Both the position numbers and the translations under genes were made by a program. A DNA stretch of 64,000 bases, taken from contig CM075981.1 of the NCBI GenBank assembly GCA_038087875.1, positions 34,844,001 to 34,908,000 on the forward strand, read 5' to 3'. The notes beneath the pieces were generated by a model, which made no database searches, was not told the origin of the DNA, and saw only the letters and a list, made by a program, of their open reading frames with translations. Of the stretch, positions 1 to 64,000 are shown in pieces. The first letter of the stretch is position 1. The number at the start of each line of letters is the position of its first letter. The stretch is from Malacoraja senta. Taxonomy: Eukaryota.

Positions 1-2208
1 AATACTAACTAATAATATATTATCCTCGAAATTTGAACTATCAAGGGGCAATAGACAAGGATGTTCATTATCACCGCTGTTATTTGCTTTAGTAATTGAA
101 CCCCTTGCTGAAAAAATAAGAACACACATGGATATTTACGGTTATAATACAAAATATTCAAATAACAAAATATCCTTATATGCCGATGACGTACTATTAT
201 ACATCACAAAACCACAAATTAGTATACCAAATATATTAAATTTAATTGAGGACTTTGGATCCTTTTCAGGATATAGAATAAACTGGAACAAAAGTGAAAT
301 TATGTCGATAAAACCAAAAGACTCAACACACCTCAGGAAATTCCCTTTTAAAATAGCCATAGAAAAATTCAAATATTTGGGAATTGAAATTACTAGAAAT
401 TACCAGGATATGTTTAAAGCCAATTATAATCCCTTACTTAAGAAATTAAATAATATGATTAAATTCTGGAAAACACTTCCGATGTCCTTAATAGGCAGAA
501 TAAATGCTATAAAAATGATTTTCTTACCACAAATCCTATACCTATTTCAATCAATACCTATATATATCCCAAAAAAGTTTTTCAAAAAATTGGACTCAGA
601 CATTACAAATTTTATATGGGATTATAAATCCCATAGAATACAAAGAGCACACCTTAATAAACGAAAAGAGTTGGGGGGTCTCGCGCTCCCTAACTTTATG
701 TATTATAAATGGGCAGTAAATATTAAAAATATGATTCACCTGCTGGACAATTCTGCCCAGCAGGTGGACTGGATTATAATGGAAAAAGAGGACTGTTCCC
801 CGAGTAATATAGGAGCGATTATTCTCTCTCCAATAAATTTGAATAATAAAAATTATAATAAAAACCCAATTATAAATAGCACAATTAGAACATGGAAACA
901 AATAAAACAGAATCTAAAATTAAGAAACCTATCTCTCTCAATACCAATAGTTAATAACCCATCGTTTAAACCTTCAACCATAGACAAATCATTTATAGAA
1001 TGGGAATCAAAACGCTCGAAGATCTGTATGAATTGGGAAAATTACTATCATTTCAACAACTACAACTGAAATATAATCTGAAAAATAATCAATATTTTAA
1101 ATATCTACAAATTTGTGATTACCTAAAAAAACACACAAAAGACTATCATAATATGCCTTCCGACTTACTAGATGAAGCAATGAAGACAAAGGCGGAATCA
1201 GCTAATCTAATATCGTACTTATATAATATCATTTTAAACATAGAAATACCCACAACAGATGGAATTAGAAGAGACTGGGAACAAGAATTAGCTATAAAAA
1301 TTTCAAAAGAGAGCTGGGATAACCATTTACTACAGGTGCATAAATGTTCGATCAACGTACGACATACGCTCATCCAATTCAAAACATTACATAGACTATA
1401 TTATTCAAAAACTAAATTAAATAAAATCTTTCCTAATGTTTCACCAATCTGTGATAAATGTCTATGTCAAGAAGCTACCATAGCGCATTCTTTTGTTTTT
1501 TGTACAAAAATCCAAAATTTTTGGTATGAAATATTTGATATTTTCTCAAAATTAATTAAAATAAAACTGGTACCAAAACCAGAATGGATCATTTTTGGAA
1601 TATCGGAAGGTATCCCTGAATTAAATGTGTACCAGAAGAACTTATTCAATTACGGGCTAATAATGGGTAAAAGGCTCATACTTAAATTCTGGAAAAATGC
1701 GCCCACACCAACAATAAAAATGTGGACATCAAATATGTTGGAAACATTACATCTGGAAGAGATGAGATTCCTCTTAGCAGGGAAAGCAGACCAATTCCAA
1801 AAGACGTGGTCTACGTTTTTGGACCTATTACAAGCATGAGGTGCAATAGTAATTTAAAAAATAAATAAATAAAGAATGGTATCAGGACCTGGTAATGGGA
1901 GGTAAAACAATAAAAACAGACTTGGTCGGTGGTTCCCTTTCTGCGATTGTTCCTACTTTCTTTTTCTTTCTTTTCTAGGATCTGCTTTCTTACTTTACTT
2001 CCTTCTCTAACTTCTTTTCTAAGGGGCTTTCTTTTCACAACACTCTTTTGCACTTCACGACTCTTGCGCACTTTCTTTACTTTTCTTACTTCTATCTTTC
2101 TCTTAAAGCTCAAAAAATGAAGCGGTATAAAAAATGTACTAAGATATAAGTGTTGTGTATTACTGTAAATTACCGTACTTCTAATAAAAATAAAAAAATA
2201 AAAAAAAA
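1..2208 (+). mobile_element. L1-clade LINE, 3' part of ORF2 (end of RT through C-terminal Cys-rich domain), 3'UTR and A-rich tail; runs off the window start
   Basis: ORF 128-1069 contains SLYADD and KFKYLGI; ORF 1000-1839 contains CDKC..EATIAHSFVFC; one frameshift near 1010; AATAAA and A-tail at 2183-2208. Confidence 0.93.
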
Positions 2209-2699
2209 GAATCACTCCCTGGAGCTGGAGCTTCTTGGTTTCCTGGTCCTCCAAAAATATTCCAAATGGAATTTAAACAGGAGTGGACCCACCACCACCA
2301 AGCTCCAAACTCTGAAAAATAACAGCTTATTGCACTTTATCTGTTTATTATTTGTGTATATATACGGTCTATGGTATATAGACACACTGAACATTTATCT
2401 CCTGTTCTGTATTATGTTTACATATTCTGTTGTGCTGCAGCAAGCAAGAATTTCATTGTCCTATCTGGGACACATGACAATAAAACTCTCTTGACTTGGA
2501 CCGAAGCAAAAAAGGGTTCTTGGGAAATAAGAGCTACCTTAAATGTAATCGCTTCTGGTTGGGTACCTATGGTAGGGTGAAGACTATTCCATGCTTTAAT
2601 TATGCGGGGGAACTCCATGGAGCAGCCAGCATCTCTGGATAGAAGAACTTGGGTGACGTTTCGGGTAGAGACCCTTCTTTAGATTTCCTCTGGTTTTAG

Positions 2700-2800
2700 T
2701 GTTTTTAGTTTAATTTAAAAGATACAGAGTGGAAACAAGCCCTTCGGCCCACCGAGTCCACGCCGACCACCAATCACCCGTACACTAGTTCTATCCCACA
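2700..2800 (-). mobile_element. HE1-type SINE, 3' fragment
   Basis: Matches the reverse complement of the 3' end of the 6495-6810 copy (ggaaacaagcccttcggcccaccgagtcc). Confidence 0.7.
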
Positions 2801-3354
2801 CGTTAGCGACGTAAGTCAAGAGTGTTTTATTCTCTCACATCCCAGTTAGAACAATGAAATCCTTACTTGCAGCAGCACAACAGAATATGTAAACATAGTA
2901 CTCTGTAAACAATGTTATAAACGAGAAAACAAAACAGTGTATATTTATATATGAATATAAATATGTATTTATATATATATTATATATATATATATATAAA
3001 GGGTGATGGCTCGAAGGGCCGAATGGCCTCCTCCTGCACCTATTTTCTATGGGTCTGAAAAAGGTTCCCGAACAAGAGCACCAGGAGAAAACCCATGCGA
3101 TCAAAGGGAAAAGGAGCAAACTCCATATAGACAGCACCCATATTCAGGATCAATTCCGGGTCTCTGGCAATTTTAGGCAGCAACTTTATGGCCAATGTAC
3201 TGCCCCATAGTCTTGAACTGAATTAAAACATACAGTAGCTGTAAAGGGGGACATAGCGTCACTTAGAGATTTAAGACTGAAAATGGATAGTTTCTTTTTT
3301 TTTAGTAACCAAAGCTATCAACGTATAATTTTTTGTGTGTTGGAAAATAAAATA

Positions 3355-3582
3355 TAGTGGCACAGCTGGTGGACTTGCTGCCTCACATGCCAGAGATCTG
3401 TGTTCGAAGCTGTCCACAGGCACTGTCTGTGTTGAATTTGCACATTCTCCCTGCAAGCATGTGGGTTTCCTCCCACATCCCAAAGATGCATTGGTTTTGT
3501 AGCTTAATGTGTCTCTGTAAAATTGCCCCTAATCTGTAGGGAGTGGGTGAGGAAAGTGGGATAACAGAACTTGTGTGAATGG
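3355..3582 (+). mobile_element. HE1-type tRNA-derived SINE (diverged)
   Basis: tRNA-like head (gtggcacagctggtggacttgctgcctcac...gttcgaa) followed by the family body. Confidence 0.75.
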
Positions 3583-4020
3583 GTAAACAAAAATGCTGGA
3601 GAAACTCAGCGACTGAGGCAGCATCTATGGAGCGAAGGAAATAGGTGACGTTTCGGGTTGAGACCCTTCTTCAGACTGATGTGAGGGTGGGGTGGGGGGG
3701 TGGGGCGGGAAGAAGAAAGGAAGAGGCGGAGAAGAGCTGGGCTGAGGGAGAGCTGGGAAGCGGAGGAGAAAGCAGGGATATTCTGAAATTGGAGGTCAAT
3801 GTTCATACCGCTGGGGTGTAAACTGCCCAAACATAATATGAGGTGCTGCTTTTCCAATTTACTCTGGCCATGGAGGAGGCCCAGGACAGAAAGGTTTGAT
3901 TCTGAATGGGAGGGGTAGTTGAAGTGCTGAGCCACCAGGAGATCATGTTGGTTATTGCGAACCGAGCGGAGGTGTTGGGTGAAGTGATCGCCAAGCCTAT
4001 GCTTGGTCTCACCGATGTAG

Positions 4021-4580
4021 GCTCAAATCCTTCAATGTGCGCAATGATAAGCTGTACGTGTTTTACAACACTGTGGTTGCAAGTGTCATTTTTTACGCTG
4101 GTGTCTGCTGGGGCAACAGCATCAGTGTGAAAAACAACAAGAAGCTGGACAAGCTGGTAAAACGGGCTGGAGGGGAGAGTGGACTCTGGGATGGATGTGC
4201 TTGAGAGGCATATGAGGCGCAAGGTGCAGGTCATCCTCGACAACTATGGGCACCCCCTCCATGTAATTCTGGAGAGTCAAAAGAGCACTCGGAACAACAA
4301 CCGGCTCCTCTCCCTGCGCTGTAGAACGGAGCGGTTCAGGAGATCCTTCACCCCTGCAGCCATTAGATTTTATAATACGGACCACTAGGCTGTAGGGGGA
4401 TGCTTTTTGCGTTTAAAAAAAATAGTTAATTATTGGTCTTTTTAAGTATTTATTGCTCTCAGGTATTGTCCACATTGTATTTGATGTATTTTCTGTCTGC
4501 GTTCGTTTTGAATGTGTGGGTTTGGTGCTTGGGGGCTTCTGGACATCTGAATTTCCCTGAAGGGATCAATAAAGTATTTA
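4021..4580 (+). mobile_element. Rex1/Babar-type LINE, 3' fragment nested in the Penelope element
   Basis: Translates as FYNTVVASVIFYAGVCWG...ERFRRSFTPAAIRFYN; ends in ggatcaataaagtattt. Confidence 0.75.
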
Positions 4581-4747
4581 TGTGTTTAAGAAGGAACTGC
4601 AGATGCTGGAAAATCGAAGGTACACAAAAATGCTGGAGAAACTCAGCGGGTGCAGCAGCATCTATGGAGCGATGGAAATAGACAACGTTTCGGCCCAAAA
4701 CGTTGCCTATTTCCTTCGCTTCATAGATGCTGCTGCACCCAATAAAG

Positions 4748-4751
<4 letters not shown>

Positions 4752-4781
<30 letters not shown>

Positions 4782-4790
4782 GATTATTAT
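4752..4790. repeat. (TAT)n microsatellite
   Basis: Direct reading. Confidence 0.9.
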
Positions 4791-5515
4791 TAGGGCAGCG
4801 GATGCAATAGATGAGGTTGGAGGAGGTGCAGGTGAACCTCTGCCGTACCTAGAAAGACTGCTTGGGTCCTTGAATGTAGTCAAGGGGGAGGTAAAGCAAC
4901 AAGTGTAGCATTTCCTGCAGTTGCAAGGGAAAGTGCCAGGAAAGGGGGTGGTTTGGGTGGGAGCGGTCTCTGCGGAAAGCCGACAGGGGAGGAGATGGGA
5001 AGATGTGGCCAGTGGTGGGATCCCGTTGGTAGACAAAGCTGGAGAAAATCATCAGGTGAGGCATAATCTATGGAGCGAAGGAATAGGCGACATTTCGGGT
5101 CGAGACCCTTCTTCAGACTGATGTCGGGAGGGGGTGGCAGGAAAAAGAAAGGAAGAGGCGGGGACAGTAGGCTGTGGGAGAGCTGGGCATGGGAGGGGAA
5201 GGAGGGAGAAACCTGAAATTAGAGAAGCCAATATTCATACCGCTGGGGTGTAAACTACCCAAGCAAATATGAGGTGCTGCTCCTCCAATATGCGGTGGGC
5301 CTCACTCTGGCCATGGAGGAGGCCCAGGACAGAAAGGTCGGATTCGGAATGGGAAGGGGAGTTGAAGTGTTGAGCCACCGGGAGATCAGGTTGGTTATTG
5401 CGAACTGATTGTAGGTGTTGTGCGAAGCGATCGCCAAGCCTGTGCTTGGTCTCACCGAGGTTGATCATACGCTGAATAATCCAACCAGATTTTTGTTTGT
5501 AAGTGGAAAGAAATA

Positions 5516-6411
5516 CTAGAAATTGCATTCATTGCAACGTGTAAAAAGAGATGAGATACTGTATTGTAATTTTGCTGCATGTCATTGTGGTATATATCAT
5601 GTCTTGATTGGTGAATATGTTTAGTTTGTGACTTTATTTGAAGCAGAAATAATATGTGAATGCTTCAATGACCATAATTTCGACTGGTAACTACGCACTT
5701 CGTCCGAGCACATTATCGCACGTGTCATGCAAGCCATCTTAAATGACCACCTAAACTGTCATTTGGCAACCTAAAAAGCTGCCTAGGTTGCCCGGCTGGC
5801 AACAGAGAAAAAAAGTTAAGTGAGAGCCCTGACAGGGCAGGCCAAACAGCTCATTGCATTTTCATTTCATATCCATTTTCATTGCAGTTTCAAGCACAGG
5901 GCAGGCCAAACAGCTCATTGGATTTTCATTTCATTTCCATTTCCATTGCAGTTTCAAGCACTGGGCAGGCCAAACAGCTCATTTCATTTTCATTCAGGGC
6001 TAACAAATCATTTATCGCAAGTACATTGCAGACTCACAGTTCAGTTGATTCACAGTTTAGAATCACAATTTTGGCCTCTCCCTCGCGATCTTCCAGAGTG
6101 ACTGACTCATGTCCAGGCATCCGGGGTTTTATAGTCCTGCTGCCCCCCCCCCCCCCCGCCCGCCGGAAGAGGCGTTACCTTCATCATGGTGATTGACAGG
6201 CGAGAGGACCAATCAGCTGATCTTCAGATTTTTTAAACACTCATAACCTTTTTATTTTTCATCGATCGGAAAAATCCTTGGGGCTGCCTCAGCGGAGGAG
6301 GACTGTGAGTAAGATGGCCAAATATCATAGCGATATAGCGCAGCATTGTTTCTAAAATCAATGTACAGCACAGACAGGAAGTGGTGAAGATGAGACTTTT
6401 AGTTATATAGA
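5516..6411 (-). mobile_element. Possible non-autonomous Helitron-like element containing a ~62-bp tandem repeat
   Basis: Minus strand starts A|TCTATATAACT at 6411 and could end CTAG|T at 5516; only a weak 5-bp hairpin near the CTAG; the left boundary is uncertain. Confidence 0.35.
5832..6000. repeat. Tandem repeat, ~3 x 62-64 bp (gggcaggccaaacagctcatt...ttgcagtttcaagc)
   Basis: Three consecutive near-identical units, the last one partial. Confidence 0.85.
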
Positions 6412-6494
6412 TGTCGATTTTACAATCAAGTCCCCAAAAGGTTTATCTTAATATAATATAATATTGTAAGACAAGCACTGTGTCAAATCTTATA

Positions 6495-6810
6495 GGGGTG
6501 GCACGGTGGCGCAGCGGTAGAGTTGGTGCCTTACAGCGCTTACAGCCTCAGAGACCCAAGGTCGATCCCGACTACGGGTGCTGTCTGTACAGAGTTTGTA
6601 CATTCTCTCCATGACCGTGTGGATTTTCTCCAAGATCTTCAGTTTCCTCCCACACTTTACAAAGACGTGCTGGTATGTAGGTTAATTGGCTTGGTGTATG
6701 TGCAAATTGTCCCTGGTGTGTGTAGGATAGTGTTAATGTATGGGGATCCCAGGTCGGCGCGGATTCGGTGGGCCAAAGGACCTGTTTCCGCGCTGTATCT
6801 CTAAACTAAA
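6495..6810 (+). mobile_element. Full-length HE1-type tRNA-derived SINE
   Basis: A box tggcgcagcgg, B-box-like ggtcgatcc, family body, 3' end cctgtttccgcgctgtatctctaaactaaa; more than 12 related copies in the window. Confidence 0.88.
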
Positions 6811-7369
6811 GGTAGGCTCGCATAGCAAAGATAGGAGCCAATATCACATGTATAATGGTACCAGCTCTAACACTTTATCATCTCCTGACTAGTTCATCGC
6901 TTCTGAATTCACAGATAGTGTCCAACATCCATGTTATTCATTATCCTAAAACCAAGACCAAAACTGCAACTGTTGGCCTCAGTCCCAATTCATACAATTC
7001 CCAATCCATCGTCTTAATTTTCCTTGAATTCATACAGACCTTTCAGTCCTGTAACCTCCTTCCTTAAAGACCAAGTCAAACCATCTTTCCTGCTTCCACC
7101 TTTGTCAGCCCATCTTCTGCTAAATCTCTGCTGTCTTTTCCTTCTCCAGATCTAATCACCAATCAAACCTGCACCTCTCGTAAACTCCATTTTAAATGTA
7201 CTTCCACTACTTTTGACCTGGAGTCCTGCACGGAGTTTTGATCCACTCGCATAAGAAAGGATATATTACCCTTGGAGGCAATTGTTGCTTGGTATATTAA
7301 ATATTTGTTGATACATTCCTTTGATCTACCACTTTTTTCCTTGACATTTGTTTCTTGGTGGCCTGTGTG

Positions 7370-8257
7370 TGTGGCGTCCATATCGTGTTAAGATGGTGAC
7401 GCCTCGCGGCAGCGGTCTCTGCAGTCCGTCTGTCTTTTTTCAATTTTTTGTCCTGTTGAGGGTATAGTTTGGTTGTAGTTTATATATTGTTTTTAGCTGT
7501 CGTATATGTGGGGGCGGGGGAAACTTTTAAATCTTTTTCCCTGTCGGGTCTCCGTTGTCGTTGGGGCCTAGCACCGTGGAGCGGCCTCCAACCGGAACGA
7601 CCTGGGGGCTCCAGTCGAGGAACCTGCGGACTCACCATCGTGGAGCTGGCCGGATTTGGAGCGTGGAGAGCTGTGGTGGCGCGCGGCTGTGACCCGACTT
7701 TGGAGCTTCGGAGGCTCCAGCCTCAGGCCCGGTCGACGGTGACATCGGGAGCTCGTGGGTCCCTGGTGGGAGACCGCTTTTCGGAGCTCCTGCAACGGCA
7801 ACTTCTCCCGCCCGAATTGCGGGATTGAAAATGACCCGGAGTGGGGCCTTACATCGCCCGGCGCGGCTTTAACGGCCGCGGGACTTGCCATCGCCCGCCG
7901 GGGCTCCAACATCAAGACCCGGAGCAGGGCCTTACATCGCCCGGCGCAGCCTTAATGGCCGTGGGACTTGCCATCGTCCACCGGGGGCTCCAACATCAAG
8001 ACCCGGAGCGGGGCCTTACATCGCCCGGCGCAGCTTTAATGGCCGCGGGACTTGCCATCGCCCGCTGGGGGCTTTAACATCGGGAGAAGAATGGAAAACA
8101 GGGAAGAGACAGTGAGGAGCAGATTCACTGTGATGGATGTTTGTGTAAATCATGTTAATTGTGTGTCCTGGTTTGTTTCTTGTTGTATGACTGCAGAAAC
8201 CAATTTGAACTTCATTTGAGGTTCAAATGACAATAAACAGTATTGTATTGTATTGTG
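7370..8257 (+). mobile_element. GC-rich non-autonomous retroelement with an internal 83-84-bp minisatellite and a LINE-type 3' tail
   Basis: Starts near aagatggtg, is CpG-rich, and ends caaatgacaataaac(agtat/tgtat)n, like other LINE tails in the window. Confidence 0.55.
7833..8082. repeat. GC-rich tandem repeat, 3 x 83-84 bp
   Basis: Units begin gacccggag at 7833, 7916 and 8000. Confidence 0.9.
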
Positions 8258-9184
8258 TTCCTGTTGTGATTGTGGGATAACAACAATACAATTGACTCGG
8301 AGCACAGGGTCTGTGGTAGATTGAATCTGGAATTTGTCGTGAACTGACTAAAGAAGGGTCCTGACCTGAAGCGTAGTCTATGCATTCCCTCCACAGATGC
8401 TGCCTGACCCACTGAATTCCTCCAGCAGTTTGAGTTTTGCTCAAGAATCCAGCACCTGCTGTTTCTTGTGTTTGTCACAAACTGTGGTTCTGCTTGCAGT
8501 GTATGTGATACATCACACGAGGGTGGTGTTTCCATGCAGTGTATCCAATTCTGTTACTGATTTGCTGTTGCACAGAGTGAATGGGCAACATTTTGCTTCA
8601 TTGCGGCTTTGATTTGAACCTTCTCTAATCAACCTGAGCAAGCTCCTGTCCAATACCATCAAAGTAGGCCTTGCCCCAATTCAGAATTCTAACTTGTGGG
8701 CCCACCATACCTTTATCCATAACTATTTTAAAGCTGATAAACAGTGGTTACTGGTCCCAACAGACTCGCCCACCGACACTTTAGACACTTGTCTTTCCCA
8801 ATGTCATGAGAGTAGATCAAGCTTTGCCCTCCCCTTTGTAGGACCCTCTACATATTGCCTGAGGAAACCTCCCTGAACACATTTGACAAATTCCACCCCG
8901 TCTAAGCACTTGGCACTATGACAATCCCAGTCTATATTGGGAAAGTTAAAATCCCTTAGAATGACAACCTTATTAGTCGTGCAGCTGCCTGCAATCTCCT
9001 GGCATATTAGTTCTTATAATTCCTGTTTACTATTTGGGGGGGTCTGTAGTACACTCCAACAAGGTGATCATCCCCTTTTTATATTTCAGCTGCACCCATA
9101 CAACCTCATTGGACCAACCCTCAGTAATGTCATTTTGGACAACCGCCATGGCATTCTCCTTAAAGCAACATCCCCCTCCCCATA

Positions 9185-9574
9185 TAGACACAAAATGCTG
9201 GGGTAACTCAGCGGGACAGGCAGCATCTCTGGAGAGAAGGAATGGGTGATGTTTCGGGTCGAGACCCTTCTTCAGACCGAGAGTCAGGGAGAGGGAAAGG
9301 AGCTATGGAAGGTAAGGTGCGAAAACGACAGATCAAAGGGGACGAGGTTCAAGGAAAATGTAGAATATTTTCCTCTTCATCGCCTTTGATATCTCGTTTT
9401 CACCTTACCCTTCCATATCTCTTGTTTCCCTCTTCCCTGAATCTCAGTATGAAGATAGGTCTCAACACGAAATGTCACCCATTCTCTCAATCCAATGCTG
9501 CCTGTCCCGCTGAGTTACTCCAGCATTTTGTGTCTTTCTTCGGTGTAAACCAGCATCTGCAGTTCCTTCCTACA
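9185..9574. mobile_element. Fold-back element made of two inverted Penelope terminal repeats
   Basis: Left arm atagacacaaaatgctgg...cttcttcagac is the reverse complement of the right arm ...ccagcattttgtgtct. Confidence 0.8.
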
Positions 9575-9619
9575 TCTCCTCTCTTCACCTCTCTTACCCC
9601 CAGGTCTATCTCTCCTGTA

Positions 9620-9790
9620 GCACCTGTACCCTGAAACATTAAGCTGCCAGTCCTGTCCCTTTCTTAGCCAAGTGTCCATAACATCCACACTGTCTGAGTC
9701 GCACGTATCTATCCATGCCCTGAGTTCATCTGCTTTACCCACCAGGCTTCTTGCATTAAAATAAATGCAATCAAATCTGACAGTCCTATC
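9620..9790 (-). mobile_element. CR1 LINE endonuclease fragment
   Basis: Translation CIYFNARSLVGKADELRAWI...DTWL. Confidence 0.75.
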
Positions 9791-10382
9791 TTGCTCCATG
9801 CCATGCTCCTGTCTATTCTGTCCACTGGCCATTCTTTCATCATCTTCCAGCCTCTCACTTGCATTGAAATCCCTTCCCTCCTCCAATCCACCCCTGGCAA
9901 TGAAAGGTTCGCAGCACTGTCAATGTTGTAGTGCCGTGGAAAGGACATTTTCTTTGCCAAGTTACATTGAGGAAATATTGTTGCATCAGTCGCTGCTCTT
10001 TCAGTAGATGATCAGTAGGAATCTCTAGGGTACACAAAAATGCTGGAGAAACTCAGCGGGTGCAGCTTGTTACTTGCTTTACTGATAGTAAGACAGTAAA
10101 TCTTACACTAGTGGTGAGTTTGGGATGTTGCTTTGAGGAATTAATAAGGTGATGAACCTTAAGGTGATGACCTGATTGATGTATATCAGATTCTGAGAGG
10201 TATAAATAGGGTGGATAGTTAAAATATTGTTCTTATGGCTGGGCTATCTAAAACAAGAGGGCATAGGTTTAAAGTGAGTGGCAGGGGATTTAAAGGTGAT
10301 CTTAGGGGTAAGGTTTTATTTTACACAGTGTTTGATATGCGGAACTCACTGCCAGAGCAGGTGGTGGAATCAGATAGTCAAT

Positions 10383-11350
10383 ATAATAATAATAATAATA
10401 CATTTTATTTGTATAGCGCTTTTCAAGGACTCAAAGTCGCTTTACATGGAGAGTCAAGAACAAAACAAAATAGAGCAGTAAGACAGAGATTCAAAGGGGA
10501 GGGGGACATGGGACTAAGGGTATGCAGAGGTGAAGAGATGGGTCTTGAGGCGGGACTGGAGGATGGTGAGGGACTCAGAATTTTGGATCAATTGTGGGAG
10601 GGAGTTCCAGAGCCTGGGAGCTGCCCTGGAGAAGGCTCTGTCTCCAAAAGTGCAGAGGTTGGATTTCGGAATGGATAGGAGACCGGCTGATGTGGATCTG
10701 AGGGACCGTGAGGGTTGGTAGGGGGAGAGGAGGTCAGTGAGATAAGGGGGGGCCAAGTGGTTGAGGGCTTTGTAGGTGAGGACCAAGATTTTGTAGATGA
10801 TCCGGTGGGAAATGGGAAGCCAGTGAAGTTAGAGAAGAGAGTTACAGTAGTCCAGTCGGGATGAGATGAAGGCATGGATGAGTCTTTCAGCAGCGGGGGG
10901 TGTGAGAGAGGGTCTGATTTTGGCAATGTTGCGGAGGTGAAAAAATGATGTTTTGACAACATGGCGGATGTGAGGCTCAAGGGAGAGGGTTGAGTCAAGG
11001 ATCACGCCAAGGTTGCGGGCCTGAGGAGATGGGGAGACAGTGGTGCCGTCAATAGTGAGAGTGGGGTTGTTAATTTTAGTGAGTGTTAATTTGGAGCCAA
11101 TGAGGAGAAATTCTGTTTTGTTACTGTTTAATTTAAGGAAGTTGAGTTGCATCCAAGATTTGATGGCTGACAGGCAGGAGTTGATATGGGAGAGAGGGGG
11201 TTGGTGGGGGGACTTGGTGCTGAGATAGATCTGGGTGTCATCAGCATAGCAATGGAAGTCCAGGTTGAAGTGACGGAGTGTATGACCAAGGGGGAGGATG
11301 TAGATGATGAAGAGGAGGGGACCGAGAACAGAGCCTTGGGGAACGCCTTG
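10383..11350 (-). mobile_element. L2-clade LINE, 3' fragment with an internal deletion
   Basis: [61 protein letters not shown]; 3' tail aataaaatg(tat)n. Confidence 0.88.
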
Positions 11351-12721
11351 AGTGACAGTGGCTGTGTTTAATGAGGCATTTAGACAGACACTTAAATAGA
11401 TAAAGTATGGAAGGAGATGGTCCTAATGCAGACAAATAGGATTAGTGTAGATTGGCAAAGAGGTTTGGCATGGATGTGGGAGGTCAAATTGGCGTGCGAT
11501 ACTAAATGATCGAATGACACTAAGATAGTAACCAAGTTCAAGGGGAAAAGAGATCAAGATAAAGCAGATGGGGATACGTCAGGAATGTTGGTGAGCTGGA
11601 AAAGACTCATGGAGTTACTCCATTCCCTCTGCACTTGGGGCAGGTGGGATATTCCTGAGAGTAAAGGATATCATTCACAGGGGACAGTGAACAAAGCAAA
11701 GCTGTCACATCCGAAACAAAAACACTTATACTACTATTACTGTAGTAGTACGATCGAGACAAATTAGATGCTATTAAGTTTATTAAGGCCAGAACCAGTG
11801 ATGGAGATCATTATGTGTTGTAGGATTATTTGATCTGGCACTTTCAGAGATGTTCACAGTCACTTATTTGATGTAGGTTGGCATAGGCAAGATGGGCCAA
11901 AATGCCTTTTACTCTGCTACATCACTCTATTTGCAGCCAGGCGCCAAAATAAATGCTTAATGACAGTCTAAAGACAATGGCTGGAAGCAGCAGCTTTCTG
12001 ACCCTTGTAGACTGGGATTGTTTGGTTTGCAGGCCGGCAAGCAAAAGCCTTCAAGACAAGCTGCTTGGCATATTGGAGGGGGTGAGCAGAATAGCCATGG
12101 CATGGAAACTCTTTTGAAGAATGTGAAAGCGTTTTGCTCTGCTCACAAGCATAAGGTGCAGGCTGGGAGCAAGTCCCCAGTGTTGGCAATGGCAGCACAA
12201 TCTTCTTTGCAGACGCTTCCTAGAGATTTTGGTCTCCAGAGATGGGATCTCTGGAAGTCACGTGGGTACAACAGTGGCAGACCTTGCTATGGTCACTGCA
12301 GAAGCCATGCGGCCCGAACGCACAATGCCCCTCTGTTTTAGTTATCACTGAACAGGGCATATTGCACATGTGCGCAAGTCCCACAAGAAGGTAACTGCAG
12401 AGGGTGGTCCCCACTTGACCGAGATAGCGGCAAGAAAAGGTATGGATGGTCTGCCTTTGGAAGACCATCCATACCCTGAAATTGGAAAGCAGTCCTACAG
12501 AGGGAGTTTCAAGGAAGAATATACCATGTTTCTTGAAATGCAGGGATTTGTAGTGATGACTGTTGCAGTCTTTGATTGCAAGAGTTGTGTATTACTTGTT
12601 GCAAGCTTGGACGGACTGATATTGATTCAGACATATTGAAGCCAAGATGCAGAAAAAGAGGCTGAGATCCATGGTGGTAAGTGACAGGCATCGCAAACCT
12701 CTCAGAAAGAACAGCAAACAG

Positions 12722-12862
12722 TTCAGTCTGAAGAAGGGTCTCAACCCGAAACGTCACCCATTCCTTTTCATCAGAGATGCCATGCCTGTCCCGCTCAGTT
12801 ATTCCAGCTTTTTGTGTCTTTCTTCGGTTTAAACCAGCATCTGCAGTTCCTTCCTACACATT
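12722..12862 (+). mobile_element. Penelope terminal repeat with a hammerhead-ribozyme core
   Basis: cagt-CTGAAGA-a-gggt-ctca-accc-GAAACGTC-accc at 12724-12759. Confidence 0.75.
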
Positions 12863-13048
12863 CCTAAACTGTTCAGATGTTGGGTTCAAACCCAGTTTGG
12901 TGCCCCATACTCCCAGTTCCCTCTTCCTTTACTTTCTCCTAGCCCAGGCCTAAAGGTCCCCAACATTGATTGATTTCTGTTTTCCACAGAAAATCTGGTC
13001 AATGTTTCCAGCTTATTTTCGTACTTGTCGTCAGATTTCCAGCCAGAT

Positions 13049-13358
13049 CCGTTTCGTTTCGGTTATACAGCGTGGAAACAGGCCCTTCGACCCACCGAGT
13101 CCGTGCCAAATTGCAATCCGCGCACATTAACACTATCCTCCTCACACGAGGGACAGTTTACAATGTTACCAAGGCAATTAGCCTACAAACCTATTTGTCT
13201 TTGGAGTGTGGGAGGAAACTGGAGCACTCGGAGAAAGCCCATGCGGGTCACTGGGAGAACGTACAAACTCCATACACACAGCACCCATTGTCAGGATGGA
13301 ACCCAGGTCTCTGACGCTGTAAGGCAGCAACTCTACTGCTGTGCCACTGTGCCACCCT
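13049..13358 (-). mobile_element. HE1-type SINE
   Basis: Full-length reverse-complement match to 6495-6810. Confidence 0.85.
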
Positions 13359-14018
13359 GATATGGTGCTCCTGTGGTAAATGTGGCTTTCCCTGTAGCCT
13401 ACACCCAGTGAGAATCCTGCTGCTTCATTCTCAGCTGTCGCATGAAAATTCTTAGACACAGAGCAACTGTAGGGCAATAAAAGCATAATATATGCCGGTG
13501 TCTAGCAACCAGCTGAAAGGAAATGTGGAAGTGACAGTGGAGATGGGTATTTATAGGAGGGGAGATTGATTGTAAATAGTTAACATAGTGCATCCCTGCT
13601 GTTCTCCATATCAATGTAAAAAGATAATCCATTCGATTCCACTGATCCCTGAGCCAAACAGTGTTGAGTATGGACAACTTGTAGGATCTGATACCCGGCA
13701 ACAGGGTGATTCACCACACTCAGACTTTGCAGAAGGTCAGAAGAAGGGTGTGTGGAACGAAAGCAGGGAACATCTTCTGCAGCCATAAGCAAATGCCACA
13801 GTATTGATGCAGGTATCCCAAAAGTGCAGAGAACTGGCAGTGCTGAAAGTTAAAAGTTGTTTGTAACCGTAAACAAGATGAATAGTCATGCAGTGGATGT
13901 GTGACATTTTTAGATTTAGTCCAATTCCATACAATAAATAAACACATTTTATTTGCATTTGTCAATTGTTTCAGCAGAAATAAGAGAATAAGGTGTCATT
14001 AGGAGTCAAGGCAAGTTG

Positions 14019-14203
14019 AATTGCAGATGCTGGTTTATACCAAAGATAGACATAAAATGATGGAGTAACTCAGCTGGTCAGGCAGCATCTCTGGAGAAAA
14101 TGGATAGGTGACGTTTCAGGTTGGGACCCTTCTTCAGACCATCTATCCATTTTATCCAGAGATGCTGCCTGACCCGCTGAATTACTCCACCATTTTGAGT
14201 CTA
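14019..14203. mobile_element. Penelope terminal-repeat fold-back element
   Basis: gagtaactcagctggtcaggcagcatctctgga is followed by its reverse complement tccagagatgctgcctgacccgctgaattactc. Confidence 0.75.
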
Positions 14204-14615
14204 ACAATGAAAATCTTGCTTGTAGCAGCATCGCAGGCACAGAGTCTCAGACAGCACACAAAAACATAAATGATACTTACATTTATAAACGTCACTCTGC
14301 AGTTTGGGAGGACTGGTTGTCAAAGGCCAGAACTGTCTTGTGGCACAATGTGGCCAATCTGTAGATTAATAAGTTACTTCAGTTACTCATTTGTCCATTG
14401 GCGGGTTACATGCGAGTACCTATAGGAAGTCCATTTACTTGCTCAAAGAGTTTCGTACTTGATTGTTGGAACCGATTGCAATGCCCAGCTGGCAGGGATT
14501 GAACTTGAGATGGCTTGTCCAGGTTGTTCATGGAAATGTTAGGCTAGCAGGGATGTGCTAAACATTACACCAGCAATACTGCACTAATTGGTGAGTCCCC
14601 AGTTATCGGCCACTG

Positions 14616-14955
14616 TAGTTTAGTTTAGTTTATTGTCACATGCACCGAGGTACAATGAAAAGCTTTTGTTGCATGCTATCCAGTCAGCAGAAAGACAATA
14701 CATGATTACAATCGAGCCAATTACAGTGTACAGATACATGATTGGGGAATAACTTTCAGTGCAATGTAAAGTCAGCAAAGTCCGATCAAGGAACGTCTGA
14801 GGGTCACCAAAGAGGTAGATAGTAGTTCAGCACTGCTCACTGGTTGTGGTAGGATGATTCAGTTGCCTGATAACAGCTGGGAAGAAACTGTCCCTGAATC
14901 TGGAGGTGTGCATTTCCACACTTCTTTACCTGTTACCTAATGGGAGAGGGGAGAA
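14616..14955 (-). mobile_element. LINE 3'-end fragment (Rex1/L2-type tail)
   Basis: (gttta)n then tttattgtcacatg...ggtacaatgaaaagc; the same tail type occurs at 17770, 15500 and 18610. Confidence 0.55.
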
Positions 14956-15579
14956 CAGTCCTTCATAGATGCTAGATAATAGACTATAGCCTCTCAGCAG
15001 CCGTCTCTCAGTGAAGGCAGACCCTGATGATGAAAGGATGACCAAGGACGGTAGGGCTGTGTGGGAGGCCTGGTTAGTCCACTGCACAACTGAGAAACCT
15101 GACTGAAGAGGGAAGTCGCCGAGCCCAGCCCCTGAGCACCAGAGAACCGGAGAGGAGGCTGGGGGGAGTCGGCCATGACAATCGCAAGAACAAAGGGCTG
15201 GTGAAAGGAACAGGGCTCTTACCTTCCTCACCCTCAAGGTCGGCTGCAAGTGGCGCCCCTGGGGCTCGAAGGCTGAATGGTGGCCTGGCGAGGAGAGGGA
15301 CAATGGCTCGCTGGGTGATCTGGATGGAGATGATGGCTGCAACAAGACTTTGTCAGCTGTAGCTTGGACTTTGAAAATGGCACCAAACCTGGCGAGTCTT
15401 GTATATGGTCTCAGTCAGTTAGCTATTTCTATACACGTTGTATTTGATCTGGGATTGTGCTTATGGTATAGTAATAATTTATTAACTATGCAAAAAAACA
15501 GAATTTCACTGTACCTCGCTACATGTGATAAGAAAGTAGCAATGAACCATTGAAATCTACCACCACTTTCAATGAGCAG

Positions 15580-15680
15580 TGTGTGTGTGCATGTGTATGT
15601 GTCTCAGTGTGCGTGTGCATGTGTATGTGTCTCAGTGTGTGTGTACATGTGTATGTGTCTCCGTGTGTGTGTACATGCAT
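15580..15680. repeat. (GT)-rich minisatellite, ~3.5 x 28 bp
   Basis: Unit gtgtgtgtgcatgtgtatgtgtctca. Confidence 0.8.
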
Positions 15681-16142
15681 GGTTCATTTATAGTTGATTT
15701 AGTTAATTGATAAAAATGTATTTGAAGATCGAGACCACAGATCTGAAATGAACTAATGTTCTACTGGGCAGCAGTGATCCCTGCCCTGCTCCATGCTTCT
15801 GAGACCTGGAATATACACAGCAGGCATCTCAAAACAGATATGCTCTGTTATGAATGAATGAATAAGTTTATTGGCCAACAATTCACATACAAGGAATTTG
15901 CCTTGGTGCTCCGCCCGTAAGTGACAACATGACATACAGTGACAGTTAGGAATGAATTAGCAGGGAATGGGATGGATAACAGTTATGGGAAGGAATTAGC
16001 AGGAAACAGTGGAAAAGATTCAAGATTACAAACTACCCAGTCACTATTTCCCATTGCCACCTCCTGCCCCATCTGGGGAAGAGTCTCTGGCTCTTACATT
16101 GACCTCAAAACCTGCAGAACCAGAATGGAAGCAAACCAAAGA

Positions 16143-16436
16143 CTTTAGATTTGAGATGCAGTGGGAAACAGGCCCTTCGGCCCACCGAGTCTGCGCTGAC
16201 CAACGATCACCCGTAATAATTGTTGTCGTACACACCAGGGACAATTTACAGAAGCCAATTAACCTACAAATCTGTACGCCTTTGGAGTGTGGGAGGAAAC
16301 CGGAGCACCCGGAGAAAACCCACATGGTCACGAGAAGAACGTACACACTCCGTACAGACAGTACCCATAGCCAGGATCGAACCTGGGTATCTGGTACTGT
16401 GAGGCACCAACTCTACTGCTGCGCCACCGTGCTGCC
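16143..16436 (-). mobile_element. HE1-type SINE
   Basis: Reverse-complement match to the family, head ...ctgcgccaccgtgctgccc. Confidence 0.85.
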
Positions 16437-19085
16437 CTTCTTGATTCTACTGGACTGCCTGACATAATGTTCCTTTGCATATCCAGACTTCAGTTTACAT
16501 TTCCAACTCTGCTGATTTTAACCACAGCTAATTTATATGTTCGTACAGATGTTCATGGATCAGCTCTAGGTCTCAAGGGTGAAAGCATAACCTGACTCAT
16601 TTTTACTGAAGGTTACACTCTTTCACTTCTGGCTCGTTATTCAGGGCAACTCCTCCCTTTTTTCCAGGCTTTTATGAGCAACCACATCACAAAAAAGTTG
16701 GATCACTGTTTTTGTTCCCTTTCCTAATTCAGGAGACCAAGAGGAATTCTGTCCCTGATTTGTGTATTGGCCTTTATAACTTTTTTTAAAATTCTGATTA
16801 TTCTGATTATATGTTAACCATAAATCTCTGTAAGGTGTCCTTGAGACCTCGGTATAAGGCGCCCATAAATAAAATTCATTATTATTATTATTATTATGAT
16901 AACTAGATGCTTGATCAGCACAGAGCCAGTGTTAAACCTGAGCTCTTGTATTATTAGATAGATACGGTCCAATGGTCATTACATTGCTCTGGATGGAATC
17001 CCCAATTAGACTTGCCAAATTGAACTCGTATTTCAGTGATGAAGTAGGTTGGAGATGAATCTCGATAGAGTTTCACTAGCAACGAGCGTTTACAGTCCCA
17101 GCTTGTCACCAACGGCTATAGACAGGGTTTCTAAAATTGGAATTGGATCATAGACCATGCACTCATACACCATGGAAACAGACCCTTTAGTCCAACACTT
17201 CCATGGCGACCAAGATACCCCATTTCAGCTAGTCTTATTCGCCTGCATTTGCCCCATATCCCACTAAACCGATCCTATCCATGTACCTGTCCAGATTGTA
17301 CCTGATTTATAATCAACTAGATTATAAAATAGAAAATAAAATAGTTGGATCTGCCTTATGTATCAATATATCACTGGCCAATGTTAAAGGCTTACTGAAA
17401 GTATATGTACACAGAGTAATAAAATGGGAATTAGGATCCGGGCAAAAGTTTGTTTGCACAACTCCACAAAGTTTATTGAATGGATAAACTACTGGAATTG
17501 TCCAAAATTCACACCATCACCAGCAAGGCGTGTTCTTTCAGCGATTTATCTCCTATCAGGAGCACCTAACTTAGCCTGCTGCATCTCGATGGGCCCCATT
17601 GTTCAACAATGGAGGATAGAGTTTCTCCATTGGACTATGGCGGACTATCTTTGATCAGACGTTACTGGACTTTATTTTGCACTAAATGTTAATCCCTTTA
17701 TCGTGTATTTGGATGACTCGATTGTAATCATACATTGTCTTACCACTGACTGGTTAACAAGCAACAAAGGCTTTTCACTGTACCTCGGTACGTGACAATA
17801 TCTAAACTAAACTAAACTAAAGATTGCCACTGTTCTAGACCTACCTGTCCAGGGCCTTCTGATCCCATGGGGCCACTCTTCCTCCCTGTCCCCTCCTCAT
17901 CATTGTAGCTCGCATTCACTCAGTAGCAATACTCCCCAGTAACCTGCAGAGCGTTGCTTGCATCATGGCCTACGTCTTTATGGTCTTCCCCATGGAGATC
18001 CCTCCTGCTGGAGATCATTTCTGCAGAACCTGCAACATGTCTATTGGGAATGCAAGTTGGAATTGACAATGGTGTTCTGCAAACCTTGCTCTTGTAGCAT
18101 CTGTTCTTCTCGCTGCTCACACTAACAGCACCCGAGTGAGTCACAGAGCATGGATTGGTGCCAAGGGCGTGATATAGTACTGGATGTACCGATTTAAAGC
18201 TGGGATGAATAAATTACCTGTCAACACCTGTCTTCATTTACCAGTTGGGTTTTGCATGGAATTTACAGCAGTTGGTGGATTAAAAATTCAATGAGCAAGT
18301 AGCAAGAGTGTTTGTGTTATGCAGTAACTAAGGACACATGGGGCAAAACCGAGAGGGAGAAGAGCAAAACTAGAGATGGCATCTCCAGACAGTGATACAA
18401 AGACTTCTGGAATATTTCAGAGGCTATATTACAGTTATGCTACTCAACTAGCAACCAGAGTTCTGGACCATTCGTACAGGGTCATGAGTTCATGGCAGCT
18501 GGGCAAATAAAGTGAAGTATTAAAGTAAATCTGGATTATATTTCTTAAGCAACGCCCGACTCAACAATATATGTACGGCAATCATTTTACTGAACTGTAT
18601 GCACAAAAATAAGAATTTCACTGTACCTTGCTAGATGTGATAATGAAGAACCATTAAACCATTGAACCATTCATTAACCATGATTGTGTCATTTTATCTG
18701 AAAGACCACTTTGCTTCATGAATGTCCTGGGAAGGAAATCTACCATTCTTGTCTGGTGAGGCTTGTAGGGGCCCATCACATATGGCTGACATTTAATTGT
18801 TCAGATCAGGAGCAATTAGTGATGGATAATAAATGTTGGTGTTGCTACAGGTGTCCACATCATGTGAATGAATAAATAAAGAACATTGCTCAATGTGGCA
18901 GTGAACCAGCATGGTCATATTCAGGGTCAATCCACAGTCCTAACTATTCCCATGTACGGCACAATAATGCCACAATGGATCCTTTTGGCCAGAGAGAGGG
19001 GAAATTAAACTGTGAACCATGGAAGCAAGGAGCCAGGGAATCCATTTGCAATGAGCAAGTAGTTCCTGCAGGTACATGAGAAATT

Positions 19086-19520
19086 TAGTTTAGTTTAGTT
19101 TAAGGATACAGCACAGAAACAGGCCTCTCGGCCCACTGAGTCTGCGCAGACCAGCGATCCCCGTACACTAGCAACACCCTACACAATAGGGACAATTTAC
19201 AAATTTTACCAAAGCCAAATTAACCTACAAACCTGTAGGAAGGAACTGCAGATGCCTGATTAAACCAAAGATAGACACAAAAAGCTGGAGTATCTCAGCG
19301 GGTCAGACACCATCTCTGGAGAAAAGGAAGAGGTGACTTTTCGGGTGGAGACACTCTCAGTCTGAAGATGGGTCTCGGCCTGAAACGTCACTTATTTATT
19401 TTCTCCAGAGATGCTGCCTGACCCACTGAGTTACTCCAGCCTTTTGTGTCAACCTACAAACCTGTACGTATTTGGAGTGTGGGAGGAACCAGAGCACCCG
19501 GGGAAGACCCACGCCATCCC
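19086..19520 (-). mobile_element. HE1-type SINE interrupted by a Penelope fold-back element (~19235-19450)
   Basis: SINE sequence aacctacaaacctgt appears on both sides of the inverted PLE pair. Confidence 0.75.
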
Positions 19521-19657
19521 ATTTGTACGTCCAATACAACCCTACATCACACATCTTTCACAACATAACCACACTACATTAAGAGCATTGCTGAAGAAAG
19601 TAGACACAATTAATAGCAATGACCATGACTGGAACCTCCTGAGACAACTAATTTTTA

Positions 19658-19935
19658 GTTTAATTTAGTTTATGGAAACAGGCCCTTTGGCCCACCCAGT
19701 CCGCACCAACCATCGATCACCCCTTCACATCGGTTCTACGTAATTACACTTTCTCATCCATGAAGGGCAATTTACAGAGGCAATTAACCTGCACGTCTTT
19801 GCAGGAAACTGGAGCACCTGGTAGAAATCCATGGGGTCTCAGGGAGAGCATGCAAACTCCACATAGATAACACCTGAGGTCAGGATTAAACCCGGGCGTC
19901 TGGCACTAGGAGACTGTGCCAGAGTGCCACTTTGT
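19658..19935 (-). mobile_element. HE1-type SINE (diverged)
   Basis: Reverse-complement family match. Confidence 0.7.
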
Positions 19936-20159
19936 CATTGAGAGAGATGCGACACAGGAGCAGGAAGCCTCAGTAATCATCATTGCCGAAAGCTTTATCA
20001 TTTTTTTGATAACTGTAAATTGCCCTTAGTATGTAGGTGAGCGTTAGAATTGAGAGAAAGTAAGACACAACTTTTGCATGTGGCCCCTTTTCAAATGGAT
20101 TTCTTTCTCCGTGAGTTAAATGAATATAGATGTGTTGGGGAGAAAAGATAAGGTGAGGG

Positions 20160-20350
20160 TTAGGGAAGGCCATCTGTGATTGATGGGACTACTGGTGATG
20201 ACTGAGCTGCAGTTTATTTTGGGCTGGTAGTCCTCTCCTCCCTTGCTCCCTTATTTGGTTCCTGAGGTATTTTAATGCGGCGGGAATTTCTCCCTCACTC
20301 AGTACTGAGCTGCCACCAGTCTGTGCACAACACATTGACCTTGTCGAGCA
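20160..20350 (+). promoter_or_regulatory. Candidate APOBEC2 proximal promoter / 5'UTR with muscle-type motifs
   Basis: E-box CATCTG 20171-20176, perfect CArG CCTTATTTGG 20249-20258, AT-rich MEF2/TATA-like GGTATTTTAA 20266-20275, NF-kB-like GGGAATTTCT 20282-20291, all within 200 bp of the ATG. Confidence 0.55.
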
Positions 20351-20463
20351 ATGGCCGAGAAGAAGGCTGAAGAAGCGACCTCGCAGATTAACAATGAGGA
20401 AACAGCAGAGGGCCAAGAAAATGCTGAAGACATTGACCTGGGGCCTTTTGTAATAGTCTTTGG
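20351..20463 (+). CDS. APOBEC2: APOBEC2 coding exon 1 (acidic N-terminus MAEKKAEEATSQINNEETAEGQENAEDIDLGPFVIVFG)
   Basis: ATG at 20351; donor GG|gtaagt; phase 2 joins exon 2 in frame; PFVIVFG resembles mammalian PPFEIVTG at the same exon boundary; missed by the ORF track. Confidence 0.88.
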
Positions 20464-20570
20464 GTAAGTGTCGAACTCTTTGCATTTGGTGCACTGCACC
20501 CTAACATCGAGATTCTAATGCCGACTAACTACATGTTTGTGAAAAGTGCTAAAAGCTGTAAAACCTAATC

Positions 20571-20921
20571 TGTAGCAAGGAACCGCAGATGCTGGTTTAC
20601 ACCGAAGATAGACACAAAATGCTGGAGCAACTCAGCGCGACAGGCAGCATCTCTGGATAAAAGGAATGGGTGATGCTTTGGGTCGAGACCCATCTTCAGG
20701 CTGAGAATTAGGGGACAGGGAAACGAGAGATATGGGAGGTAAAGTGTGAAAACGAGACACCAAAGGAGAAGAAGGGGAAAAGACTCTACATGTTCCTTGA
20801 ATTTCGTCCCCTTTGATCACTCAGTCTGAAGAAGGGTCTCGACCCGAAACGTCACTCATTCCTTCTATCCAGAGATGTTGCCTGTCCCACTGAGTTACTC
20901 CAGCATTTTGTCTCTATTTCC
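20571..20921. mobile_element. Penelope fold-back element in APOBEC2 intron 1, with a plus-strand hammerhead core at 20826-20853
   Basis: Inverted arms of ~130 bp; tcagt-CTGAAGA-a-gggt-ctcg-accc-GAAACGTC-actc. Confidence 0.8.
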
Positions 20922-21279
20922 CGTAAAACCTAGGCTGCGCCTAAGGTATTTTAAGATTCTTTTAAAAGTCTTTTAAGATTCTTTCAGTTTAAGATTCTTG
21001 CACAGGTAATCCACCGCTATCACATTGCCAACTCGACTATCATCCTTCTTTCCTATCTCAATATCAACTGCACCTATACCCTCACGATCAGCCTCATTGG
21101 TTGGATTGCCCCACTCGCTTCCTCCCTCAGCAACTGCATTACTGGTGTCTATATTGTGTTGACATGTTGGGAAAGAGGAAAACTTAGATACAAATCTGAC
21201 CAAAAACAGCTATAGGTTGAATGACCACTCCTACAGTATTGATTAAAAAAAGGATAATGTAAATAGTTGATATTTAGCC

Positions 21280-21910
21280 AGGATGTCACAGTGGTGCAGT
21301 TGGAAGACTTACTACCTCACAGCTGGTAGAGACCGGGCTCGATCCTGACCTTGTGTGGAGTTTACATCTTCTCCCTTTGACTGCATGGGATTCCTTCAGG
21401 TGCTCCAGTTTCCTCCTGCATCCTAAAGATGTGCGGATTTGTAGGTTAATAGGTTTCTGTAACTTGTTCCTAGTGTGAAAGGAGTAGAAACGAGAGTGGG
21501 ATAGCACGGAAATAGTATGAGCAGGTGATTGATGGACGGCGTGGACCCAGTGGGCTGTTTCCGTGCTGCATCTTATAATTCAATCAATTATCATAGTCAC
21601 AGCTTCACCCAGGAGTATTAATGAGCCGATGGTCCATTGCGTCCGTCCTGACATCAACACCCATTTACAGTAATCCCATGTTATTCTTCCCACATTCCAA
21701 TCAATTCCGCCCACGCTACACACAATCTATAGAGGCAAATCAATTGACTAACCTGCACGTTTTAGGAAGGTGGGAGGAAACTAGACCATCTTCTGGTAAA
21801 CTGCAGGGAGCATACAGTATGTAAACTCCATATAGGCAGCATCAGAGGTCAGGATTGAACCTGGGTTTCATGGAGTTGTGAGTCAGCAGCTTTACCAGCT
21901 GTGTTGCTCA
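21280..21910. mobile_element. Two HE1-type SINEs tail to tail (21280-21575 +, 21620-21910 -)
   Basis: Family matches in opposite orientations. Confidence 0.7.
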
Positions 21911-22732
21911 GCCATTCCTATATTCTATAATAAATAGAAAAAAAATATGATCTAAGATCATGAAGCTGCAGGGAAAGTTAATCACTGACAAGCAGAAAAA
22001 AAGAATTCAGATTGCATGTGATACATGTATTAAATCAAGAGCATTACAAGCCCAGCTTCATTTAGGTAATATAAGTGAGTGAATTTCGATCAGTCAAATT
22101 TGGCATCTATTTCAGAATGGGTAGTAACTGCATTAAAACCAACACCATCTATTCATTCTCTAATAACACCAATCTTGAAGTATCTTCGTATGTCTGTAGG
22201 ATGGACTTTCTGTTATTATTTATTTTCTAAGTATGACATAGGTCAGTTTAGTGAGCAAGCACAGCTCGCCTGCCAAAAGCTCTTACAAGGACACGCTGCC
22301 TCAGAATTCATCAGTCTGTGATGGGCATGTTCTGTGATGTTCTGACACATCCTGCCAATTGGAGAAACTCACAGCAGGAGCATTTATTTAGGAAAAATGG
22401 CCTCACAGAGTATATCAGAGTATGTAGTGTTACATAAATGTTGAATGTACACAGACACCAGTGACCTAGATATATACACACATATGTAATATTGTATACG
22501 TCTCCTATCATTAATTTTATCTTAAGTATTCTGAAAGATGTCATCACTGCTATGAAAGGGCTATCTTTCTGTAATGCAATACATGTTTGAGCAGGTATAA
22601 ATATATGTACTGAGGGAAATTTAGGTCACAGCCTTTTTGGACAATCGCCATAATGATAGATTACAGTAATACAGGTTTCAGGCTTTCACTCACTTGCACA
22701 TTCTGAGCAACATTGTTCATTGTGTGTGTTGG

Positions 22733-22890
22733 NNNNNNNNNNNNNNNNNNNNNNNNNNNNNNNNNNNNNNNNNNNNNNNNNNNNNNNNNNNNNNNNNNNN
22801 NNNNNNNNNNNNNNNNNNNNNNNNNNNNNNNNNNNNNNNNNNNNNNNNNNNNNNNNNNNNNNNNNNNNNNNNNNNNNNNNNNNNNNNNNN
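22733..22890. other. Assembly gap (158 N) in APOBEC2 intron 1
   Basis: Run of N. Confidence 1.
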
Positions 22891-22892
22891 TT

Positions 22893-23180
22893 GAGTGTCA
22901 GTTCCACAGCTGGTGGAGCTGCTGCCTCGCGGCATCAAAGACCCAGGTTCAATCCTGACCTTGGTTGCTGGCTGTGTGAAGTTGCACGTTCTCCCTGTGA
23001 CTGCACGGGTTTCGTCTGAGTGATATCTGGTTTCCCCACATCCCTAAATGTGCAGATTGTAGGTTAATTGTCCTCTATAAAATTGTCCCTAGTATGTAGG
23101 GAGTGGTTGCCAAAATGAGATATAGAACTAGTGAACGTTTGATCCATAGTCGGCATGGACTCGGTAGGCCAAAGGGCTTA
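22893..23180 (+). mobile_element. HE1-type SINE
   Basis: B box ggttcaatcc and family body. Confidence 0.75.
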
Positions 23181-23699
23181 GAGTCATAGATTCATAGAGT
23201 GATACAATGTGGAAAGAGGCCTTTCAGCCCAACCTGCTTTCACCGGCCAACATGTCCCAGCTACACTAGTCCCACCTGCCCGCATTTGGTCTATATCCCT
23301 CCAAACCTGCCCTATCCATATACCTGTCTGTTTCTTAAATGTTGGGGAAATACCTGCCTCAACTACCTAGCATTATCTGAAAAAGTTACCCCTCAGATTG
23401 CTATTACATTTTTTCCCCTTCGCCTTAAATCTATGTCCTCTGGCTTGTTTCCTGGCATGCTGCATCTTTCAATCAATGTGTCAGTATGTTCAAATAAATA
23501 TTGAATATTAAATTAATATTTGAATATTAAATAGGGACGCAAGAAACACGAAATGCTGGAAGTTTGAGCATAAAACAATATTCTGGAGGAATGGAGTGTG
23601 TCAGGCAGCATCTGTGGAGCGAATGAAAAGATTACGCTTTGGGTCGGGACCCTCCTAGACTGAATATTGAACAGGCCTGAATTTGACTTGTTCTTAAAG

Positions 23700-26600
23700 G
23701 AAAATAGTGGGGGGGGGGGAGACAAATTGGAAATACAAGGATGGAGTGAAAGGGAAAGAGAGTATAGGAAAAGTTAAGTAAGACACCAGAATTAGCGGGG
23801 CAGAAAGCTCACAAAGGGATGGGAGAGTATGGCCACGTGAAATAGGAATCGATGTGAAAGATGAGGTGAGTAATGGATTAAAAGTATTATATATGAATGC
23901 GCAAAGTATAAGAAGTAAAGTGGATGAGCTTGAGGCCCAGTTAGAGATTGGTAGATATGACATTGTGGGGATTAGAGACATGGCTGCAGGAGGATCGGGA
24001 CTGGGAACTGAATAGTTAGGGTTATACGTCCTATAGAAAGGACAGGCAGGTGGGCAGAGGAGGTGGGGTAGCTCTGTTGGTGAGGGATGAAATTCAGTTG
24101 AGGGGTGACATTGGGACTGCTGGTGTAGAGTCTCTGTGGATAGAATTGAGGAATTGTAAAGGTAAGCATACACTAATGGGAGTGATCTACAGATCCCCAA
24201 AGAGTAGCCTGGATATAGGGTGCAAGTTGCAGCAGGGGTTAAAATTGGCATGTAACAAAGGTAATGCCACAGTGGTTATGGGAGATTTCAATATGCAGGT
24301 AGACTGGGAAAATCAGGTTGGTTCTGGACCCCAAGAAAGGGAGTTTGTAGAGTGCCTCCGAGATGGATTCTTAGAGCAGCTTGTACTGGAGCCTACCAGA
24401 AAGAAGGCAATTCTGGATTTAGTGTTGTCTAATGAACCAGATTTAAGAAGGGAACTCAAGGTAAAGGAACCGCTAGGAGGTAGTGAACATAATATGATAA
24501 ATTTTAATCTGCAATTCAAGATGGAGAAAGTTAAATTAAAAGTGTCAGCGTTGCAGTTGAACAAAGCCATGAATGAAGGCATGAGAGAGGAGCTGGCCTA
24601 GGTCGACTGGAAAAGGATCCTAGCAGGAATGATGGTGGAACAGCAAAGGCAGGAATTTCTGGGCATAAACCAGAAGATTTCATTCCAAAGGGGAAGATAG
24701 ATTCTAAGTGGAGTAAGAGGCAACCGTGGCTGACAAGGGAAGTTAGGGATGGAATAAAAAGAAAAGGTGTATAACATAGCAAAGAGTAGCGGGAAGCCAG
24801 AGGATTGGAAAACTTTCAAAGGACAACAGAAGGTAACAAAATGGGCAATACAGGATGAAAAGATGAAGTACGAGGGTAAACTGGCCAAGAATATAAAGGA
24901 TAGTAAAAGCTTCTTTAGGTATGTTAAGAGAAAAAGAATAGTAAAGACAAATGTGGATCCCTTGAAGGCAGAAACAGGTGAAATTATTATGGGAAATGGC
25001 AGAAAAGTTGAACAGGTACTTCGGTTCTCTCTTCACTAAGGAAGACATAAACAATCCCCAGATGTACTAGAGGACAGAGGATCTAGGGAGAGAGGAACTA
25101 AAAGAAATTTGCATTAGGTGAGAAATAGTATTGGTTTAGAGATAGTGATGGGACTGAAGGCTGATAAATCCCCAGGGCCTGATGGTCTGCATCCCAGGGT
25201 ACTCAAGGCTCTAGAAATCGTGAATGCATTGATCATTTTCCAATGTTTTATAGATTCAGGATCAGTTCCTGAGGATTTGAGGGTAGTTCATGTTATCCCA
25301 CTTTTCAAGAAAGGAGCGAGAGGGAAAACGGGGAATTATAGACCAGTTAGCCTGACATCGGTGGCGGGGAAGATGCCGGAGTCAATTATTAAAGAAGTAA
25401 TAACGGCGCATTTGGATAGCAGTAAAAGGATTTGTCCAAGTCGGCATGGATTTATGAAAGGGAAATCCTGCTTGACTAATCTTCTGGAATTTTTTGAGGA
25501 TGTGACAAGTAAAATGGATGAACTGGATGTAGTGTATCTGGACTTTCAGAAAGCCTTTGATAAGGTCCCACACAGATTAGTGGGCAAAATTAGAGCACAT
25601 TGTAATTCGGGTAGGTTATTGACATGGATAGAAAATTGGTTGGCAGGCAGGAAACAAAGAGTAGGAATAAACGGGTCCCTCTCAGAATGGTAGGCAGTGG
25701 CGAGAGTAGTGCCGCAAGGCTCGGTGCTGGGGCCGTGACTATTTACTATATATATTAATGATTTAGATGATGGGATTAAAAGTAACATTAACAAATTTGA
25801 AGATGACACAAAGCTGGGTGGCAGTATGAACTGCGAGGAGATGCTAGGAGGTTGCAGGGTGACTTGGACAGGTTGAGTGACTGGCAGATGCAGTATAATG
25901 TAGATAAATGTGAGGTTATCCACTTTGGCAGCAAGAACAAGGAGGCAGATTATTATCTCAATGGTGACAGATTAGGAAAAAGGGAAGTGCAACGAGACCT
26001 AGGTGTCCTTGTACACCAGTCACTGAAAGTAAACAGGCATGTAGCAGGCTGTGAAGAAAGCTAATGGCATGTTGACCTTCATAACGAGAGGATTTGAGGA
26101 TAGGAATAAAGAGGTCCTTCTGCAGTTGTAAAGGGCCCTGGTGCGTCCACATCTGGAGTATTGTGTGCAGTTTTGGTATCCTAATTTGAGGAAGGACAAC
26201 CTTGCTATTGAGGCAGTGCAGCGTAGGTTCACGAGGTTAATCCCCGGGATGGCGGGACTGTCATATGATGAAAGATTGGAAAGACTGGGCTTGTATTCAC
26301 TGGAATTTAGAAGGATGAGAGGGTATCTTATAGAAATTATATAAAATCATAAAAGGACTGGACAAGCTAAATGCAGGAACAAATTTCCCAGTGTTGGGGG
26401 AGTCCAGAACTAGGGGCCATAGTCTAAGAATAAAGGGGAGGCCATTTAAAACTGAGATGAGAAAAAAAAAATTCACCCAGAGAGTTGTGAATTTGTGGAA
26501 TTCTCTGCCATGGAAGGCAGTAGAGGCCAATTCACTGGATGAATTTAAAAGAGAGTTAGATAAAGCTCTAGGTGCTAGCGGAATCAAGGGATATAGGTAG

Positions 26601-26713
26601 AAGGCAGGCACGGGTTATTGATTGTGGATGATCAGCTATGATCCCAATGAATGATGGTGCTGACTCGAAGGGCCAAATGGCCTCCTCCTGCACCTATTTT
26701 CTATGTTTTCTAT
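23700..26713 (+). mobile_element. CR1-clade LINE, nearly complete ORF2 (APE endonuclease + RT), decayed
   Basis: LYMNAQSIRSK, GVIYRSP, VVMGDFN, KSPGPDG, NYRPVSLTS, YLDFQKAFDKVPH, VRPHLEYCVQFW; 3' tail ctcctgcacctattttctatgttttctatg; many stops and frameshifts. Confidence 0.92.
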
Positions 26714-27249
26714 GGAAACAAAACTGCAGATGCTGGAAATCCTAATTAAAGGTCTTTTGAATCTCAGTTTCTGCATTGTTTTCCTCTGTCTCCTGTGTTT
26801 TTATTCATCTCCTATTTATACTTAATGCAGACAAATCAACTATCGAGGGAGACTTTCAACACCCTGAGCCAGCCTGCAGCATCACCAGTTGTGCATTCAG
26901 TATCTCTTTGTTCACGTCCTATCACAGATATTCCCTCTGCTCTCTCCACCCCTCTCCTTCTCTGTGATTGAAAACATTTCAACCCCTTCCATTGATGAAA
27001 GGTGCTTTGGCCTGAAAATTTATGACAGTTTTCCCTCCACAAAGGCTACCTGAACCGCCATGATCTTTTGGCAATTTCTCATTCTCCATTTTCCCTGCTA
27101 GTCATCAGATTTACTGTCTCCTCCTTCATCTACAGGGAGAGATACCAATGAGTCTACCATCTAGAGATATGCAAGGGTGCATAGATTCAGCTTCAGGAGG
27201 CTGGAGCAAGGACATTTGTAAATTATGCTGGAAAGATATATTAAAAAAG

Positions 27250-27345
27250 TATACTGAAGAAGGGTTTCGGCCCGAAACGTTGCCTATTTCCTTCGCTCCC
27301 TAGATGCTGCTGCACCCGCTGAGTTTCTCCAGCATTTTTGTGTAA
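27250..27345 (+). mobile_element. Penelope terminal repeat with a hammerhead core (GUU site, stem I disrupted)
   Basis: CTGAAGA-a-gggt-ttcg-gccc-GAAACGTT at 27254-27281. Confidence 0.7.
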
Positions 27346-28834
27346 CCATGAACATTTATTTACCAAATTGTTTCTATGTGTTTATCATAAAGTAGGATGT
27401 TTACTGAGTACTGTGGACATTTTGATTTTCCAACTAGTTCAGAAGACTGAATTAATAACATTATATGAGTTTTATAGATAATGAAATAAATAAATAAACA
27501 TGCAATACTATTCCATTAACGTTTTTGGGCATTTTCTTTAATAATAATGAACCATTTTGTCCAGCGAGATTTACGAAAGTATTTAAAATCGTCTTCAAAT
27601 CAGTGAAAATTGACTTTTCAGGTTCACACCTGCAAAAAAATCTAGAGTGTGATTTTCCTGCAGTTTGTAATGTTATTTAATCATTTAACTCTATCATCCA
27701 ACACTGGGCCCACTTCCACATTGAACAGTGGATTCCACAAAAAAAGGCAGACCACGTATCCTTCACCAATTCCATATAAATGAATTAAAGACAAATGGAA
27801 ACAACAAAAATACTGTAGATGGAGTCATAAAGTAATAGTGTGGAAAGAGGCCCTTCAGCCCAACTTGCCCACACCGGCCAACATGTCCCAGCTACACTAG
27901 TCCCACCTGCCCGTGTTTGGTCCATATTCCTCCAAACCTTTTTCAGACTGAGATGTAGTCTGTGGTAATTCTTGGCAAATGTCAGTTTGGGTCCATTACT
28001 CATTTAAATTTTATAAATCGAGGTTTTCAGGATTATGAGATGGTTGACAGGGTAGATAAATAAAAACCATACCCTCTGGGAATTGGTCAGCTACTTGAGG
28101 TCATTTATTGTAAAACCTTGAGAAAAGATCTTCTTGAGAGCAGGATTTTACTTTTTATTTCAGTTCAGGACAATGGTGCAGCTTGTAGAACAGCTGCTTC
28201 AGAGACCCTGAGAAACATGTTTGATCCTAATCTTAAGGTGTTGTCTCTGTGCAGTTTGCAGGTTCACCTTGTGACAATGTTGGTTTCTCACAGGGGCTCC
28301 GCTTTCCCCAGCCCAGATCCCAAAGACATGGGGATTGGTGGGTTGATTGGCCACTATAGATTGTCCCTATGTATGTGAGTGTCAGAAACCGAGAGAGTTC
28401 CTGGGAATGTAGAGATAATGCAATGGGAATAGTGTAGGTAGTGCAAGTTGATGGGTGGCATGGATTTTGTGGGCTGAAGAGCCTGTTTTTGTGCTGTTCC
28501 ACTCTGTAATTCATAGTACAAACATACTGGAAAGTATTTCCATTAATTATTTTAAAAGTGTGATAAAATGCTGTTCAGAATGAGAAGCTCACAGGCAAGG
28601 GGGAAGTGGGGATGTTGAACTAAATATTATTGCTTTTCCAAAGAGCCAACACAGGCACATTGGGTAAAATAGACTCCTTATGTGAGATTTTTGAGCTTAG
28701 TACTTCAGTGTTGTCTTTCAGTTTTGCTCAACGTAAATGCTACAAAATTCAGAGTATACCGGAAATTGGAGAGTGGTTATCTGTGTCCTCCTCAATTCAA
28801 CACATGAAAAATAAGATATCATTGTAAATTGGTG

Positions 28835-29420
28835 ACAATAGACAATAGGCAATGGACAATAGGTGCAGGAGTAGGCCATTCGGCCCTTCGAGCCAGCACC
28901 GCCATTCAATGTGATCATGGCTGATCATCCCCAATCAGTACCCCGTTCCTGCTTTCTCCCCATATCCCCTGACTCCGCTATCTTCAAGAGCCCTATCTAG
29001 CTCTCTCTTGAAAGCATCCAGAGAACCCGCCTCCACTGCCCTCTGAGGCAGAGAATTCGACAGACTCACCACTCTCTGTGAAAAAAAGTGTTTCCTCGTC
29101 TCCGTTCTAAATGGCTTACTGTTTATTCTTAAACTGTGGTTCCTGGTTCTAGACTCCCCCAACATCGGGAACATGTTTCCTGCCTCTAGCGTGTCCAAAC
29201 CCTTAACAATCTTATATGTTTCAATGAGATATCCTCTCATCCTTCTAAACTCCAGAGTGTACAAGCCCAGCTGCTCCATTCTCTCAGCATATGACAGTTC
29301 CGCCATCCCGGGAATTAACCTTGTAATCCTACGCTGCACACCCTCAATAGCAAGAATTCCTCAAATTAGGAGACCAAAACTGCACACAATACTCCAGGTG
29401 TGGTCTCACTAGGGCTCTGT
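28835..29420 (-). mobile_element. CR1 LINE, 3' fragment
   Basis: ORF 28935-29339 (RLIPGMAELSY...FFSQRVVSL); (gacaata)n tail. Confidence 0.88.
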
Positions 29421-29589
29421 ACCACGTGATTTGTACCACTGCCATTTTCATGCATCTTGATGCACCCATGCAAGGAGGAACAAGGATACGACCAGTTGCA
29501 TTTAATGAAATGTACATCGTTGCCCAAATTTCCCTTGGAATATGTATGACCTGCACCATCCATGGCCATTCTTGGAACAGGACTCCACC

Positions 29590-29980
29590 AGCCCTAATGC
29601 TGCTCTAGACCTGTGATAACTCTCCATGCTTGCGGCACTGCTCCATGCACGTGATGTTTCTCCAGGTGCCTGCCACTTCTCCAGGCCCGTAACATTGCTC
29701 CTGGCATGTGGTGTTTCGCAACATGCATGCCACTTCCCCAGGCCCATAAGCTTGCTGTGATGGTTCCCCAGGCCTGTGACATTGCAGACCCATGAGAATG
29801 CTCAAGGCACATCCCAGGCCACTGCTGAAAAACAACCTCAGTAAGGATCCTTCATAACAATTTAATTCCCGCATGGCCCACAGTTCCATAATGTACCCTA
29901 CCCTTTCGCAACCTCTCCACCAATAACCTGACCAAAACTCCTCCAATTCCAAATCTTCCCATCGATTGCCCACCACTGAT
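29590..29980 (-). mobile_element. Possible decayed zinc-knuckle (gag-like ORF1) retroelement relic
   Basis: ~50-bp degenerate repeats translating as CHRPGE / CYGPGEVAG / CRKHGE, resembling CX2CX4HX4C knuckles. Confidence 0.3.
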
Positions 29981-31810
29981 CCCCCCGCTTACCAACCATC
30001 AGCTAAACCTTTCTTACTGATGGACACTGGCCACTACCCTTCCAAACCTTGATCTTCTCCCCTACCCCAGGTTCCTCTCCCCATCGCCTGCCTTGGGCCA
30101 GAGCTGCCCTCAGATTTTCATGTCCACTGAAGTGTGTGCAAAGGGTGCCATCTTGTGCCATTGTGCAAGGCTCATTCAAAAGAGTGCAATTGCTTGTGAT
30201 ATCAGTGAGGGGTTGGAGAAGGGGGGACGAAAGGAAGTTAACAAAACATTTGCTGGGCCACCATAACCCAACTAATGTGTCTTTGCAGGCGCCGGGCAAT
30301 ACCTACGCATACACCACTGGCCCAATTGATCTTCTTCTTCTGAACCTGTGTTATGTGCGGGGGGAAAGGCCGGGCAGTTTTCCCCTTTAAATCTGCCCTT
30401 CTTTCCTGTGTAGGCCAGGTGGTGAAGGGCGACATCAGTGCCTCCTCCTGTTGAGATAAGGAGAGTTAAAAATACATTTGAAATTCCATTTCTTTCAGCT
30501 GTGGCAATGAACACTGGAAAAACAGTCACAGGCTTCACTGGGGAAACATGTAGGGAGGGGCAGAGATCTGAAAAAAGTACAACTGACTCTTGATCCGTCG
30601 GTGACACTAGTCATTGGGCTCATCTCACTGATCTCATCTGAGCTGTTATATTATAATAAAGCCTTCAGAGTTGCCACTTGTTGTTGATCATTTCCTTCTT
30701 GCCACAGTACATAGTACACAGTACATGTGTCAGAGGTTATGGGGAGAAGGCTGGAGAATGGTGTTAGGAGGGAGAGATAGATCAGCCATGAATGAATGGC
30801 GGAGTAGACTTAATGGGCTGAATGACCTAATTCTACTTGTATCACTTATGAGTACTCTGACCACACGTGACCGGAATATTTGATGTATTTAAAAAAAAAT
30901 TATAGATAATTATTTAACTGTATATCACAAAGTGTACCATTTATAAATTACATTAAAGCTCACTTGTTGTTTCTCATGCAGATACACCAATCTCTATCTC
31001 AGCCCCATCTCATAATTAGCATTGAGATAAATGCTAGTCAATGTGGGTGTGGTGATACTGGTTGTTTTCCAGGGCTACACTATTGCATGGAACATTTAGC
31101 TTTGCTCATGTCAGACTCCCTTTCCTCACAGAAGATTTTTGAAGTTAAAATATATCAGCAAAAATAAATTATTGGAGAAATTAACTTTTGATCAGGACTT
31201 GATCAAAGGCTTCCAAAGGGCCTGCTCCTGTGTTGATTGATGCTGACTACAAAGAAAAAATGCCTTAGGCTTGTTAGCACTATATCGCAGGATTTTTTAA
31301 ATAATTAACTGCTGAGGAACCAGATTCCTGATTCTGGTGCAACATCAGCAGATTGATGGGTAGCAAATGTAACCTTTATTTAAAGGATGAAGGGGAATAG
31401 AGAATGATGAGCCTGTTAGTGGTAAAATGCTTGAATACGTCATTATGGTCATGTTGGAAGAGCATTCCCAAACTCTAAGTATGACTAGACAGAATCCACA
31501 GGGTTTTGAGGGGGGGAGGGGGGGGGAATCAAGTTTGAGAAATCTAATAAAACTTTTAGAAGATTTATCAGACAGGGTAGATAAGAAAAAAAATCTGGAT
31601 TTTTAAAAGATTTGATAAGGTACTGCACATTTGATAAGCTTGTTACATAAAATAGGCTTAGAGAATAGGGAATAAGGATAGGGGATTAATTAAATTATAG
31701 GAAAGAGGAAAGTCATTTTCTTGTTGGCAAGCATTTAGCATTTAAAATGGTTGTTTGATTGAGATCTTATTTTGTTCATGCCAATAACATATGCATCTTC
31801 TCATTTCCAG

Positions 31811-32345
31811 ACAGCAGATGCCTTCTTCTTTCTTCAAGTTCCAGTTTAAAAATGTAGAATATTCTTCCGGGAGGAATAAAACATTTTTGTGCTATTCAGT
31901 GGAAGAGCAGGGTGCGGAGTGTCAGAAAACTGAAGGATATGTGGAGGACGAGCACACAACTACGCATGCTGAAGAGGCCTTCTTCACAGACGTCTTCAAG
32001 GAGTGTGATGGCAAGTTGCAGTATTCCATCATTTGGTACGTGTCCTCCAGCCCCTGTGCGGCCTGTGCTTCCAAAATTGTAGAGTACCTGAAGCAGAGTC
32101 CCAACGTCTGTCTCACCATTTTCATTGCCCGCTTATTCATGTGGGAAGAGCCCGAGATCCAACAAGGCCTGAAGCTACTGATAGCTGCTGGTTGCCGATT
32201 GAGGATCATGAAGGCTCCCGAGTACAACTACTGCTGGAACACCTACGTCGAAAATGAGGGGGAATCGTTCGCACCCTGGGAAGACCTACCAACCAGCAGC
32301 TCGGCTTATGAAGGGATTCTTAATGACATTCTACAACATGCCTAG
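31811..32345 (+). CDS. APOBEC2: APOBEC2 coding exon 2, zinc-dependent cytidine deaminase fold
   Basis: Acceptor tcatttccag|; FFKFQFKNVEYSSGRNKTFLCY, HAEEAFF (HxE), WYVSSSPCAAC (PCxxC), ARLFMWEEPEIQ, YCWNTYVE; stop TAG at 32343-32345; 113+535 nt = 215 aa. Confidence 0.97.
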
Positions 32346-32550
32346 AAGTGTGAGGCATTTTGGCTTGTAACCAAATAATAGGGGTTGCCACAGTCTGATG
32401 CTTTCTTCTCCATCCCCCGCCCCCCCCCCCCCAAAGCCCACGTATGTTTGCCGTGAGCACTCTTGTTTGTTGTGATTGGTTTATACAAGGAAAGGCAAGA
32501 GCAATGTTGTCAATATTGGACATTTGGTTAACATTTTATTGATTTATGCC

Positions 32551-32556
32551 AATAAA
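32551..32556 (+). promoter_or_regulatory. Candidate APOBEC2 poly(A) signal
   Basis: First AATAAA after the stop, ~205 nt downstream. Confidence 0.4.
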
Positions 32557-33269
32557 ATTAGGGGTGAGCAGGAATGAACCTTGTGGTACCAATCCCACGT
32601 TTTAAAGTGTTTCCACAGAGTTTCTACGAGAGGAGACAGGCACTCCAACTCTGAATACCCTACCTCTGTATACAGCTTGAGGGAATCTGTAATACTCTCT
32701 GGTCTGGATAAATGCAAGCTGGTGCAAAGATTGCTATTCCAATGAGGGTGGTATTCGCTTTGTGGTCTGCCAGACTGTATCTCTACATTATTCTCTCAGT
32801 GAACAAACACAGGAAACAGAAGAAAAATCTTCCTTTGATTCATGGCAAGAATCAATAATTTTTTTTCACCAAATAACCAATGTTAAAATGCTTGCGTTAA
32901 AAACAGGTTTGACAACAGAGAGCCTGCAGTGTTTTTGTTAGATGGTTGGAATAGTGTGACGATGTGTATGTCAAGTTTTACCAACCCTGCTCCCGATCAT
33001 GGTTTGCATCAACAGACAGGCACAACAGGACAATTTTCAGAACTGTACCATAAAGGGGATAAACATTAATAAATAATAACAACAGGAAAAGATAGGAAAG
33101 CTTACAGCTGAGAATCTCAAATTAATTTCACTGGTGTACAACCTGCAATTAAAGTAGGATTTACAGGTGAGGGATGATTGGAGCAGGGTGGAACAAACTA
33201 AGCGCTATTTTAAGGTTATATTTGTATTTGCAGATGCAATAATTTTATGCTCTTTTTCAACGTTTAAAG

Positions 33270-33730
33270 TCAGAGTCATAGAGTGATACAGTGTGGAAAC
33301 AGGCCTTCAGGCCGATCTGGCATACACCGGCCAACATGTCCCGGCTACGCCAGCTGCCCGCATTTGGTCCATATCCCTCCAAACCTGTCCTATCCATGTA
33401 CCTTTCTGTTTCTTAAATGTTGGGATAATCCCTGCCTCAACTACCTTCTCCAGCAGTCTGTTCCATACACTCACCACCCTTTGTGTGAAAAGGTTACCCC
33501 TCAGATTCCTATTAAACCTTTTCCCCTTCACCTTAAACCTATGATTTAGGCCTCTAGTCCTCGATTCCCCCACTCTGGTCAAGAGACCTACCCGATCTAT
33601 TCCTCTCATGATCTTATACACCTTTATTAGATCACCCCTCATCCTCCTGCACTCCAAGGAATAGAGCCCCAGCCTACTCAACCTCTCACTATAGCTCAGA
33701 ACCTCTAGTCCTGGCAACATCCTTGTAAAT
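33270..33730 (-). mobile_element. CR1 LINE, 3' fragment
   Basis: ORF 33307-33720 (LSYSERLSRLGLYSLE...FTQRVVSVWNRL). Confidence 0.85.
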
Positions 33731-34879
33731 CTAAGTTTTGTTTAGTTGCAAATCTTGAGACACATAAAATAAAGTTAGAAAATACAAGAATTATTCAGGT
33801 CAGGCAGCATCCGTGGAATGAGAAACAGTTAGCCAGAATAAATAATATTGTTTGATTTTAATCTGCTATTAAGACGTTTGATGGGAATTGCAAGACTGAG
33901 GTGCTACAGCACCACTGGTGGGAGGGTGTAACTATGACAACTTCATGCAGGCAGCAATGGAGTCATAGAATTTAAAATGGAGAGCAGTGAAACTGAAAGT
34001 GTGGCAAAAATGTTACAACACCAAGCTGGAGTATTTTTGAAGAGCATATGTACAGACCTAGGATTTTTTATCTATTTCACGGAGAGTTGCATATTTACAT
34101 TGTGAAAACATAGTGGTACAATTACTGATTTGTCCTACTAGAAATGTAAAGTATTTTGAGTTGCATATGCCAGGGTGTAATATCGATGCATGCAGTTTTA
34201 TCACAGGTGCAAGTGTGACGGATTAAAGGCATCATTTGCTAACAAACTGAAGAACTTTAAACTGCATTGACTCAAGTGTGATTTTTTTTCTAACAGGCTG
34301 AAACTCCCCAGTGTGCATTTTTTGCAGGGGATATTATAATTTTATAACATCAGAGATGCTCATAACTATATTGAGAGCAGCCTCCATGTTCTCCAGCTCT
34401 GTGAGGGAGAAGCTGAATGCTTCTATGGGAGGGAACTGGGAGAAAACAGTCCCTCGGCTGAGATAAATATCCAACATAAAAAGTTATGGAATATTACAAA
34501 GCAACCATATATATTTGAAAGAATATATATTTTAAAAACCCTTATCTAATAGGTAGCTGTGAAAGGTCTGAAAATTCTGAAAATAATCCCTACCTTAGGT
34601 GCAACAGTGTCACACTGGCTTCATCACTAACAAAAGGTGATGTGAAAACAGAACAAAATGGCACGGTGAATTTACACCTCAGGTATCATCTCTACATGCA
34701 TAATGCTGTTAGATGTCAAATGTAAAAAAAATTATACCTTCTGATAATTGGATAGCGCAGCCATTTAATATTATTACATCAGTCTAGCTCATTATATTTT
34801 ATATTATTACATCAGTCATTGTACTCATTACAACCCAAGCCTTTGGTGTTGTAAAACTCCCTCCATTTCAAATGCACTT

Positions 34880-36100
34880 TTAAAATTCCACACTGCTGTG
34901 GAGGCCAAGTCAATTGATATTTTTAAGGAGGAGGTTGACAGATTCTTGATTAGTAAAGGGCCTGTCCCACTTGGGCGACATAATCCACAAGTTCTGGCGA
35001 GTTTGCCCTCGACTCATACTCACAGCATGGTCAACACGAGGTCGTAGGTCTTTGTAACTCTCCTTCATGCTCGAGAGTATTCCCCGTGTACTCGAGGCCT
35101 CAGCTAGGTCGCGGCGTATTTTTCAACATGTTGAAAAATGCCCGCGTGTAAAAAATGGTCGCCATGGAAAAAATCGATACTTTTTTTACTCGTAGGTTTA
35201 GTCATAGTAGGTCGGCATGTTAGTCATAGGTAATCGAGGGTAGTCGAAGGTAGTCGTAGATAGTCTTCATCATAGTCGAAGGGAGGTCGAAGGGAATCGT
35301 AGGAGGCCGTCTTCACTCTCCACTATTCGGTGTCCAATTTTCCCGAAGCTAGTCGTAGCTAATCTTCAACATAGTCGAAGGAAGTCTTCTACATAGTCGA
35401 AGGAGGTCTTCATCATAACTTTTTTTTAAACTCTCCTAAACTCGCCAATTAGGTCGCCCAAGTGGGACAGCCCCTTGGGCGACCTAATTGGCAAGTTTAG
35501 AAGAGTTTAGGAGAGTTTGAAAAATTGTCATGTTGAAGACCTCCTTCGACTATGTTGAAGACTAGTTTCGACTAGCTATGACTAACTTCGGGAGAGTGAA
35601 GAGTGAAGACTAACTTAGTGGAGAGTGAAGACGATCTCCTTCGATCTCCCTTCGACTATGTTGAAGACTACCTTCGACTACCTATGATTACCTTCGACTA
35701 CCCTCGATTACCTACGACTAACATGCCGACCTACTACGACCAAACCTACGAGTAAAAAAAGTATCGATTTTTTCCATGGCGACTTTTTTTACTTGCGGGC
35801 ATTTTTTAACATATTGAAAAAAACGCAGCGACCTAGCTGAGGCCTCGAGTATGCGGAGACCACTCTCAAGCATGAAGGAGAGTTACGAAGACCTCCTACG
35901 ACCTCATGTCGACCATGCTGCGAGTATGAGTCGAGGGCAAACTCGCCAGAACTCGCGGATTAGGTCGTCCAAGTGTGACAGGCCCTTAAGGATGTCAGGG
36001 CAATGGGGCTGAAAGGGAAAGATAGATCAGCCATGATTGAATGGCGGGTGAGACCTGATGGGCCAAATAGCCTTATTCTGTTCCTAGAATGTATGAACAT
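34880..36100 (+). mobile_element. CR1 3' end split by the MITE composite
   Basis: gacagattcttgattagtaa resumes as ggatgtcagggcaatgggg after the insert. Confidence 0.75.
34957..35986. mobile_element. Composite of two inverted MITE copies (PIF/Harbinger-like)
   Basis: Outer TIRs agggcctgtcccacttgggcgac / gtcgtccaagtgtgacaggccct; TAA duplicated at 34954-34956 and 35987-35989; inner junction at ~35475; no ORF. Confidence 0.85.
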
Positions 36101-37614
36101 GTTTCCATCAAATAATCCGTTTTTTAGATCTTTTCTCATTTTTGCAATATGGAAATTCTGATATTTTTTAACATTATTTTTCACTTATTTAAATTTACAT
36201 TGTCTACTTTCCTAGTTTACTAAAAGCAACAACCTGAATTTCAACACCATTTAATGTTTGACATTACTCAAATACGTCCTGTTTCTTATGTTGATAGGTA
36301 GAGGTGACACTTCAAAGAAACTTAGATTCCATGTAAATTGATCATAACTATATCATGGAGATATGGAAACAATTGAAAAGACTAAATAGATTCCTGCCAT
36401 TCCATATAGACAGGCTAGAGGATGGTGTGATCTTGAAGAAGTGCAGAATAGATTTACCATAGTAATACTTTGATTTCAAATTTAAATTGAAAGGAGATTT
36501 TACACAAAGATTACATTCCATTGAATTTAAAAGATTCCAGAATGATTATACTCTGCAAGATCTTAAGGGAAACTGATAAGGATAAACTATTTTTGATGGT
36601 TCTAGGGATCTCTGACAAAGGACACTGCTAAGAGTTAGAACCTGGTTTTTCAGATTTACCTTGGGAGAGATTCAGAGTACTGACAAATATGGACTTCTCA
36701 GTACATGTATTTTCACACGTATCAATTACTAAATTTAAATCTTGGACAGATTTTTATGGGGTGGTATTGAGGAACATAAGTTAATGGTGGCTATATGAAG
36801 TTAGTTTGCAGGCGAGCTTAAATAGAAAAGCTCCCTTGAGAGGAAATGCACCCATTTCTGTTTCTCTCCTTCAGAATGAAAAGTTCATAGACCGTACTCA
36901 CACTTTTGGGATATGCAGTAATTGGATTGAAACGTTCTATTCAGGACATTTAACTAGCAGGGCAAAGCTTTTAGTACTCACTTGCAAACAAAATGGTTAA
37001 TATATAGAGGACAATTTGCAGCCCTGTTGAGAGATTTCTGTCCATACTGCAGTATCACAATCATATATGAGGGAATTTGATACAAGTAGCATCAGCTGTT
37101 CCTTTCAAGTTCAGTTTTCATTCCATCAGATTGTCTCTGGCAACAGCAGCTATTTTTGTTTCATTTCAACTTTGGAAGATTTACGGCTTCATTGGACCAA
37201 GGTTATAATTGTTTGGTGGTTTGAAATCATGTTTCTTTCAAGAGCCATCTTAGCAAAAGATTTTAAGCAGTTGTTTTTCGCAAATACAAAAATACAGAAA
37301 ACATGCACAGATCAGACTTTGAAATCAAAGTGACGTGAAGAGATACAACAAGGCATATACCCCTCATTATAATGAACCATGGTGGGGGTGGGGCGAGGAA
37401 ATGGTAGCAGTTATTGGTGATTGTTCGCTATAACCAAAGGGGGTAAATATGTACAGTATTGGAAAAACAACCAATAAACACACCAAACAAGACAATAAAT
37501 AGGAAAGGACACAAATTACATAACACTTTAAACATTGTAAATAAAAGTTTGCATACTGTAAGATTTGCTCCAACCACCTAGTGGTCACTCTGTGAAACAG
37601 CAAACTCAGTCAAT

Positions 37615-39140
37615 GGACAATTGTCAATAGACAATAGGTGCAGGAGTAGGCCATTCAGCCCTTCGAGCCATTCACTGTGATCATTGCTAATCATCCACAA
37701 TCATTACCCCGGTTCCTGCCTTCTGCCCATTTCCCTTCACTCCTCTATCTTTAAGAGATCTATCTAACTCTCTCTTGAAAGCCTCCAGAGAATTGGCCTC
37801 CAATGCCTTCTGAGGCAGAGAATTACACAGATTCACAACTCTCTGTGTGAAAAAGTTTTTCCTCATCTCCGTTCTAATTGGCTTACCCCTGACTCTTAAA
37901 CTGTGGCCCCTGGTTATAGACAATAGGTGCAGGAGTAGGCCATTCGGTCCTTCGAGCCAGCACCGCCCATTCAATGTGATCATGGCTGATCATCCCCAAT
38001 CAGTACCCCGTTCCTGCCTTCTCCCCATATCCCCTGACTCCACTATCTTTAAGAGCCCTATCTAGCTCTCTCTTGAAAGTATCCAGAGAACCAGCCTTCA
38101 CCACCCTCTGAGGCAGAGAATTGCACAGACTCACAACTCTCTGTGTGAAAGTGTTTCCTCATCTCCGTTCTAAATGGCTTACCCCTTATTCTTAAACAGT
38201 GGCTCCTGGTTCTGGACTCCCCCAACATCGGGAACATGTTTCCTGCCTCTAGAGTGTCTAAATCCTTAATAATATTATATGTTTCAATAAGATACCCTCT
38301 CATCCTTCCAAACTCCAGAGTATACAAGCCCAGGCGCTCCATTCTCTCAGCATATGATAGTCCCGCCATCCCGGGAATTAACCTTGTAAACCTACGCTGC
38401 ACTCCCTCAATAGCAATAATGTCCTTCCTCAAATTAGGGGACCAAAACTGCACACAATACTCCAGGTGTAGTCTCACTGCAGAGGACCTCTTTGCTCCTA
38501 TACTCAACTCCTCTTGTTATGAAGGCCAACATGCCATTTGCTTTCTTCACTGCCTGCTGTACCTGCATGCTTACTTTCAGTGACTGATGGACAAGGACCC
38601 CCAGATCTCGCTTTTCCCAACTTGACACCATTCAGATAATAATCTGCCTTCCTGTTTTTGCCACCAAAGTGGATAACCTCACATTTATCCACATTAAACT
38701 ACATCTGCCACGCATCTGCCCACTCACCCAACCTGTCCAATTCACCCTGCATCCTTCTCACAGTTCATCCTGCCACTCAGCTTTGTGTCATCTGCAAATT
38801 TGCTAATGTTACTTTGAATCCCTTCACCTAAATCATTATTGTATATTGTAAATAGCTGCGTTCCCAGCACCGAGCCTTGCGGTACCCCACTAGGCAGTCT
38901 GCCATTCTGAAAGGGACCCGTTTATCCCTACTCTTTGTTTCCAGTCTGCCAACCAATTTTCTATCCATGTCCGTACCCCACCCCCATTACCATGTGCTCT
39001 AATTTTGCCCACTAATCTCCTATGTGGGACCTTATCAAATGCTTTCTGAAAGTTCAGGTACACTACACCCACTGGCTCTCCCATGTCCATTTTCCTAGTT
39101 ACATCCTCAAAGAATTCCAGAAGATTAGTCAAGCATGATT
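37615..39140 (-). mobile_element. CR1 LINE RT fragment plus a second, tandem 3' end
   Basis: FTKGKSCLTNLLEFFE, KAFDKVPH, RLHLEYCVQFW; the 3' tail gacaataggtgcaggagtaggccattc occurs at both ~37630 and ~37918. Confidence 0.88.
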
Positions 39141-40019
39141 TCCCCTTCGTAAATCCATGCTGACTAGGACCGATCCTGCTTCTGCTATCCAAATGTGCCA
39201 AATGTCCTTTGTTCCTGTACGAATGGATGCTTCAGTTACAACAGATTTTGTCCACTGTAATAAAATCTGTTTTAAAGAGGTCTGTAATAACGAGGATTGA
39301 CTGTAGTCTAAAGCCTGTGGTAAGTTACTATTTCAAGATCACAGTTTGAAAAGTAATTTCATTTCATTTCATCGAAATCTTAGATTTCTTCAGATAGTCT
39401 GCTTTATTCCCCCCCCCCCCTGTAAATGTTTTTCTTGCTCATAATTTTTGTTAAAAAAGGCAAAATACATAATAAAAACTGGTAGTAAAAAGTATTAAAT
39501 GCAACAATGATATTGCATGTAGACAAAGGTGCTGGAGAAACTCAGCAGGTGCGGCAGCATCTAAGTAGCGAAGGGAATAGGCAATTTTTCGGGCCGAAAC
39601 CCTTCTTCAGATGATAACTCTTCATGATAACCCTTATCATGATATTGCATGATACATTTTCATAAAATAGAGGCCAACAAATTAGATTTCATCTGTTGTT
39701 GGTGCACTCAAAAAAATTTGTATTTTGTGCTCCAACCACATAAGGTTCCCCTCATAATAGGGAACTGGGAATAGCTCAAGCAAAGCCATGAACCTATGCT
39801 ACATACCAGAACTTCAAACTACAAGGGCATGGAAATCAAATCAATCAAGGTTTCCCAAAAGGGAATTGGATGGCACTTGAGGGAAAACTATTTTTTGGCT
39901 CACAGTGAGTGAAGGGGAAATGAGATTGATTGGATTTAGTCTATGTCATTGATAAAATGGATCAAATGGCTTCATTTGCTGGAGTTATTGAATTATTCTT
40001 TATTTTAGTTTACATTGTA

Positions 40020-40285
40020 GGGTAGAGTTGCTGCCTTACAGCGGCAGAGGCCCGTGTTCGATCTCGACTACGGGTGCTGTCTGTATGGAGTTTGTAGCTT
40101 TTTCCCACATGAGGTTTCTCTGAGATCTTCGGTTTCCTCCCGCACTCCAAGATGTACAGGTTTGTAGGCTAATTGACCTGGTATGTGTAAATTGTCCCCA
40201 GTGTTTGTAGGATAGCGTTAATGTGGGGGGATCGCTGGTCAGTGCAGACTCGGTGGGCCGAAGGGCCTGTTTCTCTAAACTAAAC
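40020..40285 (+). mobile_element. HE1-type SINE
   Basis: B box gttcgatc and family body, ending ctaaactaaac. Confidence 0.82.
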
Positions 40286-40694
40286 ATGTCTTGTATTTCT
40301 TTGAAAAAATCAGCTGTATCAGCTTTTGTAAGGTGAACAGTCCAAGGAATGAACTACTGCACACCAGGGCAATCCAGGCAGCACTGCAATGAGGATGGAA
40401 ACGGTTTCAATTATGTGGGAGGAAAGAGCTGTCTGCAATCGGCACCAATTTAATCCACGTATAACTATCTGGCCAGGAACATTTAGCAAATAAGTGTGTG
40501 ATTCTGCACCTAGAAATTAATCTGCTAGCAAACAAACAAAGACTAATTTAGCCTTGCAATCCATTGAGGATAATGTACTAAGGCACTGCTGCTTGTCTGA
40601 GCCTGGAGGTCACATGTTCAAACCTTATTTCAGAGACTTCAGCACAACGTCAAATTTTAGTGCAACCTCAAGAAAATTTCTGCATTGTCAAAAT

Positions 40695-41782
40695 ATGTGA
40701 CTATTTGAAAAAATATATAAAAGATCATTATAATTGCCCTGCAGATGTATTGGATGATGCAATGCAGATAAAAGCTGAATCAGCAAACTTAATATCATAT
40801 TTGTATAATATTATCTTAAATGTAGAAATACCATCTACGGAGGGTATCAGAAGAGACTGGGAACAAGAGTTAGCTATTAAAATTTCAAAGGAAAGGTGGA
40901 ATGAACACTTATTAAATGTGCATAAATGTTCGATTAATGTAAGACATACTTTAATACAATTTAAAATTTTACATAGATTATATTATTCCAAAACTAAAAT
41001 CCATAAAATTTTCCCAAATGTATCATCCATCTGTGATAAATGTCAATCCCAAGAAGCTACTATAGCGCACTCATTTGTTTTCTGTACAAAACTCAAAAAT
41101 TTTGGATTGAAATCTTCGAAATCTTTACAAAATTATTTAAAATAAAACTGATACCCAAAGCAGAATGGATTATCTTCGGAATAACGGAAGATGGTCCAGA
41201 ACTAAATGTGTTTCAAAAGAAACTAATAGACTATGGGTTAATAACCGGAAAAAAGCTAATCCTAAAATTTTGGAAGAAGGCTCCAATACCAACTATAAAC
41301 ATGTAGATTTCAAATATGTTTGAAACGTTACACCTAGAAGAGATAAGACTCCTCCTGGCAGGTAAACCAGATCACTTCCACCTGACGTGGTGCAAAGGTA
41401 CTTAAAAAAAAAAAACGGAGGTCAGGTAAGGGGGGATGGAAGTTGGAGAGTTGGTATGTCCCATTTGCGTAATGCTCATAAAAACTATTTGTTTTTCTCT
41501 TTTCCCTCTTTCTCTTTTTCCTTCTTTTCTAGGGTCTATTTCTTAACTCTTTTTCATTTGTTTTTAATTTTGCTCTTATAGGATCTTCGTTCTTTCTTGT
41601 TGTCACATTTTCTACTTTCACTTTTTCCTTCACTTTCTTCTTTCTCTCAATCTCATCCTTTCCCTTTTCTAGTGTAAAAAAGAAACGGAGTACATTAATT
41701 GTAAGAAGATATAAGTGACGAGTACTAATGTATGTGGTTGTAATTTAATGTATTTCTAATAAATAAAAAAAATAAAAAAAAT
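40695..41782 (+). mobile_element. 5'-truncated L1 (ORF2 C-terminus, 3'UTR, A-tail)
   Basis: Protein closely similar to 1000-1839 (SYLYNIILN.EIP.T.GIRRDWEQELAIKISKE); frameshift near 41100; A-tail at 41759-41780. Confidence 0.92.
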
Positions 41783-42839
41783 TTAAACAACTCTATTTGT
41801 GCTCTCATGTGACCATAACTCAATGCAAGTTCAATGAACAGGAAGGGACTTGGAGTCCTGATGGATATTAATCACTCTATCAATAATCACAATCAGAATT
41901 AGTCCAGAACATGTCAAAAGTCCTACTTGCTAAACTCTACCAATATTGCCTATTAACTGTTATATGTAAATAACTGTGTATTACTTCTCTTTATCATAGA
42001 ATATTCAGTGCTTTTAAAGCCAAATACTTCAACTCCATTTGGCGCAGTGGGACATCGGGGAGAGAAACCAAACTCAGATATTTTATTTCACTTGGACTGA
42101 ACTGAGAGATTTGCTTTCGCTTCTCATCGTGCATCACAAGTTCTGATCATCTTCTACTTCAGTTCATAGATGGTAGCTAAAGTGATAAAATAATAATAAT
42201 AATAATCATTTTATTTACTGGCGCCTTTCTAAAACCTTACAATGCAAAGAATCACAAAAAACAAACAAACACATAATCGGAATAAATTAAATATAAAAAC
42301 ACCACAGTACACAAATCAAGGACAGAATTCAATTTCAAGAGCACCAAAAGAAAATAAGAAACACAAAAACACAAGAGCACCAAAGAAAAATAAGAAACAC
42401 AAAAACAAGATATGTTCCAATGAAGAGAAAGTTCTAAGCTACCCAATAATGAGCGGAACATTTCATAGTGTAGGTTTGGAATAAGGTAATAAAAAGTTGT
42501 TTCAAACATAGAATGCCAATGATATGTAGTGAATATTATTGCGATATATTTAGTATCCAAAATACATCCTGCTACTTTGTGCTATACAATAAAACATTGG
42601 CTGTATTTTTGTGCTGCTCATTTCTTTCATTTGAAGTGCAAATGTCTCTGCAGGCATCTTATCTCTAAAGACCATTCATAACTAAAATTTTAGAACCCTG
42701 ATTTCAGGATCCCCAATAGGATATAAATGAAAATCCTATGATCTACAAAAAAGTGAATTTCACACCTTTCAAGTTGTTTAATTGATTGATAACCAACCTG
42801 TTCAGTTGATTAACTTTATACCGCCTGTACAACATCCAA

Positions 42840-43310
42840 GATGGATGCAAAAAGCTGGAATAGCTCAGTAGGTCAGGCTGCATCTCTGGAGGAAAGGAAA
42901 AGGTGATATTTCGGGTTGAGATCCTTCTTCAGACTGAGAGTCATGGAGAGGGATACGAGAGATACGAAAAGTTACCGAGAACAAATGAATGAAAGGTACG
43001 CAAAAGGACAAATCAAAGCTAGCAACAATGTTCAAGGAAAGGTGGAGCCACATTGCTCCATCGTTGGCTGTGGAGGTGATGGCGAGTGATACAGTGAAAT
43101 TATGCAGAACAGTGAAACTAGTACAACAACTAGCGTGGGAGATGGACAGACAGATGCAAGGGTTACTAGGAAGTTAGAGAAATCAATATTAATACCGTTG
43201 GGTTGTAAACTGCCCAAGCGAAATATAAGGTGCGGTACCTTCAATTTTCGTTTGGACTCACGCTGACCGTGGAGGCCAGGACAGAAAAGGCTGGTTGGGG
43301 AGGGGGAAGG
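42840..43310 (-). mobile_element. Penelope-like element, 3' end
   Basis: PHLIFRLGSLQPNGINIDFSNF plus terminal repeat. Confidence 0.8.
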
Positions 43311-43658
43311 AGAGTGGGGAGAAATAAATCACATCAATGTTCTGTTGTATGACACTATTTCTGCACACCAGTGTTTTTACGACAGAAAAACGATGAACTA
43401 GTTAGAATATGTATAAATGATAGTGTTCAAACTAAAAATTACTTGAGCTAAAACAAAATATATAATACCAGATGTTGAAGTAATCAGCCTTGTGCTTGAT
43501 TTCCAATATGTTAGGATTCTCTTCAGATTATAACATAATAATAAGGACAATATTATTGCAAGGATAACCAAGATTATGGGTAGTGATATTTGCTCGTTGT
43601 TAGATTGTGTTACGGACCTGTGAGGTTCACTATGCTGGTCCAGTTGCCTTGGAACAAA

Positions 43659-44875
43659 TACGTTACAAATTAAAAATAGTTGATTGATTTCTGGTGGCCT
43701 GTTGTGTATCCCAACAACCAGATGAAACAGAAACAGCTGTTGTTAAGGAGGTTCACCAGGGTACACATCCATTACTGTCAAATAAGATTTCAATCAAGAA
43801 TTTTGTAGTCAGTGCACATTAAGAGTGTGTTTCTTAACCTACAAAAAATAACGATACATTTGATTTGCTCTCGTGCAAAGAACAAAGGATGAGTGATCAA
43901 GCATGTTAATATCAAAAACCCTGGTTGGCAGAGAATGATGTGTGGATGTAGAGGCAGGGGTCTTCCTCCATCTCCCTAGTGAGACAAAGACAAACTGGGG
44001 AACCTTGTATTCTGCTTGGGTAGCTTGCAATTCAATGGCATGAATATTCTCCTACACCCCCTTTCCCTTGCACCCCAAAAAAATGCTTAAGAGGGACAGG
44101 CCCATTAGCATTCAAGTCTGGAAAGGAATAATATTTATAGGCAGATACAAAAATAGTTTGAGGTGTCAACAATATTTCCACACAAGTTTTGTTGGGAAGA
44201 CCGATCTTCAGATACACTATAACACCACATCAAGTGTGTCTGGACAAACAAGACCACATTAGATTGATAATCAAATAAGAGTTAACTATTTGCAGCTGCA
44301 AGACAAAATTGCAGCTTAATCATACCATACTTCATAAAACAAGAAGCTACCAGTCCTTATAAATGTAAAATTCACACAATGATAAAGTCTAAAATATCTG
44401 TAATTCTAGCTTGCTGTCATTTTCTCGACCAATTTGCTGATGCAATTTTCATTTGTTTCAAGGCCCATCATTTTGTCATTCAATGGCTCCTGCCATCAAA
44501 TGCTTCTCAGACTAGTTTCAGTCTCTTCCTAACGTGCTATATTGAAGAGAATGTGTTTCCCCTCATTAAATTTAATTTTGATTGCAATTCTACTGTTTTA
44601 CCTTGCATATTCAAACTTTGATCTGTAGTCAGATTTTGGCAATTTATTTAATGAGCATTGATGGCGTACTGGGTGACCTTACCTGTGGGGTTAGTAAGTT
44701 GTAATGGGCAGACAGCCGAACAAATGCTGAATCATTCCATGTCTATTAGTAGCAGTATCAGTTTACCAGAATAGCTGGCAACTCCTTCAAGCCAGCAGCA
44801 TGCTGTCAATATTTTAAATATAACTGAAAAACCTTGAGATTAAAGAGATAGTGGTTACATGGAAGCTGTATGGCT
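43659..44875. repeat. Direct duplication, copy 1 (1217 bp)
   Basis: ~99% identical to 49119-50336; the ORF track shows duplicated ORFs. Confidence 0.95.
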
Positions 44876-47800
44876 TTTTAAAAAATATTTTTATTTTATT
44901 AGAAGTACAATTGTATACAATCATATTTTCATAATACCTTTTATGTACAGCTTCTTATTTAAAAAAAAAATTGTAATAAAGAAAAGAAAAAAGTTAGATA
45001 ATGAAAAATAGAAAAATGTGAGATATATAGTGTGTGAAAAAGAAAAATAAAGAGTGAAAAAAGAAAGTTGAGACATAGAAAATAGAAGAAAGAGAATAAA
45101 AGAAGAGAAGAGAAGAAAATAAAATAGAAGTAAGGAGATCATTTATAATCTTGACCATCCCCAGTCACGGATTAGCTTTTACACCTGTTTTGCACCATAT
45201 GTTTCCAAAAAGACGACAAATGGAGACCAACTCGTTATGAATTGGTCAAATGTATCTATTAGGAGGAATCGCATTTCCTCAAGATGTGCAGTATCCAACA
45301 TACTTGCAATCCACATTTTGAGCGTTGGTATTGGTGTATTTTTCCAAAATTTCAATATTAATTTTTTTGCTATTATTAAACCATAATTAAAAATTGACTT
45401 TTGAGATGAGCTCAATTTGTTCCCGTCTTCCATTACCCCAAATATAATCAATTCATTATTGGGTTCCATTTTTGTCTTAAATAATTTTGTAAATATTTTG
45501 AAAATATCACTTCAAAATCCATGAAGTTTTATACAAGAAACAAAAGAGTGTGTTATAGTTGCGTCTTGGGTTAAACATATATCGCAAATGGGCGATATAT
45601 TTGGATAACATTTATTTAATCTTGTTTTTGAGTAATATAATCTATGTAAAATTTTAAATTGGATTAGATTATGTCTTGCGTTAATCGAACACTCGTGAAT
45701 GTATGTCAAATACTTTTCCCATGTAGCCTTCGTAATTTTTATCAATAATTCCCGTTCCCACTCTTCTCTAATTACCTCGGTCACAGGTAAATCTATATTT
45801 AAGATACTATTATATAAATATGATATTAATTTTTGTGTATCAGCTTTTATATTCATTACTTCTTCTAGTAAATCAGGAGTTATTTTTTTGATATCCCTGT
45901 ATGTATGTCTTCAAAAAATTACAAATCTGAAAATATTTAAAATAATGAGTGTTTTTTCAGTTTAAATTTTAATTGTAATTGTTGAAATGATAATAAATCT
46001 CCCATTTCATACATGTCCCCGATCCTTTTAATTCCTAAACTTTCCCTTTGATTATATATCTTATCCATCATAGATGATTTAAATAAAGGATTATTCGCTA
46101 TCGGTGTTAACAATGATAGGCTTCTTAATTTTAAGGATAATTTTATTTGTTTCCATATTCTAATTGTATCTTGTATAATTGGGTTTTTCTTATATATTGT
46201 ATTGTTCATTTTTTTCGGGGAGAAGAGGATTGTTCCTATATTACAAGGATAACAATCCTCTTTCTCCATTTTTATCCATTCTGTCTGTTGAGTTGAACTA
46301 TCCAACCAGTAAATTATATTCTTAATATGTATTGCCCAATAGTAATACAAAAAATTTGGGAGTGAAAGTCCCCCGACATCTTTTGGTTTACATAAGTGTT
46401 CTTTTTTAATTCTATGTGATTTATAATCCCAAACAAAATTAGTAATATTAGCGTTCAGTTTAGAAAAAAAATATTTTGATACATATACCGGTATAGATTG
46501 AAATAGGTATAATAACTGTGGTAGGAAGCTCATTTTAATAACATTTATTCTGCCTATTAATGATAAAGGGAGTGTTTTCCAAAATTGTATTATTATATTA
46601 AGTTTATTTATTAAGGGTATAAAATTGGCATTGAATAAAGCTTTATGTTTTCTAGTAATCTGAATACCCAAATATTTGAATTTTTCTGTTGCTATTTTAA
46701 AGGGGAATTTCAATAAGTGTGTAGATTCTTGAGGTTTTAACATCATGATTTCACTTTTGTTCCAGTTTATTCTATATCCAGAAAAGGACCCAAATTCCTC
46801 TATTAAATTTAATAAATTTGGTATGTTCGTTTGTGAATTTGTTATATATAACAAAATATCGTCTGCATACAATGAAATTTTATTATTTGAGTCCCTAGTA
46901 TTATAACCCTGAATATTCGGATGGCTTCTTATACTTTCAGCCAGAGGTTCTATCATAAGGGAAAATAGCAGGGGTGATAAAGCACACCCCTGCCTATTAC
47001 CCCTTGATAATTGAAACTTTTGAGATAACATGCTGTTAGTTAATATTGGTTTATCATATAATAATTTCACCCATGCAATAGAATTCTCTCCCATATTAAA
47101 TTTTTGTAATACTTTGTATAAATACTGCCATTCTACCTGATCAAATGCTTTCTCTGCGTCCAAAGAAATAATTGCTAAGTCTTCTTCCTCCACTTTATGT
47201 GAGTACATTATATTAAACAAGCGTCTCAAATTATTAAATGAATATCTTTTGGGTATAAACCCCGTTTGATCAGGGTTTATCAATTTACTAATATATTTGC
47301 TTAGTCTTCTAGCTAAAGTCTTTGCTAGAATTTTCTGGTCTGTATTTAAAAGTGATATAGCTCTATATGAGCCCGGTTCCTCTAGATCTTTATCTTTCTT
47401 TGGAATAAGCGTAATAGTTGATTCTGCTAATGTTTCAGGTAATTTATTTTCTTTAAAAACGTAAGTATATAAATTAAATAGATAGGGGGTCGTTATCTCA
47501 TGAAACTTTTTATAAAATTCATTACTAAAACCATCTGGTCCCATTGTCTTACAATTTTTCAGCGATTTTATTGTTTCACCTATTTCTTCGATTGTAATTT
47601 GCGCTCCTAGTTCTTCTTGTTCCAAAAGGTCAAGTTTTGGTAGATTACATTTATCTAAAAAGTTTGTAATTTTACTATCTTCTGTTTTGGTTTTTGATGT
47701 GTATAAATTTTGATAAAATTGAGCAAATCTTTTATTGATATCTTTAGGTTGTGTTAGTAATTCACCATTCTCGGATTTAATTTTATTTATAGTATTTTCC

Positions 47801-49118
47801 TTTTCCTGTTTTTTCAGTTGACGCGCAAACAGCTTATGTGGTTTGTCATCAAACTCAAAATGTTCCTGTTTTGTAATTTGGAATAATCTTATTACTCTTG
47901 CCGAGAGAATTCGGTTAAGTTTAAATTTCAGTAGTATTATCTTATTATGTTTATCTATAGTGGGATCTTTAGCATTATCTAACTCTAACTGTCTTATTTC
48001 TTGTTCTAACAGCATCTGTTGTTTTATTCTTCTTATTTTGAAAAATTTCATATGAAATTATAATTCCTCTAATAAATGCTTTAAATGTTTCCCATATTAA
48101 AAAGGGTGAGGTACCTGGTGTATCATTTATCTCAAAAAATGATATCATTTGTTGTTTCAAATATTGATAACCCTGTAAGTCATTTAATATATATGTATTA
48201 AACCTCCAAAAAAAATTCTTTCCCGGCATTCCTTCAAATTTTACTAAAAAAGTCAATGGAGAGTGATCAGAAATACTACTAATATGGTAAGTTGGGTTAA
48301 TTATATATGGCATTAATTTCCTATCCACTAAAAAATAATCAATTCTTGAGTATGTTTTATGTACCGAAGAGTAAAATGAGTATTCCCTTCCTGCTGGGTT
48401 AGCAGATCTCCATACATCTGTTATGTTAGTATTTTTTATATTTGTATTTAGAAATTCACTAGTCTTAGATTTTATATTACTCCTTCTTTGTATTGCTGAT
48501 TTGTCTAAGTATGGATCTAAAACACAGTTGAAATCCCCTCCTATTATGACATTTTGATAATTAAACTCCAGTATTATATCTATAATTTTCTCAAAGAATT
48601 GAGGGTTATCAAAATTCGGAGCGTAAATATTTACCAGTTATTGGGGTAGCATAAATTTCTCCCGAAACTATGATATACCTTCCCTCTTTATCTGATATAG
48701 TATTCTTTAATTTGAACAGTATACCTTTTCGAATAAGAATAGCCGTACCTCTAGATTTAGAAGTAAATGACGAATAATATGTTTGGCATATCCACTTCGC
48801 CTTTAATCTCATTTGTGTTTCCTGTTTCATGTGAGTTTCTTGCAAGTAAATTATGTCGCTTTTCAAAGATTTTAGGTGAGCAAAAATTTTACCCCTCTTT
48901 ATTGGTTCATTGGCACCCCTTATATTCCAACTACAGAATGTGATTCCTCCATTCTTTATTTGCCTATCGTCTTGCATTGTATATCAAAGTAATATTCTTG
49001 AAACATATGGTGCAAAAAATACCTCCGTGTTCTGGACGTTGGGTGGTCATTCCAAATTTCTAAGTTTACATTACATCTCCTCCAAAAGTGCCTTAGATAA
49101 AGCAAGAAAAGTTGTGAT
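44876..49118 (-). mobile_element. L1 LINE with whole ORF2 (EN, RT, Cys domain) but disrupted; ORF1 missing
   Basis: ATG at 48977; SWNIRG, LQETH, GPDGF, YRAISLLNTDQK, DAEKAFD, RQGCALSP, LYADD; at least 3 frameshifts and one TGG>TGA; A-rich tail at 44876-44900. Confidence 0.95.
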
Positions 49119-50336
49119 TACGTTACAAATTAAAAATAGTTGATTGATTTCTGGTGGCCTGTTGTGTATCCCAACAACCAGATGAAACAGAAACAGCTGT
49201 TGTTAAGGAGGTTCACCAGGGTACACATCCATGACTGTCAAATAAGATTTCAATCAAGAATTTTGTAGTCAGTGCACATTAAGAGTGTGTTTCTTAACCT
49301 ACAAAAAATAACGATACATTTGATTTGCTCTCGTGCAAAGAACAAAGGATGAGTGAAGAAGCATGTTAATATCAAAAACCCTGGTTGGCAGAGAATGATG
49401 TGTGGATGTAGAGGCAGGAGTCTTCCTCCATCTCCCTAGTGAGACAAAAGACAAACTGGGGAACCTTGTATTCTGCTTGGGTAGCTTGCAATTCAATGGC
49501 ATGAATATTCTCCTACACCCCCTTTCCCTTGCACCCCAAAAAAATGCTTAAGAGGGACAGGCCCATTAGCATTCAAGTCTGGAAAGGAATAATATTTATA
49601 GGCAGATACAAAAATAGTTTGAGGTGTCAACAATATTTCCACACAAGTTTTGTTGGGAAGACCGATCTTCAGATACACTATAACACCACATCAAGTGTGT
49701 CTGGACAAACAAGACCACATTAGATTGATAATCAAATAAGAGTTAACTATTTGCAGCTGCAAGACAAAATTGCAGCTTAATCATACCATACTTCATAAAA
49801 CAAGAAGCTACCAGTCCTTATAAATGTAAAATTCACACAATGATAAAGTCTAAAATATCTGTAATTCTAGCTTGCTGTCATTTTCTCGACCAATTTGCTG
49901 ATGCAATTTTCATTTGTTTCAAGGCCCATCATTTTGTCATTCAATGGCTTCTGCCATCAAATGCTTCTCAGACTAGTTTCAGTCTCTTCCTAACGTGCTA
50001 TATTGAAGAGAATGTGTTTCCCCTCATTACATTTAATTTTGATTGCAATTCTACTGTTTTACCTTGCATATTCAAACTTTGATCTGTAGTCAGATTTTGG
50101 CAATTTATTTAGTGAGTATTGATGGCGTACTGGGTGACCTTACCTGTGGGGTTAGCAAGTTGTAATGGGCAGACAGCCGAACAAATGCTGAATCATTCCA
50201 TGTCTATTAGTAGCAGTATCAGTTTACCAGAATAGCTGGCAACTCCCTCAAGCCAGCAGCATGCTGTCAATATTTTAAATAGAACTGAAAAACCTTGAGA
50301 TTAAAGAGATAGTGGTTACATGGAAGCTGTATGGCT
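49119..50336. repeat. Direct duplication, copy 2 (1218 bp)
   Basis: See copy 1; begins exactly at the 5' end of the L1. Confidence 0.95.
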
Positions 50337-50984
50337 AACGGTCAAAGCAGACATTAGTGGTCAGGAAATGTTTTCAGACTCAGGGAAAATAGTGACATTT
50401 CCTAATGGCCACTATTGGAACTACTGTTGTATTTAATACATTCTTAATTTGCAAACAGACATAAACTTCAAACTCTGCAGGCAAGACGAAACTCAAATGC
50501 AGTATATTGAATATACTAAGATCTTCAGACTGAAGTGATGGGCTTGGGAAGGGGAGGGATTAAGTTTCACAGCAATGTTTAGTAATTCATTTGCATATTG
50601 CCTCATCTATTTCAACAATACGAAACAATTTTGAATTTTAAGTAGGAACAGGGGTCTCAGACAGATAAATAAGTCTCTGAAGTTGGCAAGCAAAACACCA
50701 GGCTGTTGGAAAAATGGCAGAGTCCTTCTTTACTGAAAGATACATGCTATATAAAAAGATATTAAACTTATGCAATACTGGTGCTGGCAGATTCTTTAGA
50801 AAATTTAGGAAAGTATAAAAGTTTTACTAGGTGCGAGGGCTTTATGACTTTTATTAAAGTGGAGAAAGAAAATTGAGCCGTTTTTATTATCAAAGTATTA
50901 AAGTGAGATGGATAGAGCTTCAAATCATGTGGTTGTGAACGAGCCTGCGAGATGTTTCCAATTGCAAAAAGATTGATATTGAAG

Positions 50985-51720
50985 GTAGACAAAAGTGCTG
51001 GAGAAACTCAGCGGGTGCAGCAGCATCTATGGAGCGAAGGAAATAGGCAACGTTTCGGGCCGTAACCCTTCTTCAGACTGATGTAGAGTGGGGGGGCGGG
51101 GAGAAGAAAGGAGAAAGGAAGAGGAGGAGCCCGAGGGCTGAGGGAGAGCTGAGAAGGGGAGGAGACAGCAAGGGCTACCGGAAATTGGAGAAGTCAATGT
51201 TTATGCCGCTAGGGTGCAAAGTGCCCAAGCGGAATATGAGGTGCTGCTCCTCCAATTTCCGGTGGTGCTCACTCTGGGCATGGAGGCCCAGAACAGAAAG
51301 GTCGGATTCGGAATGGGACGGGGAGTTGAAGTGCTGAGCCACCGGGGAGATCAGGTTGGTTAATGCGGACCGAGCGGAGGTGTTCGCCGAAACGATCGCC
51401 AAGCCTACGCTTGGTCTCACTGATGTAGATCAGCTGACATCTAGAGCAGCAGATGCAATAGATGAGGTTGGAGGAGATGCAGGTGAACCTCTGTCGCACC
51501 TGGAACGACTGCTTGGGTCCTTGAATGGAGTCGAGGGGGGAGGTAAAGCGACAAGTGTAGCATCTCTTGCGGTTGCAAGGGAAAGTGCCTGGGGAGGGGG
51601 TGGTGCGGGAGCGAAGGGAAGAATTGACCAGGGAGTTACGGAGGGAGCGGTCTTTGCAGAAAGCAGACGGGGGGGGGGGGGGGGGAGATGGGAAGATGTG
51701 GCGAGTGGTGGGGTCAGCTC
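50985..51720 (-). mobile_element. Penelope-like element, GIY-YIG end and terminal repeat
   Basis: CSRCQLIYISETKRRLGDRFGEH, VAQHFNSPSHSESDL, LEEQHLIFRLGTLHPSGINIDFSNFR; hammerhead core at 51049-51077 (-). Confidence 0.9.
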
Positions 51721-51797
51721 TTATATGTTTAAATAACTTGTTGAAAATAAATTAGATAGATATCTTTATGCAGAATTTTGATTTTGTGCACCACATA

Positions 51798-53426
51798 CAG
51801 TGCCCTCCATAATGTATGGGACAAAGACACATTATTTATTTATTTGCCTCTCTACTCCACAATTTGATATTCGTAATAGAAAAAAAAAATCACATGTGGT
51901 TAAAGTACACATTGTTAGATTTTAATAAAGGCCATTTTTATACATTTTGGTGTCACCATGTAGAAATTACAGCAGTGTTTATACATAGTCCCCCCCATAT
52001 CAGGGCACCATAATGTTTTGGACACAGCAATGTCATGTAAATGAAAGTAGTCATGTTTAGTATTTTGTTGCATATCCTTTGCATGCAATGACTGCTTGAA
52101 GTCTGTGAATCAAGGACATCACCAGTTGCTGGGTGTTTTCTCTGGTGATGCTCTCCCAGGCCTGTATAGCAGCCATCTTTAGCTCATGCTTGTTTTGGGG
52201 GCTAGTCCCCTTCAGTTTTCATTTCAGCATATAAAAGGCATGCTCAATTGGGTTCAGATCGGGTTATTGACTTGGCCACTCAAGAATTGACCATTTTTCA
52301 GCTTTGAAAAACTCCTTTATTGGGATCATTGTCTTGCTGTAGAATGAACTGCTGACCAATGAGTTTTGAGGCATTTGTTTGAACTTGAGCAGATAGGATG
52401 TGTCTATACACATCAGAAATCATTATGCTACTACCATCAGCAGTCCTATCATCAATGTAGACAAGTGAGCCAGTACCTTCAGCAGCCATACATGCCCTTC
52501 TCATAACACCCCCACCACCGTGTTTCACAGATGAGGTGGTATGCTTTGGATCTTGGGCAGTTCCTTCTCTCCTCCATACTTTGCCCTTGCCATCACTCTG
52601 ATATGTTAATCTTCGTCTCATCTGCGCACAAGACCTTTTTCCAGAACTGTGGTTGCTCTTTTAAGTACTTCTTGGTAAACTGTAACCTGACCATCCTATT
52701 TTTGCAGCTAACCAGTGGTTTGCACCTTGCAGAGTAGCCTCTATATTTCTCTGCATGAAGTCTTTTGTGGACAGTGGTCATTGACAAATCCACACCTGAA
52801 GAATGTTTCTGATCTGTCGGACAGGTGTTTGGGGATTTTTCTTTATTATAGAGAGAATTCTTCTGTCATCAGCTGTGGAGGTCTTCCTTGGCCTGCCAGT
52901 CCCTTTGCGATTAATAAGGTCACCAGTGCTCTTTCTTTTTAATGATGTTCCAAACAGTTTATTTTGGTAAGCCGAAGGTTTGGCTCATGTCTCTAAGTTT
53001 TATTCTTGTTTCTAAGTCTCATAATGGCGTATTTGACTTTCATTGGCACAACTTTGGTCCTCATGTTGATAAACAGCAATAGAAGTTTCCAACGGTGATG
53101 GAAAGACTGGAGGAAAGACTAGGTGCTGAGAGCTTTCTTATACCTGCATTAAGGAGGCAATTAAACACACCTGAGCAATTACAAACACCTGTGAAGACAT
53201 GTGTCCCAAACATTATGGTGCCCTGAAATGGGGGGGGCTATATATAAACACAGCTGTAATTTCTACATGGTGAAATCAAAATGTATAAAAATGGCCTTTA
53301 TTAAAATCTGACAATGTGCACTTTAACCACGTGTCATTTTTTTTCTGTTACAAATCTCAAATTGTGGAGTACAGAGGCAAATAAGTAATTGACAGGTCTT
53401 TGTCCCAAACATTATGGAGGACACCG
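51798..53426 (-). mobile_element. Full-length decayed Tc1-family DNA transposon (1629 bp) with long IR/DR-type inverted repeats
   Basis: TA-flanked ends cagtgccctccataatg / cattatggaggacaccg; ~225-bp inverted arms; transposase relics VLCADETKIN, VKHGGG, QQDNDP, WPSQ*PDLNPIEH. Confidence 0.9.
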
Positions 53427-53738
53427 TAAAAGAGTCCAATCAGGTTTAATTAAGTGATCAGACTGCACTAGAATAGAGTACACCCTAGGTCTGGCATTCA
53501 ATGTAATTATGGCCAACCTTTCACATCAGCACCATCCTGGCTCCATTCCAACTTACCTCTTGAAAACACAACGAACACGTATAAAATTCTCTGGGTAGAG
53601 AACAAATATTTACAACTCCGTGAAGAAATGTTTCTTATTTTGAGATTATGACCTCCAGCTCTCGCATCGAAAACTCTAAAAAGAGACAATGCTATCATTC
53701 CCCTCACTTCAAATTCTTCACTCAGAATTTCCAAATTC

Positions 53739-53744
53739 TTTATT
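53739..53744 (-). promoter_or_regulatory. Candidate OARD1 poly(A) signal
   Basis: AATAAA on the minus strand ~545 nt past the stop. Confidence 0.35.
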
Positions 53745-54287
53745 TAGTATTATGTACAAGCGTCTTGTTACATGCATAGTTTGCAACAGAATCACACTCT
53801 TTGCACCATTCAATGGTGATCCTGTGGTTCCATCACTGAATGCATACATCCATTTACATAGCATGTATTGCTAGGGATGGGTGGGGGGAAGGATGAGGAG
53901 AGGAGAAAGGATATCATATAATCACCAATTAACAACTGGAGCATTGAGCTTGCAACTCATCTCCCCTAAGCAAAATGATTCATTAGTTTACAGAATAAAT
54001 TGACTATCATTCTGTGCTGTTCATCCATCCCACTGACATAACTGGAATACCGATTCCCGGATCCAAGGCCCGAGCATCTTGCACTTGCCCCAATTCCAGC
54101 TCATATCAAGCCCTTGTTGCCTGATATGTAGATAGAAATACAACCATCTATTTGTTAATGTACATTGAGAAAGCTGGCTCAGATACTCCTCCTTTACAAA
54201 GAAAAATAAATATAACTCTTCAGATACCTACCTTCATTCCATAATCCAACATATCAGGACCTGTTAACACCAATGCCTACTTGGTAT

Positions 54288-54489
54288 TTATGGCAGTTTA
54301 GAAAGATTATTGAATTGACTGCGTTTGACCTCATTAAAAGCACCCATTGTCCTTTTACAGGTTTGCGGAAACCCAACGGCAGGATTCTCTAGAGAGTACA
54401 CAGTGATGACAATATTCGTGTCCTTAAAAACATCTTGAATTCTCTCAGCAACTGCATTCCAATTCAGTTTGTCTAATCCACAACCAATC
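54288..54489 (-). CDS. OARD1: OARD1/TARG1 last coding exon (RIGCGLDKLNW...ITVYSL + 33-aa extension)
   Basis: Acceptor ttttctttaaag|G; the GCGLD macrodomain motif carries the catalytic Asp; stop TAA at 54290-54288. Confidence 0.9.
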
Positions 54490-55322
54490 CTTTAAAGAAA
54501 AAAAAAGCCACTTATGTTAGAAATATATCAGTCCATTCAGGGCCTTCAGTGAAAGAAGGAGACAGAGACGGTAAATGCATGCTGAAATCTTCAGTAAACA
54601 ATGCAGACTGCAATTGAAACTTAGTGGGTCAGGCAACACAATCCAGAGTTCTTCCAGCATTTATTCGCTCAAGATTTCAGCATATGGTTCTCCTGCCCTT
54701 CAACCATTTCTCACCCAGACTTGTTCCTGCCGACATGCTCCCTTCCTCAAACTGATCCAAAACATTGTCTATCCATTTTCCTCCACAAAATTGCCAATTT
54801 CCTCCATGTTGCTACAACTGCCGAGTTCCTCCAGTAGTTTGTTTTTTACTTCAGTGATGCAGAATGCTTTGGCTTCAGATATAATTTGTGTACCATTCTA
54901 ACTATACATCCAAGCTCCAAAGGATGACACAGATAATGCCTTTAGCCAATTAAGCATTATAAAAAAAAGTAGATGCTGGCACCATCTGCAAAATTAATGG
55001 TCTAACAATTTCATATTACCATGCAACCACACCCAGCATACATTCTTATTCCCACCCACCCCATTATAACCGTATAGATCCTTCCCAGGTTATGAACTCC
55101 TGACATATATAGTTGATACATACAAGCTATCAGATCGGGAGCTTGGGGAAACTATGGGATGGATTTGCCTGCTGCTAAGGGGCTGCAGGCATCTTCCGTT
55201 GGTTGGGAATTCTGTATGCAGCAATATTCAAATGACAGTTCTCAGCAAACTGAACCTTCTTATAATCTAGGGTGGATCTGTAGTTTTTAAAAATTAAATA
55301 AACCAAGGTTTTCTATTATTAC

Positions 55323-55435
55323 CTGGGCATTGAGATGCATGTGACTCCATTACTGATGCAGTGTTTCTTCATGGCCTCCAGGCTGCTCCGTAAACTTTCA
55401 TAAGTTGGCTTTTGAAAGGCTCTCCTTTTAGTAAT
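55323..55435 (-). CDS. OARD1: OARD1 exon ([38 protein letters not shown])
   Basis: 113 nt, ag/gt boundaries, in phase with neighbours; ITK carries the conserved Lys. Confidence 0.95.
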
Positions 55436-55739
55436 CTGCGCAAGAAAAGCCACTAACTATTAATCAATCAGACAATTTCATTAACTCTGTAACGCTAATA
55501 GCAAGTGACATTAAAGAAAGCGGAGACACAAGAAACTGCAGATGCTGGAATCTTGGCCGAAATCATTCTGGAGGAACTCAGTGGGTTAGGTATCATCTGT
55601 AGAGGGAATGGCTGGACAATGTTGAGTCAGCACCCTTCATCAAACTTCAGGTCTGACAAGGGGTATTGACCCATTGTAAAACCAGGGCAGGATCTTTAGA
55701 GTGAATAGTTGGGCCCTAGGGAGTAGGGAGCAGAATAAT

Positions 55740-57350
55740 TCCATGAACGTGGCATCACTGATAAAGATGGCTTTTGATACATTTGTCTTCATCAGTCAGC
55801 CTATTGAGTATAGAAGTTGGAACATTATGTTACAGTGTGCAAGGCATAGAGACCGTATTTGTAGTACTGTGTTCAGTTTTGACCCTGCTATAGGAAGGAT
55901 GTCATGAAGCTGCTGAGAGCGCAGAGATGATCTATGAGGAAGTTGCCAGGACTTGAGGGCCTGAGCTATAGGGAGAGGATGGGCAGGGCAGGACTTTATT
56001 CTTTGCAGTGCAGGAGGCTGAGGGGGTGATATTATAGAGGTGTATAAAGTTATGAGAGGAATAGATAGGGTCAATGTACAGAATCTTTTATTTAGAGTAG
56101 GGGAAATCAAGAACCAGAAGACATAGGTTGAGGCCAAGACAGGAAAGATTTAATTGGAACCAGAGGGAGCAACTATTTTCACTGAGGGTGGTGGGTATAT
56201 GTAACAAGCTACCAGAGGAGGTAGTCAAGGCAGGTACTATAACAGCATTTAAGAGACACTTGGACAGGTACATGGATGGGAAAGATTTTGCAGGATATGG
56301 ACTATATGCTAGCAAATGGGATCAGATTATATTGGGCATTTTGGTCAGCATGGACTAATTAGACCAGAGAATGTGTTTCAGTGCTATATGACCAAGATCA
56401 AAAGCCAAACTGATAACTTAAGTGCACGGTAGCAGTGAAGATATTTTTATAATGCTTCTCTTAAATTCTTGAAATTGCTCAAGGCTGGACTGAAATTAGA
56501 TCTTGAAGTGCTGTCAGAGTAGCCTTGGTGAGTAACTGCTAAACATACTGCAGCCAGCGCGCAGCAGTGATGGAGGGAATGAGTGTTTGCGGATAACAGA
56601 TGGTAATCTTCAGTAGGAAGAAACTGCAGATGCAGGTTTAAACCAAAGATAGACACAAAAAGCTGGAGTAACTCAGCGGGACAGGCAACATCTCTGGAGC
56701 GAAGGAATGGGTGATGTTTCGGGTCGAGACCCTTCTTCAGACTGGAGTCTGCAGTGAAGAAAGCTAATGGCATGTTGGTCATGGCGAGAGGATTTGAGTT
56801 TAGGAGCAAGGAGGTCCTACTGCAGTTGTACAGGGCCCTGGTGAGACCGCACCTGGAGTATTGTGTGCAATTTTGGTCTCCTAATTTGAGGAAGGACATT
56901 ATTGCTATTGAGGGAGTGCAGGTTAACCTGGTGAAAGAATGGGTCGACTGGGCTTGTATTCACTAGAATTTAGAAGGGTGAGAGGGCATCTTACAGAAAA
57001 ATATAAAATTCTTAAAGGACTGGATAGGCTAGATGCAGGAAAAATGCTCCTGATGTTGGGGGAGTTCAGAAACAGGGGGTCACAGTTTAAGAATAAGGGG
57101 TAGGCCATTTAGGACTGAGATGAGGAAAAATGTCTTCACCCAGAGAGTTGTGAATCTGTGGAGGCCAATTCACTGGATATTTTCAAGAGCGAGTTGGATT
57201 TAGCTCTTAGGGCTAAAGTAATCAAGGGATATGGGAAAAAAAGCAGGAACGGAGTACTAATTTTAGATGATCAGCCATGATCATATTAAATGGCGGTGCT
57301 GGTTCGAAGGGCCGAATGGCCTACTCCTGTACCTATTTGCTATGTTTCTA
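55740..57350 (+). mobile_element. Two CR1 3' fragments (55740-56390, 56750-57350) with a Penelope terminal repeat between them, in an OARD1 intron
   Basis: FSLRVVGICNKLP, LYRALVRPHLEYCVQFW; PLE repeat at 56615-56745. Confidence 0.8.
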
Positions 57351-58740
57351 CTCTAGCTTTTTGTGTCTATCTTTGTGTGGATCTTCAGTGCTGCTGGAGG
57401 GGCCCTCATCCAGGCAAGGAGGTTGTGGAAAGGTTTTGGGGTTGCAAAGGCGAGTCATTGAGCACAGGATATCTAGCCTTTGAACTCCTGTCGTAGAGAC
57501 AGCATTTATGTGGCTGTTGTGTTGGATCTCTAGTCAATGGCAATATCTTCAACATTAATGATGGAAGACTTGGCAATGACAATGCCTTTGAATGTCAAGG
57601 GGGCGTGACTACAGTGCTGTCAACATTTCCATTTCATCAGCATCTGAATGCCACCTTGATCACTCTGACATGGATAGTTTCAAATTCTGGAGAATTTGAA
57701 ATGCAATTGAACATTGTAGAATTAACATCCCGAAATTTGACCTAATAATGTCATGAAAGTCTGCGGGAGATGGTTAAGCCTAGGACACTGGCCCTTAAAG
57801 AATTACTGCAGCAATGTCAAAATCATAGAAAGATTGCAGACTGTAGCAGAAGATTATGTAGCTCATTTAGCCAGTGAATGATTTAGCTAGCTAAAGTTAG
57901 TCACTGTAAGTGACATTTAGCTTTTAGCTAAGTCTTTAAGCGTCACTTACAAAGCTCAAATTAGGATCTTTGGTATTCAATGCAATTTAGCCTCCATTAA
58001 AATGAATCCACATTGCAAACTTTTCCAAAAGAATGTGGTTGCAACATAGCCGGTGGAGTTGCTGTCACACAATCCTGACCTCTGGTGCCATGTGTGTGGA
58101 GCTGCAGCTTCTCCCAGTAACCACTTGGGTTTCCCTCGGATGTGTCCTTTTCCTCTTCATCACAAAGACATGCTGGTTGACAGGTTAATTGGTCACTAAA
58201 TTATGCCCAATGTACAAATGAGTGGCAGAATTCAGAAATTGACGGAAATCAATCGCACAAAATATTAGTGGAGGAAGGAGTCTGCTCTGTGAGCCGGCAT
58301 AGACTAAATGGGCCAATGGCTCATGGTGTATGGAAATATAAAGAGAAAGGGAAACAATCTTTCCAAATGCAATCTGCGTGTTTTTGTCTACTTATAAAAT
58401 AGCAGTTTTTTTAATTGGAGACAAGATACACAAGAATAAAGAGTACTCTAACTTTAAAATAAAGATTTGATTTACATAAAAATCAAATCACAAAAAAACT
58501 GTTGAATAAAACATTACTGTCAACCATTGAGCTTCATCATTTGAGTTTAGCCATAAGCATCGGTTTATGATAGGGCTACATTGTCCATGGGATTTTGTTA
58601 AACCAAAAGGATACCATGCAACATGAATTAGTATATATCTAGTAGTGTACTGCATTTTGAAAAACCAAAGTTTAACCTTTATCTTGTGAATTTTAAAAAG
58701 CATTCAAATAATGAACAATAGTACTCAAACTAAAAGTTAC

Positions 58741-58799
58741 CAGATAGTAAATGTATCGTTGGTGTCTTTTCAGTACTGCTACTTCCCCAGTTTTCTTTT
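58741..58799 (-). CDS. OARD1: OARD1 exon (KKTGEVAVLKRHQRYIYYL)
   Basis: 59 nt, ttcacag| acceptor and |gtaact donor; matches human KKSGEVAVLKRDGRYIYYL as recalled. Confidence 0.93.
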
Positions 58800-59317
58800 C
58801 TGTGAAGCAACAAAAGCAATTATTGCATTTTTATTCTTGGTCAGAGTACAAACACAAGAAACAGAAGCAGGATTAGGCTATTTGGTCCATTGTGCTTTCT
58901 CTGCATTCAAGATCCTTTACTTCAACACTACTTTCCTGCACTATACCAAAACATCTACAATTCTTGTTTAGTCTTTAAAACGTTCAGTGACTGAGCCTTC
59001 ATGGTCCTCTTGAATAGTGAATGCCAAAAGATCAGCTATCCTCTGGGTGAAGAACTTCCTCATTTGAATGGCTGATCCCTTATTGTGAGGTTCCTCAGAT
59101 GCACAGGAATATCAAGATTTACCTCATTGTCGAAACTCAAGTCTAGGGCTGGTCATTTTATTCAACTCATCCAACTTTGGAAATAAAGATGGGCAAGTCA
59201 GAATAGATCCATAATTGATTTGAGTACAGGCTGAACACCGATTTTCCGGCACCCTCGGTTCCAAAGCCTTCCTGGATTATCCGTTTTTCTGAATCAACAG
59301 AGGTCACGTGATAATGA

Positions 59318-59770
59318 GAGGAAGGAACTGCAGATGCTGGTTTACACCAAAGATAGACTCAAAATGCTGGAGTAACTCAGCGGGACAGGCAGCATCTCTG
59401 GAGAGAAGGAATGGATGACGTTTTGAGTAAGACTGAAAGGCAGGCGAGAGGGAAACTAGAGATCTGGAAGGATACAAAGAGCAGGTAAGGTGTGAAAAAG
59501 GACAGAACAAGGATGATCAAGGAAATATACAACGGTTCAACATTGGCTGAGGAGAAGATGACAATGAGGCAAACAGTAAAATTAATCAGGAGGACAGTAA
59601 ATCTGGTAGGAGAACTAGGGTGGGAGAGGGACAGAGAGAGGGGGAAAGCAAGGGTTACTTGAAGTTATAGAGAAATCAATATTCATACTGTTGGATTGTC
59701 AGGTGTGTAGGAATGTCCCGGTTGCAAAACACTAACTCCCCCTTCCATTCTGATATTTCTGTCCTGGGTC
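59318..59770 (-). mobile_element. Penelope-like element, 3' end
   Basis: Terminal repeat plus degenerate GIY-YIG tail (ttgaagttatagagaaatcaatattcatac). Confidence 0.7.
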
Positions 59771-59977
59771 CCTTCCACTGTATATTTTACAGATTTTAAT
59801 AACAAAATGTTCCCCTGGAGCTTGTGTCTCTTTTCTGGAAGAGTTATATTAACACAACTTATTTTAACCTAATGTCTCTGCTTATTTTTGGGGGGATGAC
59901 AATGCCCACAAACATGCAGCCATGGCCCACACTGAAATAACTTTACTAAATTTTCCTTCAGATACACAAATTTGGTT

Positions 59978-60152
59978 TAAGAAAGAACTGCAGATGCTGG
60001 AAAAATTGAGGGTAGACAAAAATGCTGGAGAAACTCAGCGGGTGAGGAGCAAAGGAATAGGTGATGTTTTGGGTCGAGTCGAAACGTCACTTATTCCTTC
60101 GTACCATAGATGCTGCCTCACCCGCTGAGTTTCTCCAGCATTATTGTCTACC
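59978..60152. mobile_element. Penelope terminal-repeat fold-back, 80 bp from an OARD1 donor
   Basis: gggtagacaaaaatgctggagaaactcagcggg and its reverse complement. Confidence 0.75.
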
Positions 60153-60233
60153 CAAGAATTTGGTTTGACGTTTTAATGTCAAAACAACATGCACATTCCA
60201 GAGGTGAAAAATAATTATGCTTTAGTTTCTTAC

Positions 60234-60387
60234 TTTGGTCTAGCAGCGCCGTAACAGATCCAAACTGTTTCTTGAATAAAACAGCTATTCCCTTCCCCAT
60301 ACGGCAGTCTGCACTGATGCAGTGCGCCAGCGATTCTTGTGCTGGACATCCAAACAGATCACCAGTCACGTAACAGATTTTAAAGCC
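60234..60387 (-). CDS. OARD1: OARD1 exon ([51 protein letters not shown])
   Basis: 154 nt, ctgtag| and |gtaaga; macrodomain motifs GDLF, LAHCIS, MGKGIA. Confidence 0.96.
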
Positions 60388-60487
60388 CTACAGTGGCAAA
60401 GAAACAGTTATGTATTGATAGCAATCTTTCCATCCTCAATCTTCTTCCTCCTTGTCCAGAAATCACTCAATCCTCATTATTTTCACC

Positions 60488-60860
60488 TGTTGACTTGAGG
60501 AAGCATGGTAGAGAACATGCCCCATTCAGCATCAATGGTCCAGAAATTGAAATAGTTCAGAGCTTCAAGTTCCTTGGTGTTAATATTATCAATGATCTGT
60601 CGTGGATCAACCACATTGATGTGATGTGGGAGGAAGGAAGAAAGGAAAAGCAGCCAATATAATCAAAGACTTGTCCCACACTGTCATTCCTTTCCTCTGC
60701 CCCGTCTGGCACAGGTACAGAAGCTTGAAAGTGCGTGGCACCAGCAGGAACAGCTTCTTCCCCTTTGTTATCAGAAAAGTCCTTCCATAAGTTAGGGTAC
60801 TAGGCAATTTACTCCTGCCCCATCTTGGACATTGGAGTGTTTATGGAAGTAATGCTCTAC
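60488..60860 (+). mobile_element. Rex1/Babar-type LINE fragments
   Basis: VDLRK..HAPFSINGPEIEIVQSFKFLGVNIINDLSWINHI. Confidence 0.7.
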
Positions 60861-61049
60861 AATACCAAAACCTAATTGAAAGCTTGACGCAATTTGCACA
60901 TTGGTTAAAAAGACCAATTCCCAATTGAAAGTAAACAATGAAAAGGCATTTCCAATCATCAAACGAAGAATCTCTCTAAATCTAAAAAGTTGTTTAACAT
61001 GTGTTAAGATTCTTTATAGAAGCATTAACACATTTTGCGCTGACCCGGT

Positions 61050-61330
61050 AATATCATGGTACAGACTAATAGAACTGTGCTTCACAGTTCCAGCAACCCA
61101 GGTTCAAATGTGTCGTCTTGTGCATGTTCTATGATTGTGGTGATTTTCTCCAGGTACTCCAATTTCTTCCCACATCCTCAAATACGTGCTAGTTGATAGA
61201 TTAATAAATTGTCCATGGTAAATTGTCCTGGCGTGTTGTGAGTGGTAAAATCTGGGAGAAATTGATGGGATTGGGGGTTTGATAGTTGGCAGACTTAGTG
61301 GGCAAAAGACTAGTTTCCATGCTGTCTCTC
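61050..61330 (+). mobile_element. HE1-type SINE (diverged)
   Basis: ggttcaaat B box and family body. Confidence 0.6.
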
Positions 61331-61615
61331 TGACAAATGAGCACATGAAGACAGGTGCCAATAGCTTGATCAACAATGGGTTTTAGGGCTCCTCTTAAGA
61401 GGGAGATTTCTAGAAATGGTTAAGGCCAGAGCAACTGCTGAAGGGATGAATAGAATGGTAAAACAAATGTTGATGCTCATCATATCATCCAAACTTTATT
61501 GATCTGACACACCCATAGATCAATATCGTTTGTTTCCAGTAAAGAAAAACAAACTTCTGTAGGTATCTTACTGATATGATCCAAATAGACAGCACACAAT
61601 ATTCATTATACTCAC

Positions 61616-61665
61616 ATTGCCCCCTAGTGGTTTCTCCATACATTTCATCGTTTTGTGCATCCAAC
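61616..61665 (-). CDS. OARD1: OARD1 N-terminal exon (GWMHKTMKCMEKPLGGN)
   Basis: 50 nt with acceptor tcttatcttcaatag| and donor |gtgagt; ends in phase 0, in frame with 60387. Confidence 0.75.
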
Positions 61666-62829
61666 CTATTGAAGATAAGAATGTAGTTTTAATTACCAAA
61701 TTGCTTCTTTCCCCATTTCTAGCTAATACTAATATAATGCTAGTGTTAGAAAGGCTGAAAAGTGCTGTTCTCCATCAAAGACAGCCTGACCTTACTGCTC
61801 TCAATTCAGAACTTCTCCTCCTACAAATTCTCTTTCCTCCCCAGTTCAGAATATTAAGAAAATGCTCCATCTATGATCAAGGTTCTAATAACTTCATTGA
61901 AATTTTTATTCTGCAATCGTGTCAAATTTTACATGCTATATAATCCTGCAAATTTTTTGGCACATTTTACCATGTTAAATGCAATGTACTGATGATGCCT
62001 TCCATTTATCCTTATCTGTTAAAGGAAAAATGTTTTAAGAAAAAAGGAGCACCCCCTTCAAAACATTTACAATGCTCACTCCTGTGCAACAATTCTATAT
62101 AAAACTGATCAAAAATCAAGCTATTGACACAGTATCTTTTTAATAGGCATTTTGATCAGGTAATTGTTAGTCAATTTTAGTCCAGTGAGATCTCTCAACC
62201 AGATAAATTAGCTAGATTATCTTTTTATTATTTTAATTAGTGGACAACATTCAGTAGGATAGCAATCTTGGTTGTTTTGTTTGTGTCATGTGAGGCTAAA
62301 GAGAAAATGAAAGAACAATGAGAAGTCTAAACAACATTATAGTATTTTGGTTAGGATAAGGAAAATAATACCAGCTGATACTATTAAATGATAGAAACCA
62401 ACATCTTTTAAGAGCAAAAAGAGACCAAACACACACCAAACTTTTTTTTTCTTGTTTATTACATTATTTATAGTGTACTATGTTTAATAGTGTTGCAAAT
62501 AAGAATTTCATTGTTCTATCTGGGACATATGACAATAAAACACTCTTGACAGTGAAACAAAGTAATGTTAAACTTGGCAAACGGAATTGCTGTCAGGGGA
62601 AATTAAGAAAATCCAAATATCTTCCTTAAGTATGGCAATTAAAATTAACGTTTAATTTCAAACAGAATTTCAATTATGCAACATTTTATTAAATCCCACG
62701 CTAAACCTCCCAGTTTATTCCTACACAATTCCAGTGGACTTTCCCTTACCCTGTAATTATACACTGGCAGGTCAGATTACAGAACTGGCTCCTGGAAACA
62801 TCAACACTCATTTATTGAGTTAGATCAAG

Positions 62830-63085
62830 GGCGGAACTGTGGCGCAGCGGTAGAATTGCTGCCCAACAACTCAAGAGACATGGGTTCAATCCTGACTACA
62901 GGAGTTGTCTTTACGGATTAACTTTCTTCCTAGGTACACAAAAATGCTGGAGAAACTCAGCGGGTGTAGCAGCATCTATGGAGCGAAGGAAATAGGCAAC
63001 GTTTCGGGCCGAAACCCTTCTTTAACTTTCTTCCTGTTCCTCCCACACTCCGGTACAATTGCCCCCCATGTGTGTAGGATCGTGT
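62830..63085 (+). mobile_element. HE1-type SINE interrupted by a Penelope terminal repeat (~62933-63022)
   Basis: A box tggcgcagcgg and B box ggttcaatcc; the SINE resumes after the insert. Confidence 0.7.
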
Positions 63086-63369
63086 CTGCTCTTGCAGGAA
63101 GAAATAAGGTTGCTAGTTTTGATTGCAGGTTGAAAGTTTGTGCGTACTATTTAAATAAAGGCACCTTTTTTTTTAAAAAGAAAGGAAAATGAAGCGTGCC
63201 CACCAAATGGTTTTCCGGAGCTGACGGGCAGAAACATTGTGAGGACGCGGTTGGGTTTAATGCCGACGGATAATCAACGCCATCGCGCTGTTCACAAGGG
63301 TGGGATGGATGGCGGACAACCCGCCCCGGTCGGCGTGGTCCATCTTCTGCCACATTTACTCTATGACAA

Positions 63370-63632
63370 GTGTAGGAAGGAACTGCAGATTCTGGTTTAC
63401 ACCGAAGATAGACACAAAATGGTGGAGTAACGCAGCGGGACAGGCAGCATCTCTAGAGAGAAGGAATGGGTGATGTTTCAGGTCGAGCCTTCTTCAGACA
63501 ATTGTCTCTCGTTTCCCTCTCCCCTGACACTCCGTCTGAAGAAGGGTCGCGACCCGAAACATCACCCATCCCCTTCTCTCCAGAGATGCCGCCTTCCCCG
63601 CGGAGTTACTCCACCATTTTGTGTCTTTATCT
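63370..63632. mobile_element. Penelope terminal-repeat fold-back in OARD1 intron 1
   Basis: Inverted arms; hammerhead-like core ctgaagaagggtcgcgacccgaaacatc at ~63537-63564. Confidence 0.75.
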
Positions 63633-63909
63633 TCTTGATCGGCGGCGACGGGGGTCACTACTTCGTGGTGCAAGGGAACGGGCTCCATCCAGTCCTGCCC
63701 AAAGGTATCGTGTGTGAACGAAGCTGTTGTGATTTTTATTTTATGTTCACAAAGGTTTTTTTTGGTTTTTTAAACGCGTCGAGGATTCCCGACCGAAGAT
63801 AAGACACAAAACATGCTGGAGTAACTCAGCGGGACAGGCAGCATCTGTGGAGAGAAGGGATGGGTGATGGTTGGGGTGGAGAGCCTTGGTCAGAGTCGGT
63901 GCTTCTTAC

Positions 63910-63919
63910 CTGACGACAT
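63910..63919 (-). CDS. OARD1: OARD1 first exon, coding part (ATG TCG TCA G)
   Basis: gcagagcaATG context and strong donor CAG|gtaaga; phase 1 joins the 50-nt exon in frame; CpG-rich surroundings; translation could instead start at a Met in the next exon. Confidence 0.6.
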
Positions 63920-64000
63920 TGCTCTGCTCTGCTCTGCGGTGCCAAGCAAAGATACTAGAGGAGCTCCGCTATATAATCTTTGGTGCCAGGAAGCCCGTCG

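Follow-up and report, generated by a model that had tools for sequence, protein, structure and literature searches.

A truncated L1 element between two copies of host DNA

The window analyzed here is a 64,000-nucleotide stretch of Malacoraja senta DNA. A self-BLAST of the window returned a single pair of near-identical long direct repeats, 43659-44875 and 49119-50336, which align over 1,218 columns with 11 mismatches and one gap. The first-pass annotation, prepared from the sequence by eye, had put the difference between these direct copies at about 12 positions (~1%), in agreement with the alignment (11 substitutions and one indel, 99.0% identity). On global alignment, transitions account for 6 of the 12 positions at which the copies differ. 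No other long direct repeat was detected in the window or in the loci of three relatives. Ns indicative of an assembly gap were found neither between the copies nor beside them nor within 20 kb. The coordinates of the features at the locus are collected in Table 1.

Table 1. Features of the duplicated target, the L1 element, and the putative break sites
Feature	Position	Strand	Remarks
Copy 1 of duplicated target	43659..44875	.	1,217 bp; borders L1 3' end; 99.0% identical to 49119-50336; 5 derived changes; single-copy at orthologous L003 28912-30131
Copy 2 of duplicated target	49119..50336	.	1,218 bp; borders truncated L1 5' end; 5 derived changes
L1-clade element, 5'-truncated, inactive	44876..49118	-	4,243 bp; ORF2 complete but broken; ~300 nt of 3' UTR; Pfam Exo_endo_phos, RVT_1, zf-RVT
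L1 3' UTR	44876..45181	-	T/C-rich stretch (L1 sense), AATAAA, end of T6 then A4
ORF2	45182..48983	-	frameshifts near 48612-48637, 47978-48057, and 45910-45940; in-frame stop at 45512-45514 (from open stretches by frame and domains)
Putative first-strand nick site GGCT/AACG	50333..50340	+	cut at 50336/50337 in pre-insertion numbering; identical GGCT at 44872-44875 precedes the L1 tail
Putative second-strand break	43655..43662	-	between 43658 and 43659; 1,217 bp from first nick; left repeat boundary

The repeated unit is located ~11 kb downstream of APOBEC2 and adjoins a convergent Macro-domain gene. In A. radiata the annotation of a Macro-domain gene on the minus strand spans the corresponding region. 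The duplicated 1.2 kb of host DNA is non-coding, and nothing functional was copied at the locus. Four ORFs of at least 60 aa inside the unit had no match in Pfam, Rfam gave no match across positions 43000-51000, and an exact-protein look-up of the 80-aa ORF of the unit, in the versions from both copies, returned no record.

The element between the copies carries, in order on the minus strand, an APE domain (48983-47978), an RT domain (48057-45940), and a zf-RVT domain (45910-45515). Exo_endo_phos was matched on two adjoining pieces with E values of 1.2e-8 and 7e-5 and RVT_1 with an E value of 8e-43, while the C-terminal zf-RVT match (E 2e-5, 25.4 bits) lies slightly below the Pfam cut-off of 27.5. 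In a comparison set that included no CR1, L2, or RTE structures, the best solved relative was human L1 ORF2p (E 1e-116, residues 317-956), and R2 proteins scored 1e-25. The 5' end of the element is ~140 nt before the ORF2 start; the 53-aa open stretch in this upstream part had no Pfam match. Its 3' terminus, aligned by eye, is the same as that of two further L1 copies, with ends near 2208 and 41788 of the window. An AATAAA motif is present. The tail consists of only 4 A residues and is preceded by an unusual T6 run.

The L1 part of the locus has a depth of 10^4 to 10^5 in reads, with thousands of family copies, and the word depth of the 3' UTR is likewise very high. Other copies of the family seen in read contigs carry small indels at or near the places where ORF2 is frameshifted. 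ORF2 has at least three frameshifts and a stop, as against one indel between the two flanking copies. Either the L1 came from a source that was defective beforehand, or its age exceeds the one suggested by the copies.

The canonical 3' end of the L1 borders the last base of copy 1 (44875/44876), and its truncated 5' end borders copy 2 (49118/49119). There is no filler at either junction, and no short target-site duplication (TSD) of the element's own was found at its boundaries. The earlier description of a lone minus-strand L1, with its A-tail against copy 1 and its 5' end against copy 2, is thus accurate at both boundaries. The pre-insertion site had been given as ggcT/AAc and likened to the TT/AA preference of L1. 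The sequence itself is found at the empty site of L. erinacea (below). The likeness is partial. When compared with the L1 endonuclease-type TTTT/AA, GGCT/AACG retains the T/AA core with a single T before the cut and no T run. At the left boundary the minus strand reads CGTA/TTTG, which is unlike an L1 endonuclease site. The first base of copy 1, the T at 43659, could alternatively be a 1-nt microhomology with the L1 5' end.

Single-copy sites in related skates and the age of the insertion

At the L. erinacea locus (L003, 28763-30306) the left flank, one copy of the unit, and the right flank follow one another uninterrupted and without an L1. The left junction reads ...GGAATAAA/TACGTTACAAATT and the right junction ...GTATGGCT/AACGGTCAAAGC, both continuous, and the ...GGCT/AACGG... 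at the latter is exactly the predicted empty site. In Rhinoraja longicauda the end of the copy is joined straight to the right flank, and the L1 is absent. A contig from a third relative (X2, ~95% identical) contains the copy and the right flank and extends 289 nt past 49119 in sequence that did not align to the L1. The A. radiata sequence examined reaches approximately position 1082 of the unit, and the right junction is outside it.

The first-pass annotation had proposed that orthologues be searched for an empty, single-copy allele. L. erinacea provides one, with one unit, the same flanks, and no L1, and the right junction of R. longicauda agrees. It had also stated that a duplication lacking the L1 in relatives would count against its reading. 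The result was the opposite: L. erinacea has the unit once, and the end of the unit in R. longicauda joins the right flank. The insertion postdates the split from the Leucoraja/Amblyraja lineage.

When the differences between the copies were polarized with outgroups, 5 derived changes were assigned to copy 1, 5 to copy 2, and one site to both. This even distribution fits copies that were identical at birth. The divergence is 0.009 between the copies and 0.048 between the copies and L. erinacea, and the age of the insertion is roughly one-fifth to one-third of the divergence from the Leucoraja/Amblyraja lineage. The central 503 bp of the unit shows no differences between the copies, yet it has a normal rate in the between-species comparison. 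A gene-conversion tract between the copies is the probable cause and blurs the dating. The idea that copy divergence dates the insertion can therefore be kept only with a clock that is not clean, given this central stretch and the contig of one individual with copy-2 states throughout (below).

Origin of the duplication

Because the relatives carry the 1.2-kb unit once and without an L1, and because the copies flank the L1 exactly, one event most likely duplicated the host DNA. We consider it probable that a single L1 retrotransposition in the lineage of this skate made both the insertion and a giant TSD of 1,217 bp. The L1 endonuclease would have cut the plus strand at GGCT/AACG, and the freed 3' end would have primed reverse transcription of the L1 RNA from its short A tail, a step visible in the anatomy of the element. 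Copying would have halted ~140 nt upstream of ORF2, giving the 5'-truncated L1. The opposite strand would have been cut at 43658/43659, 1,217 bp away instead of 7-20 bp, and repair synthesis across both long single-stranded stretches would have placed the 1,217-bp target on each side of the L1. A distant second-strand nick had been suggested in the first-pass annotation as the cause of the 1.2-kb duplication, and it is supported by the TSD geometry, with no filler and no short TSD, and by the empty sites. Points against a single event are the nick site with its one T, the 4-nt A tail after T6, the left boundary, which is not endonuclease-like, and the contrast between the heavily damaged ORF2 and the lone indel that separates the copies.

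These same features, a poor nick site, a very short tail, and an unsuitable left boundary, would be accommodated by two other histories. In the first, a tandem duplication was already in place and the L1 later inserted at its joint. In the second, which is endonuclease-independent, L1 cDNA served as filler during double-strand break repair accompanied by local re-synthesis. Vertebrate genomes are known to contain duplications that arose through repair and include captured DNA (PMC2671141). However, the two-step history demands that the L1 hit the joint to the base, neither adding nor removing a nucleotide and forming no TSD. If an insertion fell somewhere in the pair, the probability of this would be ~1 in 2,400. 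The duplication alone was found in neither of the relatives examined (L. erinacea and R. longicauda). Repair capture is at odds with the complete, canonical 3' terminus of the L1, which ends in a run of A at a T/AA site; insertions made without the endonuclease are typically truncated at the 3' end and have no tail. Tailless L1 events are discussed in PMC5223499. We regard this pair of histories as improbable.

The unit might also be truly single-copy, with two haplotypes ~1% apart misjoined around a heterozygous L1 insertion. A difference of 1% fits the range of allelic variation, and an even split of derived states is expected for two alleles as well. The read data bearing on this point are Logan contigs, whose depth is a flat mean and no measure of copy number. 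Among the matches listed, no contig bridged 44875/44876 or 49118/49119, and the reads support the two L1 junctions indirectly, through two samples of the window's species (X16 and X17). One contig (X16) begins exactly at 49119 and runs through copy 2 into the right flank with 0 differences, showing copy-2 states at 9 of the 9 variable places. In sample X17 one contig interleaves derived states from both copies, indicating that both copy versions are present in that sample. The two would thus look like a homozygote and a heterozygote. The all-copy-2 pattern of X16 has a probability of ~1 in 512 if bubbles were popped randomly from two equally covered copies, and it counts against the single-event reading.

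Other aspects of the same contigs argue against an assembly artefact. Position 49119 is the first base common to both copies, and a contig start at this base is as expected of a de Bruijn branch with two left neighbors; were the assembly at fault, the coincidence would be meaningless, with a chance of ~0.003. Across the copy plus 464 bp of right flank, X16 and X17 vary only at sites that separate the two copies. Moreover, no read from an ordinary heterozygous insertion would connect the L1 5' end with host sequence lying 1,217 bp upstream, and the join at 49118/49119 would require a chimeric read that happened to restore perfect TSD geometry. The absence of Ns near the copies is also unfavorable to a misjoin, which we judge to be very unlikely.

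It is most unlikely that the second copy was templated by RNA. Here the reverse transcriptase would have moved from the L1 RNA onto a host transcript made locally from the minus strand, extending the cDNA by 1.2 kb, and homology would have guided the end of the cDNA back to the original site. Switching of the L1 reverse transcriptase to other RNAs is established, with U6/L1 chimeras cited as examples (PMC6789731), and the position of the A. radiata region within the range of a minus-strand gene also favors this route. Nevertheless, no feature of the sequence calls for it, the transcript 5' end or switch point would have to coincide with 43659, and homology would have to produce a seamless join with the right flank. 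The literature searched contained no kb-scale direct duplications formed in this way.

Three further candidates were rejected. A tandem duplication of a 5.46-kb unit is ruled out since the L1 continues in neither flank, and 5' or 3' transduction is ruled out since the outer copy ends lack poly(A) and the unit was resident at the locus to begin with. An LTR retrotransposon would resemble the locus in having two 1.2-kb direct repeats, 99% alike, around a 4.2-kb RT-coding interior. However, the interior is an APE- and RT-containing L1 and lacks gag-pol, and the repeats neither have TG...CA ends nor are bordered on the outside by a 4-6-bp TSD. The repeats of an LTR retrotransposon belong to the mobile unit, whereas the skate repeat is resident host DNA, present once and without the interior at the orthologous site.

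Comparison with known L1 target-site duplications

The skate locus is a new natural case of a known type of event, the giant-TSD L1 insertion. According to PMC5223499 (citing Gilbert 2002/2005 and Symer 2002), L1 TSDs in NER-deficient cells reach 5.3 kb with a median of 1.5 kb; the same source states that TSDs of >100 bp make up <10% of L1 events in HeLa cells. The large TSDs of cultured cells share with the skate locus a 5'-truncated L1, an A-tailed 3' end at a T/A-type nick, and an immediately flanking direct duplication, which measures from hundreds of bp up to several kb, a range that includes the 1.2 kb observed here. However, they were produced by engineered elements in cell lines and are most frequent with defective NER, whereas the skate duplication is a natural germline insertion in a cartilaginous fish with ~1% divergence between the copies. 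The skate L1 also has a far shorter tail and a poorer nick site than the cultured-cell cases.

The term "large TSDs" has been applied to 1-10-kb tandem duplications at L1 insertions (bioRxiv 10.1101/2024.12.14.628481), and L1-bounded tandem duplications are found in tumors (PMC7058536). These duplications in tumors and induced-L1 clones (1-10 kb and megabase) are similar to the skate locus in having an L1 insertion at the tandem joint. They have an endonuclease-type motif at the 3' junction, of which the skate site retains the T/AA core, and they are somatic.

In the literature searched for naturally fixed kb-scale L1 TSDs, only cell-culture and tumor cases were found and no inherited insertion. 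Kilobase TSDs are documented almost only in engineered assays and tumors, and the skate locus is a natural inherited example in which the two copies and the L1 can be compared with empty orthologous sites from two further skate genera. It illustrates that a small segmental duplication can persist after an aberrant L1 integration.

Long TSDs (0.1-2.5 kb) might be a regular outcome of L1 integration in the germline of this skate, and perhaps of that of other non-LTR elements, although we hold this to be doubtful. If it were so, the coupling of first- and second-strand breakage would be loose in a lineage- or family-specific manner, and the elements would continually generate small tandem duplications, with exons copied in some cases. 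Skates would then be a natural system for studying what sets the strand-break distance in TPRT, and would also show how often LINEs duplicate exons or regulatory DNA.

Ordinary germline L1 insertions are of the same element class as the skate L1 and have the same 5' truncation. The TSDs of human polymorphic L1 insertions are mostly 10-20 bp, with a median of 21 bp (PMC12350158), and the skate TSD is ~60-100 times longer. The window also contains such an ordinary L1 (40695-41777); its insertion site is TTTT/G, its TSD is no longer than 4-5 nt, and three relatives have the empty site.

The direct repeat and the L1 between its copies

Comparison of the window with itself revealed a direct repeat of 1,218 columns whose two copies differ by 11 mismatches and one 1-nt gap (99.0% identity), in agreement with the about 12 differences counted in the first-pass annotation. 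Half of the 12 differing positions in a global alignment are transitions (6/12). At a minimum length of 60 bp, a minimum identity of 94% and a maximum distance of 15 kb, the window and three orthologous skate loci yielded only one further direct repeat, a 91-bp pair. The sole N run in the window is distant from the feature. The ORFs of the duplicated unit had no Pfam match, and an Rfam search was also empty. One stretch inside the unit, probably a small repeat of old origin, is high-copy in reads of the window's species and of a relative, with a word depth of 376-6,609 against a baseline of 8-52.

Positions of the features discussed, in window coordinates
Feature	Position	Strand	Remark
Copy 1	43659-44875		
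L1	44876-49118	minus	
APE-type endonuclease, two adjoining pieces	48983-48612 and 48637-47978	minus	L1 coding
Reverse transcriptase	48057-45940	minus	RVT_1, E 8e-43
Zinc-binding zf-RVT segment	45910-45515	minus	weak match
Copy 2	49119-50336		
Derived in copy 1	43773, 43985 deletion, 44651, 44695, 44821		5 events
Derived in copy 2	49357/8, 49950, 50030, 50117, 50247		5 events
Changed in both copies	43959 / 49419		1 site
Probable gene-conversion tract	43986-44488 / 49447-49949		central 503 bp
High-copy stretch	~49400-49600 (= 43940-44140)		inside unit
Ordinary L1 fragment	40695-41777	plus	5'-truncated, other subfamily
Probable lineage-specific insertions	42188-42408 and 43117-43506		~220 bp and ~390 bp
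Main coding exon of APOBEC2	31791-32345	plus	Pfam APOBEC2, E 7e-61
Other LINE fragment	24050-25693	plus	Exo_endo_phos_2 and RVT_1 domains
Inverted self-match	34956-35987		~1 kb, 82.6%
N run	22733-22890		

The 4,243 bp between the copies are AT-rich (26-32% G+C), and the endonuclease and reverse transcriptase matches on their minus strand bear out the claim of a single minus-strand L1, with a weak zinc-binding segment following them. Human L1 ORF2p is the nearest solved structure to the reverse transcriptase piece (E 1e-116, residues 317-956), with R2 proteins matching at 1e-25 only. A reading as an LTR element was excluded. As judged from its coding sequence this copy is dead, because ORF2 carries three frame changes and one in-frame stop and other copies of the family in the species' reads show small indel differences at or near the frame breaks. 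The family has very many copies, some of them young. Reads of the L1 region fall into thousands of contigs, with word depths of 10^4 to 10^5 in X16 and X17, two public samples of one organism, the window's species, and in X2, a run of a relative.

The L1 3' UTR extends ~300 nt beyond ORF2, and the last ~30 nt read ...TTCTAATAAAATAAAAATA, then T6, then A4. This terminus matches the 3' ends of two other L1 copies in the window, ending near 2208 and 41788, showing that the true 3' end of the element touches the last base of copy 1. ORF1 is missing, the 5' end lying ~140 nt before the start of ORF2 and adjoining the first base of copy 2; that base (T) could instead be a one-base microhomology. Both L1 ends abut the repeat, as first proposed, and no separate short target-site duplication (TSD) was found at the L1 boundaries.

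Empty sites in related skates

Orthologous loci of A. radiata, R. longicauda and L. erinacea were compared, each with 10-kb flanks. Window positions 43507-44875 and 49119-50511 both align, at 94-95%, to a continuous stretch of the L. erinacea locus (L003 28763-30306), in which the left flank, the unit once (28912-30131) and the right flank follow one another without an L1. This is the empty single-copy site that had been looked for in relatives. Its left (...GGAATAAA/TACGTTACAAATT) and right (...GTATGGCT/AACGGTCAAAGC) junctions have exactly the letters of the predicted pre-insertion site. In R. longicauda the final 290 bp of the unit directly adjoin the right flank, with an 8-bp deletion at the site. 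At L002 17967-17969 this species lacks the equivalent of window 43123-44582 (1.46 kb, including most of the unit), which is present in L. erinacea and A. radiata; the absence reflects either a Rhinoraja deletion or sequence gained by insertion in a common ancestor of the other skates. The A. radiata locus runs without a break from the left flank into the unit, of which the compared stretch covers the first ~1,080 bp. Because the duplication and the L1 are both absent at the L. erinacea and R. longicauda sites, the orthologous sequences place the origin of both in the window's lineage.

An L1 insertion with a giant, 1,217-bp TSD is most likely the origin of this arrangement. A two-step origin, or capture of the L1 during repair, is improbable. 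In the former case the L1 would have to land exactly on the joint of an existing duplication without a TSD of its own; in the latter, capture would be endonuclease-independent, yet the cDNA has its full 3' terminus. Moreover, the duplication alone was found in no relative, including at the L. erinacea and R. longicauda sites.

An ordinary L1 insertion of the same lineage provides a contrast to the giant-TSD case. All three relatives lack this fragment at the orthologous site (empty site TTGTCAAAA/TTTAAAC), and its TTTT/G site carries a short A-run TSD of 4-5 nt at most. The two probable lineage-specific insertions listed in the table are absent at the orthologous places in L. erinacea and A. 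radiata.

Read evidence and divergence of the copies

Parts of the stretch occur in 18 public runs, with X16 and X17 containing ~70% of its sampled words. Reads were used as Logan contigs, whose depth is a flat mean that carries no copy-number information, and four runs were compared with 44801-50800. A 1,887-nt contig in X16 has its first base at 49119, spans copy 2 and enters the right flank, all with 0 differences. In a k=31 de Bruijn assembly, a contig start at the point where two contexts begin to share sequence is the signature of two different left neighbours, here the left flank and the L1; the odds of a chance end exactly there are a few in a thousand. The contig has copy-2 states at 9/9 variable places, a pattern that random bubble popping would give ~1 time in 512. 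Possible explanations are conversion of copy 1 to copy-2 states in that fish, or heterozygosity for a filled and an empty allele. The X17 contig (2,345 nt) has the same span and extends 460 nt beyond 49119 into sequence unplaced on the L1, which we infer to be left flank. Copy-1 and copy-2 states are interspersed along it, 5 sites showing the former and the rest the latter. The presence of derived states of both copies means that this sample has both versions, mixed in the contig by bubble popping. In X2 (~95% identical), one contig comprising the unit and right flank continues for 289 nt of non-L1 sequence beyond 49119, the empty-site pattern. None of the matches listed bridges 44875/44876 or 49118/49119.

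We regard false duplication in the assembly as unlikely. It would need a chimeric join that restored perfect TSD geometry, and would leave unaccounted for both the X16 contig start and the fact that two samples show no other variant in the unit and flank.

Differences between the copies were polarised by outgroup skates. The 5-versus-5 symmetry of derived events is the expectation for two copies identical at birth. Divergence is 0.009 between the copies, 0.048 relative to L. erinacea and 0.015 between L. erinacea and A. radiata. The central 503 bp show zero differences between the copies (chance of such a gap ~0.03) despite differing from L. erinacea by 5.0%, the same as the rest of the unit, suggesting a probable gene-conversion tract; divergence between the copies in the rest of the unit is 1.5%. 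Dating by copy divergence, as first suggested, is thus loosely usable but blurred by this tract, and puts the event at about one-fifth to one-third of the time since the window's lineage split from that of Leucoraja/Amblyraja.

Proposed mechanism and genomic setting

In a giant-TSD insertion the plus strand would have been nicked at GGCT/AACG, with reverse transcription of L1 RNA primed on its short A tail and ending upstream of ORF2. A break in the other strand 1,217 bp away, followed by filling in of both single-stranded stretches, would leave a copy of the target on each side of the L1. The geometry and the L. erinacea empty site support the interpretation of the first-pass annotation, in which a distant second-strand nick would have duplicated the target. 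The site likened there to TT/AA is seen in L. erinacea, but only the T/AA core of the L1 preference is kept, and the tail has 4 A with an odd T6 before them. On the minus strand the left boundary reads CGTA/TTTG, unlike a cleavage site of the L1 endonuclease. This fits the published proposal that a distal, unrelated nick completes large-TSD insertions (PMC5223499). A template switch of the reverse transcriptase to a local transcript is possible but very unlikely, and nothing in the evidence demands it.

TSDs of human germline L1 insertions are mostly 10-20 bp (PMC12350158), compared with 1,217 bp here. TSDs >100 bp occur in <10% of events in HeLa cells, and in NER-deficient cells large TSDs have a median of 1.5 kb and extend to 5.3 kb (PMC5223499). 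In induced clones and tumours, published work describes tandem duplications of 1-10 kb at L1 insertions as well as L1-bounded megabase duplications (bioRxiv 10.1101/2024.12.14.628481; PMC7058536). Kilobase-scale L1 TSDs are thus known as such. A limited literature search found no naturally fixed example, although one may be published elsewhere; the skate insertion, in a natural genome, is new in that the kilobase-scale cases found come only from cultured cells, induced clones and tumours.

The duplication and L1 lie in non-coding DNA ~11 kb beyond the APOBEC2 stop codon, and no functional consequence of the event is visible. The proteins closest to the APOBEC2 exon are from Amblyraja radiata (95%), Rhinoraja longicauda (93%) and Leucoraja erinacea (92%). 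A convergent Macro-domain (OARD1-like) gene lies downstream in the relatives' annotations, and its annotated extent in A. radiata overlaps that of the duplication and L1. Elsewhere in the window there is another LINE fragment and an inverted self-match. The left arm of the latter resembles the relatives' sequence in reverse (~81%), the right arm in forward orientation (91%); the two are probably old members of a single repeat family lying in opposite orientations, and not a recent fold-back.
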